DNA of 64,000 nucleotides, taken from NCBI GenBank assembly GCA_021825655.1, contig JAKAGU010000003.1, positions 12,014 through 76,013 on the forward strand, given 5' to 3'. Numbering within the stretch: the first letter of the stretch is position 1; the number at the start of each line of letters is the position of its first letter. Of the stretch, positions 1 through 64,000 are shown in pieces. Below the pieces are notes generated by a model that worked only from the letters and a program-made list of their open reading frames with translations, was not told where the DNA came from and searched no databases. This DNA is from a bacterium (GTDB taxonomy: Bacteria; Patescibacteriota; Doudnabacteria; UBA920). A program made the translations under genes and the position numbers.

Positions 1-2792
1 AAAAAAAACTGGCCAAGCCGGAAGAAATTTTAGCCCTGACGTTTACGGAAAAGGCAGCGGGCGAAATGCAGGAAAGAGCCGATTTGCTTTTGCCATTGGG
101 CCACTACGACATGTGGATTTCAACTTTCCACAGTTTTTGCGAGCGCCTGTTAAAACTCCATGCGCTGGATATCGGCCTGCCCAACGATTTTAAACTGCTG
201 GACGAAACTGCGGCATGGATTCTGGTTTACAGGAATTTCGAGCGCTTTCAGCTGGATTATTACCGCCCTTTAGGCAACCCGGCCAAATTTATCGGGGCTT
301 TGCTGACTCATTTTTCCAAGTGCAAGGATGAAATGATTTCACCGGAAGAGTACCTGGCCCACACTCAGGATTTAAGACTGCAGCAGGACCAGCCAAAACA
401 AACCCAAAAGAAAAAGCAGGAGGAAACAGGCGTCGATGAAACCGAAATTTCCCGCATTGAAGAAATCGCCAACGCCTACCACGCCTACGAACAGCTGCTG
501 CTGGAAAACAACTTCCTGGATTTTGGGGACCTGATTAACTACTGCCTGCAGCTTTTGCAAAAGCGCCCGAAAATTTTGGACTACTACCGCAATAAGTTCA
601 AATTCCTCATGGTGGACGAATTCCAGGACACCAACTATGCCCAATACCAGCTTGTCAGGCTGCTGGCCGGTGGAAAACAAAATTTGGCCGTAGTTGGGGA
701 TGACGACCAGTCCATTTACAAATTTCGCGGAGCCAGCGTTTCCAATATCCTCAAATTTAAAAAAGACTATCCCAAACTTAAACAAATTACCCTGGTTGAA
801 AATTACCGCAGCAGCCAGAACATTCTGGATTTAGCCTACACATTCATCCAAGCCAACAATCCTGACCGTCTGGAGGTCAATTTAGGCATTAACAAGCGCC
901 TCCAGGCCAAAGGCCCGGCAGGCGAGGGCGTTATCCAGGTAGTGGAAGGTGCGGACCTAAGCGGCGAACTGAATGCGGTGGCCAAAAAAATCCTGGAAAG
1001 AAAAATTAGCCGCAACCTGTCGTGGAACGACATTGCGGTGCTCATCCGCTCCAACTCCGCGGCGGATGCCTTGCTGCCTGTTCTGGCCAGCCACGCTATC
1101 CCGTTTACCTTTGTCGCAAACAAAGGCCTATATAAAAAACCTATTGTGCTGGATATTTTGTCCTACCTAAAATTTCTTGACAATGCCAATGATTCAAGCT
1201 CCCTCTACCGGGTTCTTTCTCTGCCCAAGTTCCACTTAAGCCACCCGGAACTTTCTGACTTACTGCTCCGGTCCAAGAAAAAAACCGAAAGCTTTTATGA
1301 AAGCCTGGCGCAGGCTGCGCTTATGCCCGAAATTTCTTCTGAATCCAAAAAACGCATTGGCGAGCTGCTTGACTTGTCCAAAAAGCACCACGCCATGCTT
1401 AAAACCCATTCGGCTGCGGAATTGCTGGTTGATGTCATAAAAGACCTCGGCTTTGAAGAAAAGCTCAGGGAAGACACCCTGGAAAACGCCCAAAGCCGCG
1501 AACTGCTGGAACAATTTTACAAAAAAATAGAAGATTTTCAGGAAAAAGAAAACGACCACTCTTTGCATAACTTCCTTTCCCTGCTTGAACTGGAACAGGA
1601 GGCCGGAGACGAAGGGGTTGTTCCGTTTGATCCCAACCAGGGACCGGAGAGCGTGAAGGTTCTGACAATCCATGCGGCCAAGGGCTTGGAATTTGAAACG
1701 GTCTTTCTTATCAACCTGGTTGACCAGCGCTTCCCCACACGCGAAAAAGGCGACCCCATAGAAATCCCCGGCGCACTGGTTAAGGACATTCTGCCCGAGG
1801 GTGAGTTCCACTTACAGGAAGAACGCCGCTTGTTTTACGTCGGCCTGACCCGGGCCAAGACCGAGCTTTACCTAACTTGGGCCAAAGACTATGGCGGTCA
1901 GCGCGCCAAAAAACCTTCTCAATTTTTGGTGGAAACCGGGCTGGTGCCAAGCGAAAAAGTCAGCAAAGCTACCGGCAAGGTCGTGTTTACGAAAAACGAA
2001 AAACTGCCCGTGGTTTACCGGCGCCTGCCGGAGCAATTCTCCTATTCCCAGCTCAACGATTTTGAAGCCTGCCCGCTGAAATACAAATACCAGCACTACT
2101 TAAAACTCCCGGTACCCGGCAGCCAGTACCTGAGTTTCGGGCAAACAATACACAAAGTTCTGGAAGAGTACCTCAAACTCTATAAGGCTTCGCTGGAAAT
2201 CAAGCAGATGGACTTGTTCGGCAAAGGAAAAGACGGCCCTATCCAACTGCCTGAATTCCCGGTGCTAGAAAAATTTTACGAGAAATTCTGGATTGATGAC
2301 TGGTACGGTAGCAAACAGCAAAAGCAGCGCTATAAGGCTGAAGGGCATAAAATCCTCAAAACTTTTTTCGAAGAAGCCGCTAAGCAGCCATTCTCGCCAA
2401 AATACATCGAACAGTTTTTCAAGCTTAAGCTTGGCAAATACGATTTTGTTGGCAAGATTGACCGTGCTGACCAGGCGGGAGAGGGTGTTTTAATCCTGGA
2501 CTACAAAACAGGCAAGGTTCCCAAGAGCAAAAAAGACCTGGACCAGCTGTATATTTACCAGTGGGCGGCGCAGGAATTTCTGCAAGAAAAAGTGGTAGGG
2601 CTAAAATACTGGTATTTGCAGGAAAATGCTTTTGTGGAAGAAGAGCTCGCCTTGCCAGAGGAAATCGAGGAGCTAAAGGCCCGGTTATTGGCATTGATAG
2701 AAAAAATCGTGTATGTTACGCGCCACGACCTTTTTAAACAGGAACACCAAAAGCTGAGGGACCACAATTGCCAATTTGAATCTTTGGAGTAA
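1..2792 (+). CDS. UvrD/PcrA-family helicase fused to a C-terminal RecB-type PD-(D/E)XK nuclease domain (AddA-like); 5' end lies outside the window
   Basis: Frame 3 translates from nt 3 as KKLAKPEEILALTFTEKAAGEM (UvrD motif Ia region). Later motifs: DEFQDTN, VGDDDQSIYKFRGA, ENYRSS, LTIHAAKGLEF, FYVGLTRAK. The C-terminus has nuclease motifs SYSQLNDFEACPLKY, LILDYKTGK, QLYIYQ. Confidence 0.8.
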   Translation, partial: KKLAKPEEILALTFTEKAAGEMQERADLLLPLGHYDMWISTFHSFCERLLKLHALDIGLPNDFKLLDETAAWILVYRNFERFQLDYYRPLGNPAKFIGALLTHFSKCKDEMISPEEYLAHTQDLRLQQDQPKQTQKKKQEETGVDETEISRIEEIANAYHAYEQLLLENNFLDFGDLINYCLQLLQKRPKILDYYRNKFKFLMVDEFQDTNYAQYQLVRLLAGGKQNLAVVGDDDQSIYKFRGASVSNILKFKKDYPKLKQITLVENYRSSQNILDLAYTFIQANNPDRLEVNLGINKRLQAKGPAGEGVIQVVEGADLSGELNAVAKKILERKISRNLSWNDIAVLIRSNSAADALLPVLASHAIPFTFVANKGLYKKPIVLDILSYLKFLDNANDSSSLYRVLSLPKFHLSHPELSDLLLRSKKKTESFYESLAQAALMPEISSESKKRIGELLDLSKKHHAMLKTHSAAELLVDVIKDLGFEEKLREDTLENAQSRELLEQFYKKIEDFQEKENDHSLHNFLSLLELEQEAGDEGVVPFDPNQGPESVKVLTIHAAKGLEFETVFLINLVDQRFPTREKGDPIEIPGALVKDILPEGEFHLQEERRLFYVGLTRAKTELYLTWAKDYGGQRAKKPSQFLVETGLVPSEKVSKATGKVVFTKNEKLPVVYRRLPEQFSYSQLNDFEACPLKYKYQHYLKLPVPGSQYLSFGQTIHKVLEEYLKLYKASLEIKQMDLFGKGKDGPIQLPEFPVLEKFYEKFWIDDWYGSKQQKQRYKAEGHKILKTFFEEAAKQPFSPKYIEQFFKLKLGKYDFVGKIDRADQAGEGVLILDYKTGKVPKSKKDLDQLYIYQWAAQEFLQEKVVGLKYWYLQENAFVEEELALPEEIEELKARLLALIEKIVYVTRHDLFKQEHQKLRDHNCQFESLE

Positions 2793-2816
2793 TATCAAAA
2801 TTGTGTTATAATTTAA

Positions 2817-3191
2817 ATGTTTCAAAATAACAAACAACAAATTTACGCCATTGCCGGCGCCACTCTGCTTTCCGCTTTTTCGCTGGGCGCAGTGCTAATG
2901 TTTACGGATCCCGGCCAGGCTTCAGCAAGCACTTTTGGCTTTTTTTACCTTAGTGTTTTCCTTTTTGCTTTTGGCACCTTCACTTTGCTGGGCTTAAGCC
3001 TGAGGCGCTGGCTTGCTCCGAAAATGTTTGTCTTAAATTTCTATACCAGCCTGAGGCAGGCGCTGCTGGTCGCCCTCTTGCTGGTTGCAAGCCTCCTGCT
3101 ATTAGGCCAACGGCTGCTCTTCTGGTGGGTTGAATTAAGCCTTGTTCTCCTTTTGCTCTGCATTGAATTTTTCCTTAGCCTCAAATCCTAA
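2817..3191 (+). CDS. small hydrophobic membrane protein (3 predicted TM segments), hypothetical
   Basis: 124 aa ORF, strongly hydrophobic, immediately downstream of the helicase and 26 nt upstream of the next gene. Confidence 0.35.
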   Translation: MFQNNKQQIYAIAGATLLSAFSLGAVLMFTDPGQASASTFGFFYLSVFLFAFGTFTLLGLSLRRWLAPKMFVLNFYTSLRQALLVALLLVASLLLLGQRLLFWWVELSLVLLLLCIEFFLSLKS

Positions 3192-3217
3192 CTTAGCCTA
3201 TCAACAAAAAACAAAAT

Positions 3218-4759
3218 ATGGACCCAGAAAAAAATCCACCCCAAACCCAGGAAGACGTGCTGCGGGCGGCGAGCGCAACCCCCGCTGCCAAAAACCTGCA
3301 CGAAGATGAACCGCAGGTTTATAATGTCATGCCGCGGCTATTACACAAAAACAACGTATCCCAGCCCGTCATGGAAGTGGTGGACAACTCTCCAAACTCC
3401 ATCGACGGCCTGCAGTCGGCCTCGCCGGCCGGGGGCGTAAATTTTATAAAAATCCTGAAAATAGCCATACTAACAGTGGCTGTTCTCGGTCTCGGCTATG
3501 CCGGCTACCGTTTCGGGCCCAAATACTACAAACAATTTTTTCTGGCCAGCAAGACTGCGGCTCCGGCTCCGGCCCAGACTGCCGACCAATCCACCCAAAG
3601 CACTCAGGACCAAGTTCAGGCCACCTCTTCCCCTGACCAAAACGCAAACAATTCTGCCTTGCCCTCGGATTGGCTCAAAAAATATTTTGGGGTGGATGTT
3701 TGCGATAAGCCCACGGAATGCGGGCCCGACGCCGATCCGGACCTGGACGGCCTTACCAATCTTGAAGAATATCAGCAGGGGACCGACCCAAACAACGCAG
3801 ACTCCGATGGCGACGGCCTGTCCGATGGCGACGAAGTCCATGTATTTTTGTCAAATCCTTTAAAAAAATACTCGAACAACGATCCCAAATACACGGATGC
3901 GGACTATTTTAAGGGCGGCTATGATTTAACCACAACCCAACTAATGACACCTGATCGGCTTCTGGAAATTAAAACCCGGATGTCGGACAAAGGCTTGCAT
4001 CCGCCTACAATCGCCACTTTAGGGGACGCTCTGCAAAAAATTTATAACTTCGGCAGCCCCCTGGACACTTCGGGCCAGCAGGCCTCAAGCACCCCCAGTT
4101 CCACCCCTGACCAGGCTTTGGACGGTTTTGAAGTGACACCCGCAGCCCAGCAGGATCGCGACGCCCAGCGCACCACCACCATAAAAAATATCGGCATCGG
4201 TTTGATTAAATACTACGATAACAACAAAAGCTACCCCAACACCACTGACTTTAAGGAAATGTACGACGCAATCCGAGTCTTCATGAAAGTGGCCACCAAT
4301 CCGCAAGACCCGGTTAATAAGGCTCCCTACGTTTACACTTATGCGCCAAGTGCGGCCGGAGACGATTTTACACTGGCCTATTACAGCGAGGTTGTCCGGC
4401 AGACAATAAAAAAACACGCGGCAGACGCACAAAAAGACAAAGCCACCGAAGAGGCTGCTATTTACGACGACCAAAGGATCAACGACTTAAAGCGCCTCCA
4501 AACCGCGCTTTTGCTTTACTCTTCCAAACAGGCAGCCGGCAACCAGGATAATGTTTTTCCTTCGGCGGAAAAATACAAGACCGAACTCTTGGTCAGCGGC
4601 GACATTACCGACATACCCACAGATCCCAAAACACACAACGACTACGAATATAAGGTAAACGACACCTTTAACACTTTCACCTTAAAAGCCGTACTCGACA
4701 ATCCGCCAACGGGCTCCACCGGCTACCTGTGCAACCAGCTCAACTGCGATTATTACTAA
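3218..4759 (+). CDS. membrane-anchored surface protein with thrombospondin-type-3-like Ca-binding repeats and two tandem pseudopilin (GspG/PulG)-like domains
   Basis: Single TM segment (FIKILKIAILTVAVLGLGYAG) after a roughly 70 aa N-terminal region, then an STQ-rich linker. DADPDLDGLTNLEEYQQGTDPNNADSDGDGLSDGDE matches DxDxDG repeats. Two repeats follow: RDAQRTTTIKNIGIGLIKYYDNNKSYP ... DPVNKAPYVYTY ... FTLAYY, and RINDLKRLQTALLLYSS ... TDPKTHNDYEYK ... FTLKAV. The protein ends in a Cys pair, CNQLNC. Confidence 0.5.
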   Translation: MDPEKNPPQTQEDVLRAASATPAAKNLHEDEPQVYNVMPRLLHKNNVSQPVMEVVDNSPNSIDGLQSASPAGGVNFIKILKIAILTVAVLGLGYAGYRFGPKYYKQFFLASKTAAPAPAQTADQSTQSTQDQVQATSSPDQNANNSALPSDWLKKYFGVDVCDKPTECGPDADPDLDGLTNLEEYQQGTDPNNADSDGDGLSDGDEVHVFLSNPLKKYSNNDPKYTDADYFKGGYDLTTTQLMTPDRLLEIKTRMSDKGLHPPTIATLGDALQKIYNFGSPLDTSGQQASSTPSSTPDQALDGFEVTPAAQQDRDAQRTTTIKNIGIGLIKYYDNNKSYPNTTDFKEMYDAIRVFMKVATNPQDPVNKAPYVYTYAPSAAGDDFTLAYYSEVVRQTIKKHAADAQKDKATEEAAIYDDQRINDLKRLQTALLLYSSKQAAGNQDNVFPSAEKYKTELLVSGDITDIPTDPKTHNDYEYKVNDTFNTFTLKAVLDNPPTGSTGYLCNQLNCDYY

Positions 4760-4769
4760 TTCTAAGCAA

Positions 4770-5198
4770 ATGACCTTCAACCTTTCCTGGCTAAGGAGGC
4801 TTTTTAAGCCGTCCGCAGCAGCTCAAACAGATTATTCCAACATTATTTGCGCCCGCGTGGTGCAGGCGGACAAACACCCGAACGCTGATCGGCTGCGCGT
4901 GGTAACCGTCGATATCGGCAGCCAAACTATTGCTCCGGTGGTTTGCGGGGCTTTCAATTTTGGACCCGGCGACTTTGTGGTTCTGGCCTTGCCGGGCGCG
5001 AAAATTGCCCAAAACATCCATTCCCAAACCCACGAGCCGTTTATACTGCAAAAAGCCAAAATTCGCGGCATCGAGAGCCAAGGCATGATTTGCGCCGGTT
5101 TTGAACTCGGTTTATCCCAAACACCCGAACCGGGCATACTTCTACTTGGCAAAAACGTGAAGCCGGGTAGCCAATTTTCACCTGAAATGATAAAATAA
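4770..5198 (+). CDS. stand-alone tRNA-binding OB-fold domain protein corresponding to the N-terminus (B1/B2) of PheT
   Basis: MTFNLSWLRRLF ... VQADKHPNADRLRVVTVDIG ... VVCGAFN ... AKIRGIESQGMICAGFELGL aligns with residues 1-150 of bacterial PheT. The ORF then terminates. Confidence 0.7.
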   Translation: MTFNLSWLRRLFKPSAAAQTDYSNIICARVVQADKHPNADRLRVVTVDIGSQTIAPVVCGAFNFGPGDFVVLALPGAKIAQNIHSQTHEPFILQKAKIRGIESQGMICAGFELGLSQTPEPGILLLGKNVKPGSQFSPEMIK

Positions 5199-5228
5199 CG
5201 CCATTAAAGACTAAATTCGGGCTAACAT

Positions 5229-6368
5229 ATGAGTAATATTGTCATTGATACCACGGAAGAAAAGCGCCTTAAACAGGAGCTGGAAAAAAGGACTGATTTT
5301 GAGGCGCAGAGAATTAGGCGATACCTGAGCATGCCGGATCTTTCAAGAACGCCGGGCAGCCCCATTGCGGAAATTGTCAAAAGAATACTTGCCAGCGCCT
5401 ATTTTAAAGACCTGGACACTATCCAAACACCGGAGATTGTCCCGGCAGACATTAGTTTCGATTTATTTGATTTTCCCGCTGATCATCCGGCAAGGAGCAA
5501 ATCCGATACCTACTACGTGGACGACAGTAATATTTTGCGCACCCACACTACCATTATGTGGTATTACTATCTGAAGGATGAGGGCGTCAAAGCACGGATT
5601 GCGGAAAATAAGCCTGTGGGCTGTTTCAGTTTTGGCAAAGTTTACCGCAAGGACGAAATCGACCGCAAGCACATGAACGTCTTCCACCAAATCGACGGCT
5701 GGTACCTGGCCCCCAAGTCGCAAAAAACCATTACCCAGACCGATCTGGAAGAAGCTTTGGGTAACATTGCCAAAGCCGTATTCGGTGAAAATGCCAAATA
5801 CCGCCTCAACAAAGACACTTTCCCGTACACAGACCCGTCCCTGGAGATGGAAGTCGACATAAACGGCAGCTGGGTTGAAGTCGTGGGCTGCGGCGTAGTC
5901 AAAGGCAGTGTCCTGGACAAACTGGGTATTGATTCCAAAAACTACACCGGCTGGGCCTTTGGCTTCGGCTTGGAACGTTTGGCAATCACCAGCATGGAGC
6001 TGCCCGACATCCGCCTGTTGTGGTCAAATGACGAGCGCGTAAAAAAACAGCTGAACCTTGGGCAAAAATTTGTTGAAGTAAGCAAATACCCGCCCATTAC
6101 CCGCGACATTTCTTTTGTTGTCAGCAGCGATTTTGTCCCCAATAACTACTTTGACCTGATCCGTGAAATTGGCGGTGACCTGGTAGAACAGGTGGAGCTG
6201 CTGGACAAGTATGAAAACAAAGAAAAATTCGGCGAGGGCAGGACCAGCTACACTTATCGCGTAATCTACAGGAGCCCTGACCGAACGCTTAAAACCGAGG
6301 AAGTGGAGCCTCTGCAGGCCCGGCTTTACGAAGAAACCAAAAAGCAATACAACGCGGAGTTAAGATAA
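5229..6368 (+). CDS. pheS: phenylalanine--tRNA ligase alpha-type catalytic subunit fused to a C-terminal FDX-ACB anticodon-binding domain (mitochondrial-type architecture)
   Basis: Class II PheS motifs FDFPADHPARSKSDTYYV, ILRTHTT, GKVYRKDEIDRKHMNVFHQIDGW, GWAFGFGLERLA. The C-terminal 90 aa (KYPPITRDISFVVSSDF ... VELLDKYEN ... SYTYRVIYRSPDRTLKTEEV) is FDX-ACB-like. Confidence 0.85.
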   Translation: MSNIVIDTTEEKRLKQELEKRTDFEAQRIRRYLSMPDLSRTPGSPIAEIVKRILASAYFKDLDTIQTPEIVPADISFDLFDFPADHPARSKSDTYYVDDSNILRTHTTIMWYYYLKDEGVKARIAENKPVGCFSFGKVYRKDEIDRKHMNVFHQIDGWYLAPKSQKTITQTDLEEALGNIAKAVFGENAKYRLNKDTFPYTDPSLEMEVDINGSWVEVVGCGVVKGSVLDKLGIDSKNYTGWAFGFGLERLAITSMELPDIRLLWSNDERVKKQLNLGQKFVEVSKYPPITRDISFVVSSDFVPNNYFDLIREIGGDLVEQVELLDKYENKEKFGEGRTSYTYRVIYRSPDRTLKTEEVEPLQARLYEETKKQYNAELR

Positions 6369-6527
6369 TAAAAACTCTTTTAAATAAGCCTTAAATTTGA
6401 CTTATTTTTAGCGTTACACTCCTGGAATTTTATACTAAATTGTGTTAAAATTAAGGCAGGAATCGGCAAGCGGCCCAGGAGTCTGGATTAAGACAAAAAC
6501 GCCCCGGAATTCCTGTTTTATTTTTAG

Positions 6528-8597
<2,070 letters not shown>

Positions 8598-8632
8598 AAA
8601 ATATCCGGGTTTTTAGACACAAGAGCAGGGCT

Positions 8633-8661
8633 TTGACATAAAGTTTAAAAAAGCGTAGAAT
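8633..8661 (+). promoter_or_regulatory. sigma70-like promoter upstream of greA
   Basis: TTGACA, 17 nt spacer, TAGAAT. Confidence 0.5.
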
Positions 8662-8694
8662 ACAGCCTAAGCCTCATAAAATAACGGCATAAAA

Positions 8695-9156
8695 ATGTCT
8701 AAAAAATATTTACTGACCCCCGAGGGTTTGGAAAAACTTAACCAGGAGTTAAAGACGCTGGTCAATGACAAACGAAAAGAAGTCATTGAGCGCATTCGCG
8801 AAGCCGCGGCGCACGGCGACCTAAGCGAGAACGCCGATTACGCCCAGGCGCGCGAAGAACAGAGCTTTATCGAAGGCCGCATCCAGGAAATCGAAGACAT
8901 AATCAAGAACGCGGAGATTATCAGCACCGGCAGCCACCGCAATAACGTCTCAGTGGGTTCGACTATTGTGGTAAAAATTAACGGCCAGGAGAGAAAGTAC
9001 ACCATTGTGGGCTCCAACGAAGCCAACCCCAAAGAAGGCAAAATCTCCAATGAATCCCTGGTGGGTAAATCCCTGCTTGGTAAAAAAACTGGAGAAAAGT
9101 TCCAGATAAGCGCCCCGGCCGGAGAAATGAACTACGAAATCATCAGCATTGAATAA
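8695..9156 (+). CDS. greA: transcription elongation factor GreA
   Basis: LLTPEGLEKLNQELKTL ... HGDLSENADYAQAREEQSFIEGRIQEIE, with a C-terminal FKBP-like domain. Confidence 0.85.
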   Translation: MSKKYLLTPEGLEKLNQELKTLVNDKRKEVIERIREAAAHGDLSENADYAQAREEQSFIEGRIQEIEDIIKNAEIISTGSHRNNVSVGSTIVVKINGQERKYTIVGSNEANPKEGKISNESLVGKSLLGKKTGEKFQISAPAGEMNYEIISIE

Positions 9157-9164
9157 GTGTTAGG

Positions 9165-9199
9165 AAAAAAACCGCCTTTGTAAAAATAGGCGGTTTTTG
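9165..9199 (+). terminator. intrinsic terminator after greA
   Basis: Hairpin aaccgcct/aggcggtt followed by a T-run. Confidence 0.5.
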
Positions 9200-9242
9200 T
9201 TATAATAAATGAGTATTTCCATGATTTTTAACGTTTCGATTC

Positions 9243-10703
9243 ATGAGCGAAAGACTTGAAGACATCATCAATGCGCGCAAAAATAAGCTCGAGGCCCTAA
9301 AACAGGCGGGCGTTGACCCGTATCCTTCTGCCTGCGAACGCACTCACACCAATCAAGCGGCCCTGGATTCCTTCGAATCTTTGCAAAATCAGGAAATTAC
9401 CCTGGTCGGGCGGCTAAAGAGTTTCCGGGACATGGGCAAACTCATTTTTGCCCACATGGAAGACGGGACTGCCAAAATTCAGGTGTTATTCAAGTCCGAC
9501 AACTTAGGTGCGGAGGCGTTTAAATCGCTTTTAGATTACGCCGATATCGGCGACTTTATCCAGGTTAGCGGCACGCTTTTTTTGACCAAGACCCAGGAAA
9601 AAACTTTGCAGGCAACGGGCTACAAGCTCTTGGCCAAAAGCCTGTTACCCTTGCCTAGCGAGCACTACGGCCTGCAAGACGAGGAAACACGCTTGCGTCA
9701 GCGATATTTGGATATACTACTTAACCCCGAAACCAAGAAACTGTTCGAAAAAAAGAATTTATTTTGGTCAAAGATGCGGGAATTCCTGGTTAAGAAAGGT
9801 TTCCTAGAGTTGGAAATGCCTATCCTGGAGGCAATTCCAGGCGGAGCCGAAGCGGAGCCATTCGTGACTCACCACAACGCCCTGGATCGTGATTTTTATT
9901 TGCGTATCAGCCTGGAATTGCCTTTGAAAAAAATGCTTGTGGCGGGCTATGAAAAAGTTTTCGAGATTGGCCGGATTTTCCGCAACGAAGGCATTGACAC
10001 CGAACACTTACAGGACTATACGCAGATGGAATTTTACTGGGCCTACAGCGATTTTGAAAAACTTATGGACTTCCTCCAGGAAATGTACCAATACGTTATC
10101 CAGGAAACTTTTGGCACGCTGACTATTGCCAGCCGGGGTATCACCTGCGACTGGAGCGGGGAATGGGAAAAAGTCAGCTACATCAAGCTCTTTCAGGAAC
10201 ACACGGGCATTGACCTGAAACTGGCCAATGATGCCGATTTAAAAAAATATTTGGACGAAAAAAATATTAAATACGAGCCTGCCGCGCACCGCGCCAAGTT
10301 GATTGACACCATCTTTAAAACGGTCAGGTCTGCCATCCCGTCGGGTAAGCCTGTGTTCCTGGTCGACCAGCCGGTCGAACTGGAGCCTTTGGCCAAAAAA
10401 GACCCTAGCGACCCCAAGCTGGTACAGCGTTTGCAGATTGTCGCCTATGGCACAGAGCTGGGCAAGGGGTTTGGCGAACTCAATGACCCCACAGACCAGC
10501 GCGCCCGCTTTGAAGAACAGATGCAACGGCGTGAAGCAGGGGACAAGGAAGCCCAATTTATAGACTTCGATTACCTGGAAGCTATGGAATACGGCATGCC
10601 GCCGGCTGCAGGCTTCGGGGTTTCGCAGCGCTTGTTCGCCTTTTTGACTGACCGGCCCATTAGGGAAACCGTGATTTTCCCACCCATGAAAAAGCAAAAA
10701 TAG
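9243..10703 (+). CDS. lysS: lysine--tRNA ligase (class II)
   Basis: RQRYLDILLNPETKKLF, FLELEMPIL, VFEIGRIFRNEGIDTEHLQDYTQMEFYWAY, GFGVSQRL. Confidence 0.9.
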   Translation: MSERLEDIINARKNKLEALKQAGVDPYPSACERTHTNQAALDSFESLQNQEITLVGRLKSFRDMGKLIFAHMEDGTAKIQVLFKSDNLGAEAFKSLLDYADIGDFIQVSGTLFLTKTQEKTLQATGYKLLAKSLLPLPSEHYGLQDEETRLRQRYLDILLNPETKKLFEKKNLFWSKMREFLVKKGFLELEMPILEAIPGGAEAEPFVTHHNALDRDFYLRISLELPLKKMLVAGYEKVFEIGRIFRNEGIDTEHLQDYTQMEFYWAYSDFEKLMDFLQEMYQYVIQETFGTLTIASRGITCDWSGEWEKVSYIKLFQEHTGIDLKLANDADLKKYLDEKNIKYEPAAHRAKLIDTIFKTVRSAIPSGKPVFLVDQPVELEPLAKKDPSDPKLVQRLQIVAYGTELGKGFGELNDPTDQRARFEEQMQRREAGDKEAQFIDFDYLEAMEYGMPPAAGFGVSQRLFAFLTDRPIRETVIFPPMKKQK

Positions 10704-10704
10704 C

Positions 10705-11301
10705 ATGAAGCTGCTGATTGCAACATTCAATCAAGGCAAACTGGAGGACTATCAGTCTTTTTGCAAGGATTGGGGGCTGACGGCTGTTAATTTAAGAGAT
10801 GTCGGCATTACCGAAGAGTTCGAGGAAATACACGACACTTTTGAAGCTAATGCCAAAGCCAAAGCGGAGTTCTACGGCCGGCTTAGCGGCTTGCCCACGC
10901 TGGCGGACGACAGCGGCATCGAAATTCCATTTTATAACATGGAACCGGGCGTAAAGACCAAACGCTGGGCCGGCCCCGGAATACAGGGCAAAGATTATTT
11001 TCGCTTTATCATCGAAAAAATAAAGGGCATACCACCAAAACAGAGACACGGACAAATGCGGGCCGTACTGGCACTCTATATAAACGGCCAGACGCATCTG
11101 GCTGAAGGGAAAATTATTGGCACCTTTACGGACCAGGTATACACGGAATCCTTCACTCCCGATTATCCCTGGGACTCGATATTTATACTGGGCGCCAACG
11201 GAAAATACTACGAGGCGCTCACTCCGGAAGAAAATCTAGAGTACAACCACAGGCGCGTAGCCTTTGAACAATTCAAGCCCCTGCTTATCCATGAAAACTG
11301 A
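10705..11301 (+). CDS. rdgB: non-canonical purine NTP pyrophosphatase (RdgB/Ham1 family)
   Basis: MKLLIATFNQGKLEDYQ ... LADDSGIEIP, about 198 aa as expected for Ham1. Confidence 0.6.
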   Translation: MKLLIATFNQGKLEDYQSFCKDWGLTAVNLRDVGITEEFEEIHDTFEANAKAKAEFYGRLSGLPTLADDSGIEIPFYNMEPGVKTKRWAGPGIQGKDYFRFIIEKIKGIPPKQRHGQMRAVLALYINGQTHLAEGKIIGTFTDQVYTESFTPDYPWDSIFILGANGKYYEALTPEENLEYNHRRVAFEQFKPLLIHEN

Positions 11302-11354
11302 ACTTTCACCGGAAGAAATTATCAATCGTTTCTCCAGCCCAGGGCTGGAATATT

Positions 11355-11795
11355 TTGCTTATTTTTATGAATAAAGGCCCAATCCCCATTGCAGTAGCCG
11401 CAATCCGGGACAAACAAGGCCGGCTGCTTTTAGCCAAAAGGCGGGATAAAAAATTCAAAGAAGCAAACGGCCTTTGGGAACTGCCTGGCGGACATGTGGA
11501 ATTCAAAGAAGATGCAGCCAAGGCAGTGGTGAGGGAATGCCTGGAAGAAACCGGGCTTAAAGTCAAGATTCTCCGTTTGCTGCCCAAGCTTTACAATAAT
11601 TTTTGGCGCGACGCGAAAGGGGATCACTACCACACCATACTTGTTGCTTATGAATGTCTTGCTGTCGGCGGAAAACTTCACGACAGCAAACACGACTACA
11701 AAATCAGCGACCTGCGCTGGGTCTGGCCTGACGAAATCATTAAATATAAACTGTTGCCAAAGACAAAAGAAATTGTGGCTCTACTTAACACTTAA
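11355..11795 (+). CDS. NUDIX hydrolase
   Basis: Nudix box GGHVEFKEDAAKAVVRECLEETGLKV. Confidence 0.7.
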   Translation: MLIFMNKGPIPIAVAAIRDKQGRLLLAKRRDKKFKEANGLWELPGGHVEFKEDAAKAVVRECLEETGLKVKILRLLPKLYNNFWRDAKGDHYHTILVAYECLAVGGKLHDSKHDYKISDLRWVWPDEIIKYKLLPKTKEIVALLNT

Positions 11796-11805
11796 CAAGA
11801 CTTCC

Positions 11806-13149
11806 ATGCTCGATATTAAATTTATTCGCGAAAATGCCGACAAGGTAAAAAAAGCGGTCCAGGATAAAAACATCAACCTCGATGTGGACCAACTGCTTGA
11901 TTTAGACGCACAGCGGCGCGCTTTAACCACGGAAAGCGAAAGCCTGCAGGCAACCAAAAACCAGGTATCAAAAGAAATCCCGAAGCTCTCCGCAGAAGAC
12001 AAAAAAATCAAATTGCTGGAAATGAAAGAGGTGGACCTGAGAGCGAATGAACTCAAGGAGAAACTGCGTGCTGTACTGGTCAAATACGAAGAACTGATGT
12101 ATTTAGTACCGAACATTCCCAGCCCGGAAACCCCAATCGGCAAAGACGACAGCGGCAATGTGCCCTGGAGCTACTGGTCGCCGGCTTTGGGCCATGTCGA
12201 CCCCAAGGAAACGGAGAAAGTAAAGAGTATCCCCACCAAATTTGACTTTGAAGTTAAAGACCATATGACTCTGGCCAAAGCCCTCGACCTTCTGGACACA
12301 GAAGCGGGTGTAAAAACCGCGGGCTTTCGCGGATATTACCTGAAAAACGAGGCTGTGCTCATGCACTACGGCATTCTTTGGCATGCGCTGAAAAAAATGC
12401 AGGAAAAAGGTTTTGCCCTTATGGCTCCACCGGTACTAGGCCGGTCGTTTGCCTTTTACGGCAGCGGGCATTTTCCGTTCGGCCGCGCCGACCAGTACCA
12501 AGTAATGACCGAGGAAGATTTGCAAAAAGGGATTACGGAACCCGTTTACCTTTCCGGCACATCCGAACCCAACCTGCTTGCGTACGTTGCTGACAAAACT
12601 TTCGAAGAATCGGAGCTGCCGGTAAAGATGTGCGGCATTTCCAGCTGCTTTAGGGGAGAAATCGGGAGCTACGGCAAAGACACGAAGGGCATATATCGCG
12701 TGCATGAATTCATGAAAGTTGAGCAGGTAATCGTCTGCAAAGCCGACGTAATTGAAGGCGACAAGTGGCTGGAAGCTTTGCGCGAAATCGCCCAAGAAAT
12801 GCTGATGGACTTAAAATTGCCCCACCGCGTACTCAACATCTGCACGGGCGATATGGGCGCGGGCAAATATAAAATGTACGACATTGAAACCTGGATGCCT
12901 TCCAGGCAAAACTACGGGGAGACCCACTCCGATTCCAACCTGACCGACTGGCAGGCGCGGCGTTTGAACATCAAATACAAGGGCAGTGACGGCAAAACCA
13001 AGTTCGCCTACACCCTCAACAATACGGTTATTGCCAGCCCCCGCATCCTCATTGCCATTCTGGAGAACTACCAGCAAAAAGACGGCAGCATTTTAGTCCC
13101 TGACATTCTGAAACCTTACATAGGCAAGGACGTAATTTTGGCAAAATAG
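11806..13149 (+). CDS. serS: serine--tRNA ligase
   Basis: MLDIKFIRENADKVKKAVQDK, N-terminal coiled coil, class II core FRGEIGSYGKDTKGIYRVHEF, TLNNTVIASPRILIAILENYQ. Start moved to ATG 11806 because the track ORF extension overlaps the NUDIX gene. Confidence 0.9.
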   Translation: MLDIKFIRENADKVKKAVQDKNINLDVDQLLDLDAQRRALTTESESLQATKNQVSKEIPKLSAEDKKIKLLEMKEVDLRANELKEKLRAVLVKYEELMYLVPNIPSPETPIGKDDSGNVPWSYWSPALGHVDPKETEKVKSIPTKFDFEVKDHMTLAKALDLLDTEAGVKTAGFRGYYLKNEAVLMHYGILWHALKKMQEKGFALMAPPVLGRSFAFYGSGHFPFGRADQYQVMTEEDLQKGITEPVYLSGTSEPNLLAYVADKTFEESELPVKMCGISSCFRGEIGSYGKDTKGIYRVHEFMKVEQVIVCKADVIEGDKWLEALREIAQEMLMDLKLPHRVLNICTGDMGAGKYKMYDIETWMPSRQNYGETHSDSNLTDWQARRLNIKYKGSDGKTKFAYTLNNTVIASPRILIAILENYQQKDGSILVPDILKPYIGKDVILAK

Positions 13150-13152
13150 CCG

Positions 13153-14124
13153 ATGTTTGAATCCGGACGAAAAAAAATTAAGTACCGCAACCTGCATTTC
13201 AAACGGGAGCTGGAAAAAGCCCGGCAGTATAAGCGTCCGGCCCGCCAGCTGCCGGAAACCAAGACCGCCGTTTTCTTGGAAAAAATCGGCCTGGGCAGCA
13301 GGCTGTCCAAATTCTTCACGCTGCTGGCTTTTTGCCTGCTCGTTTACCTGGTTTTCATTCCCAACTTTTTATTTATCAAGTCCGTACAGATTACCGGGGA
13401 CAGCCTGGTGCACAAACAGCAGCATGAAGATATTGTGGCTTCGTTCTTAAATTCCAGCAGGGCTTGGCCGCAAAAAAACCTGCTGCTTTTGAGCAGCGGC
13501 AAATTAAAACAGGACCTGGCCAAAGACCCCTGGGTTATTTCCGTAGATTCGGTAGAAAAAGTCTGGCCCAACCGGCTGGCTATCCGGCTAACCGAGCGGC
13601 GCGAATTCGCCTTAGTGGAAACCAAAGATGCCAAGATGGTTTTTTCCAACGACGGGCGCTATTTGAGCACACTTACCGGCAGCACCACGCCGGACAACAC
13701 CCTGGTCGTACTCAAAACTTCGGAAGACCTTAGCCAAGATAAACCGCTGCCCTCGGCCAGCCTGGAGCTAATCAGAACCCTGCAGCAAAAAATCCCCGAA
13801 ATTTGTCATTCCACAGTTTCCGCTTACGATATTTACCCTTCAACCAACCCTGACGTGGAAGCCGAAACTGCGGCAGGCTATAAACTTATTTTTGACACCA
13901 GCAACGACAGCACAGAAGTCCTGGACAACCTCTCGGTCTTAATCGACAAGCTGTCACAGGACGAAAAAAACCGTCTTTTTTACATAGACTTAAGAATTAA
14001 AAACAAAGCTTACGTTTGTTTCAAGGGCACCAGCTGCACCACAGACACGGTGTTTCAAAACCCTTTTGTAACAGGGCAGAACGCAAGCACCAGCGCTTCA
14101 TCAACGCTCCCAACACCTCAATGA
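13153..14124 (+). CDS. ftsQ: cell division protein FtsQ/DivIB-like (TM anchor plus POTRA domain)
   Basis: N-terminal TM segment, then DPWVISVDSVEKVWPNRLAIRLTERREFALVE, matching the FtsQ POTRA signature (PW..S..V.R.WPN.L.I.V.ER.P.A). Confidence 0.6.
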   Translation: MFESGRKKIKYRNLHFKRELEKARQYKRPARQLPETKTAVFLEKIGLGSRLSKFFTLLAFCLLVYLVFIPNFLFIKSVQITGDSLVHKQQHEDIVASFLNSSRAWPQKNLLLLSSGKLKQDLAKDPWVISVDSVEKVWPNRLAIRLTERREFALVETKDAKMVFSNDGRYLSTLTGSTTPDNTLVVLKTSEDLSQDKPLPSASLELIRTLQQKIPEICHSTVSAYDIYPSTNPDVEAETAAGYKLIFDTSNDSTEVLDNLSVLIDKLSQDEKNRLFYIDLRIKNKAYVCFKGTSCTTDTVFQNPFVTGQNASTSASSTLPTPQ

Positions 14125-14801
14125 AAAAACTTTCGGTAATCTCACTTGGCGGTTCGCTCATTTTTCCAGGAAAGATCAACACGGCCTTTCTAAAAAACTT
14201 CAGGCGGCTGATTTTAGAACGGATAAAAAAAGGCGAGCGGTTTATTATCATCACGGGTGGAGGGCAGCTCTGCCGGGAATATAACTCCGCCCTGGAAACA
14301 GTCGGCCGGCCCAGCCCCGCAGACCTGGACTGGATGGGCATAAATGTGACCTGGACCAACGCCAAGCTGATTCAACTAATGTTCGGAAAAAACGCGCATC
14401 CGGAAGTGGCCACAAACCCAGAACAGCCAATAGCATTTAAACGGCCCATTTTAGTGGGCGGCGGCTGGAAGCCGGGCAGAAGCTCCGACGGGGCCACGGT
14501 CAAATATGCCCAAACGTACGGGGCGCAGTCGGTTATTAACCTCAGTAATATAGACTTTGTTTACGAGCAAGATCCGAAAAAATTCCCAGGCGCAAAAAAA
14601 ATTGAAAGCATTTCCTGGAAAAATTTCCGCAAAATAGTCGGGAATAAATGGGATCCGGGCGCAAACCTGCCCTTTGACCCCACGGCTGCCAAATTTGCCG
14701 AAGCACACAGGCTGAAAGTTATCATCACCCGTGGCACGGATATAAAAAATTTGCGTAGCCTGTTGGCCGGCCGGCCGGCCAAAGGCACAACCATTTCCTA
14801 G
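14121..14801 (+). CDS. pyrH: UMP kinase, short archaeal-like type (amino-acid-kinase fold)
   Basis: MKKLSVISLGGSLI, ITGGGQ, SSDGATVKYAQTYGAQSVINLSNIDFVYEQDPKKFPGAKKI. The start overlaps the ftsQ stop (ATGA). The long N-terminal extension in the track is rejected. Confidence 0.6.
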   Translation: MKKLSVISLGGSLIFPGKINTAFLKNFRRLILERIKKGERFIIITGGGQLCREYNSALETVGRPSPADLDWMGINVTWTNAKLIQLMFGKNAHPEVATNPEQPIAFKRPILVGGGWKPGRSSDGATVKYAQTYGAQSVINLSNIDFVYEQDPKKFPGAKKIESISWKNFRKIVGNKWDPGANLPFDPTAAKFAEAHRLKVIITRGTDIKNLRSLLAGRPAKGTTIS

Positions 14802-14804
14802 CTT

Positions 14805-14844
14805 TCAAAAAAAACCGGACTTCGGGCGAAGTCCGGTTTTTTTT
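14805..14844. terminator. bidirectional intrinsic terminator between converging pyrH and the GT-C genes
   Basis: A8 - ccggacttcgggcgaagtccgg - T9. Confidence 0.7.
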
Positions 14845-14851
14845 GTTTTAC

Positions 14852-16450
14852 TTACTGCACCTTGTATTCAGTCACAACAATCCAAGTGCCCACATAGGGC
14901 CTAACCTCGGCAAAACCTTTTTCGTCCAGCTTGACCCAGTTCTTCGGCGTTTCGGGCTTGCTAGAACCGAATCCGTTTGTCCACAGCAGCCAGACCAGGT
15001 CGCCGCGCTTGACCTGGGTATTAAAGTCCGGCAGCAGGTCTTGGTTGGTCAAAATTGCCGTACCGGCAAAGTGCGGCAAGTCACTGACCTCACGGCTGCC
15101 GCCGGTGTAGAGCAGGGGCCTGACCGGCGTTTGGTTGTAATACTTAAAATTGAAAAATTCAAAGCTAGTACCCACATATAGCTTGTCTTCGGGCTGTACG
15201 TTGGCATCCAAAAATTTGGCGGCCGCAGCCATTCCCGGCTTGGTCTGCACGCCCAAATCCTGCCAGTACACGTACACCCCAATAAGATTAAAGGTTACGC
15301 AGGCACCAAAAAGGAGATAGGCGATTTTTTTATACCGTAGCTGGCCAAGCCATGCAGCCAGAGCGATATTCAAAAATGCAGCGGTGAAAATAAAGTATCT
15401 GACCAAATATACGGACGAACTGCTGCCTTTCAGCCGGGCCAAAATGTAAAACAGGAAAGAGCCGCCGAACGGCGCCAAAATTGCCAGAATTACCAGCCAT
15501 TTTTCAAAAACTTGGGTTTTTCTGAGGAACCGGTACAGAAAATATAGGGCAAACACAAAAGTTACCGCCAGTAAAATCTGGGTTTTAAATTTTGCCGGAT
15601 CATGGCCGATGCCGAATAGCAAAGTCCAAAGCGTAGAGGGAATACTCCACCGGTCCACGGGAGGTATCCAGTATCCGGCATCCACCTGCCGGTACTGGAA
15701 CAAAAAAGTCTTGAGCCAGGGCAAAAAAGAAAGGGCGATCAGCAAAAAAGACAGCAACAGCCAGCTATATTTTTTAATGCTGCCCTCATGGTGGAAAAAC
15801 AAATAAACCAACCCGTAAAAGCAGATTGCAGTAGCCGTAAACAGCAGGTAATAGTGGGTATAAATTAGAACGACCGTACTTAAAACAAAACCCAAATAAT
15901 TCCAAAGCATGCTCCGCTTCAAAGCAATTTCCTGGGGCAGGCGGGGCATGGCCAATTTACTGGTTCCGTACAGGTCTTTTTGGCGGTGGAGAGCCTTGGT
16001 CAAAAAGTAAGCCGAGAGTACGGCAAAAAATGCGCCCATGGTATACATCCTGGCCTCTGTAACATATTGGACGGAAAAAGGATTGACAGCTGCCAAAAGC
16101 CCGGCCCACAGGGCCAGCTTTTCGCTCTTAAAGGCTTCCCGAACGAACAGCCATACTGCCCACACCGTAAGGACGCCGAAGAGGACTGACATGCCGCGCA
16201 AAGAAAGCAGCGAATCCCCGAAGACATAATGCCACAGGCGCAAAAAAACGTAATACATAGGCGGATGCACATCCAGGCCGATGCGGTACATCATTTCCTT
16301 CCATGGGTAGCGGATGAGCAGGGCGGAAAAAGCCTCGTCGTGCCAAAGCGAAATGGCCGTTAAATTCCAAAATCTTAATGCGGCGGCCAGCGCCAGAATT
16401 CCGGCAATAGGCCAATACCTTTTTATGTGCATAGAAAACTTATTTTTCAC
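14852..16450 (-). CDS. GT-C membrane glycosyltransferase (ArnT/PMT-like, polyprenyl-phosphate-sugar dependent)
   Basis: Multi-TM protein with a first-loop WHDEAFSALLIRYPW (DE motif), 532 aa. Confidence 0.7.
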   Translation of the reverse strand: MKNKFSMHIKRYWPIAGILALAAALRFWNLTAISLWHDEAFSALLIRYPWKEMMYRIGLDVHPPMYYVFLRLWHYVFGDSLLSLRGMSVLFGVLTVWAVWLFVREAFKSEKLALWAGLLAAVNPFSVQYVTEARMYTMGAFFAVLSAYFLTKALHRQKDLYGTSKLAMPRLPQEIALKRSMLWNYLGFVLSTVVLIYTHYYLLFTATAICFYGLVYLFFHHEGSIKKYSWLLLSFLLIALSFLPWLKTFLFQYRQVDAGYWIPPVDRWSIPSTLWTLLFGIGHDPAKFKTQILLAVTFVFALYFLYRFLRKTQVFEKWLVILAILAPFGGSFLFYILARLKGSSSSVYLVRYFIFTAAFLNIALAAWLGQLRYKKIAYLLFGACVTFNLIGVYVYWQDLGVQTKPGMAAAAKFLDANVQPEDKLYVGTSFEFFNFKYYNQTPVRPLLYTGGSREVSDLPHFAGTAILTNQDLLPDFNTQVKRGDLVWLLWTNGFGSSKPETPKNWVKLDEKGFAEVRPYVGTWIVVTEYKVQ

Positions 16451-16455
16451 TTTAA

Positions 16456-18273
16456 TTATTTAACTTCGTATACGGCCATGGCTGCCTGGCCGAACTGGTT
16501 GCGTACCTCCAGAACAAGTTTGGTTTCCGGATGGTATGCTTTAAATTTTTTAATGTCAAAAATCGAACTCTGGGTAAACACAATCTGGTCGCCGGCTTTC
16601 AGGCCTTTGAGCTCCCAGGAATTTTCAGGATCCACCTGCATATAAGGCACGCTGCATGGGCTGTCAAAGTTACCCTTAGGGTCGCTGGTAATATAATCCG
16701 TGGTCTGTACAGAAAATTTATCCAGTACCAAATAAGTGGAATCTTTTTTGCAGCGCTCCACCAGGTATTTACCCACGGGGCTCAGATCGGAACGGAAGGC
16801 ATAAAAATTTTCCGGGCTGTTTGCGGCATATACAAAATAAGCAAAATAGGCTTGCAAAACCAGAGCGGCAAAAAACAAGGCCACAACCGCCTTAAGCAGC
16901 CTGCTGTTAAACTGATAAAAGCGCTGCTGGCCGGAAACCGGCTTGTTCCAATCCCAGACCGAGCCTGATCCCAATTTTTTTTGCCATAATTTTTCCCTGA
17001 AACTCATAGCGCCTTCAGCAAACCACATCAGGCCCAACGCGGTTAAGATGAACACCGGGGGGATAACGCCAATACCCCTCAAGCCGTGCGGTATGCCTTC
17101 TGCCGTACTGACAACAGGTAGGAGTAAGCCAAAAAACCAGCCAATAAGCAAATAGTATGTCCAGTAACGGCTTCTTTTGGCCGGAGCAAAGAAATACGCT
17201 ATGGCAAAAAACAAAGCTGCCAGCAAAGCCACGGCAAAAAACGGGCTGATGAGGGGGGAAAGGAAGGGGTAGCCGGAAACATTCTGCCGCCAATTCAAGT
17301 CGCCCTGGAAGAAAAAGCCCAGCATCTGGGTTTTAAAAACCTCGCCCATCACGGAACCGACCACGGAAAGGGGAGGCTTGCTGGTCAACTGCACGCCGTT
17401 AACCGTATACAACTCCTGGTTAAAGATGCTCACCTGGCCGGCCCGGCCCAGAAAAGAGCCCGGGTGCTGGTAAAAATACTTGCCAATGGGGTAGAAAAAT
17501 ATCACGAAAGCCACCAGAAATGAAACAGCAGGCCAAAAATATGTTTTTACTTCAGCCTTAAGGATTTTTTGTTTCAGCGCACCCAAAAGCGGCCACAGCA
17601 GCACCATAAACAAAATCGGCGCCATAATCCTGAAAGCGATGTAAGTATAAAAACCTAAAGCAAAACTAGCTCCGGTCAAAAAGCTATACAACAATTTTTT
17701 CTTGTTGATGGCTGCGGTATAGGTACAAAGCAAAAAATAAAAGGTCAAAGAAGCAAACAGGGGGATAAGGATTGCGCGGAAAGCGGTCCGGGAAAGCACA
17801 ATATGCCAGGAATTTACAGCCATCAGGAAAGTGGCCAGCAGGGCAATGTTCACGGCCCGGCGCTTGCCGGATTCGTCTTCCGGATCCAAGGTAAAACTCA
17901 AAAGTTTTTTGGTCACCAAGAAACACATAAGCACGGACAAAAGACCCACCAGCGCCGACACCAAATGGTGTTGCCAAGCGCCCTTGCCAAACAGTTCAAC
18001 GCCGCCCCAAAGCATATAGAAGAAAAGCGCCTCGCGACCATTACCGCGCTCGTAAAAAGGCTGAAGCACGCCTTTTTGCATTAAGTTAACATCCAAACCA
18101 TTGGCGGCTTCATCGGGAAACAAGCCGCCGGGCATACCCGGCTGCAGGTTCTCTACCTTAAAGTCCTTAATTGAGCACTGGCTGCCGCAATCCCAATGAA
18201 AGAGCAGGTAAAACCTAAAAAAAGCAGCCAGGATTAAAATTATAGCCAGCAGATATTTTTGGTTTCGGGTCAT
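16456..18273 (-). CDS. GT-C membrane glycosyltransferase (ArnT/PMT-like), paralogue of the gene downstream
   Basis: LFPDEAANGLDVNLM (DE motif) and many TM segments. Only 5 nt separate it from the next gene. Confidence 0.7.
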   Translation of the reverse strand: MTRNQKYLLAIILILAAFFRFYLLFHWDCGSQCSIKDFKVENLQPGMPGGLFPDEAANGLDVNLMQKGVLQPFYERGNGREALFFYMLWGGVELFGKGAWQHHLVSALVGLLSVLMCFLVTKKLLSFTLDPEDESGKRRAVNIALLATFLMAVNSWHIVLSRTAFRAILIPLFASLTFYFLLCTYTAAINKKKLLYSFLTGASFALGFYTYIAFRIMAPILFMVLLWPLLGALKQKILKAEVKTYFWPAVSFLVAFVIFFYPIGKYFYQHPGSFLGRAGQVSIFNQELYTVNGVQLTSKPPLSVVGSVMGEVFKTQMLGFFFQGDLNWRQNVSGYPFLSPLISPFFAVALLAALFFAIAYFFAPAKRSRYWTYYLLIGWFFGLLLPVVSTAEGIPHGLRGIGVIPPVFILTALGLMWFAEGAMSFREKLWQKKLGSGSVWDWNKPVSGQQRFYQFNSRLLKAVVALFFAALVLQAYFAYFVYAANSPENFYAFRSDLSPVGKYLVERCKKDSTYLVLDKFSVQTTDYITSDPKGNFDSPCSVPYMQVDPENSWELKGLKAGDQIVFTQSSIFDIKKFKAYHPETKLVLEVRNQFGQAAMAVYEVK

Positions 18274-18284
18274 AGTTTTTGTGT

Positions 18285-18313
18285 TTGCTTTATGGCAGCA
18301 ATTTCAGTATAAT
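18285..18313 (+). promoter_or_regulatory. sigma70-like promoter directly abutting the start codon at 18320 (possible leaderless transcript)
   Basis: TTGCTT, 17 nt spacer, TATAAT. The ATG lies 7 nt after the -10 hexamer. Confidence 0.4.
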
Positions 18314-18319
18314 TTATGC

Positions 18320-18667
18320 ATGAAATTGCTTGCCAAAGTTGAAGAAAATAATTATTTTTTGTTTCTTTGGGCCTTGTGCCTGATTTTTAATATTATAACA
18401 TTTTTATTCATTTACTACAAAATCCTGCCTTCCGGCAACACCTTTGCCTTAAAATACAACGTGATTACCGGGGTAGAATGGTATGGCAAGGGCTACAACC
18501 TTTACCAGATTCCGCTGGTCGGTTTGGCCATCCTGGGTTTGAATTATCTGCTTAGCCGCTTGCTCAGACATCGGGCGGACTTTCTGGCAGCCATGGCTAT
18601 TTTCGTCACTCTGGTCGTACAGCTGCTGCTATTGGCCGCAGCCTTGTTTTTAAAAACCGTTAACTAA
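18320..18667 (+). CDS. small membrane protein, hypothetical
   Basis: Starts MKLLAKVEEN; hydrophobic. Its stop overlaps the GT2 start (TAATG). Confidence 0.35.
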   Translation: MKLLAKVEENNYFLFLWALCLIFNIITFLFIYYKILPSGNTFALKYNVITGVEWYGKGYNLYQIPLVGLAILGLNYLLSRLLRHRADFLAAMAIFVTLVVQLLLLAAALFLKTVN

Positions 18668-20334
18668 TGTTCAGAAAACGCACTCTTACTGAAAGGTTTT
18701 GGGAAATCCAGCCAGGGCTCCACTTCTGGACCGTGTTTATTTTGGCGGTTACCCTGTCCTATTTGCAGCCGGTTTGGGCTGCGCTTTTCATTGTATGTTT
18801 TGACCTGTACTGGGTACTGAAGGCTTTGAACGTGGCCAGCCACCTAATGTCCAGTTATTTGAAATTTAAATTTTTTGTCACCATTGACTGGCTGGACTGG
18901 ACCGAACGCCTTCAGGACTTGCCGGGCTTTATCGGGTTTCTCAAAGAACGTCGGACGAGTCCGGTCAGCCAGCGCGAAAAAAAATACTTGGAATGGGAAA
19001 TTACCCGCCTGAACCAGCTGGCCGAAAAAGGCAGGACTGCCTTGGATTACAAAAAATATTACCAGCTCGTGCTCATTCCTTTTGTGGACGAAAGCTTTGA
19101 AGTTTTGGACTCCACGCTGCACGCCATAACGGCCTCCAATTACCCCAAGGATAAAATGCTCCTGCTTTTGGCCAGCGAGGAACGGGCGGGCCAGGAAGCC
19201 AGGGCTGTTGCCAGCCGCATTAAGGAAAAATACCAGGGGGCGTTTTATAAGTTTTTTGTCACCGCTCACCCGGACGGCCTGGCGGGGGAGATAAAAGGCA
19301 AGAGCGCCAACGCCTCTTACGCCGTGCAGGCAATCCTGCCCGACCTGGCGGCTGCGGGCATTGGCGTAGAACAGGTTTTGGTTTCGAATTTTGATTCCGA
19401 CACCATTGTGCATCCCCAGTATTTTTCGCGCGTGGTCTACGAGTTCCTAACCGCGGATAAGCCTTACCAGAGCAGCTACCAGCCGATTGCGGTATACAAC
19501 AACAACATTTGGGACAGCCCCGCGCTCATCCGGGTAATTAGCGTTTCCAATTCTTTCTGGCAGTTCACCGAGAGCAGCCGGCCAGACCGCCTGAGGACTT
19601 TTTCTTCGCACAGCATGCCGCTAAAAACTTTGGTGGAAGTCGGCTTCTGGAAAAAAGACATTGTCAATGAAGACGGTTACATTTACTGGCAATGCTATAT
19701 GCATTTTAAGGGCGATTACCATGTCGTGCCGCTTTTCGTACCCATTAGCCTGGACACCTGCCTAGCGGCCTCAACCTGGGAAACCATCAAAAACCAGTAC
19801 AAGCAAAAACGGCGCTGGGCCTACAACGTGGAATATTACCCGCATTTGGTGCCCAAACTTTTAACCCTGGACGCACCCCTCTGGGACCGGCTCTATAAAC
19901 TTTTCCAGTACGTGGAAGGCAATTTCAACTGGGCTACGGCCAGCATTATGATTTCCATGCTCGGCTGGCTGCCGCTGTTCGTCGGCGGCGACGATTTTTA
20001 TACCACAGTGGTGGCGTTCAACCTGCCCTTCATCACCAAGGTGCTGATGAACACCGCGCTCTTCTTTTTGATTTTCAGCGTATACATAAATATGATTCTT
20101 CTGCCGCCCCGACCGGCTAAATACGGCGCCACACGCAGCGTCATGATGTACCTGCAGTGGTTTTTAGTGCCTATCGCTTCGGTAATTTTTGGCAGCTTGC
20201 CGGCCGTGGAAGCCCAGACCCGCCTCCTGTTCGGAAAATACCTGGAATTCTGGGTCACGCCCAAAGCCCGCCTGGGCGAAAACACCGGCCTGTCCATGAA
20301 AGAAATGCAAGCCGTAAACACCCCCCGCAAATAA
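18667..20334 (+). CDS. processive family-2 glycosyltransferase (cellulose/chitin/PNAG-synthase-like), membrane embedded
   Basis: N- and C-terminal TM segments; DSD (NFDSDTIV), NEDG (TED-like) and a QxxRW-type motif KQKRRW. Confidence 0.55.
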   Translation: MFRKRTLTERFWEIQPGLHFWTVFILAVTLSYLQPVWAALFIVCFDLYWVLKALNVASHLMSSYLKFKFFVTIDWLDWTERLQDLPGFIGFLKERRTSPVSQREKKYLEWEITRLNQLAEKGRTALDYKKYYQLVLIPFVDESFEVLDSTLHAITASNYPKDKMLLLLASEERAGQEARAVASRIKEKYQGAFYKFFVTAHPDGLAGEIKGKSANASYAVQAILPDLAAAGIGVEQVLVSNFDSDTIVHPQYFSRVVYEFLTADKPYQSSYQPIAVYNNNIWDSPALIRVISVSNSFWQFTESSRPDRLRTFSSHSMPLKTLVEVGFWKKDIVNEDGYIYWQCYMHFKGDYHVVPLFVPISLDTCLAASTWETIKNQYKQKRRWAYNVEYYPHLVPKLLTLDAPLWDRLYKLFQYVEGNFNWATASIMISMLGWLPLFVGGDDFYTTVVAFNLPFITKVLMNTALFFLIFSVYINMILLPPRPAKYGATRSVMMYLQWFLVPIASVIFGSLPAVEAQTRLLFGKYLEFWVTPKARLGENTGLSMKEMQAVNTPRK

Positions 20335-20335
20335 C

Positions 20336-21430
20336 ATGCCTTATTTTTTTTATTTTTTAGCCGCCACTCTGCTGTCCGCCCTGTTTACGCCTGTAGTCAA
20401 AAAGGCGGCCTTCCGTTTCCAAATTCTGGACATACCCAACAGCCCGAGAAAAATCCAAAAGCACCCCACGCCGCTTTTGGGCGGGGTGTCGGTCTTCTTG
20501 TCTTTTGTGCTTGTTACGGCTGGCTACCTGCTGTTGTCCCGGCCCGATTTTAATATTGTACCTTTCAAATTCTTCCTGGGCATTTTCAGCGGCGGACTTG
20601 TGCTGCTGGTAGGCGGGATTTTGGACGATAAATACAACCTGCCGCCCAGGGCTTTGTGGCTGTTCCCGGCCCTAGCCTCGCTGTGCGTTGTCGCCTCCGG
20701 CATTGGCGTGGGTATCACCACGCTTTCCAACCCTTTCGGCGGCACGCTCAACATTGGCCAGGTAATTTTTGGCATCAAGCTTTCTGCACTGATTATGTGG
20801 TTATGGATGATGGGCATGATATTCACCACCAAATTTTTGGACGGGCTGGACGGGCTCTGCTCCGGCATTGCGCTCATCGGCGGCCTGACCTTGTTCGCGC
20901 TGTCTTTGACCGAACACATCAACCAGCCCATCACGGCCAGCCTGGCCGTCATCTTTACGGGGGCAATTGCCGGATTTTTGCTCTACAACTTCCACCCGGC
21001 CAGTATTTTTCTGGGCGAATCAGGCAGCACGTTTTTGGGCTTTGGCTTGGGGGTTTTGGCCATCATCCTGGGCGGAAAAATCGCTACCGCGCTGCTGATT
21101 ATGGGCATCCCCATTTTAGACGTGGCTTGGGCTATTATGCGGCGGCTGTGGTACGGGCAAAGCCCATTTAAAGCGGACAAAAGCCACTTGCACCACCGCC
21201 TCCTGGATATTGGCCTGTCCCAGCGCCAAGCCGTGCTGGTGCTGTACGGCATTTCCGCAATTTTCGGGTTTACAGCCGTATTTCTGCAATCCATGGGCAA
21301 ACTGATCGCCCTGGGCGTGCTGTTCTGCGTCATGGTGGTCTTGGCCCTGGCTTTGGTTATGATTTACAAGCGCCAGCACCCCCATATTCCCGACCTGTTT
21401 GATAAGGTTGACGAAAAAGCCCAAAAATGA
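20336..21430 (+). CDS. polyprenyl-phosphate N-acetylhexosamine-1-phosphate transferase (GT4, WecA/MraY family)
   Basis: PRKIQKHPTPLLGGVSVF, ILDDKYNLP, FLDGLDGLCSG, NFHPASIFLGESGSTFLGFGLG, HLHHRLLDIGLSQRQ (WecA-type HIHHRL). Confidence 0.75.
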   Translation: MPYFFYFLAATLLSALFTPVVKKAAFRFQILDIPNSPRKIQKHPTPLLGGVSVFLSFVLVTAGYLLLSRPDFNIVPFKFFLGIFSGGLVLLVGGILDDKYNLPPRALWLFPALASLCVVASGIGVGITTLSNPFGGTLNIGQVIFGIKLSALIMWLWMMGMIFTTKFLDGLDGLCSGIALIGGLTLFALSLTEHINQPITASLAVIFTGAIAGFLLYNFHPASIFLGESGSTFLGFGLGVLAIILGGKIATALLIMGIPILDVAWAIMRRLWYGQSPFKADKSHLHHRLLDIGLSQRQAVLVLYGISAIFGFTAVFLQSMGKLIALGVLFCVMVVLALALVMIYKRQHPHIPDLFDKVDEKAQK

Positions 21431-21477
21431 TAGAATAGCAAAGTAATTTTTGAATCCTTAAACTTTCCCGTTAAACT

Positions 21478-21783
21478 ATGTTCGCAATCATTGAAACCGG
21501 CGGCAAGCAGTATCTGGTCAAAAAAGGCGAGAAGCTGCAAGTGGAGAAACTGGCAGGCGAAGCCGGCCAAACTTTGAAATTTGAAAAAGTGCTCTTTACC
21601 TCAGACGGCAAAACTTTTCAGCTGGGCAAGCCTTATGTCTCCGGCGCCAGCGTGGAAGCCAAGGTCTTAAAACAGGGCAAAGGCAGAAAAGTGGAAGTCC
21701 TGAAATACAAAGCCAAAAGCAAGTACCGCCGCAAGATTGGCCACCGCCAGCACTTTACCGAAATCCAAATCACCAAGATCTAA
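21478..21783 (+). CDS. rplU: 50S ribosomal protein L21
   Basis: MFAIIETGGKQYLVKKGEKLQVEKL. Confidence 0.9.
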   Translation: MFAIIETGGKQYLVKKGEKLQVEKLAGEAGQTLKFEKVLFTSDGKTFQLGKPYVSGASVEAKVLKQGKGRKVEVLKYKAKSKYRRKIGHRQHFTEIQITKI

Positions 21784-21785
21784 AA

Positions 21786-21817
21786 CAAAACCCCCGCTTG
21801 TACAGCGGGGGTTTTTA
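21786..21817 (+). terminator. intrinsic terminator after rplU
   Basis: cccccgc ttgtaca gcggggg, then T5. Confidence 0.65.
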
Positions 21818-21824
21818 GTTGGCT

Positions 21825-22433
21825 TTATATTTCCCGGCGGCCTTCCATGGCCCGAGTCAGGGTAATATCGTCCGCGTATTCCAAATCGCCACCCATAGGC
21901 AGGCCGCGGGCGATTCTGGTAATTACGAGCTGAGGGAATTGCTGCTTGAGGATTTTCTGCAGATGCATGGCCGTGGTTTCGCCTTCCAAAGAAGGATTGG
22001 TGGCAATTATAATTTCCCTGACCGCGTCCGGTCTGCTTACACGGGCCACCAAAGAATCAATTTTCAAATGTTCCGGACCCACGCCCTCCAAAGGGTTTAG
22101 CACGCCGCCCAAGACATGGAACACACCCTTAAAATTTCCGGTCTTATCTATGGCCAAGGCATCCAGCGGTTCTTCCACCACGCAAATCAGGCCCTGGTCG
22201 CGCCGTTCATCCGTGCATACGGAGCAAGGATCCGTTTCCACCATGTTGTGGCAAATGCTGCAAAAAGTCACGTTCTGTTTCAGATTAGCCACGGCGCCAG
22301 ACAGGGATTCCAAATCCAGGCTGTCTTTTTTCAGCAGATAAAACGCCAGGCGCTGGGCGGTCTTGGGGCCGATGCCAGGCAAACGGGAAAACTCGTTGAT
22401 AAGTTTTTGAATGGAGGAGGGGAGGCGGGTCAT
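21825..22433 (-). CDS. recR: recombination protein RecR
   Basis: LPGIGPKTAQRLAFYLL, zinc finger CSICHNMVETDPCSVC, TOPRIM domain. Confidence 0.9.
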   Translation of the reverse strand: MTRLPSSIQKLINEFSRLPGIGPKTAQRLAFYLLKKDSLDLESLSGAVANLKQNVTFCSICHNMVETDPCSVCTDERRDQGLICVVEEPLDALAIDKTGNFKGVFHVLGGVLNPLEGVGPEHLKIDSLVARVSRPDAVREIIIATNPSLEGETTAMHLQKILKQQFPQLVITRIARGLPMGGDLEYADDITLTRAMEGRREI

Positions 22434-22437
22434 GGGC

Positions 22438-23832
22438 TTAAACTTCTTCGGGGTTAAGCTGGTTTAAAGAACTCATTACGGCCTGGGGGCTGATGTCGAA
22501 AGTCTTGTCCAAATTCTTAAAGCTGGTTTTGTCCGCGTCAAAGAACAAATCCACCTCGCCGGTCGGGCCGTTGCGGTGCTTTTTAATATGGATTTCGGCA
22601 ATATTGGGCCGGCGGGAATCCTTGCCTTTATACATGTCTTCGCGGTAAATAAACATCACCACGTCCGCATCCTGTTCAATGGAACCGGACTCGCGCAAGT
22701 CCGCCAATTGTGGCACCTTGTCCGGGCGGTTTTCCACGCCGCGGGAAAGCTGGGACAGGGCAATCACGGGGATGTTCAGCTCGCGGGCCAAAATTTTCAG
22801 GCTCCGGGAAATTTCGGAAACTTCCTGCACGCGGTTGTCCGTATTTTTGCCGGACATCAGCTGTAAATAGTCAATCACCAGCATGCCGACATTGTGCTCC
22901 ATGTGGAGGCGCCGCGCCTTGGTGCGGACTTCCATTACGCTGCTGCCGGCCGCGTCGTCAATAAATATCGGGGCCTCGGACAGCACGCCCATGGCTTCGC
23001 CGATTTTTTCAAAATCCTCGTCGTTCAAATGCCCGGTGCGGATTTTCCACAAATTCACGTCGCTCTGCGCGGACAGCAAGCGGTCGACCAGCTGGTCTTT
23101 GCTCATTTCCAAAGAAAATATTCCCACCGGCACTTTGGAAGTAACACCCACGTGGCGGATAATATCCAGGGCCAAAGAAGTTTTTCCCATAGAAGGCCGC
23201 GCCGCCAGAATAATCAAGTCGGACTTCTGCATGCCGCCCAGCTTCTGGTCCAAATCCACAAAGCCCGTAGCTACGCCCCTAAGCTTGCCCTGGTCGCGGT
23301 GTAACTCGTCAATGCGCTCAAAAGTCGCGGACAAAATGTTGTTAATGGAAACGAAATTCTGCTTCAAGTGCTTTTGGGATACGCCAAAAATCTGGGTTTC
23401 GGCCTTATCCAAAATCTGTTCAATTTCGGCGTCCTCGTCGTACGCCAGATTGTTGATTTCCCCGGCCGTGGAAATCAACCGCCTGAGCGTGCCTTTTTTC
23501 CTGACAATAAAAGCATAGTGGACCACATTGGCGGCCGAAGGCACGGAATTAATAAGTTCCGTGAGGTAGCTGCCCCCGCCGACCTTGTCCAAGGCCTTTC
23601 TTTCTTCCAGGGCATTAGTCACGGTCAAAATATCAATCGAAACGCTTTTGGCAAACAGGGACTGCATAGCCTCGTAAATCAGCCGGTTGCGGTTGTCGTA
23701 AAAATCGTCCGGGGATATTACGTCGGCAATCTTAATAATTGCGTCTTTATCGAGCATGAGCGAGCCCAAAACCGAGACCTCGGCTTCGGGCGACTGGGGC
23801 GGCAAGCGGACTGCAGTTTGGTTGTCTGCCAT
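22438..23832 (-). CDS. dnaB: replicative DNA helicase DnaB
   Basis: PQSPEAEVSVLGSLMLD, Walker A ARPSMGKTSLALDI, VIDYLQLM. Confidence 0.9.
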   Translation of the reverse strand: MADNQTAVRLPPQSPEAEVSVLGSLMLDKDAIIKIADVISPDDFYDNRNRLIYEAMQSLFAKSVSIDILTVTNALEERKALDKVGGGSYLTELINSVPSAANVVHYAFIVRKKGTLRRLISTAGEINNLAYDEDAEIEQILDKAETQIFGVSQKHLKQNFVSINNILSATFERIDELHRDQGKLRGVATGFVDLDQKLGGMQKSDLIILAARPSMGKTSLALDIIRHVGVTSKVPVGIFSLEMSKDQLVDRLLSAQSDVNLWKIRTGHLNDEDFEKIGEAMGVLSEAPIFIDDAAGSSVMEVRTKARRLHMEHNVGMLVIDYLQLMSGKNTDNRVQEVSEISRSLKILARELNIPVIALSQLSRGVENRPDKVPQLADLRESGSIEQDADVVMFIYREDMYKGKDSRRPNIAEIHIKKHRNGPTGEVDLFFDADKTSFKNLDKTFDISPQAVMSSLNQLNPEEV

Positions 23833-23959
23833 ATTGGGAAAATTCTTAGTTTTAAATCAGGTTGCCTACTCATTATAGCCTAATCGCCAAAAACTAAAAA
23901 TAGCGTAAAAGGCCCTGTTTTCAGCCTGTTTGTGGGTATTCGGTAGATTAACGGTGGAC

Positions 23960-23993
23960 AACAAAACAGCCCCTACAAGGGGCTGTTTTAAGC
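23960..23993 (-). terminator. intrinsic terminator after cysS
   Basis: aacagcccctacaaggggctgtt, flanked by an A-run on the plus strand (T-run on the minus strand). Confidence 0.5.
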
Positions 23994-24013
23994 GTTTTAA
24001 GGCACTTTTTGGG

Positions 24014-25435
24014 CTAAAGACTGATTTTCCGCTTGATTTTCTGGCCTTCGGGGGTATCAAGCACCTCATAACCCAGCTCTTCAATCTGCTTCCTTAGCTC
24101 GTCGGACTTGGCAAAATCTTTTTTTTGCCTGGCGTGCTCGCGGGCCTGTTTCAATTTTTCAACATCTTCAGTCAAAACCAAGGTGTCCTTTATGTTTTTT
24201 ACCTCCTCGAGCCTCAAGCCAAAAATTCTATCAAACTGCATCAATAAATCAAATTTTTGCGAACCACTGATTTCTGAACCCAACATCTCCCAAGCGACTG
24301 CCAAAGCCTGTGTGATGTTTAAATCATCGCTAATTGCATTGGCAAACTTTATACCAAACTCGGTAGCTCTGGTTGCGCTTGTATCCAAAGTTACAATTTT
24401 ATTACCAACCAACAGCTCTTTAGCTTTTAATGTCAAATTATATCTGGCATTTTTAGCTGCATGCAAACCCTCCCAAGTAAAATTCAATTGCGTTCGATAA
24501 TGAGCCTGCAGGCACATATAGCGGTAATCGAGAGGGGAAAAGCCTTTTTCTTTCAGAGTATCCAAAGTAATAAAATTACCCTCGCTCTTGCCCATGCGCC
24601 CGCTGTCCACCAGCAAAAATTCGCCGTGCATCCACATATTGGCCAAAGGCAGGCCGAACGCGGCTTCGGACTGGGCGATTTCATTGGTGTGGTGCGTGCC
24701 AATATGGTCCACGCCGCCGCAGTGAATATCGAAAGGCTGGCCTAAAATTTTCCGGGAGATGGCGGAGCATTCAATGTGCCAACCGGGAAAACCTTCGCCC
24801 CAGGGCGACGCCCAGTGCAAAATATGGTTTTCGTATTTGCCTTTCAGAAAAAACCACAAGGCAAAATCCGCGGGATGTTTTTTGTCCGGGTCCAGCACCA
24901 CTTCCTCCCGCGCGCCGCTCTTTTTTTCCGAAAGTTTTTGCCCCGAAAGCTTGCCATAATCCGCCAGCTTAGAGGTATCAAAATAAATAGCCTTCTCGCC
25001 TATGTAGGTAAAACCCTTTTGTTCCAAAGTTTTAATTATTTCCACCTGTTCGGGGATAGCCTGGGTGGCAGGCAGGACAGTATCGGGCCTAAGGATGTTT
25101 AACGCGTCCGTGTCCTGAAAAAACTTTTCCTTATAAAACTTGGCAATGTCCAAAGGGTTTTTGCCTTCGCGTTTGGCGCCCACTTCCAGCTTATCTTCGC
25201 CTTCATCGCCATCGCCAACCAAGTGTCCAACATCCGTAATGTTCATGGCATGCTTAACCTGAAAACCTTCGTAAAGCAAGGCGCGCTTCAGCAAGTCTTC
25301 AAAAATATAGGTTCGCAAATTGCCAATGTGGGCGTAGTTGTAAACCGTGGGCCCGCAGGTATAAAGGTTCACGTGGCCTGGGTTGATGGGTTTAAGCTCT
25401 TCAGTTTTCTTGGTTAAGGTGTTGTATAGTTTCAT
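24014..25435 (-). CDS. cysS: cysteine--tRNA ligase
   Basis: CGPTVYNYAHIGNLRTY (HIGH region), GRMGKSEGN (KMSKS), CGGVDHIGTHHTNEIAQSEA. Confidence 0.9.
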   Translation of the reverse strand: MKLYNTLTKKTEELKPINPGHVNLYTCGPTVYNYAHIGNLRTYIFEDLLKRALLYEGFQVKHAMNITDVGHLVGDGDEGEDKLEVGAKREGKNPLDIAKFYKEKFFQDTDALNILRPDTVLPATQAIPEQVEIIKTLEQKGFTYIGEKAIYFDTSKLADYGKLSGQKLSEKKSGAREEVVLDPDKKHPADFALWFFLKGKYENHILHWASPWGEGFPGWHIECSAISRKILGQPFDIHCGGVDHIGTHHTNEIAQSEAAFGLPLANMWMHGEFLLVDSGRMGKSEGNFITLDTLKEKGFSPLDYRYMCLQAHYRTQLNFTWEGLHAAKNARYNLTLKAKELLVGNKIVTLDTSATRATEFGIKFANAISDDLNITQALAVAWEMLGSEISGSQKFDLLMQFDRIFGLRLEEVKNIKDTLVLTEDVEKLKQAREHARQKKDFAKSDELRKQIEELGYEVLDTPEGQKIKRKISL

Positions 25436-25496
25436 AGGCTAATTCTACCAAAAAACCCGGGAAATAAAAAACCGCCCGGCAAAAAGCCTGGCGGTC

Positions 25497-27204
25497 TTAG
25501 CTCATCATTTTAAGATGGCCTTCGCGCAGGCGCTTAAGCCCGCGGAAAGAATGGTCGTCTTCCAAAATCTTGGCCAGATGCAAGCCGCTCATAAAATGCG
25601 GCGAAATGACGTAGTCGATATTCTGGTTATACAAGTATTTAATTTCTTCCTCATCCTGGGCAATGAAAATAAGTTTGGGACGTCGCTTCTTGCCCGCATT
25701 CAGCTTTTTTACCGCGTCCAACAGGGCAAGGTTGTCGTTTAAATCCGGCACCGTGGAAATAATCAGCTTGGCATCGGACAGGTTTACCTGGTCCTGGATG
25801 TAGGTATCCGTAATGTCGCCGCACACCGCTTTGAGCCCCTCTTCCAAATATTTTTCCACCACCTCGGGGTTAAAATCCACTAGCACAAACGGCTGGCGGG
25901 TTTTGGATAAAGTTGCTATCAGGTGCCGGCCCATGCGGTGCCCGCCCACAATGATAACGTGGTTCTTGAGCACGGTTACATCCATATTTTTTTCCGCGCT
26001 GCCTTTGAAAAAATCCAAGTGCTTTAACATTGGCCTCAGCCAGTCGTACAGTTTGGCCGAATTCATTACCATGTAAGACGAGAGGGCGAAAGTAATGATA
26101 CCGATAAAAGTCACCATGGAAACCTGGGCGCGGCTTAAAATTCCCAACTTGTGGCCCAACGCCACGAGAATCAGGCTAAATTCGGAAATCTGCGCCACGG
26201 TCACGCCGGCAAAGAATCCGGTCCTGGGCTTATAGCCCTGCAGGGCCAAAAGCAGCATGACAATGAGCGGGTTGCCCAAAAGCACAAAGACCGAAACCGC
26301 TATGGCGGGAACCACCATGCTGCCGAAATCGCCAAAACCCAAACCGGAACCCAGGACAATGAAAAAAATAATAATGAAAAAATCCCTGAGAGGCTTGATG
26401 CGAGCGCTGATTTCGTAATGCACCGCGCTGCGCGCCAAAGCCAGGCCCGCCAGAAACCCGCCAATCTCCAAAGAAAAACCCACTACCGGCAGGGAAACGA
26501 AGGCGGCCAGACCCAAAGCCCAGGCCAGGGAAAAAATCAGCAGCAATTCTTCCGATTTGCCAATAATATGCACGGCTTTGGGAAAAACCTTGGCCGACAT
26601 CCAGGCCACAAACAAAATAAGTATCAACGCCCGTACCAGGGTAAACATCACGTTTTGCCAGATTGGCAGGCCGCTATACAGGCTGGCGGTTTCCGAAGAT
26701 ACGCTGGCCAGGGCCAGCAGAATCAGCACTGCAACAAAGTCCTGCATTAAAAAAACGCCAACCACAATTTTGCCGTACAGACTTTGTAATTCCTTCTTTT
26801 CGGTGAGCAGCTTGACAATAATAATGGTGGAGGCAAAAGTCAGGGCAGGCGCCATAAACAGGGAGGAGGCGGGCGAAAAATGCAGAGCGCGCAAAAGCGC
26901 ATAACCCAGCACGCTGGTAAACACAATCTGGCCCGCGCCTGTCAGCAGCGCGGTCTTGCCAATTTTTTTCAGCTGGGTGACATCCAATTCCAAGCCCACC
27001 ATGAACAGCAGCAGGGTAATGCCAATTTGCGAAAGGCTCTGCAAGGTTTCCCCCCATATGCAGGCGGTAATATCCAAAAGACCCCAAAATAACGCCTGTA
27101 AGAATGTAGGCAATAATGCTGGGCTGCTTGAGCAGGCTAATGATAAAAGCCACCAGGCCCGCCAAGATTAAAACGATTGTAAGTTCAAAAAATAAATTTT
27201 CCAC
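25497..27204 (-). CDS. Kef-type monovalent cation:proton antiporter (CPA2) with C-terminal RCK/TrkA-N domain; reading frame interrupted by an apparent +1 frameshift
   Basis: N-terminal 40 aa (ENLFFELTIVLILAGLVAFIISLLKQPSIIAYILTGVILGSFGYYRL) are in one frame. The remainder (ETLQSLSQIGITLLLFMVGLELD ... VIIVGGHRMGRHL Rossmann fold) is in the +1 frame. The junction is at a C6/G6 homopolymer at 27050-27055. Confidence 0.6.
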
Positions 27205-27303
27205 GAACTTTTTTTGTTTCTTAAACTGGGCTGTTTAAATTATTATACCATAATTTGAAGCCAAACCAAATTTCCTGTATAATTATCGTATTAACCCAAA
27301 TTT

Positions 27304-27876
27304 ATGGAACTCAATACGATTTTTTTCATCGGTCCCCAGGGCAGCGGCAAAGGCACCCAGGCCAAAATGCTCGCCTCCAAACTTGGCTTTTTTTACTGGG
27401 AAATGGGCGGCATCCTGAGGCAGGTGGCGCAAGAAGAGACCGAGCTGGGTAAAAAAATCAAAGGCTTGATTGACCAGGGCATTTTGCTTTCCGACGACCA
27501 GATTTACGAGGTCGTTAATTCCCGCTTTACCCAAATACCCAAAGACAAAGGCGTAATTTTTGACGGCATTCCCAGGCGTTTGGGCCAAGCCCAATTTTTG
27601 ATGGATTTTTTGAAAAAACAGGGCAGAAAAAATTTTGTGACGCTTTACATCAACCTGCCCAAGGAAGAAACTTTTAAAAGGCTGAAACTGCGGGCGGAAA
27701 AGGAAGGCCGCGCGGACGATACCCAGGAAGCAATCGAACTCAGGCTCAAGCAATACACTGAAGCCACCTTGCCGGTCCTGGACTATCTGAACCAGGAAAC
27801 CTCTTTTTTTGAAATTGATGGCACGCCAGCCATAGAAAAGGTCAGCGCCAAAATTAATGAAGCCCTGGGTATTTAA
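27304..27876 (+). CDS. adk: adenylate kinase (short form)
   Basis: P-loop IFFIGPQGSGKGTQAK, GILR, DGIPRRLGQAQFL, LID region GRADDTQEAIELRLKQY. Confidence 0.85.
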   Translation: MELNTIFFIGPQGSGKGTQAKMLASKLGFFYWEMGGILRQVAQEETELGKKIKGLIDQGILLSDDQIYEVVNSRFTQIPKDKGVIFDGIPRRLGQAQFLMDFLKKQGRKNFVTLYINLPKEETFKRLKLRAEKEGRADDTQEAIELRLKQYTEATLPVLDYLNQETSFFEIDGTPAIEKVSAKINEALGI

Positions 27877-28491
27877 ATGAAGCAGCCGCCTCTGAACATC
27901 ATACTGCTCGGCGATCCGGCCTCGGGCAAAGCAACGCACGGGGCTTTTATTGCGCAGAAGTACGGCATGTATGATTTGGATATGGGGCGGGAACTCAGGG
28001 CGATTGCCAAAAATCCGGGTCTGCGGAAAAAATATCGGCTGGACGAAACTTTGGAAAAAGGCAAGCTTACACCCACGAAAATTGTCAGGCAGATTCTGCG
28101 CGACCGCATTCACGCGGTGCCGAAAAACCAGGGCCTGCTTTTAAACGGCACGCCCAAAATGATTGGCGAGGCCAAGCTGGTGGCCAAATGGCTTAAGGAA
28201 GAAAACCGTGGCAATCCTTTATTTGTTTATATTTCCATCCCGCTGGCCGAAACCATCCGCCGCATGACCAGCCGCAAGGAATATTTTAAGGGCAAATTCA
28301 GCAAACGGCCGGATGATAACAACCAGGCCCTAAAAAACCGCATTGCCTACTACAAAAAAAATATCACCGAAGTCGTAAAGTTTTTTAAAACCCGATACCA
28401 GTTCAAAAAAATTTCCAGCCTGGGCACGATTGCCGGGGCCCGGAAAAAAATCCTAACTATGCTGGAGCACTATGAAAAAAGGGGCCGTTAA
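27877..28491 (+). CDS. second, divergent adenylate-kinase-family nucleoside monophosphate kinase
   Basis: IILLGDPASGKATHGAFIAQKY (altered P-loop), GKLTPTKIV, LNGTPKM, KRPDDNNQALKNRIAYY. Its start overlaps the adk stop (TAAATG). Confidence 0.6.
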   Translation: MKQPPLNIILLGDPASGKATHGAFIAQKYGMYDLDMGRELRAIAKNPGLRKKYRLDETLEKGKLTPTKIVRQILRDRIHAVPKNQGLLLNGTPKMIGEAKLVAKWLKEENRGNPLFVYISIPLAETIRRMTSRKEYFKGKFSKRPDDNNQALKNRIAYYKKNITEVVKFFKTRYQFKKISSLGTIAGARKKILTMLEHYEKRGR

Positions 28492-29233
28492 AACCCGGGA
28501 AGAAATTAGCCTGATTGCCGAGGGCGGCACAATCCTCCACGACATCCTCTACCGCACGGCGGCGCTTGCCAAGCCGGGCGTTTCCACCTGGGAACTGAAT
28601 GAATTTGCGGAAACCGAAATTGCCAAAGCCGGCGGCAGGCCGAGCTTTAAAGGCTACGGCGGCAAAAAAAACCCCTACCCAGCCGGCCTGTGCACCTCGG
28701 TCAACAGCGAAGTCGTGCACGGCATCCCCTCCAAAAAGACACTTTTAAAAGACGGGGACATTGTGGGCCTTGATATTGGCATGGAATACAAGGAGCTATT
28801 TACTGACACGGCCATCACCGTACCCATTGGCAAAGTTTCTGCACTGGCGGAAAAACTTTTGGAAGCCACTCAAAAATCTTTGAACGCGGCCATCAAGCAG
28901 GCCAAACCCGGCAACCGCATAGGCGATATCAGCTTTGCCATTCAATCCACTGCCGAGGCCGCGGGTTTTTCCGTAGTGCGCGATTTGGTCGGCCATGGCG
29001 TGGGTTACGATGTTCACGAAGACCCGTCCGTGCCGTGCTACGGGAAAAAGGGGACGGGGCAGGTTTTAAAAACCGGCATGGTGCTGGCTATTGAGCCCAT
29101 GCTCTGCGAGCACGAATATTTTGTAGATTTCGATAAGGACGGCTGGACTATCCGCACCAAAGACGGAGGACTTTCCGCCCATTTTGAACACACCATTGCC
29201 ATTACCGAATACGGCGCAAGAATTCTCACTTGA
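28472..29233 (+). CDS. map: methionine aminopeptidase type I
   Basis: VHGIPSKKTLLKDGDIVGLDIGMEY, GHGVGYDVHEDPSVP, IEPML. Confidence 0.9.
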   Translation: MKKGAVKTREEISLIAEGGTILHDILYRTAALAKPGVSTWELNEFAETEIAKAGGRPSFKGYGGKKNPYPAGLCTSVNSEVVHGIPSKKTLLKDGDIVGLDIGMEYKELFTDTAITVPIGKVSALAEKLLEATQKSLNAAIKQAKPGNRIGDISFAIQSTAEAAGFSVVRDLVGHGVGYDVHEDPSVPCYGKKGTGQVLKTGMVLAIEPMLCEHEYFVDFDKDGWTIRTKDGGLSAHFEHTIAITEYGARILT

Positions 29234-29293
29234 AAATCAAATCTTTTTAAAAGAATGCTTAAACTTAAGCATTCTTTTTTTATTATTTACGTC

Positions 29294-29322
29294 TTGACAA
29301 AATATCAATTTTATGCTTAAAT
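29294..29322 (+). promoter_or_regulatory. sigma70-like promoter upstream of the PEP-CTERM gene
   Basis: TTGACA, 17 nt spacer, TTAAAT. The GGAGG Shine-Dalgarno lies 7 nt before the TTG start. Confidence 0.45.
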
Positions 29323-29375
29323 AACAGCACCATTCGGAAGACCGGGTGGATTCCAAGTCCAAGGGAGGACTGTAA

Positions 29376-30023
29376 TTGCATAAACAATGTGTGTTGTTGT
29401 TAGTGGTACTGCTGGCGGCCAGCATGGCAGCGCAAGCGGGCACCATCACTTTCGGTTCCGATCTTACGGACGAGTACAACCTTCACAATCTCGTCTACGG
29501 GTCGAACCAGTTCATCATCCCGGATCCGGCGTGGGCACCGCAGCTGCCGCACGGCAGCTGGATCAGCTACGCCAATACGGGTGACGGCGCGGGCGCGATT
29601 TCGCCGCCCAACACGACCATCCCCGGACCGGCCACCGCAGTCTTTTTCGAAGTTCTGCCGGTCGGCACCTACCTGGCTTCCTTGAACATCTTCGCGGATG
29701 ACACCGCAGGGGTTTTCCTGGAAGACGCGAGCAATCCGTACGGTTTGCTGCTGAAAGCGCCGAACCCAGTACAAGACGGACACTGTGCAGCCGGGCAGAT
29801 TGGCTGCGAAGTGAACGAGAACTGGACAGGCAGCTTTGCGGTAGACCCCAGCGGTTCTTCCCGCTTGCGCATCGAAGCGTATCAGCGCGGGGGCGGGCCC
29901 TTCGGGGTCATGTACCAAGGCACGGCCTCGACCGTGCCGGAACCTGCCAGCTATCTGCTGCTCGGCAGCAGCCTCGTGATTCTCGGCGGCATCCGCAAGT
30001 GGCGGACGCGCAGCCAAAACTAA
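29376..30023 (+). CDS. secreted protein with N-terminal signal peptide and C-terminal PEP-CTERM sorting signal
   Basis: Signal peptide LLLVVLLAASMAAQA|GT. C-terminus VPEPASYLLLGSSLVILGGIRKWRTRSQN (VPEP + hydrophobic helix + basic tail). Coding GC is about 65-70% against a window average near 50%. Confidence 0.65.
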   Translation: MHKQCVLLLVVLLAASMAAQAGTITFGSDLTDEYNLHNLVYGSNQFIIPDPAWAPQLPHGSWISYANTGDGAGAISPPNTTIPGPATAVFFEVLPVGTYLASLNIFADDTAGVFLEDASNPYGLLLKAPNPVQDGHCAAGQIGCEVNENWTGSFAVDPSGSSRLRIEAYQRGGGPFGVMYQGTASTVPEPASYLLLGSSLVILGGIRKWRTRSQN

Positions 30024-30041
30024 CAACACAGCAGTTCAAGA

Positions 30042-30078
30042 CAAAAGCGGGCACCCCAGGAGGAGTGCCCGCTTTTCC
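30042..30078. terminator. bidirectional intrinsic terminator shared by the PEP-CTERM gene and thrS
   Basis: agcgggcac cccaggagga gtgcccgct, with T-runs on both strands. Confidence 0.6.
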
Positions 30079-30086
30079 AATATATA

Positions 30087-31886
30087 TTATTTTTTTTCTA
30101 TAACTTGCTTTTGCAATTTTTCTGCAAAAGCTTCCAGGCTCATTTGCCCCAAGTCTTCGCCTTCGCGGGTACGCACGCTAAGCATTCCGGCATCCGCTTC
30201 CTTTTGGCCTAAAATAATCTGATAGGGAATTTTTTGCATGGTGGCTTCGCGGATTTTTTTTCCAATCGACTCGTCTCGGGCATCCACTTCCATGCGCAAG
30301 CTTGCGTTAACAGCCAGGAGTCTGTCTTTTATTTCTCCGGCAAAAGCTGCCTGGTTTTCCGAAATCGGCAAAATACTGACTTGGACAGGCGAAAGCCATA
30401 ACGGAAAGGCTCCTGCATAGTGTTCAATCAGGATGGCCAAAAACCTTTCAAAAGAACCCAGCAAAGCGCGGTGGATGACAATCGGCGTTTTACGGCTGCT
30501 GTCGGGCGCCACGTATTCCAAACCGAAACGCTGGGGCATCTGGAAATCCAGCTGGATAGTCGCCAGCTGCCATTTCCTGCCCAAGGCATCCCGAATGCGC
30601 ATGTCGATTTTTGGCCCGTAAAATGCGCCGTCTCCGGCGTTAATCTCGTACTGCCAGCCCGCTTTTTTCAAAGCTTCCGCCAGCGCCGCTTCCGCCGTAT
30701 CCCATTCCTCTTTGGTGCCTAAAGATTTTTCAGGTTTGGTGGAAAGGGCCACGTCTTCCACCCGCATGTCAAAGACCGCATAGATTTTCTGAATGCGCGA
30801 CAATAACTCCGCTACCTCGTCCGCTACCTGTTCCGGGGCCAGGAAAATATGGCAGTCATCCTGGGCAAAAGCCCTTACCCGAGTCAGGCCGGACAGGGTG
30901 CCGGAAAGTTCGTTTCGGTAAAGTGTGGACATTTCCGCGTACCGCAAGGGCAAGTCCCGGTAAGAATACAAGCCCTGCTTAAACAGCAGCATATGGCCCG
31001 GACAGTTCATGGGCTTTAGGCCAAAAGTGCGGCCTTCGCTCTCCAGGGTAAACATATCGTCCTTGTAGTGTTCCCAGTGACCGGAAGTTTTGAACAGCTC
31101 CGAATCGAAAAGCTGCGGCAAGCGCACTTCGCTGTAACCCGGGCCATAAGAAACGGAGCGGACAAATTTTTCCAGTTCGTTTCTGACAATGCTGCCTTTG
31201 GGTAAATAGAAGGGAATCCCTGGGGCGTACTCATGGAACATAAACAAGTCAAGCTTGGGCCCCAAACTTCTGTGGTCGCGTTTTTCGGCTTCTTCCACCA
31301 TTTTTAAGTAGGCTTCCAGCTCTTCTTTGCTTTCAAAAGCCAACCCGTATATGCGCTGCATTTGCGGATTTTTCTGGTCGCCGCGCCAATAGGCGCCGGA
31401 GAACCTGTCAAGCTTAAACGCATCGGCCTTAATCTCCGAAGTGCTCTCCACGTGCCCGCCCCGGCATAAATCCACAAACTTGCCGGTTTTATACAAAGAT
31501 ACGCTTTCCACTTTTTTCTCCGCAGCCCCAGGCTTGCCGGCTTGGCCTTCTATTTGGTCCATTTCCGTGGTGCCGAATTTTTCAATATCCTCAATCAGCT
31601 CCACTTTGAAAGTCTGTTTTGCATTCCTAAAAAAATCCTTGGCCTCGCCAGTGGACATTTCCTGGCGCTCAAACGGCAGTTTCTGCCTGACCAGTTCGCG
31701 CATGCGCTTTTCAATCTTTTTCAAATCTTCCGGGGTAATGGGGCGGGGGAGAAGAAAGTCATAGTAAAAACCGTTCTCAATGACCGGACCAACGCCCAAG
31801 TTTGCCTGCGGGAACATTTCCACGACAGCGGAGGCCAGAATGTGGGCCAAAGAATGGCGGATGTGGTGCAGTTTTTCGTTTTCCAT
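30087..31886 (-). CDS. thrS: threonine--tRNA ligase
   Basis: HIRHSLAHILA, class II core, FERFLAILIEHYAGAFPLWLSPVQV, anticodon-binding C-terminus. Confidence 0.9.
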   Translation of the reverse strand: MENEKLHHIRHSLAHILASAVVEMFPQANLGVGPVIENGFYYDFLLPRPITPEDLKKIEKRMRELVRQKLPFERQEMSTGEAKDFFRNAKQTFKVELIEDIEKFGTTEMDQIEGQAGKPGAAEKKVESVSLYKTGKFVDLCRGGHVESTSEIKADAFKLDRFSGAYWRGDQKNPQMQRIYGLAFESKEELEAYLKMVEEAEKRDHRSLGPKLDLFMFHEYAPGIPFYLPKGSIVRNELEKFVRSVSYGPGYSEVRLPQLFDSELFKTSGHWEHYKDDMFTLESEGRTFGLKPMNCPGHMLLFKQGLYSYRDLPLRYAEMSTLYRNELSGTLSGLTRVRAFAQDDCHIFLAPEQVADEVAELLSRIQKIYAVFDMRVEDVALSTKPEKSLGTKEEWDTAEAALAEALKKAGWQYEINAGDGAFYGPKIDMRIRDALGRKWQLATIQLDFQMPQRFGLEYVAPDSSRKTPIVIHRALLGSFERFLAILIEHYAGAFPLWLSPVQVSILPISENQAAFAGEIKDRLLAVNASLRMEVDARDESIGKKIREATMQKIPYQIILGQKEADAGMLSVRTREGEDLGQMSLEAFAEKLQKQVIEKK

Positions 31887-31890
31887 ATGT

Positions 31891-32607
31891 TTATAAGTTT
31901 AATTGTTGCTTTAAATTTTCCAGTTGTATCCTGCGCATGGGCATGCCGTATTCCCGTTCCAATTTTAAGGCATTTTCTTCTGCGCGGGTAAAATATCGTT
32001 CCGACTCTGCTCTGTTATTTAAAATTGTGCTGGCTTCGGCCAAACGGGCCTGAATGCCGGAAAGGATGATTAATTTATGGAACGGCCTGAGCGCGCCGTC
32101 AGCTTCGGCTAAAGACAAAGCTTCAGACAGTTTTTTAAAAGCCTCTGGGTTTTGGCGCCATTTAAGTTCGGAGATAGCATAATGACTTAAAAATTCGGCG
32201 TATGCCCCGGAAACGGTTTTAGGCAGCGCTTCCAGCGCCTGTGCATACAGTGCTGTGGATTCCTGATATTTGCCTTCCATATAAAAAGTGTCAGCGTACC
32301 TGAGCAGCGCCGCGGCTTTGGGCGCGCCGGAGACCTGGAACTTGTCCGCCAGGGCCAGTGCGGAAAAAGCTTCGCTGCGCATCATAACCAGATAAATTTC
32401 CTGTCCCGTTTTTTGATACAGATGCTTAAAAATGTGCAGCTTGTGATTTAAGGCCTCCACCACCAAATCGGAACGCTTGGCTGCGGCCGCATCCACGCTG
32501 GCGCGGTCAATGACAGCCAGGGCCTCGGTCGTTCTGCCCTGCTCGGAAAGATTTTCAAAATCTTCAAACAAGCGACGGATTTCTTTTTCTTTTTCCGATT
32601 CGGCCAT
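31891..32607 (-). CDS. helical-repeat (TPR-like) protein, hypothetical
   Basis: 238 aa, all-alpha repeat-like composition, no catalytic motif recognised. Confidence 0.3.
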   Translation of the reverse strand: MAESEKEKEIRRLFEDFENLSEQGRTTEALAVIDRASVDAAAAKRSDLVVEALNHKLHIFKHLYQKTGQEIYLVMMRSEAFSALALADKFQVSGAPKAAALLRYADTFYMEGKYQESTALYAQALEALPKTVSGAYAEFLSHYAISELKWRQNPEAFKKLSEALSLAEADGALRPFHKLIILSGIQARLAEASTILNNRAESERYFTRAEENALKLEREYGMPMRRIQLENLKQQLNL

Positions 32608-32649
32608 ATTGTGCTAGATGGTTAATGTCTGCTATGCTGTTTAGTCTTT

Positions 32650-32790
32650 GTCAGGAGGAAGTCATGTAAAACCCCGCCCCAAAACCGGTCAGGTGACGCC
32701 CATAAATATAAGGGCTACAAACTGCTAACCTCGCGGCTGGCTACACTGCTTCCTTCTGACAAAGATTTCCAAATCTTTGTCTTTTTTTGC
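32650..32790 (+). ncRNA. candidate structured small RNA closed by a 12 bp helix and ending in an intrinsic terminator (identity unknown)
   Basis: 5' GUCAGGAGGAAG (32650-32661) pairs with CUUCCUUCUGAC (32749-32760), one G-U pair. An immediately following hairpin gacaaagattt/aaatctttgtc plus T7 (32758-32788) is on the plus strand although both flanking genes are on the minus strand. No ORF. Confidence 0.3.
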
Positions 32791-33074
32791 AAATAACAAA
32801 ACCCCAGGGCAGGATTACCTTAAAATAGATAACCCAACCCTGGGGTCTTGGCTTAGGAACCAAAGACGTTTCCGTCCCAGTTCTCTCCCGCTTACGCAGG
32901 AGACTTTTCATCCAGACAGTCTCTAGAACCGGCCTGGATTATTGATTGACTTGTTCCAAACTCACCGGTTGGTTGCCGGATCTTCGTTTGAAGAACTGTA
33001 AAAAGTATAACAAAAGCTATAAATTGGCGCAACACCAGTTGTCCACAAACTACAAAGGCTTATTTATGCGGAAT

Positions 33075-36000
33075 TTATTGTACATCAATCTTACCAATTT
33101 CGGCAACTGCTTTTAACTCTGCCAGTAAATCACCGCCAATTGTCACCTGGGTCTGGGTTTTCATTTTCTTGGCATTGGGCCCGATGCCAATGGACAAATA
33201 AACCTGGGCATTGCCGGGATGTTTTTTTAAGATGCTTTTAATTTCATTTAGCACCTCGGGCGCTGCCAGGCGGGGCATGTGCAGAATTACCTGCTTGTTT
33301 TTTTCTGTTTCCGACAAAGCCATTTGGTAGAGGTCGTCGTTTGGCAATTGGGTCAGCTCATCCGCAATCAGCTTAAATTCCTCATCCTTGTCCGACAGCC
33401 GCCCCCTTACCTGGACAATCTTGTCGTTTTCCAAAAGGCTGAGCGCGTTCTCCATGGCCTTGGGGAACACTAGCACCTCAATGCTGCCGGTGGCGTCTTC
33501 CAGCGTAAAGAAAGCCATGGGATCCTGCTTTTTGGTCAGGGTGCGCTTAAGCCGGGAGACAATGCCGCCCATTACCTGGTTGGTGCCCAGCTCTTCGGGA
33601 GTCAAATCTTTAACGGCTTTCAGGTTAGAAAGCACTTTGCGGTAGCTTTCCAAAGGATGGGCGGACACATACATGCCCAAATGCTCTTTTTCCCAAAGCA
33701 TTTTTTCCTCTTTGGCTGCCGGCGGCACTTCGCGCAGTTTCAAACGGCCCACCTGCATGCTTTTGCCGAACAGCGCGCCCTGGCCCGCAGCTTCCGCCCG
33801 GAAATGCTGGCGCACAAAATCCAAAACTTCTTCCGTATTGGCCAATAATGCCCCGCGTTCGCCGAATGCGTCCAAAGCGCCCGCCTTGCACAAGGCTTCC
33901 CAGGATTTCTTGTTCAAATTTTTGGTGTAGGCGCGGATTAGAAAATCTTCCAGGGAAGTGTATGGGCCGCGGGCTTTCCTTTCTTCGATTGTCCGCTCAA
34001 TCACATCGCTGCCCAGATTCTTTATGGCATTCATGCCGAAACGGATGTTTTTCTCATCCACCACGGTAAAACCGCTGCGCGACTGGTTAATGTCAGGCGG
34101 CAGGACTTTAATCCCCATATTGGCGCATTCCTCCACAGCAGCGTAAATTTTGTCTTCATCGCCGGCTTCGGCGGTCATAAGCGCGGCCATAAATTCCACC
34201 GGATAATTGGCCTTCATGTACGCTGTCTGGTATGACACCATGGAGTAGGAAGCGGAGTGCGACTTGTTAAAACCGTAAGCGGCAAAGGGCTCGATCCAGG
34301 CCCAAATCTCGCTGGCTTTTTCAAAACTCCAGCCAGAAGTTTTCTGGCAACCCTGGATAAACTTGATTTTTTGCTTGGCCATCTCCTCCGGAATCTTTTT
34401 GCCCACGGCCTTGCGGAATTTATCCACCTCTTCCCAGGTGTAGCCGGCCAAATCGTGTGCAATGGTTAAGAGGTCGTCCTGGTAAACCAGCACGCCGTAT
34501 GTCCTCTGCAAAATTTTCTCCAGAGCGGGATCCAGGTAGCTAATCAGTTTGGCATTGTGCTTGCGCGCAATATAATCCGGAATAAATTGCATGGGCCCCG
34601 GGCGGTACAGAGCAATCATGGCCATGACGTCGAAAATGGAACTGGGCTTTAATTCCCGCAAGTACCGCGTCATGCCGCTGCTGCCCATCTGGAAGACGCC
34701 GAAAGTCAGGCCCGCTGAAAGCAGCTCAAAGGTTTTCGGGTCAGGGTGGGGGAGGTTGTAGATGTCAATTTTGGCGTTGTGGCGTTTTTCGGCAATCTTC
34801 ACCGCCGCTTCCAAAATGGACAGGTTGCGGATTCCCAGCAAGTCGAGCTTAACCACGCCAATGGCTTTGCCGTTGGCATTCACGTCCAGCGCGTACATGT
34901 CGTACTGGGTAATAACGCGCTCGCCGTCGGGCTCCTTTTGCAGCGGCATGTAATCGGTCAGTTCGGTCGGGGTTATGACGATGCCCGCGGCGTGCACGGA
35001 GGCATGGCGAGCGCCGCCTTCCAATTTTTTAGCGATATCCAAAACCCGCTTGGTTTCCGGATCGCGGTCGTAAACTTCTTTTAGCTCCGGGCTGATATCC
35101 AGCGCCTTGTCCAAAGTCATGTGAAAACCCTGTTTGCCGATGGGGATCATTTTGGCAATGCGGTCGCACTTGGAATAGGGCACGCCTAAAGCCCGTCCTA
35201 CGTCGCGCACGGCCGCCCGGGCCATCATAGTCCCGAAAGTGATAATCTGCGCCACCTTATCCTTGCCATAGTGCTCGGTAATGTAAGCAATGGCCTCGTC
35301 GCGCCGGTTGTCCGCAATATCCAAATCAATATCCGGCGGCGTAGGCCGGTGCATGGTCAAAAAACGCTCGAAAGGCAGTTCGTAATACAGCGGATCCACG
35401 TTGGTAATGCCTAAAATCCGCCCCACAATACTGCCCGCTGCCGAACCCCTGGTATTGGTAATAGCACCAATCTTATGCGCCCCCTGCACCACATCGGCCA
35501 CCATCAAAAAATAGGTGTCAAAGCCTTTTTTACAAATAATGTTCAACTCATATTCAATGCGCTGCCGGATAGCTTCCGGCACTTCCCCGTTTTCGCCGTA
35601 AAGGGGCACGGCTTTTTCATATACGGTCTGCTTCAGATACTCTTCGGAGCTTATGCCTTCGGGCAGCCGGACTTTGGGGAAATAGCGCTGGTTAATGTCA
35701 ATCTCCAGTACGCAAGCATCCGCAATTTTTTGGGTGTTGTCCACGGCCTCGGGCAAATCGGCGAACAACTCCATCATTTGTTCCGGGCTCTTTATGGACA
35801 AGTCATAACCGCGCATATCCAGCCGCCCCTCGTCGTTGATTGTTTGGGCCGTACCGATGCACACCAGTACGTCCTGTGCCTCGCTGTCCTCCGGGTAAAC
35901 ATAATGACTGTCCGACGTGGCCACAATATCCAGCGCATTTTTTCTGGCCAAAGCAACCAGGCGGCGGTTAAGCTCTTCCTCGCGTTCGTCTTTTTGCCGG

Positions 36001-36533
36001 CTGTTGCGCTGCAGCTCGATAAAAAAATTGCTTGGTCCGAAAATATCCAGGTACTTCTCCAAAACCTTTTGCGCTTCCGCCTCGCTTCTGTTCATAACCG
36101 CGCGGGCCACTTCGCCGCGCTGGCAGCCGGACAGGGCAATCAGCCCTGCTGCGTGCTGCTTTAAAACGTCCAAGTCTATTCGGGGCTTGTAGTAAAAACC
36201 TTCCAAATGGGCAATAGTGGTCAGCTTCATCAGGTTGCTGTAACCGCTGCGGTCCTTGGCCAGAAGGGTCAGGTGGAAATAGTCGCTGTCAACTTTTCCC
36301 TCCTTATCGGAGAGCTTCCTGGGAGCCACATAGGCTTCCAGCCCGATAATCGGCTTAATACCTTCTTCGCGGCAACGGTTATAAAACTCAATGGCGCCGT
36401 ACATGGCGCCATGGTCAGTTACGGCCAGGGAGGTCATCCCCAGCTCTTTTACCCTCGAAATAAGGGGATCCAGCTTGGAAAGTCCGTCGAGCAGGGAAAA
36501 ATGGGTATGGCAGTGCAAATGGGTAAAACGCAT
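33075..36533 (-). CDS. dnaE: DNA polymerase III alpha subunit
   Basis: PHP domain MRFTHLHCHTHFSLLDG, polymerase core, 1152 aa. Confidence 0.9.
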   Translation of the reverse strand: MRFTHLHCHTHFSLLDGLSKLDPLISRVKELGMTSLAVTDHGAMYGAIEFYNRCREEGIKPIIGLEAYVAPRKLSDKEGKVDSDYFHLTLLAKDRSGYSNLMKLTTIAHLEGFYYKPRIDLDVLKQHAAGLIALSGCQRGEVARAVMNRSEAEAQKVLEKYLDIFGPSNFFIELQRNSRQKDEREEELNRRLVALARKNALDIVATSDSHYVYPEDSEAQDVLVCIGTAQTINDEGRLDMRGYDLSIKSPEQMMELFADLPEAVDNTQKIADACVLEIDINQRYFPKVRLPEGISSEEYLKQTVYEKAVPLYGENGEVPEAIRQRIEYELNIICKKGFDTYFLMVADVVQGAHKIGAITNTRGSAAGSIVGRILGITNVDPLYYELPFERFLTMHRPTPPDIDLDIADNRRDEAIAYITEHYGKDKVAQIITFGTMMARAAVRDVGRALGVPYSKCDRIAKMIPIGKQGFHMTLDKALDISPELKEVYDRDPETKRVLDIAKKLEGGARHASVHAAGIVITPTELTDYMPLQKEPDGERVITQYDMYALDVNANGKAIGVVKLDLLGIRNLSILEAAVKIAEKRHNAKIDIYNLPHPDPKTFELLSAGLTFGVFQMGSSGMTRYLRELKPSSIFDVMAMIALYRPGPMQFIPDYIARKHNAKLISYLDPALEKILQRTYGVLVYQDDLLTIAHDLAGYTWEEVDKFRKAVGKKIPEEMAKQKIKFIQGCQKTSGWSFEKASEIWAWIEPFAAYGFNKSHSASYSMVSYQTAYMKANYPVEFMAALMTAEAGDEDKIYAAVEECANMGIKVLPPDINQSRSGFTVVDEKNIRFGMNAIKNLGSDVIERTIEERKARGPYTSLEDFLIRAYTKNLNKKSWEALCKAGALDAFGERGALLANTEEVLDFVRQHFRAEAAGQGALFGKSMQVGRLKLREVPPAAKEEKMLWEKEHLGMYVSAHPLESYRKVLSNLKAVKDLTPEELGTNQVMGGIVSRLKRTLTKKQDPMAFFTLEDATGSIEVLVFPKAMENALSLLENDKIVQVRGRLSDKDEEFKLIADELTQLPNDDLYQMALSETEKNKQVILHMPRLAAPEVLNEIKSILKKHPGNAQVYLSIGIGPNAKKMKTQTQVTIGGDLLAELKAVAEIGKIDVQ

Positions 36534-36542
36534 GCTTATAGA

Positions 36543-36571
36543 TTATCAAAAAGCGGGGGATTTTGCTATAA
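36543..36571 (+). promoter_or_regulatory. extended -10 promoter (TGcTATAAT) for the downstream membrane-protein gene, divergent from dnaE
   Basis: tgcTATAAT at 36563-36571. Confidence 0.4.
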
Positions 36572-36665
36572 TTTTATTAAGCTAAATTTTAAAAACCAAA
36601 CCACTTTTGTGTCACTATTCAAAGAGAAAGTCGAGATTGGCATCCAGGAAGCCGAACTCGGCGTA

Positions 36666-37496
36666 ATGAAAGGCCTGGTCAAATTCCCGCCCGTACTCCG
36701 CTGGGCTTTGATTATCGGCGTTCTGGCCATCATTCCCTCGTATTACATTTCGCGCCAAATAGCATACCAGTTATGGCGGCAGCGCGATTTGCAATATGCT
36801 CTGGTACCCACGCCCAGCTTCAGCTCTTCTCTGCCCATACGGACAAAAAACACCTGGCTGCTCCAGACCGGCCCGAACCAATACACAAGCGTGGCCGAAG
36901 TAATAAACGACAACCTGGACCTTTCTACCAACGTGGCGGCTTATGAATTTAAATTCTACGGCCCAAACCAAAATCTGATTGTTCCGGACAGCGGCCAAGT
37001 CTCCGGCAAAACCTACTTTTTACCCAACCAGTCCAAATACCTGCTTGCCACCAGAATCACCAGCAAACAGCCAATTACCCGGATGGAAGTGGTCTTTGGC
37101 AGCGACATTGTTTGGCGGAAAAAACTCTCTCTGCCCGCAATCCAACTCAATGTGACCGGCGTTAAATTCTCGCAGCAGGCCTCGCCGCCGGCTTTCGCGG
37201 TGGACGGCCTGGTGGAGAACACCAGCAGCTATGAAATCGGCCAAGTCCGCCTGGTCTTCCTGGTATTCGGCTTCAACCGCCAGCTGCTGGCGGCCAGCGA
37301 AAGAAACGAATTCACCCTGGCCAGCGGTGAAAACCGCGCATACAAACAGCTGTGGCCTGACCAGACTTTTCCCAATGCCGTTTCCGTGCAGGTCCTGGCG
37401 GACACCAACACCCTGGACCAGGGCAACCTGAGGCTGAGCACCAGTCCGCCCGGGTCGGGCTCAGACTTAAGCCGCCCGCAGCAAAACCAAAACTAG
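36666..37496 (+). CDS. membrane-anchored periplasmic-domain protein, hypothetical, immediately upstream of the SEDS gene
   Basis: MKGLVKFPPVLRWALIIGVLAII TM segment, then an extracytoplasmic domain of about 250 aa. The track ORF start at 36207 is antisense to dnaE and is rejected. Confidence 0.4.
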   Translation: MKGLVKFPPVLRWALIIGVLAIIPSYYISRQIAYQLWRQRDLQYALVPTPSFSSSLPIRTKNTWLLQTGPNQYTSVAEVINDNLDLSTNVAAYEFKFYGPNQNLIVPDSGQVSGKTYFLPNQSKYLLATRITSKQPITRMEVVFGSDIVWRKKLSLPAIQLNVTGVKFSQQASPPAFAVDGLVENTSSYEIGQVRLVFLVFGFNRQLLAASERNEFTLASGENRAYKQLWPDQTFPNAVSVQVLADTNTLDQGNLRLSTSPPGSGSDLSRPQQNQN

Positions 37497-37511
37497 CCAT
37501 AAACCCAACGG

Positions 37512-38612
37512 ATGTTTAACTTTTTAAAAAAATTCGTTTATTTTGATTTGCCCCTGAAGGTTGCGGTCATCCTCCTCTGCCTGGCAGGCATGACGGTTTT
37601 ATACAGCACCTCGCTATCTAACGACAGCCTGACGGCTTTCTGGCGGCAGCTGCTGTTTTTGGGCGTAGGTTTCGTACTCTATCTGTTCTTTAGTTACTTT
37701 GACTACCACTCTCTGGCCAAGGCCAACCGGATTACCTATGTCATATTTTTTATCCTGCTGATTTATTTGCTTTTTTTCGGCCAGAACATCCGCGGCGGAC
37801 GGCGCTGGCTGCACTTAGGGTTTTTCAGTTTGCAAGTGGCGGAGTTCGTCAAAATTGTAATCATCTTGGGTTTGGCGCAGCTGCTTTACATCAAACGGGG
37901 CGAGATTAATTCCTGGAAAATTCTCGGCTGGTCTTTAGCATACGCGGCCCTGCCAGCGGCGCTGGTTATTCTGGAGCCGGACCTGGGGTCCGCCCTGGTC
38001 ATCTTGGCTTTATGGCTGGGGATAATTATGGTCAGCCCAATAAAAAAGAAATACTTACTGGCGATTTTTCTGGCTTTAGTTTTGGTTTCAGGGGTTACCT
38101 GGAAATTTTTTCTCAAAGACTTTCAGCGCGACAGGATTCTGGTTTTCGTTGACCCGCAGCTGGACCCCAAGGGCAAGGGATATAACGTGAGGCAGGCAAC
38201 CATTGCGGTGGGCAGCGGCCAGATTTGGGGCAGGGGGTTGGCCAAGGGCCTGCAGACCCAAAACCGTTTTTTGCCCGAAAGGCAAACCGATTTTATTTTT
38301 GCGGCCACGGGCGAGGAGTTCGGTTTTTTGGGCACCGGCGTTATCTTGCTGCTTTTCTTCCTGATTTTTGTCCGCCTGCTTAATACCATGAAAAGCGCCA
38401 AAGACGATTTGGGTATGTACATAGCCGCAGGCGTATTTTTTTTACTGCTTCTTCACGTCACCGTAAACATCGGCATGAATATAGGCATTCTTCCCGTGAC
38501 CGGCATCCCGCTGCCCTTTTTCAGCTCGGGCGGCAGCTCTTTGATTGCCACCCTGGCAGCCCTGGGTATTATCCAGAACATCAATTTGCAGTCAAAAATG
38601 TTGAGGTTTTAA
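37512..38612 (+). CDS. ftsW: SEDS-family peptidoglycan glycosyltransferase (FtsW/RodA)
   Basis: 10 TM segments, FIFAATGEEFGFLGTGVILLLF, IPLPFFSSGGSSL. Confidence 0.8.
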   Translation: MFNFLKKFVYFDLPLKVAVILLCLAGMTVLYSTSLSNDSLTAFWRQLLFLGVGFVLYLFFSYFDYHSLAKANRITYVIFFILLIYLLFFGQNIRGGRRWLHLGFFSLQVAEFVKIVIILGLAQLLYIKRGEINSWKILGWSLAYAALPAALVILEPDLGSALVILALWLGIIMVSPIKKKYLLAIFLALVLVSGVTWKFFLKDFQRDRILVFVDPQLDPKGKGYNVRQATIAVGSGQIWGRGLAKGLQTQNRFLPERQTDFIFAATGEEFGFLGTGVILLLFFLIFVRLLNTMKSAKDDLGMYIAAGVFFLLLLHVTVNIGMNIGILPVTGIPLPFFSSGGSSLIATLAALGIIQNINLQSKMLRF

Positions 38613-38637
38613 TCCAAAACTGGTAAACTACAGCTAT

Positions 38638-39003
38638 ATGCAACCGTTTGATTTCAAAAAAGTAATTGAGTGGCTGGGCCAGTTCCTTAAATGCCCGGTC
38701 TGCGGCCAAAAATACAATCTGGACCAGACCAGGATTATAGACAGCCGCCAGAGCGAGGCCTTCGGGGAAGCCACTATCCTTATCCATTCCGACTGCAATA
38801 AATGCAAGAGTTCGGTCATGTTTAATATTGAAGTCAAAGGTCCTGAAGTGTTCAGCGTAGGCATGGTCACGGACCTGACCAGGCACGACAGCTCCCGCTT
38901 TAAAAACCAGGGACCGATTAGCGTCGACGAAGTCATAGAAATCCACAAAAATATCAAGGGCTTTAAAGGCGATTTAATTAAAGCTCTGGGACAAAAACAA
39001 TAG
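38638..39003 (+). CDS. zinc-ribbon (CPVC...CNKC) protein, hypothetical
   Basis: Four Cys in two CxxC pairs; 121 aa. Confidence 0.35.
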   Translation: MQPFDFKKVIEWLGQFLKCPVCGQKYNLDQTRIIDSRQSEAFGEATILIHSDCNKCKSSVMFNIEVKGPEVFSVGMVTDLTRHDSSRFKNQGPISVDEVIEIHKNIKGFKGDLIKALGQKQ

Positions 39004-39017
39004 CATTGCCTCAACTT

Positions 39018-39050
39018 TAAACGGAAACCTCTCAGGCTTCCGTTTTTTTG
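39018..39050 (+). terminator. intrinsic terminator
   Basis: aaacggaaacc ... ggcttccgttt plus T7. Confidence 0.5.
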
Positions 39051-39055
39051 CGCCC

Positions 39056-39084
39056 TTGAAACTTTTGTTTAAAGCGTGTAAGAT
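39056..39084 (+). promoter_or_regulatory. sigma70-like promoter upstream of the GC-rich small membrane protein gene
   Basis: TTGAAA, 17 nt spacer, TAAGAT. The GGGGAGG Shine-Dalgarno lies 5 nt before the ATG. Confidence 0.45.
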
Positions 39085-39128
39085 GAAAAGTCGCTTCGGC
39101 GATAATCCATGTCCGTAAAGGGGAGGAA

Positions 39129-39608
39129 ATGAATCAGAAAAGAGAAAAACTCTGGTGGTTTTACTGGCTGCCAAACATGCTGAAGTACATAGTCTGGCCC
39201 AGCATTGAGTTCGTCTGGCACGGGTTCGTCTATGTGCGCTATGCTGTTTATTTCATCACCGGCTTCCTGAGCGCTCCGGCTATCCGGCTCGTTTGGAACT
39301 GGGCATGCCCCAGCAGCCCCATCGGCGCACCACAAGCTATGGCCGCGGTATTCGCCGCCTTGGGGCTGGCCATCTTCCTGACCAAAACCCAGCCGGGCAA
39401 TGACCTGCTGGGCGCGCTTGCGGCCCTGGCCATCATCGCTGGCTGTTTCTGCTGGCTGCTGCTCGCAGCCCTGCCCGCACTCGTGCTTTACGCCTACGGC
39501 CGCCTGCGCCAAGCAGGCAGCCCCGGCAAAACCGCATACGCATTCTATCTCGGTCCGATTGAATGGGCTGACAGGAGGTTTTTTCTCTCACACCGGACGG
39601 GGAACTGA
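39129..39608 (+). CDS. small polytopic membrane protein, hypothetical, compositionally GC-rich
   Basis: 159 aa, about 4 TM segments, Trp/Ala/Leu-rich. GC is about 65-70% in its central part. Followed by the hairpin acggggaact gagc agttccccgt. Confidence 0.4.
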   Translation: MNQKREKLWWFYWLPNMLKYIVWPSIEFVWHGFVYVRYAVYFITGFLSAPAIRLVWNWACPSSPIGAPQAMAAVFAALGLAIFLTKTQPGNDLLGALAALAIIAGCFCWLLLAALPALVLYAYGRLRQAGSPGKTAYAFYLGPIEWADRRFFLSHRTGN

Positions 39609-39645
39609 GCAGTTCCCCGTTTCGCATTTAGGCTTATGGCAAGGC

Positions 39646-39674
39646 TTGATTTATTTACAAACTTCTGGTATAAT
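39646..39674 (+). promoter_or_regulatory. sigma70 consensus-like promoter upstream of rplY
   Basis: TTGATT, 17 nt spacer, TATAAT. An 85 nt structured leader follows. Confidence 0.55.
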
Positions 39675-39760
39675 TTTTTAGTCAATTTTAACCCGTTTTC
39701 CAATGGCTGCCGGCTGGAAACCCAGCAGGGCGGAAGTAGGGGAAGGGAATAAGGAATTTT

Positions 39761-40435
39761 ATGGAAAAGTTGGAGCTTAAAGCCCAAGCCCGGACAGAAA
39801 CCGGCAAACAGATCAGCAAGCTGAGAAACCAGGGTCTTATACCCGCGGTCCTCTACGGCAAGAAAATCCAGAACGTCAATTTGGCAGTGAATGCCGGCGA
39901 TTTTGAAAAACTGCTGAAAAAGGCCGGGGAAAGCACGATTGTGGAACTGGTAACCGATGATAACAAAAAACATTCGGTCATTATCCACGATGTGCAATAC
40001 CACTTTTTAAAGTCGCATCCCATTCATGTAGATTTCTTCGAGGTGAGCATGACTGAAAAACTTAAGGCCTCCATTGTGCTTGAGTACAAAGGCGAATCCA
40101 AAGCCGTTAAAACTTTGGGCGGCGTACTGATGAAGCTCTTGAACAATGTGGAAGTCGAGTGTCTGCCCAGTGACTTGCCCCACAGCATTGAAGTGGATAT
40201 TTCCCACCTCGATACTTTTGAGAATTCCGTTCACATCAAAGACCTCAAAGTTTCCCCCAAAGTAAAGATCCTCAATCCCGCGGAAGAGACCGTGGCCAAG
40301 GTCCAGCCCCCGCGCAGCGTGGAAGCTGAATTGACCAGCACTGTTTCCGAAGCCGACAAGGTGGCGGAAGTGATTGCCGCTTCAACCCAGAAGAAAGAAG
40401 AAACCGAAGACGGCGCAGGAGAGGCCAAAAAATAG
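39761..40435 (+). CDS. rplY: 50S ribosomal protein L25 / general stress protein Ctc form
   Basis: MEKLELKAQARTETGKQISKLRNQGLIPAVLYGK. Confidence 0.85.
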   Translation: MEKLELKAQARTETGKQISKLRNQGLIPAVLYGKKIQNVNLAVNAGDFEKLLKKAGESTIVELVTDDNKKHSVIIHDVQYHFLKSHPIHVDFFEVSMTEKLKASIVLEYKGESKAVKTLGGVLMKLLNNVEVECLPSDLPHSIEVDISHLDTFENSVHIKDLKVSPKVKILNPAEETVAKVQPPRSVEAELTSTVSEADKVAEVIAASTQKKEETEDGAGEAKK

Positions 40436-40443
40436 TTTTTTTG

Positions 40444-40476
40444 TAAACCCCTCCTTTAAAAGAGGGGTTTTAAAAT
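40444..40476 (+). terminator. intrinsic terminator after rplY
   Basis: aacccctc ctttaaaa gaggggtt plus T-run. Confidence 0.6.
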
Positions 40477-40477
40477 A

Positions 40478-41401
40478 ATGAAACAAAAACTTTTAAAACC
40501 GGTCATCACCAACGAGAAACTGATCGCAGCGCTGGCTGTAATTTTCGCGGTCGTTATTTTCGCTTTTTTCAGAATTTTCTTCTACCAGGGCGCGTATGGC
40601 AACCCGCGGCAGGCCTTGCTGCAAATGCCGGAGGCGGATAATGCGGCGCAAACATCCGGACAAGCGCCGGAGGAGGTCGGTTCTAGGAAAAACGCGGGAG
40701 TGCGGATACCCATACTGCTTTACCGCCACATCGGGCCGGTGGCGAAAGACGCGGATCCCCTGCAAAAGGACCGGACAGTCAGTCCGGAAAATTTTGAGCT
40801 CCAGGTGGCCTGGCTGAGAGGCCAGGGCTACGAAAGCGTAAACCTCAGCGATTTACTGGAACATTTCAACAACCAAAAACCTCTGCCCCAAAAAGCAGTG
40901 GTGTTCACATTTAACAACGGCTACCAGGACACGCTGGCCTATGCCCCGGCCACCTTAAAAAAATACGGCTTTACGGGTGATTTCGGGGTCGTTACCCAGT
41001 TTCCCGGCATTGCCGTGGGCGAGAGCGCTTACGCTTCCTGGCAAGACTTACGCCAAGCCAAAAGCCAAGGCATGGAAATTGTGTCCCAAACCCAGGATAA
41101 TTTTGACGGCACGGACAAAAAATACGATAATGGCTTTATTCTCAGAAACCTGTCCGACTCCCAAAAAGACCTAAAAGCCAGCCTGAACCTTAACCTTCCC
41201 ATCCTCATTTACCCATTTGGACACTATGATGCCCGCTATCTGGGCCTGGCCCGGCAAGCCGGATTTTCAATGGGCCTTACGGAAAAAAGCGGCACACTCA
41301 TCCAAGCCGACAGCCTGATGGAAATCCCCAGGCTCGAGGTACACGGCAATGACAGCCTGGAGACTTTCAAAAAATTAATCCAAACCTCCGATGCCAAATA
41401 A
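40478..41401 (+). CDS. membrane-anchored CE4 polysaccharide deacetylase homologue with degenerate catalytic motifs
   Basis: NodB-fold paralogue of the next gene, but the TFDDG motif reads TFNNG and the H-x-x-x-H motif reads SQTQDN. Confidence 0.6.
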   Translation: MKQKLLKPVITNEKLIAALAVIFAVVIFAFFRIFFYQGAYGNPRQALLQMPEADNAAQTSGQAPEEVGSRKNAGVRIPILLYRHIGPVAKDADPLQKDRTVSPENFELQVAWLRGQGYESVNLSDLLEHFNNQKPLPQKAVVFTFNNGYQDTLAYAPATLKKYGFTGDFGVVTQFPGIAVGESAYASWQDLRQAKSQGMEIVSQTQDNFDGTDKKYDNGFILRNLSDSQKDLKASLNLNLPILIYPFGHYDARYLGLARQAGFSMGLTEKSGTLIQADSLMEIPRLEVHGNDSLETFKKLIQTSDAK

Positions 41402-42287
41402 AAAAATGCTCATACTGGGTTCCGCGGCGGTAATTGTAGCCTTGGCCGCGGCTGGTTTGTGGTATACAAAAAAGCACGCGGTTGCGGGAAACCCGCAGGT
41501 TAAATCGCAACCCGCACAGGAAGAAAATCTTACATACGAAGCCAAATACCAGACCGAGGAAGTTAAACCCTTGCCTGTGCCCCCGCCGCACCGCAGCCTC
41601 AAGCTGCCGATTCTCATGTACCACCACATTGGCGAACCGCCGCCCAATCCGGGCAAAATCCGCGAAGACCTGACTGTCAGTCCGGAAAATTTCCAGCAGC
41701 AGGTTCAGTGGCTGAAAGACCACGGCTACCAAAGCATAAAATTTTCCGAACTCTACCAGTATTCGCTGGGACAAATCAGCTTGCCCAAAAAGCCCGTTAT
41801 TATTTCCTTTGACGACGGCTACCAGGATGTGTTTGACAATGCGATACCCGTCCTGCGCCAGGCTGGCATGACCGGCAGCTTTGCCATTATCACCCAATAT
41901 CCGGCCACCCACAGCGGCACCAATTTTTACGCAAACTGGGACGAAATAAAAGCCGCCCAGGACTTGGGCATGGAAATTGTCTCCCACACCCAGGACCACT
42001 TTGACGGCAAAAACCCCAAATACAGCGCAGCTTTTATTGCCAATAACCTGGCGGGTTCAGTGTCAGACATTAAAGACCACCTGGGCTTTACAACCCACAC
42101 GCTTATTTACCCCTACGGCCGCTACACGCCGCAGTACCTTGAGCTGGCCAAAAAAGCCGGCTTTACGCTGGGCATTACCGTCCATGCCGGCAACACGGTA
42201 GATTTGGATAACCTTATGGAAATCCCGCGCGTCCGGGTGCACCACACCACCACCCTTAAACAGTTTGCCGAAGCCGTGGAAAGGTAA
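41391..42287 (+). CDS. membrane-anchored CE4 polysaccharide deacetylase (NodB homology domain)
   Basis: ILMYHHIG, ISFDDGYQD, SHTQDH, LIYPYGRY, LMEIPRVRV. Confidence 0.7.
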   Translation: MPNKKMLILGSAAVIVALAAAGLWYTKKHAVAGNPQVKSQPAQEENLTYEAKYQTEEVKPLPVPPPHRSLKLPILMYHHIGEPPPNPGKIREDLTVSPENFQQQVQWLKDHGYQSIKFSELYQYSLGQISLPKKPVIISFDDGYQDVFDNAIPVLRQAGMTGSFAIITQYPATHSGTNFYANWDEIKAAQDLGMEIVSHTQDHFDGKNPKYSAAFIANNLAGSVSDIKDHLGFTTHTLIYPYGRYTPQYLELAKKAGFTLGITVHAGNTVDLDNLMEIPRVRVHHTTTLKQFAEAVER

Positions 42288-42290
42288 ATG

Positions 42291-43127
42291 CTAGCCGATT
42301 TTTATTTCTGCGTAACGCCAATGCTTGGCCAAGTCGCGGTAAAATTTTAACCTTGCCTGCGGCAGGGTTTTTTTTATGAGGCTGGATATCCCGTTTTTTT
42401 GCCTTGGGTCAAATTCAATATACGCCCAAAGAGGGCGGGACGGCCTGGCCGCGAGCTCTTCCAGCAGGCGGCGGATTTCCCTGAGGCCCTGCTCCCCGGT
42501 AAATAGCGCTTTTCGCGGCTCAAAGCGCAAGCCCGCGGTTTCCGCCGCTGTATTGTTACGCCAGGCTTTCCAGCCATAAGGCAGGTTGGCAATGAGCACG
42601 TCAAAAGATCCGCGCACGGCCTTAAGCAGGTTACTGCGACAGAAAACAATTTTTACTTTGTGGGTTCGGGCATTACGGCGGGCCACTTGCAGGGCGGCGG
42701 CGGAAACATCGCTGGCTAAATACTTAAAATCTGTGCTGCCCAATTGTTTGGCCAGACTGACAATAATAGCTCCGCTGCCCGTGCCCACGTCCAAAACCCT
42801 GACCTGGCGGTGCGGGTTTTGCGCCTTTAAATTTTTAAGTTTTTCAGCGGCTTTTTCCACGACCCATTCCGTTTCGGGGCGGGGGACCAGCACGCGCTTA
42901 TCCACGCAAAACCTCAGGCCGCAAAAATCCTTGTACCCCAGCAAGTAGGCCGCCGGCTCACCCCGCTGCCTGCGCTTAACAAGTCCTGCCAGGCTGGATA
43001 CTTGGGCAGCCGTCATTTTTTTCCCCGGATGCATAAACAAAAACTCCTTGGGCCGCTGCAGGGCATGGGCCAGAAGGAGTTCAATCTCCAGCTTGGAATT
43101 TTTTTTAAGCGCCTCTCTGATAGTCAT
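42291..43127 (-). CDS. prmC: release factor glutamine N5-methyltransferase PrmC/HemK
   Basis: VLDVGTGSGAIIVSLA, IANLPYG (NPPY-type motif). Overlaps the prfA stop. Confidence 0.8.
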   Translation of the reverse strand: MTIREALKKNSKLEIELLLAHALQRPKEFLFMHPGKKMTAAQVSSLAGLVKRRQRGEPAAYLLGYKDFCGLRFCVDKRVLVPRPETEWVVEKAAEKLKNLKAQNPHRQVRVLDVGTGSGAIIVSLAKQLGSTDFKYLASDVSAAALQVARRNARTHKVKIVFCRSNLLKAVRGSFDVLIANLPYGWKAWRNNTAAETAGLRFEPRKALFTGEQGLREIRRLLEELAARPSRPLWAYIEFDPRQKNGISSLIKKTLPQARLKFYRDLAKHWRYAEIKIG

Positions 43128-44187
43128 TTTTCAGGGCTTCTTTTTTGGCTTCAATGTCGGCCTTTTGCAGGGCAATAATCAGCGGCGAAAGCTCGCCTTC
43201 CATAATCAGGTTAATCTGGTTGAAGTTCTGGTTGATGCGGTGGTCGGTTACGCGGTCCTGGGGAAAATTGTAAGTACGGATTTTTTCCGACCGGTCGCCC
43301 GTACCAATCTGGCTCTTGGTCAGGCTGCGAATTTTTTTGTCCTCAATTTCCTGGTAGTGCGCGGCCACCCGGGCGCGGATGACGGCCAGGGCTTTTTCCT
43401 TGTTCTGTGCCTGGCTGCGTTCATCCTGGCACTGGGCGGTAATGCCGGTGGGGATATGCACGATGCGGATGGCGCTGTAGGTCGTATTAACCGACTGGCC
43501 GCCGTGGCCCGAAGAGGTAGTGGCCTCAATTTTCAGATCCTTGGGGTCAATGGCATAGTCTTTTTCTTCCAGTTCCGGCAGCACCGCCACGGTAATGGTG
43601 GAAGTGTGGACGCGCCCGCTTTTTTCCGTTTCCGGAACGCGCTGTACCCGGTGCACGCCGGATTCATACTTAAATTTGCTATAGGGACCCTCGCCCTGGC
43701 CGCGGCCTTTAATTTCAAAAATTACTTCCTTAAACCCGCCCGCGTCCGAACGGGAAGACGAAACCATAAACGGCTTCCAGCGGTTTTCTTCCGCAAACTT
43801 GCCGTAGGCGCGGAACATTTCCGCGGCAAAAAGAGTGGACTCGTCGCCGCCCGCGCCCGCGCGGATTTCCACAATGCAATTCTTGTCGTCGTTGGGGTCT
43901 TGGGGCAGCAGAGCTTCCTCGATCTCGGCTTCAAGCCGGGCAATCTCGGACTTTAAGCTTTCCGCTTCCTGGCCGGCCAGCTGGGCCATTTCCCGGTCGT
44001 CGGCAACGGCCAATTCCTGGGCGCTCGCTAAATCCGCTTCCGCTTTTTTCAAACGGCTAATTTTGTCCACTACGGGCTGCAGTTCGGCCTGGCGTTTGCC
44101 TAAACGGGCAATATCAACGCCGCCGCCGGCCAGCTGGGCGGTTATGCCGTCATACTCTTCCAAAATTTTGAGAAAAGAAGCTTCCAT
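43105..44187 (-). CDS. prfA: peptide chain release factor 1
   Basis: GGQ motif SSGHGGQSVNTTYSAIRIVHIPTG. The P-x-T tripeptide is RVPETEK. Confidence 0.9.
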   Translation of the reverse strand: MEASFLKILEEYDGITAQLAGGGVDIARLGKRQAELQPVVDKISRLKKAEADLASAQELAVADDREMAQLAGQEAESLKSEIARLEAEIEEALLPQDPNDDKNCIVEIRAGAGGDESTLFAAEMFRAYGKFAEENRWKPFMVSSSRSDAGGFKEVIFEIKGRGQGEGPYSKFKYESGVHRVQRVPETEKSGRVHTSTITVAVLPELEEKDYAIDPKDLKIEATTSSGHGGQSVNTTYSAIRIVHIPTGITAQCQDERSQAQNKEKALAVIRARVAAHYQEIEDKKIRSLTKSQIGTGDRSEKIRTYNFPQDRVTDHRINQNFNQINLIMEGELSPLIIALQKADIEAKKEALKNDYQRGA

Positions 44188-44248
44188 ATTGACTCATAAA
44201 TCTTAACATAAAAATACCCTCCATTACAGAGGGTATTTAAGAACGGAG

Positions 44249-44509
44249 TTATTTCTTGGCTCTCGGCTTCCGGGTTTTCTTGGGCTTGGCTTCAGCCTTG
44301 GCCTTGGCAGCCATGGCAGCGCGCTTCTTGAATTTGTCCACGGTTCCGGTGGCATCAAGTAATTTTTGCTTGCCGGTATAAAACGGATGGCACTGGCTGC
44401 AGACTTCGGTTTGCAGGGTTTCCTGGGTGGAGCCTGTGGTAAAGGTATTGCCGCAAGCGCAAGTAACCTTGGCAGCCGCGAAATATTTGGGGTGAATTCC
44501 TTGCTTCAT
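44249..44509 (-). CDS. rpmE: 50S ribosomal protein L31 with a Lys-rich C-terminal extension
   Basis: [10 protein letters not shown] ... CACGNTF ... [13 protein letters not shown]. Confidence 0.85.
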
Positions 44510-44549
44510 AGTTGATTGAAATTTAAGTGCTCACTTATTCTACCACCAC

Positions 44550-44578
44550 TTGCAATTTTGGTCAAGGGATGATATAAT
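44550..44578 (+). promoter_or_regulatory. sigma70-like promoter of the rpsB-tsf operon, followed by a 130 nt structured leader
   Basis: TTGCAA, 17 nt spacer, TATAAT. Confidence 0.5.
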
Positions 44579-44708
44579 TTAAACCACTTTGCTTTTCGGC
44601 CTTAAACAAGCCGAAAATCCGCAAAACTCATTAACCATCACATCCCGAGATTATCCTGACCCGCTATTTATAGCGCGGTTTACGCGGGATGGACGAGAAA
44701 GGATAAGC

Positions 44709-45431
44709 ATGAAAGAGATTACTCTTTTAGACTTGCTTAAAACCGGCGCGCATTTCGGCCACACCACCTCCCGGTGGAACCCGAAAATGAAGCCATACAT
44801 CTATACCGTCAGGAGCGGTATACATATTTTGGATTTGGAAAAAACCAAGCTGGCTTTGACCAAGGCCCTGGATTTTGCCAAAGACACCGCCTCTAAAGGC
44901 GGCACTATCCTGTTCGTGGGGACCAAGAAACAGACCCGCGACATTATTAAACAGGCGGCAACGGACTGCGGCATGCCTTACGTCAATGTGCGCTGGCTGG
45001 GCGGCACCTTCACCAACTTCCGCACTATCCAGAAGACCATCCGCAAGCTGGAAAAACTGGAAAACATGAAAGCCAGCGGCGAACTGGAAAGCAATTACAC
45101 CAAGAAAGAACGTCTGATGGTAGAGCGCGAAATTGAAAAGCTGAAAAAGCTGTTCGAGGGCATCCAGAACTTAAAACGCCTGCCCGAAGCCATTTTCGTC
45201 ACTGACGTGAAGCACGAAGATATCGCCGTAACCGAAGCCAGAAAAAGCAAGGTGAAGGTCGTCGGGCTGGTGGACACCAACTGCAACCCGGACAACGTGG
45301 ATTACGCCATTCCCTGCAACGACGACGCCACCAAAGCGGTGGAACTCATCTGCAGCGCCATGTCGGAAACCATCAGGACCAGCCGGCAGGCTCAGGCGGT
45401 TATGGCTGCCAAGACCGAAGAAACCAAATAA
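44709..45431 (+). CDS. rpsB: 30S ribosomal protein S2
   Basis: [32 protein letters not shown]. The track ORF N-terminal extension is rejected. Confidence 0.9.
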
Positions 45432-45448
45432 TTAAATTTCAAATTACA

Positions 45449-46030
45449 ATGTCAAACGATCTCATCAAAGAACTGCGGGATCTGACCGGCGCCGGCATTT
45501 TGGAAATTAAGCAGGCCCTTGAAGAAGCGGGCAGCAACAAAGACAAGGCTGTGGAAATCCTGCGCAAAAAAGGCTCCTTGAAACTGGGCAAAAAGGCGGA
45601 CCGCGTAACCAAAGAAGGCATCGTGGAAGCCTATATCCATCCCGGTTCCAAAGTAGGCGTACTCTTGGAGCTTAACTGCGAGACCGATTTTGTGGCCCGG
45701 ACCGAGGACTTTAAAAACCTGGCCAAAGATTTGGCCCTGCACGTTGCCGCTGCCGCCCCTCAGTATGTTTCTTCCGCCGATGTGCCGCAGGAAATCCAGG
45801 ACAAGGAAAAAGAAATCTACAAAGAACAGGTGAAAGGCAAGCCCGAAGACGTGGTGGGTAAAATTTTGGAAGGCAAATTAGCCAAGTATTTCGAAGAAGT
45901 TTGCCTGTTGGAACAGCCGTTCGTTAAAAATCCGGACAAAAAAGTCAAAGACCTGATCGCCGAAGCCGTTTCCAAGATTGGCGAAAACATCCAGGTGCGC
46001 AGATTTTCGCGTTTTGTTTTGGGCAATTAA
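45449..46030 (+). CDS. tsf: elongation factor Ts (short form)
   Basis: [38 protein letters not shown]. Confidence 0.9.
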
Positions 46031-46086
46031 AGATTTTTTGGTAGAATACAACAGGGCGCTATTGCCCTTTTGAAAGCCTTTGCCAA

Positions 46087-46887
46087 ATGTCTTACCACGT
46101 TCTCCCCAACATTGCTTTAATCCTGGCCCTTTTAGGCATCATCGCCATGATTTTAAGGCGCCTGCCCGAAGCGGTGGACGCCAAACAGCAGGAAATTCAG
46201 GAAGAAACCGTGCACGATAAGCTGAGTAAAAAAGGCTTGCCTGTCATGGCTTTTTCCCGGGCCAAAAGCTGGGGCAGATTCTGGGGTCAAAAAATTTGGC
46301 ACTTTGTCCTGGAAGCCAAAGACCTAAAGCCTGCGGCGGCCACTGGCTACAAAATCCGCAAAATGTTCAATTACGGCGGAACGCAAAAAATGCCTTTACA
46401 GAACGCAGCGCTTCCACAAGCGCAGGCACCCGCAACAACCCTGCCGGCCAGTTTACCCAAAGAACCCCCTCGGGCCACTGAACAAGAAATCCTGGACGCT
46501 ATCAAGAAGGAGCCCAAGAACCACAGGCATTACGACGATTTAGGCAAACTCTACCTGGACCAGAAAAACTTCAGCGACGCAAAGGATATTTACCTCTACT
46601 TGGTTAATCACGAATCCGGACACAGCGAGTATCATGCCAAACTGGCTTACAGCTGCTATCAGCTGCGGGAATTTTCCACCGCCGTAGAGCACTATAAAAA
46701 AGCCACGGCTCTTGATTCCACCCACCCAAACCGCTATTATAATCTGGCTCTGTGCCTCTCCGTTTTGGGCCGCCAGGCTGAAGCTGTCGAGAATTTCGAG
46801 AAAGCAGCGGGCATGGAGCCCAGCAACGTCAAGTACCGCCAGGCTTTGGAAAAGGCGAAAGCCACTCTCAACAAACCAGCAGCTTAA
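46087..46887 (+). CDS. membrane-anchored TPR-repeat protein
   Basis: N-terminal TM segment; C-terminal TPR-like repeats (YHAKLAYSCYQLREFSTAVEHYKKA, YYNLALCLSVLGRQAEAVENFEKA). Confidence 0.5.
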   Translation: MSYHVLPNIALILALLGIIAMILRRLPEAVDAKQQEIQEETVHDKLSKKGLPVMAFSRAKSWGRFWGQKIWHFVLEAKDLKPAAATGYKIRKMFNYGGTQKMPLQNAALPQAQAPATTLPASLPKEPPRATEQEILDAIKKEPKNHRHYDDLGKLYLDQKNFSDAKDIYLYLVNHESGHSEYHAKLAYSCYQLREFSTAVEHYKKATALDSTHPNRYYNLALCLSVLGRQAEAVENFEKAAGMEPSNVKYRQALEKAKATLNKPAA

Positions 46888-46889
46888 AA

Positions 46890-46909
46890 AATTATCCCGC
46901 TCTTTTCTG
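46890..46909. repeat. left arm of a perfect 20 bp inverted repeat enclosing tRNA-Thr(GGT)
   Basis: aattatcccgctcttttctg; its reverse complement is at 46988-47007. Confidence 0.8.
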
Positions 46910-46913
46910 ACCT

Positions 46914-46989
46914 GCCGTTGTAGCTCAGTTGGTAGAGCAACTCCATGGTAAGGAGTAGGTCCGCGGTTCAAATCCGCGCAACGGCTCCA
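46914..46989 (+). tRNA. tRNA-Thr (anticodon GGT), CCA encoded
   Basis: Cloverleaf: acceptor gccgttg/caacggc, D arm gctc-agttggtag-agc, anticodon stem actcc/ggagt with loop atGGTaa, T arm cgcgg-ttcaaat-ccgcg. Confidence 0.85.
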
Positions 46990-47007
46990 GAAAAGAGCGG
47001 GATAATT
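46988..47007. repeat. right arm of the 20 bp inverted repeat (overlaps the CA of the tRNA CCA end)
   Basis: cagaaaagagcgggataatt. Confidence 0.8.
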
Positions 47008-47030
47008 TGTTCTTTTACACAACCACATAC

Positions 47031-47116
47031 GGGCAGATGGTAGAGCGGTCAATTACACCTGACTGTAAATCAGGCGCCTTTCGGCTACGCAGGTTCGAAT
47101 CCTGCTCTGCCCACCA
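47031..47116 (+). tRNA. tRNA-Tyr (anticodon GTA), long variable arm, CCA encoded
   Basis: Acceptor gggcaga/tctgccc, anticodon stem cctga/tcagg with loop ctGTAaa, T arm gcagg-ttcgaat-cctgc. Confidence 0.8.
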
Positions 47117-47148
47117 TAAAAAAATCCCGGATAACCGGGATTTTTTTA
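47117..47148. terminator. bidirectional intrinsic terminator between the tRNA pair and ahcY
   Basis: A7 - atcccgg ataa ccgggat - T7. Confidence 0.7.
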
Positions 47149-47157
47149 TGTGTTGAT

Positions 47158-48414
47158 TTAAGTGCCTTCCTGCCAGCTGGCCAGGTATTTTTTTTGCACG
47201 GGGGTGAGCGCGTCGATTTTCACGCCCAGCGCCTCCAGCTTCAGCCTGGAAACGCGTTCGTCGATTTCTTTGGGTACGTCGTAAACCATAGGCCGCAAGG
47301 TTTTATAATTTTTGGCCAGCCAAGCGGAAGTCAGGGCCTGGTCCGCAAAAGACATATCCATAACCGCGGACGGATGGCCTTCGGCCGCGGCCAAATTCAT
47401 AAGCCGGCCTTCGGCAATCAAGAATAATTTTTTGCCGCTGGGCAGAGTATATTCTTCCACCTGGTCCCTCACGGCCCGGTGGGACTTGGCCAATTTTTGC
47501 AAATCGCCCAAGTTGATTTCCACATTAAAATGACCGCTGTTGCCCAAAATCGCCCCGTCTTTCATTAGCTTCATGTGTGTTGCGGTAATTACGTCCTTAT
47601 CGCCTGTGGCGGTCAAAAATACGTCGCCGATTTTGGCTGCTTCCGCCATTTTCATTACCTCAAAACCGTCCATGGCCGCTTTCAGCGCTGGCAGGGGATC
47701 CACTTCCGTAACCACCACCCTGGCACCCAAGCCTTTTGCCCTGAGAGCCATGCCGCTGCCGCAATAGCCGTAACCGGCCACCACCACAATTTTGCCTGAG
47801 AGCAAAACATTGGTGGCGCGGAGTAGGCCGTCCATGGTGCTTTGGCCCGTACCGTAATAATTATCGAACATATGTTTGGTCGGGGTGTCGTTAACGGCCA
47901 CAATCGGATACTTCAGCGCCCCGTCCTTAGCCATGGCTTTCAGGCGGATAACTCCGGTAGTGGTCTCTTCCTGCCCGGCCACCACGCTCTTTAAGAGCTC
48001 CTTGCGCTCGCTGTGGATTAAGGAAATCAAGTCCGCGCCGTCATCAATAGTGATTTGCGGTTTAAAATCCAAAGTCTGGTTCAAACACTGATAATAATCT
48101 TTATTGGAAATGCCTTTCCAGGCAAACACGTTAATCCCGTCTTCCACCAGAGCCGCAGCCACGTCATCCTGGGTGGAAAGGGGATTACTGCAGCATAAAA
48201 CCACCTCAGCGCCGCCCGCGGCAATGGCCTTGGCCAGCACAGCGGTTTCCTTGGTTACATGCAAACAGGCTGCAATAGTCAAGTTTTTAAACGGCTGGTT
48301 CTTTTTAAACTCCTGGGCAATCTTCCGCATAACGGGCATCTCGCGCTCAGCCAAGGCAATGTTAATGTGGCCCTGCTTAGCCAGCTTCATGTCTTTAACT
48401 TTGTATTTGGGCAT
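47158..48414 (-). CDS. ahcY: adenosylhomocysteinase (S-adenosyl-L-homocysteine hydrolase)
   Basis: NAD-binding GKIVVVAGYGYCGSG, HFNVEI, 418 aa short type. Confidence 0.9.
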   Translation of the reverse strand: MPKYKVKDMKLAKQGHINIALAEREMPVMRKIAQEFKKNQPFKNLTIAACLHVTKETAVLAKAIAAGGAEVVLCCSNPLSTQDDVAAALVEDGINVFAWKGISNKDYYQCLNQTLDFKPQITIDDGADLISLIHSERKELLKSVVAGQEETTTGVIRLKAMAKDGALKYPIVAVNDTPTKHMFDNYYGTGQSTMDGLLRATNVLLSGKIVVVAGYGYCGSGMALRAKGLGARVVVTEVDPLPALKAAMDGFEVMKMAEAAKIGDVFLTATGDKDVITATHMKLMKDGAILGNSGHFNVEINLGDLQKLAKSHRAVRDQVEEYTLPSGKKLFLIAEGRLMNLAAAEGHPSAVMDMSFADQALTSAWLAKNYKTLRPMVYDVPKEIDERVSRLKLEALGVKIDALTPVQKKYLASWQEGT

Positions 48415-48536
48415 TTTTCTCTCTGGGATGAATTATTTACCCCAGAAGTATACCAGAAAAATCCTCTTTTTTGTAGAGTTTTAAGCACTGGATTTTTCCG
48501 GGCAATTATGTTAAAATAAAAAACGCTACCAGCCAC

Positions 48537-48612
48537 GCCGGCTTAGCTCATCTGGTAGAGCAACGGTTTTGTAAACCGTAGGTGGTCGGTTCAAGTCCGA
48601 CAGCCGGCTCCA
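48537..48612 (+). tRNA. tRNA-Thr (anticodon TGT), CCA encoded
   Basis: Acceptor gccggct/agccggc, anticodon stem acggt/accgt with loop ttTGTaa, T arm gtcgg-ttcaagt-ccgac. Confidence 0.85.
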
Positions 48613-48704
48613 TAGCCCACTTTTTATTGGATCATAAAAAGTGCAAAGATTTTCCGACGCCCGGTTAATCTTTAACCAATAAATTTTTAACCTTAAATAA
48701 TCCC

Positions 48705-48860
48705 ATGTCCCAAGACCACTTGATTAACCTGGAGTGCACGGTTTGCCACAACCTCAACTACCAGACCAAGAAGAACAAGAAGAACACCCAGAAGCGTTTG
48801 GAATTGCAGAAGTACTGCAAATTCTGCAAAAAGAAAACCCTGCACAAGGAAACCAAATAG
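48705..48860 (+). CDS. rpmG: 50S ribosomal protein L33 (missed by the ORF track, 51 aa)
   Basis: [51 protein letters not shown]: two CxxC pairs and the KNKKN...RLEL...K.C..C motif of bL33. Confidence 0.8.
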
Positions 48861-48867
48861 TCTTCCT

Positions 48868-48891
48868 GTCCGGCCTTTAGGGGCCGGTTTT
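48868..48891 (+). terminator. hairpin plus T-run after rpmG
   Basis: ccggcc tttagg ggccgg tttt. Confidence 0.45.
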
Positions 48892-48965
48892 GGGGGCGTC
48901 GTATAATGGTAGTACAGCGGTCTCCAAAACCGCTTGCGTGGGTTCGATTCCTACCGCCCCTGCCA
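48892..48965 (+). tRNA. tRNA-Trp (anticodon CCA), CCA encoded
   Basis: Acceptor gggggcg/cgcccct (one G-U pair), anticodon stem gcggt/accgc with loop ctCCAaa, T arm gtggg-ttcgatt-cctac. Confidence 0.8.
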
Positions 48966-49061
48966 AAGAAACTTCTCTTTATTTTGAGGAGTTTTTTTGT
49001 AGGGCAATTTACTATTGAACAAAAAGAACTTATACTTGAAGAGAGGTGAACGATAAAATTT

Positions 49062-49460
49062 ATGAAGCAAGAACAAAAAGATAGCTGGCTAAGAAGAATG
49101 GGAAAGAAATATCAAATTCCCGCACAAACCCTAAACAAAATGCTAAAAAGAGACAGGCTTTGTGTGTATTGTCATAAAATAATGGTTTTGCCTAAAAAAG
49201 GAGCAAAACAACGAGACTGGATTACAATTGAACACATGGCTGATAGAGCATCTGGGAATAACGATAAAACGATTGCTCTCTGTTGTGGGAGGTGCAATTC
49301 AAGTCGCAGGATGAGTTTTGAAAAATGGTTTAAGACTCCGTACTGTATCAATAGGGGAATAAATAAAAAAAGTGTTGCCGAACCAGTTAAAGCCTACCTC
49401 AAAATGATTGCGCGTCTGAATCCGAAAGATCTCAAAAAATACATCATCAAAAACTACTAA
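49062..49460 (+). CDS. HNH endonuclease (free-standing), in an AT-rich islet next to tRNA-Trp
   Basis: CVYCHK ... IEHM ... NND ... CCGRCNSS (CxxC-H-N-CxxC HNH signature). Gene GC is about 33-37%. Confidence 0.6.
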   Translation: MKQEQKDSWLRRMGKKYQIPAQTLNKMLKRDRLCVYCHKIMVLPKKGAKQRDWITIEHMADRASGNNDKTIALCCGRCNSSRRMSFEKWFKTPYCINRGINKKSVAEPVKAYLKMIARLNPKDLKKYIIKNY

Positions 49461-49472
49461 ATTCTTTCAACG

Positions 49473-49733
49473 ATGGACGACAAAAAAAGTATAAAGTGGA
49501 CATTCGCCAAAACTTATGCCGAAACAGCTCCGCATGAGTACATCCTCGAGGAGAACTACCCTGACTTTTTTGCTGAAATGAAAGAAAAAATTGACAAGAA
49601 AGGCAAGGGGGAGCCTTTTACCCTGTTTGGTCGGACTACGATTTACCGTTATTTTTATACAGATACACATAGATACTGGGTAATTGAAGATGTGTTAAAC
49701 AGGGATAACAGATATAACCTAAAAAAGGTTTAA
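49473..49733 (+). CDS. hypothetical small protein downstream of the HNH gene
   Basis: 86 aa, no recognisable motif. Confidence 0.3.
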   Translation: MDDKKSIKWTFAKTYAETAPHEYILEENYPDFFAEMKEKIDKKGKGEPFTLFGRTTIYRYFYTDTHRYWVIEDVLNRDNRYNLKKV

Positions 49734-49817
49734 AAATCAAAGCCAACCATATTACCAAATTACCAATTTTAGCGATTTCGGTTCTAACATCGTTCCATAG
49801 GGACTACCACGACTTTT

Positions 49818-49845
49818 TAACCACCCGCAAGGGTGGTTTTTTATT
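49818..49845 (+). terminator. intrinsic terminator closing the HNH islet
   Basis: ccaccc gcaa gggtgg plus T6. Confidence 0.6.
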
Positions 49846-49855
49846 TCTGAATGTA

Positions 49856-50116
49856 GTGCTATACTCAAACCGTATGAAAATCCAAGTCTTGGGCTCCGGC
49901 TGTCCCACCTGTAAAAAACTTTTTGAAATTACCAAACAGGCGGCTAAAGAATTAAATATTCCGGAAGAGGTTGAATACATTACCGACATTCAGCAAATTT
50001 TGGATATGGGCCTAATGTCCAGCCCTGTTCTGGCAGTTAACGGCAAACCGGCCTTAGTCGGTTTCATACCGAAGGTGGAAGAAATAAAAAAAGCTATTCA
50101 AAAAAACATTTCCTAA
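49856..50116 (+). CDS. small thioredoxin-fold redox-active disulfide protein (CPTC motif; Thioredoxin_3/TM0983-like)
   Basis: MKIQVLGSGCPTCKKL ... VLAVNGK, 86 aa. Confidence 0.6.
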   Translation: MLYSNRMKIQVLGSGCPTCKKLFEITKQAAKELNIPEEVEYITDIQQILDMGLMSSPVLAVNGKPALVGFIPKVEEIKKAIQKNIS

Positions 50117-50118
50117 CC

Positions 50119-51087
50119 ATGAACCTGTTTTATCCGATCCAACTATTTGCCAACTGGATAGCCTTCGGAATTTTTAAATTAGCGCCCAAAAGCCTGGCAG
50201 GGGAGTCTGTAAGTTTTTTCATTTATGATGTTGCAAAAATCTTTATACTTTTAGCTGTAATTATTTTTATTGTTTCAATTATCCGCTCCTACCTGCCGCC
50301 GGAAAAAATCCGCCACATACTCGCCCGCAAAAACAGATTCGTCGGAAATATTTTAGCAAGCCTGCTGGGTATAATTACCCCGTTCTGTTCCTGCTCGGCC
50401 ATCCCTTTGTTCTTAGGTTTTGTCCAAGCTGGAGTGCCGCTTGGCACAACTTTTTCTTTTCTTGTCGCCTCACCCATGATTAACGAGGTGGCTCTGGTTT
50501 TACTTCTGGGTTTATTCGGCTGGAAAATTGCACTGCTTTACATTTTCAGCGGACTTATAATCTCCGTTCTTTCCGGCATTGTTATTGCCAAACTAAAAGT
50601 AGAGAGTCTTGTTGAGCCTTTTGTCTACCAAAGCCTGGCGAATGGCAGCGTGGAGCTGCCAAAAATGACCAAAAAAGAAAGGTTAACATATGCCAAAGAT
50701 TATACTTTGGATATCCTAAAAAAAGTCTGGCGGTATATTCTGGTTGGCATTGGCATTGGCGCCTGGATCCACGGCTATATACCCACGGACTTTTTGGTTA
50801 AATACGCGGGCAGCGGGAAATGGTACGGTGTCCCCTTGGCTGTGCTAATCGGCATTCCGCTCTATTCCAACGCTGCGGGCGTTATTCCGCTGGTTTCCGC
50901 TTTAACAGAGAAAGGCGTAAGCATGGGCACGACTTTAGCTTTTATGATGTCAATCACCGCCCTGTCCCTGCCGGAGTTTATGATTTTAAAAAAAGTTATG
51001 AAGACCAAGCTAATACTAATTTTTGCGGGCATTGTGGGTTCGGGCATAATACTTACCGGGTATATTTTTAACCTGCTTTTGGGTTAG
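50119..51087 (+). CDS. ArsP/DUF318-type permease with a membrane CxC motif
   Basis: 8 predicted TM segments, TPFCSCSAIPLFLGF motif, internal two-fold repeat. Confidence 0.6.
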   Translation: MNLFYPIQLFANWIAFGIFKLAPKSLAGESVSFFIYDVAKIFILLAVIIFIVSIIRSYLPPEKIRHILARKNRFVGNILASLLGIITPFCSCSAIPLFLGFVQAGVPLGTTFSFLVASPMINEVALVLLLGLFGWKIALLYIFSGLIISVLSGIVIAKLKVESLVEPFVYQSLANGSVELPKMTKKERLTYAKDYTLDILKKVWRYILVGIGIGAWIHGYIPTDFLVKYAGSGKWYGVPLAVLIGIPLYSNAAGVIPLVSALTEKGVSMGTTLAFMMSITALSLPEFMILKKVMKTKLILIFAGIVGSGIILTGYIFNLLLG

Positions 51088-51133
51088 GTTTGCCTGTGGT
51101 ATAATGGGATAGCTTATAAAATTAACAAAAAAT

Positions 51134-51463
51134 ATGGAAGATAACAAACATTGCGAAGAATGCTGCGGCCACTGCTGCGCCATGGGCCACATGCACGGCA
51201 TGGGCGGCAAATACCACATCTTAAGGTGGCTTTTGGGTCTTGCCATTATAATTATCGTGTTTTGGATGGGTTTTAAGCTCGGCGAGTTTAAAGGCTACTT
51301 TGCCAACTCCGACGGCTACTACGGCCGGGGCTTTGGCCACGGCATGATGTATTTCGGCACGGACAATACGGACTACTTTCCTGCCAGGCAATACCGAAAC
51401 CAGAACCTGGAATACCCGTCAATGATGTGGCAGCTGCCTTCCACCACTACCCCCGCAAAATAA
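51134..51463 (+). CDS. Cys/His/Met-rich putative metal-binding membrane protein
   Basis: N-terminus CEECCGHCCAMGHMHGMGG, one TM segment, Gly/Tyr-rich tail. Confidence 0.4.
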   Translation: MEDNKHCEECCGHCCAMGHMHGMGGKYHILRWLLGLAIIIIVFWMGFKLGEFKGYFANSDGYYGRGFGHGMMYFGTDNTDYFPARQYRNQNLEYPSMMWQLPSTTTPAK

Positions 51464-51561
51464 GCCTGCCCGATTAAAACCGCTGCCTTAATAAGGCGGC
51501 GGTTTTTTATAAACAACCCAAGAAGCTTTTATTTTAAGCCTGAATTTGATAAAATAAACTA

Positions 51562-53319
51562 ATGAGATCTCCCACGGCCCAGACCGTTACAATTTATTGG
51601 CAGCACACAAAAAAACATCCGTTGCTGATGTTTTTTACGCTTTTGGGCATTGCCTTGGCCAGCGGCCTGGAAATTCTTAAGCCCCTGCTCTATAAACAAT
51701 TTTTTGACTTGTTGCCCGGCGGAGCGCTGCAGGCTTCGGCTCTGGTTTGGGTGCTGATAAAAATACTTGCGCTTAGCCTGGCCTACTGGGCCCTGTGGCG
51801 GATTGGCACGTTCGGCGCGGCCGCTTTTCAGGCCAAAGTCATGCGCGACCTGCTCAACACCTGCTTTAATTATCTGCAGCGCCATTCCTACAATTTTTTC
51901 ACCAACAACTTCGCGGGCAGCCTGGTGCGCAAAGTCAACAAATACTCCCGGTCCTTTGAAATAATTACCGACCAGTTCTTTTGGGCCATTATCCCGACCT
52001 TTATCCGCATCACGGCCATTTGCACGATTATTATGTTCCGCTCCCGGCTCCTGGGCTTTGGCTTGATTATCTGGTCCGTGGGTTACATTGCCTTCAATTA
52101 CTGGTTTTCGCTTTACAAGCTGCATTACGATGTAAAACGGACGGAGATGGACACAGTAGCAACCGGCGTGCTGGCCGATGCCATATCCAACAACACCAAC
52201 ATTAAAATGTTCGCGGGCTACGAGTACGAAAACCGCAAATTCCGCGACACCGCCGCCAAGTGGTATAAAGCCACGCGCGTTTCCTGGGATTTGCACAATG
52301 TCAACGAGGCTCTGCAGAGTTTGCTTATGGTCGGCCTGGAATTTTTTGTTTTTTACTTTGCCGTCCAGCTTTGGAAAAAAGGCCTGCTGACCATTGGCGA
52401 CTTTGCCATGCTCCAGGCCTACCTGCTACAGCTGTTCAACCGGCTGTGGGATTTGGGCCGCAACATCCGGCGCATTTACGAAGGCTTTGCCGATGCCCAG
52501 GAGATGACCGAGATTCTTAATTCGCCGCACGAAATCCAGGACGCGCCAAACGCAAAAACCCTGGCGGTCAAACACGGCGAAATTGCTTTCCAGGGCATCA
52601 ATTTCGCTTACGGCAAAAACCAGGCGGATATTTTCCAAAACCTTGATTTAAAAATCAAGCCCGGAGAAAAAGTCGCCCTGGTCGGCCCGTCCGGCGGAGG
52701 CAAATCTACAATTGTAAAACTGCTGTCTCGGTTCCATGACCTGAGTTCGGGAAAAATACTGATTGACGGCCAGGATATTGCCGCCTGCACACAGGACTCG
52801 CTCCGGGATAACCTTTCCCTGGTGCCCCAGGAGCCCATCCTTTTCCACCGCACGCTGATGGAAAACATCCGTTACGGCAACCGCGCCGCCAGCGACGAAG
52901 CGGTTATCGCCGCGGCCAAGCTGGCCCACTGCCACGAATTTATTTCGCGCTTGCCGAAAACTTACGATACCTTTGTAGGCGAAAGGGGGATTAAGCTGTC
53001 CGGAGGCGAAAGGCAGCGCGTGGCCATCGCCCGCGCCATCCTGAAAAACGCACCTATCTTAATTCTAGACGAGGCGACTTCTTCTTTGGACAGCGAAAGC
53101 GAAATGCTCATCCAGGACGCGCTAAAAACCCTGATGCACAACCGGACCGCCATTGTGATTGCCCACCGCCTAAGCACCATCATGCAAATGGACCGGATTC
53201 TGGTCCTGGAAAACGGCAAAATTACGGAAGAGGGCCGGCACGAGGAATTACTAAAGATGAACGAGGGCACTTACCAAAAACTTTGGGAAATCCAGGCCGG
53301 CGGCTTTGCGGCCAGTTAA
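51562..53319 (+). CDS. ABC exporter, fused transmembrane and ATP-binding domains (MsbA-like)
   Basis: 6 TM segments, Walker A GPSGGGKST, signature LSGGERQRVAIARA, Walker B ILILDEATSSLD. Confidence 0.85.
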   Translation: MRSPTAQTVTIYWQHTKKHPLLMFFTLLGIALASGLEILKPLLYKQFFDLLPGGALQASALVWVLIKILALSLAYWALWRIGTFGAAAFQAKVMRDLLNTCFNYLQRHSYNFFTNNFAGSLVRKVNKYSRSFEIITDQFFWAIIPTFIRITAICTIIMFRSRLLGFGLIIWSVGYIAFNYWFSLYKLHYDVKRTEMDTVATGVLADAISNNTNIKMFAGYEYENRKFRDTAAKWYKATRVSWDLHNVNEALQSLLMVGLEFFVFYFAVQLWKKGLLTIGDFAMLQAYLLQLFNRLWDLGRNIRRIYEGFADAQEMTEILNSPHEIQDAPNAKTLAVKHGEIAFQGINFAYGKNQADIFQNLDLKIKPGEKVALVGPSGGGKSTIVKLLSRFHDLSSGKILIDGQDIAACTQDSLRDNLSLVPQEPILFHRTLMENIRYGNRAASDEAVIAAAKLAHCHEFISRLPKTYDTFVGERGIKLSGGERQRVAIARAILKNAPILILDEATSSLDSESEMLIQDALKTLMHNRTAIVIAHRLSTIMQMDRILVLENGKITEEGRHEELLKMNEGTYQKLWEIQAGGFAAS

Positions 53320-53364
53320 GGCAAAAACCTTTGTCCGGCACTCATGGCATAAAAAATAAGATTT

Positions 53365-53838
53365 ATGAAAAAAATCCTTTCCCTGCAAATTTTAGTTATT
53401 GCCGCGGGTACGGCCTTTGCCTGGAGCGCTGTCTTCGGGGATTTTTCCAGATTTTTCTCCGCAGGCGGGCAACTCACGCAATTTTCCGGCTGCCGCTTTC
53501 CTAATCCCTTGGCCACGCCCTGTTTTTACGGGGCCGCGGCCTTTGTCCTGGCCTTGGCGGGGGCAGTGCTTCTCTGGCAGAGGCAAAAGCGCTCTTGGCA
53601 AAAAAACCTTGTCTGGCTGCTTTTTTGCGGCAGCCTGTTTGCCTGGGGCGTGAACGCCTGGGAATTTTATAAATTCTTCCAGCCCCATACCGGGGCCTAT
53701 ATTGGCTGCAGCGGCTTGCCGGCCAAAAGCCCGTTCTACACGCCCTGCTTTACGGGGGCCTGTTTTTATTTAGCGGCTTTTCTTTTTTCGCTGTGGCTGC
53801 TAAAAAAATGGCCTGTTAACAGTAAACCTGCCCAATAA
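53365..53838 (+). CDS. 4-TM membrane protein with an internally duplicated Cys motif, hypothetical thiol-active protein
   Basis: Two repeats of G-C-x(9-12)-TPCF-x-GA (GCRFPNPLATPCFYGAA and GCSGLPAKSPFYTPCFTGAC), each followed by a TM helix. Confidence 0.35.
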   Translation: MKKILSLQILVIAAGTAFAWSAVFGDFSRFFSAGGQLTQFSGCRFPNPLATPCFYGAAAFVLALAGAVLLWQRQKRSWQKNLVWLLFCGSLFAWGVNAWEFYKFFQPHTGAYIGCSGLPAKSPFYTPCFTGACFYLAAFLFSLWLLKKWPVNSKPAQ

Positions 53839-53844
53839 CCCGAT

Positions 53845-54549
53845 ATGTCCGTAACAAAACCCGTAGCCGAACTTAGGCTCATGGCCAACCCGGCAAAAGC
53901 TAAAATCCTGCAAGGCTTTTTCAAAACCGGTAAAGGGGAATATGGGGCAGGCGATATCTTTTGGGGCATTCCCGTACCTAAAGAGAGGCAGCTGGTAAAA
54001 AAATATTGGCAAAAACTTTCGCTGAACGATTTAGACAAGCTACTCAGCTCAAAGGTACACGAACAGCGCCTCCTCGCCCTGCTGATCCAAGTTACGCAAT
54101 ACGAAAAAGGGGATACTGCCGCAAAAAATCGAATTTATAAACATTACCTGGCCCGTACGGCTTACATAAACAACTGGGATCTGGTGGATTTGAGCGCACC
54201 CAAGATTGTAGGCGAACATCTGCAAAATAAAAACCGGAAAATTTTATACACCCTGGCGCGTTCCAAAAACCTCTGGAAAAAAAGAATTGCCGTAATTTCG
54301 ACCTTCGCTTTTATTAAACAAGGCCAAGCCCGGGATACGCTGGCAATCGTCAAACTGCTTTTAACGGACAAACACGACTTAATCCACAAGGCCTGCGGCT
54401 GGATGCTCCGGGAAGTAGGCAAAAGGTGCAGTGAAATAACCCTACTGAAATTTTTGGACCAAAACCGTGGGCGCATGCCCCGGACCATGCTCAGATATGC
54501 CATAGAAAGATTGCCCAGACAAAAACAGCTTTCATATTTAAAACACTAA
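53845..54549 (+). CDS. DNA alkylation repair protein (AlkD/AlkC-like HEAT-repeat glycosylase family)
   Basis: AKILQGFFKTGKGEYGAGDIFWGIPVPKER ... IQVTQYE ... ISTFAFIKQG ... ACGWMLREVGK. Confidence 0.6.
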   Translation: MSVTKPVAELRLMANPAKAKILQGFFKTGKGEYGAGDIFWGIPVPKERQLVKKYWQKLSLNDLDKLLSSKVHEQRLLALLIQVTQYEKGDTAAKNRIYKHYLARTAYINNWDLVDLSAPKIVGEHLQNKNRKILYTLARSKNLWKKRIAVISTFAFIKQGQARDTLAIVKLLLTDKHDLIHKACGWMLREVGKRCSEITLLKFLDQNRGRMPRTMLRYAIERLPRQKQLSYLKH

Positions 54550-54552
54550 TAT

Positions 54553-55506
54553 ATGTTGCCAGAAGTTCCAAAACCCGGATTTGAACAGGAAATTAAAAAA
54601 CTGCTGCCTTCGGACGGGGATGTACCAAAAAACCTCGTGGTCAGCGACGTAAACAAGGATACCCATCGCTTGTTCTGGTCCAAATACAGCAGCAAAACCA
54701 AGCTTGCCTACCTGGTTATCAGTTTGGCGTGGGCCGGATTTTTTATGTACCTATTCTTTACCAGCCCAGCCCTGAACAACCCCAAGAATGATTCGGAGCA
54801 AATTTACATATTTTTGGCTTTGGTTCCTGCCTTTTTGGTTGCGGGCTTATACGCATCGTTTTACGCCAAAATAGAAAAGTTGTTTATGCAGCAATTTGCG
54901 GCAACCCACGGCCTTACCTACGTTGGCAAAGGTTCAGATGCGGACTTCACCGGTGGGCTTTTCGCAATTGGCCACGGCCATATTGTCAGCCACCTGATGA
55001 CCGGCACATTTCAGGAGCATCCCATCAGTTTATTTTTTTACCAGCACACCGTGGGCTCAGGCAAATCGTCCAAAACGTACCATACGACTGTTTTGAATAT
55101 TGCCCATGAACATACGCTGCCGCCCATCCTGCTGCTGGTGGATAACCAATACTTCGGCGGCTTTGACCCCAAGCTCTCTTTCAGCCAGCCGGTAAAGCTT
55201 AAGCCCGAATTGGAACTGGACAGCCAGTTCGACCTGTACTGCAAGGAACAGTATGAAATAGAAACCCTGCAAATTTTTAACCCGGATTTTATCGGCAAAA
55301 TGATGTCGAACTGGAAAAATTTCAACCTGGATTTTTCGGGCAATAATCTGGTGGTATTTAAATCGGGAAAAATCCTAAATGTGGAGGAGCTGGAAAACTT
55401 TTTCAGCTTGGCCAAGTACATGATGACAGGCATGGAAACCGTACTTAAGAATATCTCCGGCAGCGTTAAAGCCTTAAACGAACTTAACCCAAACAACATT
55501 AAATAG
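54553..55506 (+). CDS. hypothetical membrane protein (2 N-terminal TM segments plus soluble domain)
   Basis: No recognisable catalytic motif. Confidence 0.3.
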   Translation: MLPEVPKPGFEQEIKKLLPSDGDVPKNLVVSDVNKDTHRLFWSKYSSKTKLAYLVISLAWAGFFMYLFFTSPALNNPKNDSEQIYIFLALVPAFLVAGLYASFYAKIEKLFMQQFAATHGLTYVGKGSDADFTGGLFAIGHGHIVSHLMTGTFQEHPISLFFYQHTVGSGKSSKTYHTTVLNIAHEHTLPPILLLVDNQYFGGFDPKLSFSQPVKLKPELELDSQFDLYCKEQYEIETLQIFNPDFIGKMMSNWKNFNLDFSGNNLVVFKSGKILNVEELENFFSLAKYMMTGMETVLKNISGSVKALNELNPNNIK

Positions 55507-55513
55507 GAACTTT

Positions 55514-55834
55514 ATGAACAAAAAACTTGTTTGGCATGGCTTAGGCTATGCCGCTCTGGTGGCGCTATATGTTAGCCTGATAGGCTGGGCTCTGCCCCGG
55601 GTGGGCAAACGGCTAGTACCTGTAGAAAACTCCTTGGGGCCAGTCCTGTTTTTAATGCTCTTTTGCCTGTCCGCGGCAATTGTCGGTACGCTACTTTTTG
55701 GCCGTCCGGCTTATTTGGCCCTGTCGGGCAGGAAGTCGGAAGCTTTGTGGCAAACTGTTTTCAACATCGGCTGGCTGCTGGCACTGACTTTACTGGCTCT
55801 TGTCTCACTTGTCACTTTCATGCCCCGCCAATGA
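55514..55834 (+). CDS. small membrane protein (3 TM segments), hypothetical
   Basis: 106 aa, hydrophobic. Its stop overlaps the next start (ATGA). Confidence 0.3.
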   Translation: MNKKLVWHGLGYAALVALYVSLIGWALPRVGKRLVPVENSLGPVLFLMLFCLSAAIVGTLLFGRPAYLALSGRKSEALWQTVFNIGWLLALTLLALVSLVTFMPRQ

Positions 55835-56235
55835 TTCGCACCGCTTTTGCATTAATCACTAACGAACAAGGTGAGATCCTGCTAATCCAGGAAGGCTTCA
55901 AACCAGCTTATGGTACCTGGTGTCTGCCCGGCGGGCACGTGGATGCAGGAGAAAGCCAGGAAAACGCAACCAAAAGAGAGGTCAGGGAAGAGACCGGTGG
56001 ATTGGAAACAGAAATCCAACACTTGATTTTTACAAAAACAGTCAGCAACCAAGAGTACCAGGGCAGGCCTGAGGAGGACGGTCAAAAAATTGAAATTAAC
56101 ATTTTCCAGGCAAAAGCCGTGGCGGGCAACATTGACCCGGGCAAGCTGACCGAGGAGCTAGATGTTCGGTGGTTCCAGCCCAAGGCCGCTTCGGCCCTAC
56201 CTTTGCGCTGGGCCTGGCTGAAAGACCTGTTTTGA
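55831..56235 (+). CDS. NUDIX hydrolase
   Basis: Nudix box GGHVDAGESQENATKREVREETGGLE. The track N-terminal extension is rejected. Confidence 0.7.
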   Translation: MIRTAFALITNEQGEILLIQEGFKPAYGTWCLPGGHVDAGESQENATKREVREETGGLETEIQHLIFTKTVSNQEYQGRPEEDGQKIEINIFQAKAVAGNIDPGKLTEELDVRWFQPKAASALPLRWAWLKDLF

Positions 56236-56266
56236 CATTCAGTGAACAAACGTTTACCATAGAATT

Positions 56267-57400
56267 ATGGAGCCGTTAGCCAATAAAATCCGGCCGCAAT
56301 CCTTGCAGGACTTTGCGGGGCAAGAGCATCTGGCAGGGGAAGGCAAGCCTTTGCGCGTTGCCATCGAACAGAAGCATCTGTTCAGCTTTATTCTGTGGGG
56401 GCCACCGGGCGTGGGCAAAACCACGCTAGCGCGCATTTACGCGCACGCCGTCAACGCCGAATTTTTCGAGCTTTCCGCCGTATCCGCAGGCAAAGACGAC
56501 ATCCGCAAAATTGTAGACATCCCGCCGCTCTTGGGAAGGCCTAAAATTCTTTTTTTGGACGAAATCCACCGCTTTAACAAGGCTCAGCAGGATTTCCTGC
56601 TGCCTTACGTGGAAACCGGCAAGCTTTACCTGATTGGCGCCACCACGGAAAACCCCTCATTCGAGGTCATCCCGGCCCTGCTTTCGCGCTGCCGGGTTTT
56701 CACCTTAAGCGAACTGGGCGAACAGGAAATGCTAAAAATAATTGCCCAGACCAAAATAAAAATGGATAAGAAAGCCAAAGACTGGCTGGTCAAAATGGCG
56801 AACGGCGACGCGCGCCAGGCTATAACTATGCTGGAAAACACGCTCAAGCTCTACGACAGAATTACCCTCCAGAGCCTGAAGGACACCCTGCAATCCAGCA
56901 CCTTGCGGTACGACAAAGCAGGAGAAGAACACTACAATACCATTTCAGCTTTCATCAAATCCATGCGGGCCGGACAGGCCAATGCCGCCATCTACTATTT
57001 GGCGCGCATGGTCGAGGCAGGGGAGGATCCCAAGTTCATTGCCCGGCGCATGGTGATTTTCGCCAGCGAAGACATCGGCCTGGCCCAGCCTACGGCCCTG
57101 GTCGTGGCCAACGAGGTCTTCCGCGCCTGCGAAACCATTGGCTACCCGGAATGCTCCATTAACCTGGCGCACGGCGTAGCCTACTTGGCCGGTTCCAAAA
57201 AAAACCGCGCAGCCTACGACGCGCTGTATGCCGCCCTGGATGACGTAAAAAAATACGGCAACTTGCCCATCCCCTTGAAAATCCGCAACGCACCGACTAA
57301 ACTGATGAAAGATTTGGATTACGGCAAAGGTTACGAAAAATACGATACCCAGAGCTATTTGCCGGAAAAACTTAAAAATAAGAAATACTTAAAAATTTAA
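56267..57400 (+). CDS. rarA: replication-associated recombination protein A (AAA+ ATPase RarA/MgsA), short form
   Basis: Walker A LWGPPGVGKTTLA, ILFLDEIHRFNKAQQD, IGATTENPSFEV. Confidence 0.85.
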   Translation: MEPLANKIRPQSLQDFAGQEHLAGEGKPLRVAIEQKHLFSFILWGPPGVGKTTLARIYAHAVNAEFFELSAVSAGKDDIRKIVDIPPLLGRPKILFLDEIHRFNKAQQDFLLPYVETGKLYLIGATTENPSFEVIPALLSRCRVFTLSELGEQEMLKIIAQTKIKMDKKAKDWLVKMANGDARQAITMLENTLKLYDRITLQSLKDTLQSSTLRYDKAGEEHYNTISAFIKSMRAGQANAAIYYLARMVEAGEDPKFIARRMVIFASEDIGLAQPTALVVANEVFRACETIGYPECSINLAHGVAYLAGSKKNRAAYDALYAALDDVKKYGNLPIPLKIRNAPTKLMKDLDYGKGYEKYDTQSYLPEKLKNKKYLKI

Positions 57401-57417
57401 ATGCCTGCTGTCCAGCT

Positions 57418-58341
57418 ATGAATCTCTTTTCACTTCTCCTGATTATTTTAGGTCTTTGCCTGTTTGAAACCATTTCCTCTATCGACAATGCCATTATCAA
57501 CGCCGAGGTTTTGTCTACTATGGGCAAAAAATCCCGGCGCTGGTTTTTGGTTTGGGGCATGTTTTTTGCGGTGTTTGTGGTGCGCGGGCTCCTGCCTTGG
57601 CTGATTGTCTGGCTGGCCACGCCGAACTTGGGGCCCTGGCAGGCCGTCACCGCGGCTTTTTCTTCGGACCCCAGGGTGCTGGCGGCCGTACACGCTTCCG
57701 CTCCGCTGCTCTTAATGGCAGGCGGCGTCTTTTTGGTCTTCCTTTTTTTCCATTGGCTGTTTTTGGAGCCAAAAAATTACGGCCTGAAAGGCGAAAAGTT
57801 TTTCCATTCGCAGGGAGTGTGGTTTTACGCCGTAGTCTCCGTCCTGCTGTCCCTGATTGTCTGGCAGGCGTTAAAAATTAATCCTTACTTGGGCTTTGCG
57901 GCAGTTATCGGCTCCACGGCATTTTTTATTACCCATGGCTTTAAAGAAAACGCAGCCAAAAAAGAAGAAGATTTGCTGAAAGGCGGCAACCTTTCGGATA
58001 TCAGTAAAATTCTCTACCTGGAAGTTATTGATATGACCTTTTCTATCGACGGGGTTTTAGGCGCTTTTGCCTTTACCCTGTCCGTACCGTTAATTTTAAT
58101 CGGCAACTCGCTGGGCGCATTGGTGGTGAGGGAATTTACCGTCCACAACATTGAACGCATCAAAAAATACATTTTCATAAAAAACGGCGCCATGTATTCC
58201 ATTCTCTTTTTGGGTGTAATTATGCTTACAGACGCTTTTGGCCACGAAATTCCGTCCTGGGTTTCACCCCTCACAACTTTTGCAGTCGTAGGCTTCTTTT
58301 ACTGGAAATCCTTAAGGCACAACCAACCGGATGCGGCCTGA
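57418..58341 (+). CDS. TerC/YkoY-like integral membrane protein
   Basis: Duplicated ETISSIDNAIINA and EVIDMTFSIDGVLGAF motifs in TM helices. Confidence 0.45.
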   Translation: MNLFSLLLIILGLCLFETISSIDNAIINAEVLSTMGKKSRRWFLVWGMFFAVFVVRGLLPWLIVWLATPNLGPWQAVTAAFSSDPRVLAAVHASAPLLLMAGGVFLVFLFFHWLFLEPKNYGLKGEKFFHSQGVWFYAVVSVLLSLIVWQALKINPYLGFAAVIGSTAFFITHGFKENAAKKEEDLLKGGNLSDISKILYLEVIDMTFSIDGVLGAFAFTLSVPLILIGNSLGALVVREFTVHNIERIKKYIFIKNGAMYSILFLGVIMLTDAFGHEIPSWVSPLTTFAVVGFFYWKSLRHNQPDAA

Positions 58342-59368
58342 AGCTGAACTGCAAGCTTACGACTACCAGCTTCCGCCTGAGCTGATCGCCCAAAAACCGG
58401 CCTCACCCCGGGAAACGGCGCGCCTTTTGGTATACCAGAAAGGCCAAACAGGCCTGGGCTTTGACACCTTTGCCCATTTAGGCAAGTATTTGCCGAAAAA
58501 TGCCGTCCTGGTTTTAAACCAAACCCGGGTTATTCCGGCCCGCTTGGCCCTGGCCAAACCGACGGGCGGCAAGGTTCAAATGCTTTACGTCAGCCATGGC
58601 CAAGGCTTGATTAAGGCCCTGGCCAACAAAAAACTGGACCTGGGCTTGGAACTTAAAATTCCGGGCACCCGCCACGGCCTAACGGTAGTAAAAAAACAAG
58701 ACCAATTTTACTATTTTAAACCAAATTTTCCTGTCGGGAAAATAACAACCGTGTTGGGAAAGCATGGACAGATGCCTTTACCCCCGTATATTAAGCATTC
58801 ACCCCTGACCGAAAAACAAAAGCGCACCGCTTACCAGTCAGTTTTTGCAAAAAACGGGGCATCCGTAGCTGCTCCCACGGCTTCCCTGCACTTCCCCAAA
58901 AAACTGCTGCAGCAGCTGAAAAAACAGGGGATAAGCATAAAATTTATCACTCTCAACGTAAGCCTGGGAACTTTTGCGCCACTCACCGGCAAACAGTTGG
59001 AAACCGGCAAGCTGCATATGGAAACTTACCACATCCCCGCCGGCACCTTGCGTTTCCTTAACCAGGCTAAAAAACAGGGCAGACCGATTATTGCCGTGGG
59101 AACAACCGTAGTTCGGACCCTGGAATCCGCCAGCCGGAAACACCAGCTCGCCCGCCTCTCGGGCCAAACCGATTTATTTATACGGCCGGGGTATAAATTC
59201 CAATTCATAAACGGCCTGGTTACGAATTTTCACGTACCCAAGTCGAGTTTAATGATGCTGGTGGCAGCTTTAACGGGGAAAACCAAGCTGCTCCGCATCT
59301 ATAAAACCGCTGTAAAATTGCATTTCCGATTTTTTTCTTTCGGTGACGGCATGCTAGTTTTGCCTTAA
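58331..59368 (+). CDS. queA: S-adenosylmethionine:tRNA ribosyltransferase-isomerase
   Basis: YDYQLPPELIAQKPASPRETARLLVY, NQTRVIPARL, VGTTVVRTLES. Confidence 0.85.
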   Translation: MRPEAELQAYDYQLPPELIAQKPASPRETARLLVYQKGQTGLGFDTFAHLGKYLPKNAVLVLNQTRVIPARLALAKPTGGKVQMLYVSHGQGLIKALANKKLDLGLELKIPGTRHGLTVVKKQDQFYYFKPNFPVGKITTVLGKHGQMPLPPYIKHSPLTEKQKRTAYQSVFAKNGASVAAPTASLHFPKKLLQQLKKQGISIKFITLNVSLGTFAPLTGKQLETGKLHMETYHIPAGTLRFLNQAKKQGRPIIAVGTTVVRTLESASRKHQLARLSGQTDLFIRPGYKFQFINGLVTNFHVPKSSLMMLVAALTGKTKLLRIYKTAVKLHFRFFSFGDGMLVLP

Positions 59369-59551
59369 ATAAGCGATATTTATTATAATTTTCTGGTTTT
59401 ACCCTTAAAATCTGCCGTCCTATTGACATAAATTTAAAAATCCTTGATTTTATTGGGGTTTTTGCTATTATTATCTTATAAAGCTAATAATTAAAAAGCT
59501 TTTAATACTTTCCTTAATTCGCTCCGAATTAGGAAAACAAGGGAAACACAT

Positions 59552-59824
59552 ATGACAAAATCAGAGCTCATGCAGGCCTTGGCTGACAAACTTGGCAAAT
59601 CCAAGAAGGAAGTCGGCGAATTTATGCAAGCCATGGTTGACATGGCCTACTCCGTAACCAAGAAAGAAGGCGAGTTTGTTATTCCGGGTTTGGGAAAATT
59701 GCAGAAAAAGCAGCGCGCTGCCAGAATGGGCCGCAATCCTGCCACTGGTGAGCAGATTTCAATCCCGGCCAAGACGGTTGTAAAATTCCGTATTGCCAAG
59801 CAAGCTAAAGACGCTATTCTCTAA
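59552..59824 (+). CDS. hup: DNA-binding protein HU
   Basis: MTKSELMQALADKLG ... GFGKF-like arm RAARMGRNPATGEQISIPAKTVVKFR. Confidence 0.9.
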   Translation: MTKSELMQALADKLGKSKKEVGEFMQAMVDMAYSVTKKEGEFVIPGLGKLQKKQRAARMGRNPATGEQISIPAKTVVKFRIAKQAKDAIL

Positions 59825-59835
59825 ATCCGCGTTTT

Positions 59836-59870
59836 AACCCCTGCGCCTTAAAAGGCGCAGGGGTTTTTTT
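59836..59870 (+). terminator. intrinsic terminator after hup
   Basis: cccctgcgcc ttaaaa ggcgcagggg plus T7. Confidence 0.7.
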
Positions 59871-59929
59871 ATGAGCGCGGGCGTGTTATACTATAGGCAG
59901 CTATTCCGCATGCTTTAAACAAAAAACTT

Positions 59930-60370
59930 ATGAAATACGTTTTTAAAACGCTGGAACTGACCAGCAAACGCCAATTTGAACTGATAGATATCACGCAAGC
60001 GGTAAAAGACGCTGTAAAAGAAAGTGCTGTTAAAAATGGCACCGTCACCGTGTTTTGCCCCCACACAACCGCCGCCATCCGCCTGAACCACAATGAGCCG
60101 CTACTGATCCAGGACATAATGAAAACGCTTTACCACCTGGTTCCTCTGGATGTCAGCTACAGCCATGATTTGTTTGAAATGCGGCAGAATATTGCCCCTA
60201 ACGAGCGGTCCAACGGACATGCGCATGTAAAAGCTTTTCTCTTGGGCAGCTCCGAAAGCCTGATCGTAAAAGAGCAGGGCTTGGTACTGGGCAAGATGCA
60301 GAGCATTTTATTTATTGAACTCGACGGGGGCAGGGCCCGCCAGGTGCATGTTCAAATTCAGGGAGAGTAA
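59930..60370 (+). CDS. YjbQ/UPF0047-family protein (secondary thiamine-phosphate synthase-like)
   Basis: GTVTVFCPHTTAAIRLNHNEP ... NGHAHVKAFLLGSS. Confidence 0.65.
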   Translation: MKYVFKTLELTSKRQFELIDITQAVKDAVKESAVKNGTVTVFCPHTTAAIRLNHNEPLLIQDIMKTLYHLVPLDVSYSHDLFEMRQNIAPNERSNGHAHVKAFLLGSSESLIVKEQGLVLGKMQSILFIELDGGRARQVHVQIQGE

Positions 60371-60378
60371 CTTTCCAG

Positions 60379-61239
60379 ATGGCAAAAAAAACTCTTTTAC
60401 TCAGTATTTTATTCGTCTTTGCCTTGAGCCTTTTTGGGGCCAAGGCATTTTTATCCAGCCTGAACAGGCAACCCCGGTCCGCGACGCAAGCCAAGGCCGA
60501 GGAAGTCAGCGTCACTATAATTGAAGGCTGGAGTCTTAATGACCTGGGCAATTATCTTGAAAATAAAGGCCTGCTTCAAGCGGAAACTTTCCGCCAAGTG
60601 GCAACAAGTTTTAACGCGAGCGGTTATAGCCTGCTGGCGGACAAACCCGCAAAAGCTTCCCTGGAGGGCTATGTTTTCCCCGATACTTACCGGCTATTTA
60701 AACCAAAAAACAGTTCCGACGAAGCTTTCGCCGCGGAGCTTATTAAAAAAGCCCTAAACAACTTTACGGAAAAATTCACGCCGGATATGCAAGCCCAGGC
60801 CAAAAAGGACAATATGTCCGTGTTCCAAATCCTCACCCTGGCCTCGATAATTGAAAAAGAAACCGGCAGGAACGCTATTACTCCGCAGCAAAAACAAGCC
60901 TTGGACACGGAGCGTAAAAACGTGGCCAGCGTGTTTTACAACCGCCTGCAGGCCGGCATGCCTTTGGAGAGTGATGCCACTATCAACTATATCACCAAAA
61001 AAAATAACCCAACGCCTACCGACGCCGATTTGGCCGCGCTCTCGCCGTATAACACTTACCTCAACAAGGGCCTGCCTCCGGGCCCCATCTGCAACCCTTC
61101 GCTGTCTTCCATTTTGGCTGCCCTTTACCCCGCCCAGACCGACTTTTTCTTCTTTCTGCACAAGCAGCCTTCCGGAGAACCGGTTTTTTCGAAAACCTTC
61201 CAGGAACACATTGACAATAAAAACAAATACCTCAAATAG
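60379..61239 (+). CDS. mltG: endolytic murein transglycosylase MltG (YceG family)
   Basis: N-terminal TM segment, LESDATINYI, LSPYNTYLNKGLPPGPICNPS. Confidence 0.8.
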   Translation: MAKKTLLLSILFVFALSLFGAKAFLSSLNRQPRSATQAKAEEVSVTIIEGWSLNDLGNYLENKGLLQAETFRQVATSFNASGYSLLADKPAKASLEGYVFPDTYRLFKPKNSSDEAFAAELIKKALNNFTEKFTPDMQAQAKKDNMSVFQILTLASIIEKETGRNAITPQQKQALDTERKNVASVFYNRLQAGMPLESDATINYITKKNNPTPTDADLAALSPYNTYLNKGLPPGPICNPSLSSILAALYPAQTDFFFFLHKQPSGEPVFSKTFQEHIDNKNKYLK

Positions 61240-61244
61240 TCCTT

Positions 61245-61826
61245 ATGCCGACTTTGGAAAGAAAACGCCGTATAGCAGAAGTGGCCAGCCAAAGGCAAAC
61301 GGGGATAGTGGTGCTGGAAGACGTTTATGACCCGCATAATGCGGCCGCGGTCTTAAGGAGTTGCGAGGCTTTCGGCTTTCAAAAAATATTTTTTGTTTTC
61401 GACAAGCAAAAAAAATTTAATCCCAAAAAAATCGGCACCACCACATCTTCTTCCGCCAATAAATGGCTGGACTTCGAAGTCTTTACCTCCATTCAGGCCT
61501 GCTTAAAACGTTTAAAGCACGGCGGCTACACCACTTACGCCACAGTGCTCGACAACCAGTCAACCGCCCTGTTTAAAACCAAATTTACGCAAAAAAAGGT
61601 TGCCCTGCTGTTCGGCAACGAACATTCCGGACTATCGGTCAGCGCCATTAAGCTGGCTGACTACAGGCTTTACATACCCATGCGCGGCTTTGTCCAAAGC
61701 CTAAACCTATCGGTTACAGCGGCTATCTGCCTGTTTGAACTGACGCGCCAGAGGCAAAACCGCGCCAAAAGTTTCTTGCTGCCCGCGGCTGCAAAAAACA
61801 GCCTGCAAAAAAAATGGTTGAAATAA
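61245..61826 (+). CDS. SpoU/TrmH-family RNA 2'-O-methyltransferase
   Basis: GIVVLEDVYDPHNAAAVLRSCEAFG, LLFGNEHSGLS, SLNLSVTAAICLFE. Confidence 0.75.
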   Translation: MPTLERKRRIAEVASQRQTGIVVLEDVYDPHNAAAVLRSCEAFGFQKIFFVFDKQKKFNPKKIGTTTSSSANKWLDFEVFTSIQACLKRLKHGGYTTYATVLDNQSTALFKTKFTQKKVALLFGNEHSGLSVSAIKLADYRLYIPMRGFVQSLNLSVTAAICLFELTRQRQNRAKSFLLPAAAKNSLQKKWLK

Positions 61827-61852
61827 AACCCCGTGCTCCCACGGGGTTTTAA
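61825..61852. terminator. bidirectional terminator between the methyltransferase gene and fmt
   Basis: aaaa ccccgtg ctcc cacgggg tttt. Confidence 0.65.
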
Positions 61853-61875
61853 AATTGTAAAACAATGGGGCAAGC

Positions 61876-62796
61876 TCAGCCCAGCGTGCTGCCGATAAAC
61901 TTTGGGTAGCCGTTCAAAAAAGCCGCCATTCCCACCTGGGATTTGCCTTCCAATTGGACAAGCTTCAGCCTTAAAACTGAATTCCCTCCGCAGCCTACCC
62001 AGCCATCCGTCCCCGCCACTCCCAAAGGCAGCCCCGGCTCGGCTTTCTTTGCTTCGCAATCAAGAATTTTCATTTTCTTGCCGTTCCATAACGTCCAAAC
62101 CCCGGGCCAGGGGTAAAAAGCCCGGAACTGGTTATAAATTTCAAAGGCGGACTTTTGCCAGTCCACCTGGCCATCGGCTTTGTTGATTATTTTAGTGTAT
62201 GAAGACAAAGCTTCGTCCTGCGGCACAGGAACAGCTTCCCCGGACACATATTTTGGCAGAATATCCAAAAGCAGCTGCGCCGAAAGGTAGGCTAGGCGCT
62301 GTGAGAGGGTAACAAAATTATCATCGGCTTCCACCGCTACGGCCTTTTGTGCCACAATCGGGCCGGTGTCCATTTTTTCATCCAGCACAAAAATACTGGT
62401 GCCGGTTTGGCTCTCTCCATTAAGCAGCGCGTACTGGATAGGGGACGCGCCGCGATATTTGGGCAAAAGCGAAAAATGCACGTTTAGGGTTTTATGCGGC
62501 GGCAAATTTATGACTTCCAAAGGCAAGATTTTGCCGTAAGACACTACCACAAAAATATCGGCCCGAAGCCGCTGCAGCTGAGCCAAAAAATCCGCATTAC
62601 CCTTTACCTTTTCCGGTTTTAAAAGCTCAATATCCATTTCCTTGGCCAAAACCGAAACAGGCGACTCCACCAAAGTCTGTTTTCTGCCCGAGGCGGCATC
62701 CGGGGAAGTTATTACAGCGGCCACATCATGGTGGCGATAAAGGGTTTCCAAGACCGGCAAAGCCACATTGGACGTGCCAAAAAAAACAATTTTCAT
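61876..62796 (-). CDS. fmt: methionyl-tRNA formyltransferase
   Basis: MKIVFFGTS, LNVHFSLLPKYRGASPIQYALLNGE. Confidence 0.9.
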   Translation of the reverse strand: MKIVFFGTSNVALPVLETLYRHHDVAAVITSPDAASGRKQTLVESPVSVLAKEMDIELLKPEKVKGNADFLAQLQRLRADIFVVVSYGKILPLEVINLPPHKTLNVHFSLLPKYRGASPIQYALLNGESQTGTSIFVLDEKMDTGPIVAQKAVAVEADDNFVTLSQRLAYLSAQLLLDILPKYVSGEAVPVPQDEALSSYTKIINKADGQVDWQKSAFEIYNQFRAFYPWPGVWTLWNGKKMKILDCEAKKAEPGLPLGVAGTDGWVGCGGNSVLRLKLVQLEGKSQVGMAAFLNGYPKFIGSTLG

Positions 62797-62798
62797 AG

Positions 62799-63362
62799 CT
62801 AACCCCGCTTAATTACCTGCCTTAACACCTCAGCCTCGGCCCGGCAGTCAAAGAGCGCGTCATGGTGGCTGCCGGGCAGCTTAATACCATACCGCTTTAT
62901 CAGGTCCTCAAGGCAGAACCCCGCGAATTCCTTACGGTTTCTCAACTGGCCGCGACGGGCCAGCGCCCCGTAAGCCAGAGACCACACATCCAAGTAATGG
63001 TAATCGAACCGCCAAGAAATTTTTGCCTTTTCAAAAGCCTTGAGCAAAAACCGCTTGTCCACCCAGCCCACATAGGCAGCCAGCAAAACTTTCCGGCCGT
63101 CGAATTTTTTTGCAAAAGCCCGGATAACGGAAGTCAAAGCGGGCGCATTCTTCAGGCTCTCCAGTTTCAGACCATTCACCTTCATGGCTTCGGGGTCGCG
63201 CGATTGCCATTTTTGCGGACGAACGTAGCTGTTAAAAAACGCTTTCTCTTTCAGGCTTTTCCTGTCCAGCAAAACCGCAGCCAACTGGATTATTTCGTGC
63301 CTGTCCGCGTCCAGGCCCGTCAGTTCGGTATCAACGAGCAAAATATCTTTTTTGAAATCCAT
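62799..63362 (-). CDS. DEDDh-family 3'-5' exonuclease (DnaQ/RNase T-like)
   Basis: Motif I LLVDTELTGL, motif III GSHHDALFDCRAEAEVL. Start taken at MDFKKD to avoid overlap with the upstream paralogue. Confidence 0.6.
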   Translation of the reverse strand: MDFKKDILLVDTELTGLDADRHEIIQLAAVLLDRKSLKEKAFFNSYVRPQKWQSRDPEAMKVNGLKLESLKNAPALTSVIRAFAKKFDGRKVLLAAYVGWVDKRFLLKAFEKAKISWRFDYHYLDVWSLAYGALARRGQLRNRKEFAGFCLEDLIKRYGIKLPGSHHDALFDCRAEAEVLRQVIKRG

Positions 63363-63369
63363 AAGAACC

Positions 63370-63906
63370 TCAAGCCTCGATAACAATTTTTTTAAATACT
63401 TCCATCTCCAACCTGGCCCGTTCCAGCGCATCGCCGGGATTCTTCAGGCGCAGCTTAAAATACTCCAAGAAGGTGTTCAGGGTCGGCATTTTTTTAAGCC
63501 CGTAATTCAAAGAGTAAATATAACCTAAAGTCCAGAGCTCAACCACATGCGGATCGTAATCAAAAGAGAGGCTGGCTTTTTTGAAAGCCGACTTCAAAAA
63601 CATAACGTTGCTCAAATTGTGGGTGGCCAGCAGCGCGCCATTGCCGAAACGCGCACGAAACTGTTTGACCGCGTCATAAATTTTGGGGCTTTTACGCAGG
63701 TCTTCGGGGCCGATGCCCAACAGCTTAGCGTGCTCAAAAATTACGCTGTCGAGATAACTTACCCTGACATAAACGTTAAAATAATCTTTTTCCAAAAGAT
63801 TATGCTTATCAATCAGAATCGCCGACAGCTGAACAATATTGTCTTTGTCTGTGTCCGGCCCAGTTGTGTTGATGTCAAAAAAAAGCAGGTCTTTAATAAA
63901 TTTCAT
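63370..63906 (-). CDS. DEDD-exonuclease-fold paralogue with substituted catalytic residues (probable pseudo-exonuclease)
   Basis: Same fold and length as the downstream gene, but motif I reads FFDINTTG (Glu replaced by Asn) and motif III reads NPGDALERARLEM (His replaced by Gly). Confidence 0.5.
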   Translation of the reverse strand: MKFIKDLLFFDINTTGPDTDKDNIVQLSAILIDKHNLLEKDYFNVYVRVSYLDSVIFEHAKLLGIGPEDLRKSPKIYDAVKQFRARFGNGALLATHNLSNVMFLKSAFKKASLSFDYDPHVVELWTLGYIYSLNYGLKKMPTLNTFLEYFKLRLKNPGDALERARLEMEVFKKIVIEA

Positions 63907-63912
63907 CCGACT

Positions 63913-64000
63913 TTACAATAATTTCTGTTTTTTCCAAGCCTTTACCACATCTCCGCCCTGGGTATATTTACGGACCAGGTCGATAATCAAAGTGCCGTTA
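63913..64000 (-). CDS. 3' end of an unidentified gene running off the window
   Basis: In-frame C-terminal peptide ...NGTLIIDLVRKYTQGGDVVKAWKKQKLL ending at TAA 63913-63915. Confidence 0.3.
   Translation of the reverse strand, partial: NGTLIIDLVRKYTQGGDVVKAWKKQKLL

Follow-up and report, generated by a model that had tools for sequence, protein, structure and literature searches.

A modular cassette for a predicted PEP-CTERM surface protein at a recombining locus of a Doudnabacteria-like CPR bacterium

PEP-CTERM systems are known from Gram-negative bacteria, while LPXTG/sortase anchoring belongs to single-membrane bacteria of the Gram-positive type. Cells of the CPR are usually described as having no outer membrane. 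Variable surface loci with conserved ends include Neisseria pilE/pilS and Borrelia vlsE, and in capsule and O-antigen loci alleles are replaced between conserved genes. Diversity-generating retroelements (DGRs) are common in CPR genomes, where surface proteins are their usual targets. The PEP-CTERM/exosortase (EpsH, XrtA) sorting system was reportedly described by Haft et al. in 2006 and 2012, and genomes with this system typically encode a dozen or more such proteins. Among small secreted PEP-CTERM proteins, which are thought to act in the exopolysaccharide matrix, the floc-associated Zoogloea PepA (NF033554) is entered in the references of PMC11393006 as the work of Gao et al. 2018.

Here we analyse a 64-kb stretch of DNA (the window) in which a GC-rich gene with a PEP-CTERM tail lies between the stop codons of the convergent genes map and thrS. 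A sequence-only reading had linked this tail to EPS-producing Gram-negative bacteria, a setting that does not apply, the host being a CPR bacterium: in NCBI, members of its species cluster and neighbouring ones are named 'Patescibacteria group' and 'Candidatus Doudnabacteria'. We estimate at roughly 60% the probability that the whole feature is explained as a modular and self-contained expression unit in a Doudnabacteria-like CPR host, encoding a protein secreted to the cell surface. Its parts would follow one another as an upstream terminator, a promoter, a two-hairpin leader, a TTG start with signal peptide, an ectodomain, a PEP-CTERM tail and a bidirectional terminator:

28472..29233: map, left neighbour of the cassette, convergent with thrS
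29234..30086, plus strand: whole cassette, inserted between the stop codons of map and thrS
29249..29288, plus strand: map terminator hairpin, AAAAGAATGCTTAA-AC-TTAAGCATTCTTTT followed by a T-run
29294..29322, plus strand: promoter block, read from sequence and of probable function
29330..29349, plus strand: leader hairpin 1, CCAUUCGG-AAGA-CCGGGUGG, 8 bp
29356..29371, plus strand: leader hairpin 2, AGUCC...GGACU, a predicted fold
29376..29438, plus strand: TTG start and Sec-type signal peptide, residues 1-21, cleavage after AQA
29439..29933, plus strand: ectodomain, residues 22-186, a beta-sandwich, in which the cassette varies and recombines
29934..30023, plus strand: PEP-CTERM tail, residues 187-215, and stop codon
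30043..30078, both strands: bidirectional intrinsic terminator, common to the cassette (plus) and thrS (minus)
30087..31886, minus strand: thrS, right neighbour of the cassette

The protein resembles the substrates of the PEP-CTERM/exosortase system in having a signal peptide and a C-terminal PEP motif with membrane helix and basic cluster. It differs in that its host is not an EPS-producing Gram-negative, the window holds no exosortase, the lineage has one or two such proteins per locus, and the tail belongs to a 3' module that recombines and is common to unrelated ectodomains. Zoogloea PepA is also small and secreted, but the NF033554 match is confined to the tail (22 bits against a cut-off of 80), the ectodomains are non-homologous, and there is no EPS/exosortase locus in the window. 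With LPXTG proteins it shares the plan of a signal peptide and a C-terminal motif, hydrophobic helix and basic tail for surface display, the motif here being VPEP. As in pilE/pilS, vlsE and capsule or O-antigen loci, conserved 5' and 3' modules enclose a variable, exposed middle and the alleles are mosaic, and as in the capsule and O-antigen type, whole alleles are replaced at a fixed slot between near-identical genomes. Unlike in pilE/pilS and vlsE, however, no silent donor copies were seen in the 64-kb window and the variation is seen between strains; moreover, the middle may be an unrelated domain, one of the two having been imported from another phylum.

The cassette gene (29376..30023, plus strand, 215 aa) begins with TTG, as had been proposed. 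A homology search returned 67 family homologues, mainly from Acidobacteriota (Bryobacterales), and comparison with orthologues of saturated dS gave a dN/dS of 0.14-0.23. Together these results place the gene and its motif beyond chance: the ORF is a genuine gene, maintained by purifying selection. An antisense ORF of 209 aa (29400..30029) was rejected as an unsupported by-product of the high GC content.

All the expression signals that had been proposed for the gene were found. The promoter consists of a -35 box TTGACA (29294-29299), a 17-nt spacer and a -10 box TTAAAT (29317-29322), with a TG at 29314-29315, one base ahead of the -10 box, giving an extended -10. It probably functions as a sigma-70-type promoter with extended -10; a simple consensus scan passed over it because the scan rule accepts only A as the second base of a -10 box. 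The elements CTTGACAAAAT and ATTTTnTGCTTAAAT are kept in 10/10 cassettes compared, and in a scan of 1.79 Mb of DNA the block occurred exclusively upstream of these cassettes. The promoter and leader are AT-rich, conserved and cassette-specific.

In the leader alignment, 92.5% of the cells of hairpin 1 are paired and six of its eight pairs have changed on both sides. None of 500 shuffles matches its score, slid registers are only 14-50% paired, and the hairpin is present in the MFE fold of all five leaders tested; covariation thus supports this predicted structure. Hairpin 2 also appears in 5/5 MFE folds, with the 3' portion of the Shine-Dalgarno sequence GGAGG taken up in its stem. Since its stem is invariant (GTCC and GGAGGAC do not change across 10 cassettes), it carries no covariation signal; by covering the Shine-Dalgarno sequence in the modelled folds, it may play a regulatory role. 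The GGAGG (29364-29368) is located 7 nt ahead of the TTG start, and this arrangement is kept in the window, in both cassettes of L162, and in L007, L008, L009 and L076. Apart from four tRNAs, no Rfam family reached its gathering score in the whole window.

The map terminator has a 13-bp stem and a T-run (-13.9 kcal/mol, z -5.1). It is kept in the cassette-bearing loci and missing from empty sites, where map adjoins thrS, and would shield the cassette promoter from map read-through. At the other end, the hairpin at 30043-30076 is stable on both strands (-23.9 kcal/mol with z -5.9 on plus, -29.5 kcal/mol with z -6.6 on minus) and has a U-run on each side, so that termination is possible in both directions. 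A bidirectional terminator follows every cassette, with compensatory changes in its stem.

The N-terminus, MHKQCVLLLVVLLAASMAAQA|GT, has a charged n-region (K3), a hydrophobic core of ~12 residues (about 6-16) and an AXA motif. Judged by these features, it is a likely signal peptide with the AQA|GT cleavage site noted before; it is kept across the family, conservation among all homologues sets in directly past the AXA motif, and residues 2-18 are a helix in the AF2 model. The C-terminus runs VPEP, ASYLLLGSSLVILGGI (a 16-residue hydrophobic helix) and RKWRTRSQN up to the stop codon. It had been called a textbook PEP-CTERM signal, which is right in that the motif is complete and passes the curated cut-off of TIGR02595 (18.5 bits against 16) but overstated in that PF07589 falls short of its gathering threshold (18.0 bits against 20.7). 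Many family members have a precomputed PF07589 match, including a weak one in the orthologue P0003, the L090 protein is likewise above the TIGR02595 cut-off, and the Acidobacteriota relatives carry a PEP-CTERM protein annotation. A six-frame regex search found one such tail in the window; a second match (3192..3440) was rejected as a non-genic frame with no hydrophobic helix. The 10 tails in 676 kb of related CPR DNA are all in such cassettes, one or two per locus. VPEP is invariant in nine family-1 CPR alleles and three family-2 proteins with tail types A and B, and together with the TIGR02595 passes this argues for a functional tail. VPEP also marks a recombination breakpoint, and part of its conservation could therefore come from the 3' module being exchanged as a whole. 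The NCBI name of the CPR orthologue, 'PEP-CTERM sorting domain-containing protein', was known already. First seen in this analysis are the modular structure, the mosaic alleles and their replacement, a second family of ectodomains and a structured leader.

The ectodomain belongs to family 1, PEP-CTERM proteins of about 210 aa from Bryobacterales, and homology to members from outside the CPR clade is full-length (E 1e-57 to 1e-61, 51-56% identity, 87-100% of length). The motifs FGSDL, W-SYANTG, FADDTA and AYQRGGGPFG are conserved, and W53, W62, D108, D109, C137, C144 and Q170 are invariant; the two cysteines would form one disulfide loop. The AF2 model (pLDDT 93.3) has a beta-sandwich jelly-roll topology. 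Its match to CBM-like domains is generic, with a sequence identity of 3-21%, and for residues 22-186 no Pfam domain, CBM models included, was found even at E <= 10. We compared it with galactose-binding-domain-like CBMs (the GH2 N-terminal sugar-binding domain, CBM61/32/22/4/35) and with gingipain cleaved-adhesin domains; the cassette domain differs in being free-standing and not attached to an enzyme. Sugar binding is thus suggested at the level of the modelled fold, and the most likely function is that of a variable, lectin-like surface adhesin. Such a protein might bind a glycan or exopolysaccharide of a partner cell, and swapping its alleles might alter binding specificity or help to evade recognition by phage or host. 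The AF2 model of the family-2 ectodomain, built from three sequences, has a pLDDT of 46, too poor for a fold search.

Variation at the locus is concentrated in the cassette. Between the MAGs L008 and L009 the flanks are 98.8% and 98.7% identical and the cassettes 76%, with a dS of 0.006 in map and 0.96 in the cassette; the divergence is limited to the block from start codon to terminator. The L076 allele is a mosaic with respect to that of L009: the central part is 94-96% identical, the 5' end 52-70% and the tail 50-68%. On L162, a family-1 and a family-2 gene stand in tandem, both in cassettes of the expressed type, with 5' modules ~90% identical, 5' homology that stops at about codon 13, and 3' modules that are 100% identical and start exactly at the VPEP codons. 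This 1.55-kb metagenome contig ends inside the repeated 3' module, so the upstream partner could be a mis-join; family 2 also occupies the same slot in L090. By sequence comparison the cassette is a recombination hot spot in this CPR lineage, marked by allele replacement, mosaic alleles and an unrelated ectodomain on the same modules. The cases of allele replacement all come from a single species-level group (L008/L009/L076), and in L001 and L010 the cassette and flanks are equally diverged (93-94%). With dN/dS below 1 overall, diversifying selection leaves no direct trace, and the variability stems from recombination. In the window the 5' and 3' modules each occur once, as does the ectodomain, and there are no flanking repeats, integrase or transposase of a mobile element or integron. 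The sole strong inverted repeats around the cassette are its two terminators. An 11-mer common to the signal-peptide region and the terminator is found in this allele only and was dismissed as chance.

The gene has the highest GC content of 51 window ORFs. At 0.611 (GC1 0.593, GC2 0.491, GC3 0.750) it is lower than the 65-70% previously given for it, while the value of about 50% given for its neighbours agrees with the mean of the other 50 ORFs (0.503, sd 0.028; cassette z = 3.8). The runner-up stands at 0.590. A second GC-rich ORF (39129..39608) was rejected as a sister cassette, being a small membrane protein with neither PEP tail nor 5' module. Amino-acid composition, rich in Gly/Ala/Pro and poor in Lys/Glu, accounts for ~70% of the GC excess, a contribution that had been anticipated. 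After correction for composition, GC3 is 0.752 against an expected 0.664. This residual of +0.088 is the largest in the window, but the remaining codon bias is borderline at only ~1.9 gene-to-gene SD, other genes reaching +0.07. The corrected GC3 excess has a z of 2.9 for the window gene, 6.5 for L090 and 7.9 for L007, where the host GC3 is ~0.47 and that of the cassette 0.77; the L007 value indicates that composition is not the whole story. Translational selection is an unlikely cause of the high GC3, as the ribosomal protein and EF-Ts genes of the window have a GC3 of 0.60-0.67. The GC-richness thus appears to be mostly composition, the rest being a cassette-specific excess of GC-ending codons, consistent with transfer among lineages or with GC-biased gene conversion at a locus that recombines often.

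Where the gene came from was judged from its distribution. Of the family-bearing genome loci, 65/66 are non-CPR, mostly Bryobacterales/Acidobacteriota, and in non-CPR hosts the GC of the gene follows that of the host. The CPR copies (P0001-P0009) form one clade nested in the family (bootstrap 471/500). In L007-L010 and L076 the slot is filled by orthologues, and 18 relatives have the adk-map-> <-thrS synteny with no such gene, three of them as empty sites (L083, L093 and L095) and the others with unrelated cargo. Cassette clusters in the CPR number only 9, compared with >100 ThrRS clusters at comparable divergence. The Acidobacteriota-centred family, the nested CPR clade and the empty sites support horizontal acquisition, though not a recent one. 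As far as the sequences go, a single horizontal transfer brought the ectodomain family into this CPR lineage, at a site where relatives have either nothing or different cargo.

Three other accounts of this GC-rich gene and one of its variability have to be set against acquisition followed by recombination. That faulty assembly or binning spliced DNA of a GC-rich organism onto CPR sequence, an option left open earlier, would fit the step in GC at the two cassette borders, from ~0.50 to 0.61 over some 100 nt; its probability is practically nil, because six assemblies (NCBI, Logan and four ENA samples) from different pipelines and samples contain the exact 853-bp block (29234-30086) in the arrangement map -> gene -> <-thrS, with orthologues in the same slot of other CPR genomes and a conserved, AT-rich promoter and leader peculiar to the cassette. 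An ordinary native gene, whose GC would be a by-product of its composition with no transfer involved, had also been considered. The large share of composition in the GC excess, the borderline codon bias of the window gene and the simple nature of the second GC-rich ORF speak for it, but the corrected GC3 excess in L007 and L090, the overwhelmingly non-CPR family with its nested CPR clade, the syntenic relatives with no gene or an empty site, and the few cassette clusters beside the many of ThrRS make this highly improbable. Horizontally acquired cargo, the remaining option of the sequence-only reading, holds as to the transfer but not as to a recent single event. A recent one-off transfer from a GC-rich donor among the Acidobacteriota, not yet ameliorated and possibly a non-functional orphan PEP-CTERM cargo with no sorting enzyme, would agree with a GC and GC3 equal to those of the closest non-CPR homologues (0.61-0.64 and 0.72-0.74, the values of the CPR copies) and with a window free of exosortase. 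Against it, the nearest non-CPR relative is only ~56% identical, CPR alleles in the same slot diverge down to 62% amino-acid identity with saturated dS, purifying selection is evident, the cassette promoter, leader and terminator are CPR-specific, and family 2, with no known GC-rich donor, has the same GC3 excess; we regard it as improbable. As for variability, a DGR or other targeted mutator in place of recombination is suggested by the prevalence and usual targets of DGRs in CPR, but is scarcely credible given that divergence extends, with indels, across the entire coding sequence including signal peptide and tail, that blocks of 94-96% identity stand beside blocks of 50-70%, and that the window has neither reverse transcriptase nor template repeat.

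How the tail is used is more evenly balanced. The protein would leave the cell via Sec and stay on its surface by means of the C-terminal helix. Profile scans detected no exosortase or archaeosortase in the 64-kb window, as had been stated before; they covered all ORFs of at least 150 aa by Pfam or a precomputed Pfam label, and polytopic membrane proteins by NCBIfam as well. The membrane proteins of the window are PMT_2 glycosyltransferases, GT4, a Na/H exchanger, FtsW, ArsP, an ABC exporter and TerC/DUF475, and three small unannotated ones are too short or have too few helices to be an exosortase. Among the papers searched, none linked exosortase/PEP-CTERM sorting to Patescibacteria/CPR, the matches being only reference-list or incidental mentions. 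These negative results favour a tail that is a mere membrane anchor in a single-membrane cell, with neither exosortase nor cleavage, the PEP motif being a leftover maintained through 3'-module exchange. The same is favoured by the single helix that AF2 models for residues 190-214, by the exchange of the 3' module as a unit, and by a Bryobacteraceae subclade that has HTPEEAT in place of PEP but retains the helix, with a longer cytoplasmic tail, so that anchor-only versions of the family exist. What tells against a plain anchor is that VPEP is invariant in 12 CPR cassette proteins with two very different tail types and two ectodomain families, despite synonymous saturation, and that two unrelated PEP-CTERM proteins were recruited into this CPR lineage. 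We hold cleavage and attachment at VPEP by an as-yet-unseen exosortase-like enzyme to be somewhat the likelier, at a little under even odds, while the plain anchor stays a serious contender. Either outcome would matter: a PEP-CTERM protein in a lineage thought to have neither outer membrane nor exosortase means either an unrecognised sorting enzyme or a signal reused as an anchor.

The locus bears on how surface proteins are acquired. The signal peptide and sorting tail appear to serve as homology arms for domain swaps, a simple route for the capture of foreign surface proteins. A GC-rich island can last long without drifting to the composition of its host, and a GC anomaly can be mostly a matter of amino-acid composition. 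A joint reading, speculative and on balance unlikely as a whole, is that Doudnabacteria-like CPR bacteria have a hypervariable one-slot display system, whose swapped and captured ectodomains, sorted by an exosortase-like enzyme, set the host to which a cell can attach. The regulatory leader and the PEP-CTERM anchor module would stay constant, while the lectin-like ectodomains between them are shuffled and even captured across phyla, perhaps from Acidobacteriota on which the CPR bacteria live; the sorting enzyme would be of a kind that has so far escaped recognition in bacteria lacking an outer membrane. Host recognition and attachment is a central open question for CPR/Patescibacteria, and to our knowledge very few candidate attachment proteins have been described. 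The cassette protein is a candidate host-attachment factor. This small predicted surface protein has a lectin-like fold modelled with confidence and varies among strains that are otherwise identical, and the Bryobacterales, soil and sediment bacteria that are the source of its closest relatives, could be the partner cells.

The PEP-CTERM gene lies in an insertion at 29234-30086 of the window, between the convergent genes map (28472..29233, +) and thrS (30087..31886, -). The cassette and its border carry the following elements:

29249-29288, separate terminator of map
29294-29299, + strand, promoter -35 box TTGACA, followed by a 17-nt spacer
29317-29322, + strand, promoter -10 box TTAAAT, with TG one base ahead of it
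29330-29349, leader hairpin 1, 8 bp
29356-29371, leader hairpin 2, AGUCC...GGACU
29364-29368, + strand, Shine-Dalgarno sequence GGAGG, 7 nt ahead of the start codon
29376..30023, + strand, PEP-CTERM gene, 215 aa, TTG start codon
30043-30076, both strands, terminator hairpin (z -5.9 and -6.6) with U-runs on either side

The promoter, GGAGG, TTG start and bidirectional terminator claimed by the sequence-only reading are thus all present, and its signal peptide and VPEP tail were borne out. The N-terminus reads MHKQCVLLLVVLLAASMAAQA up to the signal-peptide boundary and GT after it, and the C-terminus is VPEP-ASYLLLGSSLVILGGI-RKWRTRSQN. Against NCBIfam TIGR02595 (PEP_CTERM) the tail reaches 18.5 bits, over the curated cut-off of 16, but against Pfam PF07589 it reaches 18.0 bits, under that model's cut-off of 20.7. 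By its motif and one of two curated thresholds it can be classed as a PEP-CTERM signal, and NCBI already labels the orthologues PEP-CTERM; for example, one of 95% identity is named 'PEP-CTERM sorting domain-containing protein [Patescibacteria group bacterium]'. Residues 22-186 had no match in a Pfam scan.

The block CTTGACAAAAT-N-ATTTTnTGCTTAAAT, with the leader, Shine-Dalgarno sequence and TTG, is kept upstream of all 10 cassettes examined and had no other occurrence in the 1.79 Mb of DNA searched. A simple promoter scan accepts a -10 box only with A as its second base, and so left the cassette promoter unflagged; conservation is better evidence here than such a consensus scan. Covariation supports hairpin 1 well: 92.5% of cells are paired and double changes occur in six of the eight pairs; none of 500 shuffles was as good, and slid registers collapse. 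Hairpin 2 is invariant and pairs with the Shine-Dalgarno sequence in every predicted fold. No Rfam family matched the leader. The terminator follows every cassette, with compensatory changes in its stem. The start supported by the sequences is the conserved Shine-Dalgarno plus TTG. In two relatives (L078 225-316 and L079 95-186), gene callers begin the homologues P0004 and P0008 at an ATG within the -10 region (TTTTATGCTTAAAT), and the resulting N-terminal extensions are false. Similarly, the NCBI model of the 95% orthologue (MCL5008982.1, P0068) begins at a Met inside the gene, so that its signal peptide is missing.

An assembly chimera, one of the origins proposed earlier, was refuted, as the exact 853-bp block 29234-30086 was found with its flanks in six assemblies (NCBI GCA_027341245.1, the Logan assembly of SRR13240876 and four ENA samples). 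The identical protein occurs on 13 contigs in all, and the window matches approximately 67.4-131.4 kb of the 181-kb contig DAIENE010000001.1. All named close relatives of the ThrRS are 'Patescibacteria group' or 'Candidatus Doudnabacteria', and the window is otherwise housekeeping throughout (aminoacyl-tRNA synthetases, gyrB, greA, dnaB, dnaE, ftsW, RF1, S2, EF-Ts, etc.). Directly upstream of map are tandem adenylate-kinase-family genes (27304..28491, +; 190 and 204 aa), a pair kept in the relative L009 and most Map-anchored relatives. Directly downstream of thrS, 31891..32607 (-) encodes a helical protein of 238 aa that matched no family, present in the cassette-bearing loci L001, L008 and L076, absent from L007 and found in none of 80 Map-anchored loci.

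A search of 5.8 billion proteins gave 67 homologues of about 210 aa, sharing the motifs FGSDL, W-SYANTG, FADDTA and AYQRGGGPFG, two invariant Cys and, in most, the PEP-CTERM tail. With one genome per species, the family is encoded at 66 loci, only one of them in Patescibacteria (CPR); the others are mostly in Bryobacteraceae/Bryobacterales and other Acidobacteriota, with some in Alpha- and Gammaproteobacteria. Neighbour-joining groups the nine closest sequences (P0001-P0009) in a single clade that is nested within the family (bootstrap 471/500), and every member with readable flanks is CPR. The nearest non-CPR homologue shares only about 56% identity, which means that the transfer is not a recent one. 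The nearest outgroup, P0011 (L160 140..781), lies on a 1.2-kb contig whose GC is about 59%, and has no CPR leader ahead of it; its tail, ...GVRKVWTRTRN, is similar to type A of the CPR copies (described below), which suggests that this tail arrived along with the gene. Two MAGs labelled 'Arcobacter sp.' (L013, DYJN01000012.1; L014, CAYWJB010000022.1) have family members on contigs with a GC content of about 66%; Arcobacter genomes are low in GC, so these labels look wrong.

Taking Map as a cassette-independent anchor, we sampled 80 metagenome loci. The order adk-map, then convergent thrS, is kept in 18 of them, none with the cassette gene, and in L083, L093 and L095 the site is empty, with map and thrS abutting. 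The cassette is patchily distributed, since ThrRS sequences with 65-75% identity to that of the window make up more than 100 clusters and only nine clusters of CPR cassettes were found. The map-thrS slot is a general gain-and-loss hot spot. Elsewhere it holds unrelated cargo (a DUF559 endonuclease-like gene, an RRM RNA-binding protein, an MgsA/RarA-like ATPase with a membrane protein), at L080 6652..6969 (-), L085 3099..3617 (-), L094 1035..1337 (-) and L097 912..2968; in L076 an EamA transporter gene (906..1802, -) has been added ahead of thrS. These comparisons support horizontal gain of the cassette from Acidobacteriota-like bacteria into this hot spot, an older and more dynamic form of the acquisition first proposed.

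The base composition was reported earlier as 65-70% GC; the excess over the neighbours stands, but the actual value is 61.1% (GC3 75.0%), the highest in the window (z = 3.8; mean of the other 50 ORFs 50.3%, sd 2.8). A native Ala/Gly/Pro-rich gene was another of the origins proposed, and this reading is partly right. Composition (Gly 11%, Ala 11%, Pro 7%, Lys 1.4%, Glu 3.3%) explains about 70% of the excess, since the amino acids alone predict 58.2% GC under window codon usage. It is not the sole explanation: composition-corrected GC3 is 0.752 against an expected 0.664, reached in 12 of 5000 simulations. This residual is the largest in the window, yet only about 1.9 gene-to-gene standard deviations, so that under the refuting condition set by the sequence-only reading (codon usage like that of core genes once composition is corrected) the window by itself is borderline; the orthologues decide the question (L007, 0.77 against about 0.42-0.51 in host genes, z 7.9; L008 and L009, z 2.5-2.7). 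In non-CPR hosts, gene GC tracks host GC (0.41-0.67), and the closest non-CPR genes, from genomes of 65-66% GC, equal the CPR copies (GC 0.61-0.64, GC3 0.72-0.74). The excess of GC-ending codons belongs to the cassettes and is more than a donor legacy, because the cassette of L090, with an unrelated ectodomain, shows the same effect (0.66 observed, 0.45 expected, z 6.5). Ribosomal-protein and EF-Ts genes have no GC3 excess, which argues against simple translational selection. GC-biased gene conversion at a hot spot of recombination would fit, and so would exchange among lineages that differ in GC.

Two other regions of the window are compositionally unusual. The second-highest-GC ORF, 39129..39608 (+; GC 0.59, GC3 0.72), codes for a small membrane protein of 159 aa that matched no family and has neither a PEP tail nor the cassette 5' module; no ORF was called at the corresponding place in L007. 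The AT-rich stretch 48426..51087 (GC 0.37-0.42) contains tRNA-Thr(tgt) (48537-48612), tRNA-Trp (48892-48965) and, after them, an ArsP_1 permease gene (50119..51087; GC 0.44) with the window's most negative composition-corrected GC3 residual (-0.119, z -4.8); lying beside tRNA genes, this stretch may be foreign DNA with a bias towards AT, opposite to that of the cassette.

In the Doudnabacteria contig L090 (6482..7081) the slot holds a different 199-aa secreted protein, which likewise exceeds the TIGR02595 cut-off (19.3 bits). This second family (P0082-P0084) has three members in 5.8 billion proteins, one named Candidatus Doudnabacteria, and its fold prediction (pLDDT 46) was not usable. At L161 1839..2456 a member occurs at another locus, near His_Phos_1, SmpB and ArgRS, in DNA of 50% GC. 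In L162, a short contig ending within the repeat, genes of both families stand in tandem (family 2 at 902..1513). Their ectodomains are unrelated, but promoter, leader, Shine-Dalgarno, TTG and the first ~13 codons are about 90% identical, and the 3' module is 100% identical from exactly the V-P-E-P codons through the terminator. The signal-peptide and sorting-tail ends therefore behave as homology arms for swapping of the middle.

For most genome pairs, cassette divergence approximates flank divergence (L001 and L010 are 93-94% identical throughout). L008 (GCA_040960095.1) and L009 (GCA_023487095.1) differ in this respect: map is 98.8% and thrS 98.7% identical (map dS 0.006), while the cassettes reach only about 76% identity in the best local alignment, and about 70% when the whole block is counted (dN 0.215, dS 0.96, with indels), the divergent stretch running from start codon to terminator. 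Here one allele has replaced another. The flanks of L076 are 91-93% identical to both; its cassette is 80-89% identical to L008 in the 5' half and 94-96% to L009 in the centre, and its tail is nearest the window allele (87%); it is a mosaic. Two tail types, A (...GG(I/F/V)RK(W/F)R.RS.N) and B (...ARLPNWLRRRRNR), occur in the same genomic background. Cassette dN/dS (0.14-0.23, against 0.02-0.13 in neighbouring genes) is higher than theirs but clearly purifying, so the source of variability is recombination rather than relaxed or positive selection on point mutations. In its behaviour the cassette resembles variable surface-protein loci with conserved ends, although no silent copies were seen in the window.

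The tail may be processed. All 12 CPR cassette proteins keep VPEP unchanged, a set that spans both tail types and both families, although their synonymous sites are saturated, and the motif can decay, as in a Bryobacteraceae subclade with HTPEEAT. On the other hand, VPEP sits on the recombination breakpoint. The PEP-CTERM system as originally described has a cognate exosortase and a Gram-negative, EPS-producing host, whereas here the host is CPR and, as noted earlier and confirmed across 64 kb, the window encodes no exosortase or archaeosortase. Our literature search found no paper linking exosortases to CPR, and CPR cells are generally considered to have no outer membrane.

Elsewhere in the window, an envelope-glycosylation cluster (14852..21430) comprises two PMT_2-type large membrane glycosyltransferases (14852..16450 and 16456..18273, both -), a GT2 gene (18667..20334) and a GT4/MraY-like transferase gene (20336..21430), and could bear on the glycosylation of surface proteins. 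A further candidate for a surface or secreted protein is encoded at 3218..4759 (+; 513 aa); it has a single hydrophobic segment, at the N-terminal end, together with a bacterial TSP3 (thrombospondin type 3) repeat.

Finally, the AF2 model of the PEP-CTERM protein is confident (pLDDT 93.3, pTM 0.85): after the signal helix it predicts a beta-sandwich spanning residues 22-186, and residues 190-214 as a C-terminal helix. The modelled ectodomain resembles lectin/CBM-type modules at the level of fold only. Fold, export, C-terminal anchoring and strain-level variability together make a variable, glycan-binding surface adhesin the best reading of the protein, which is probably its role.
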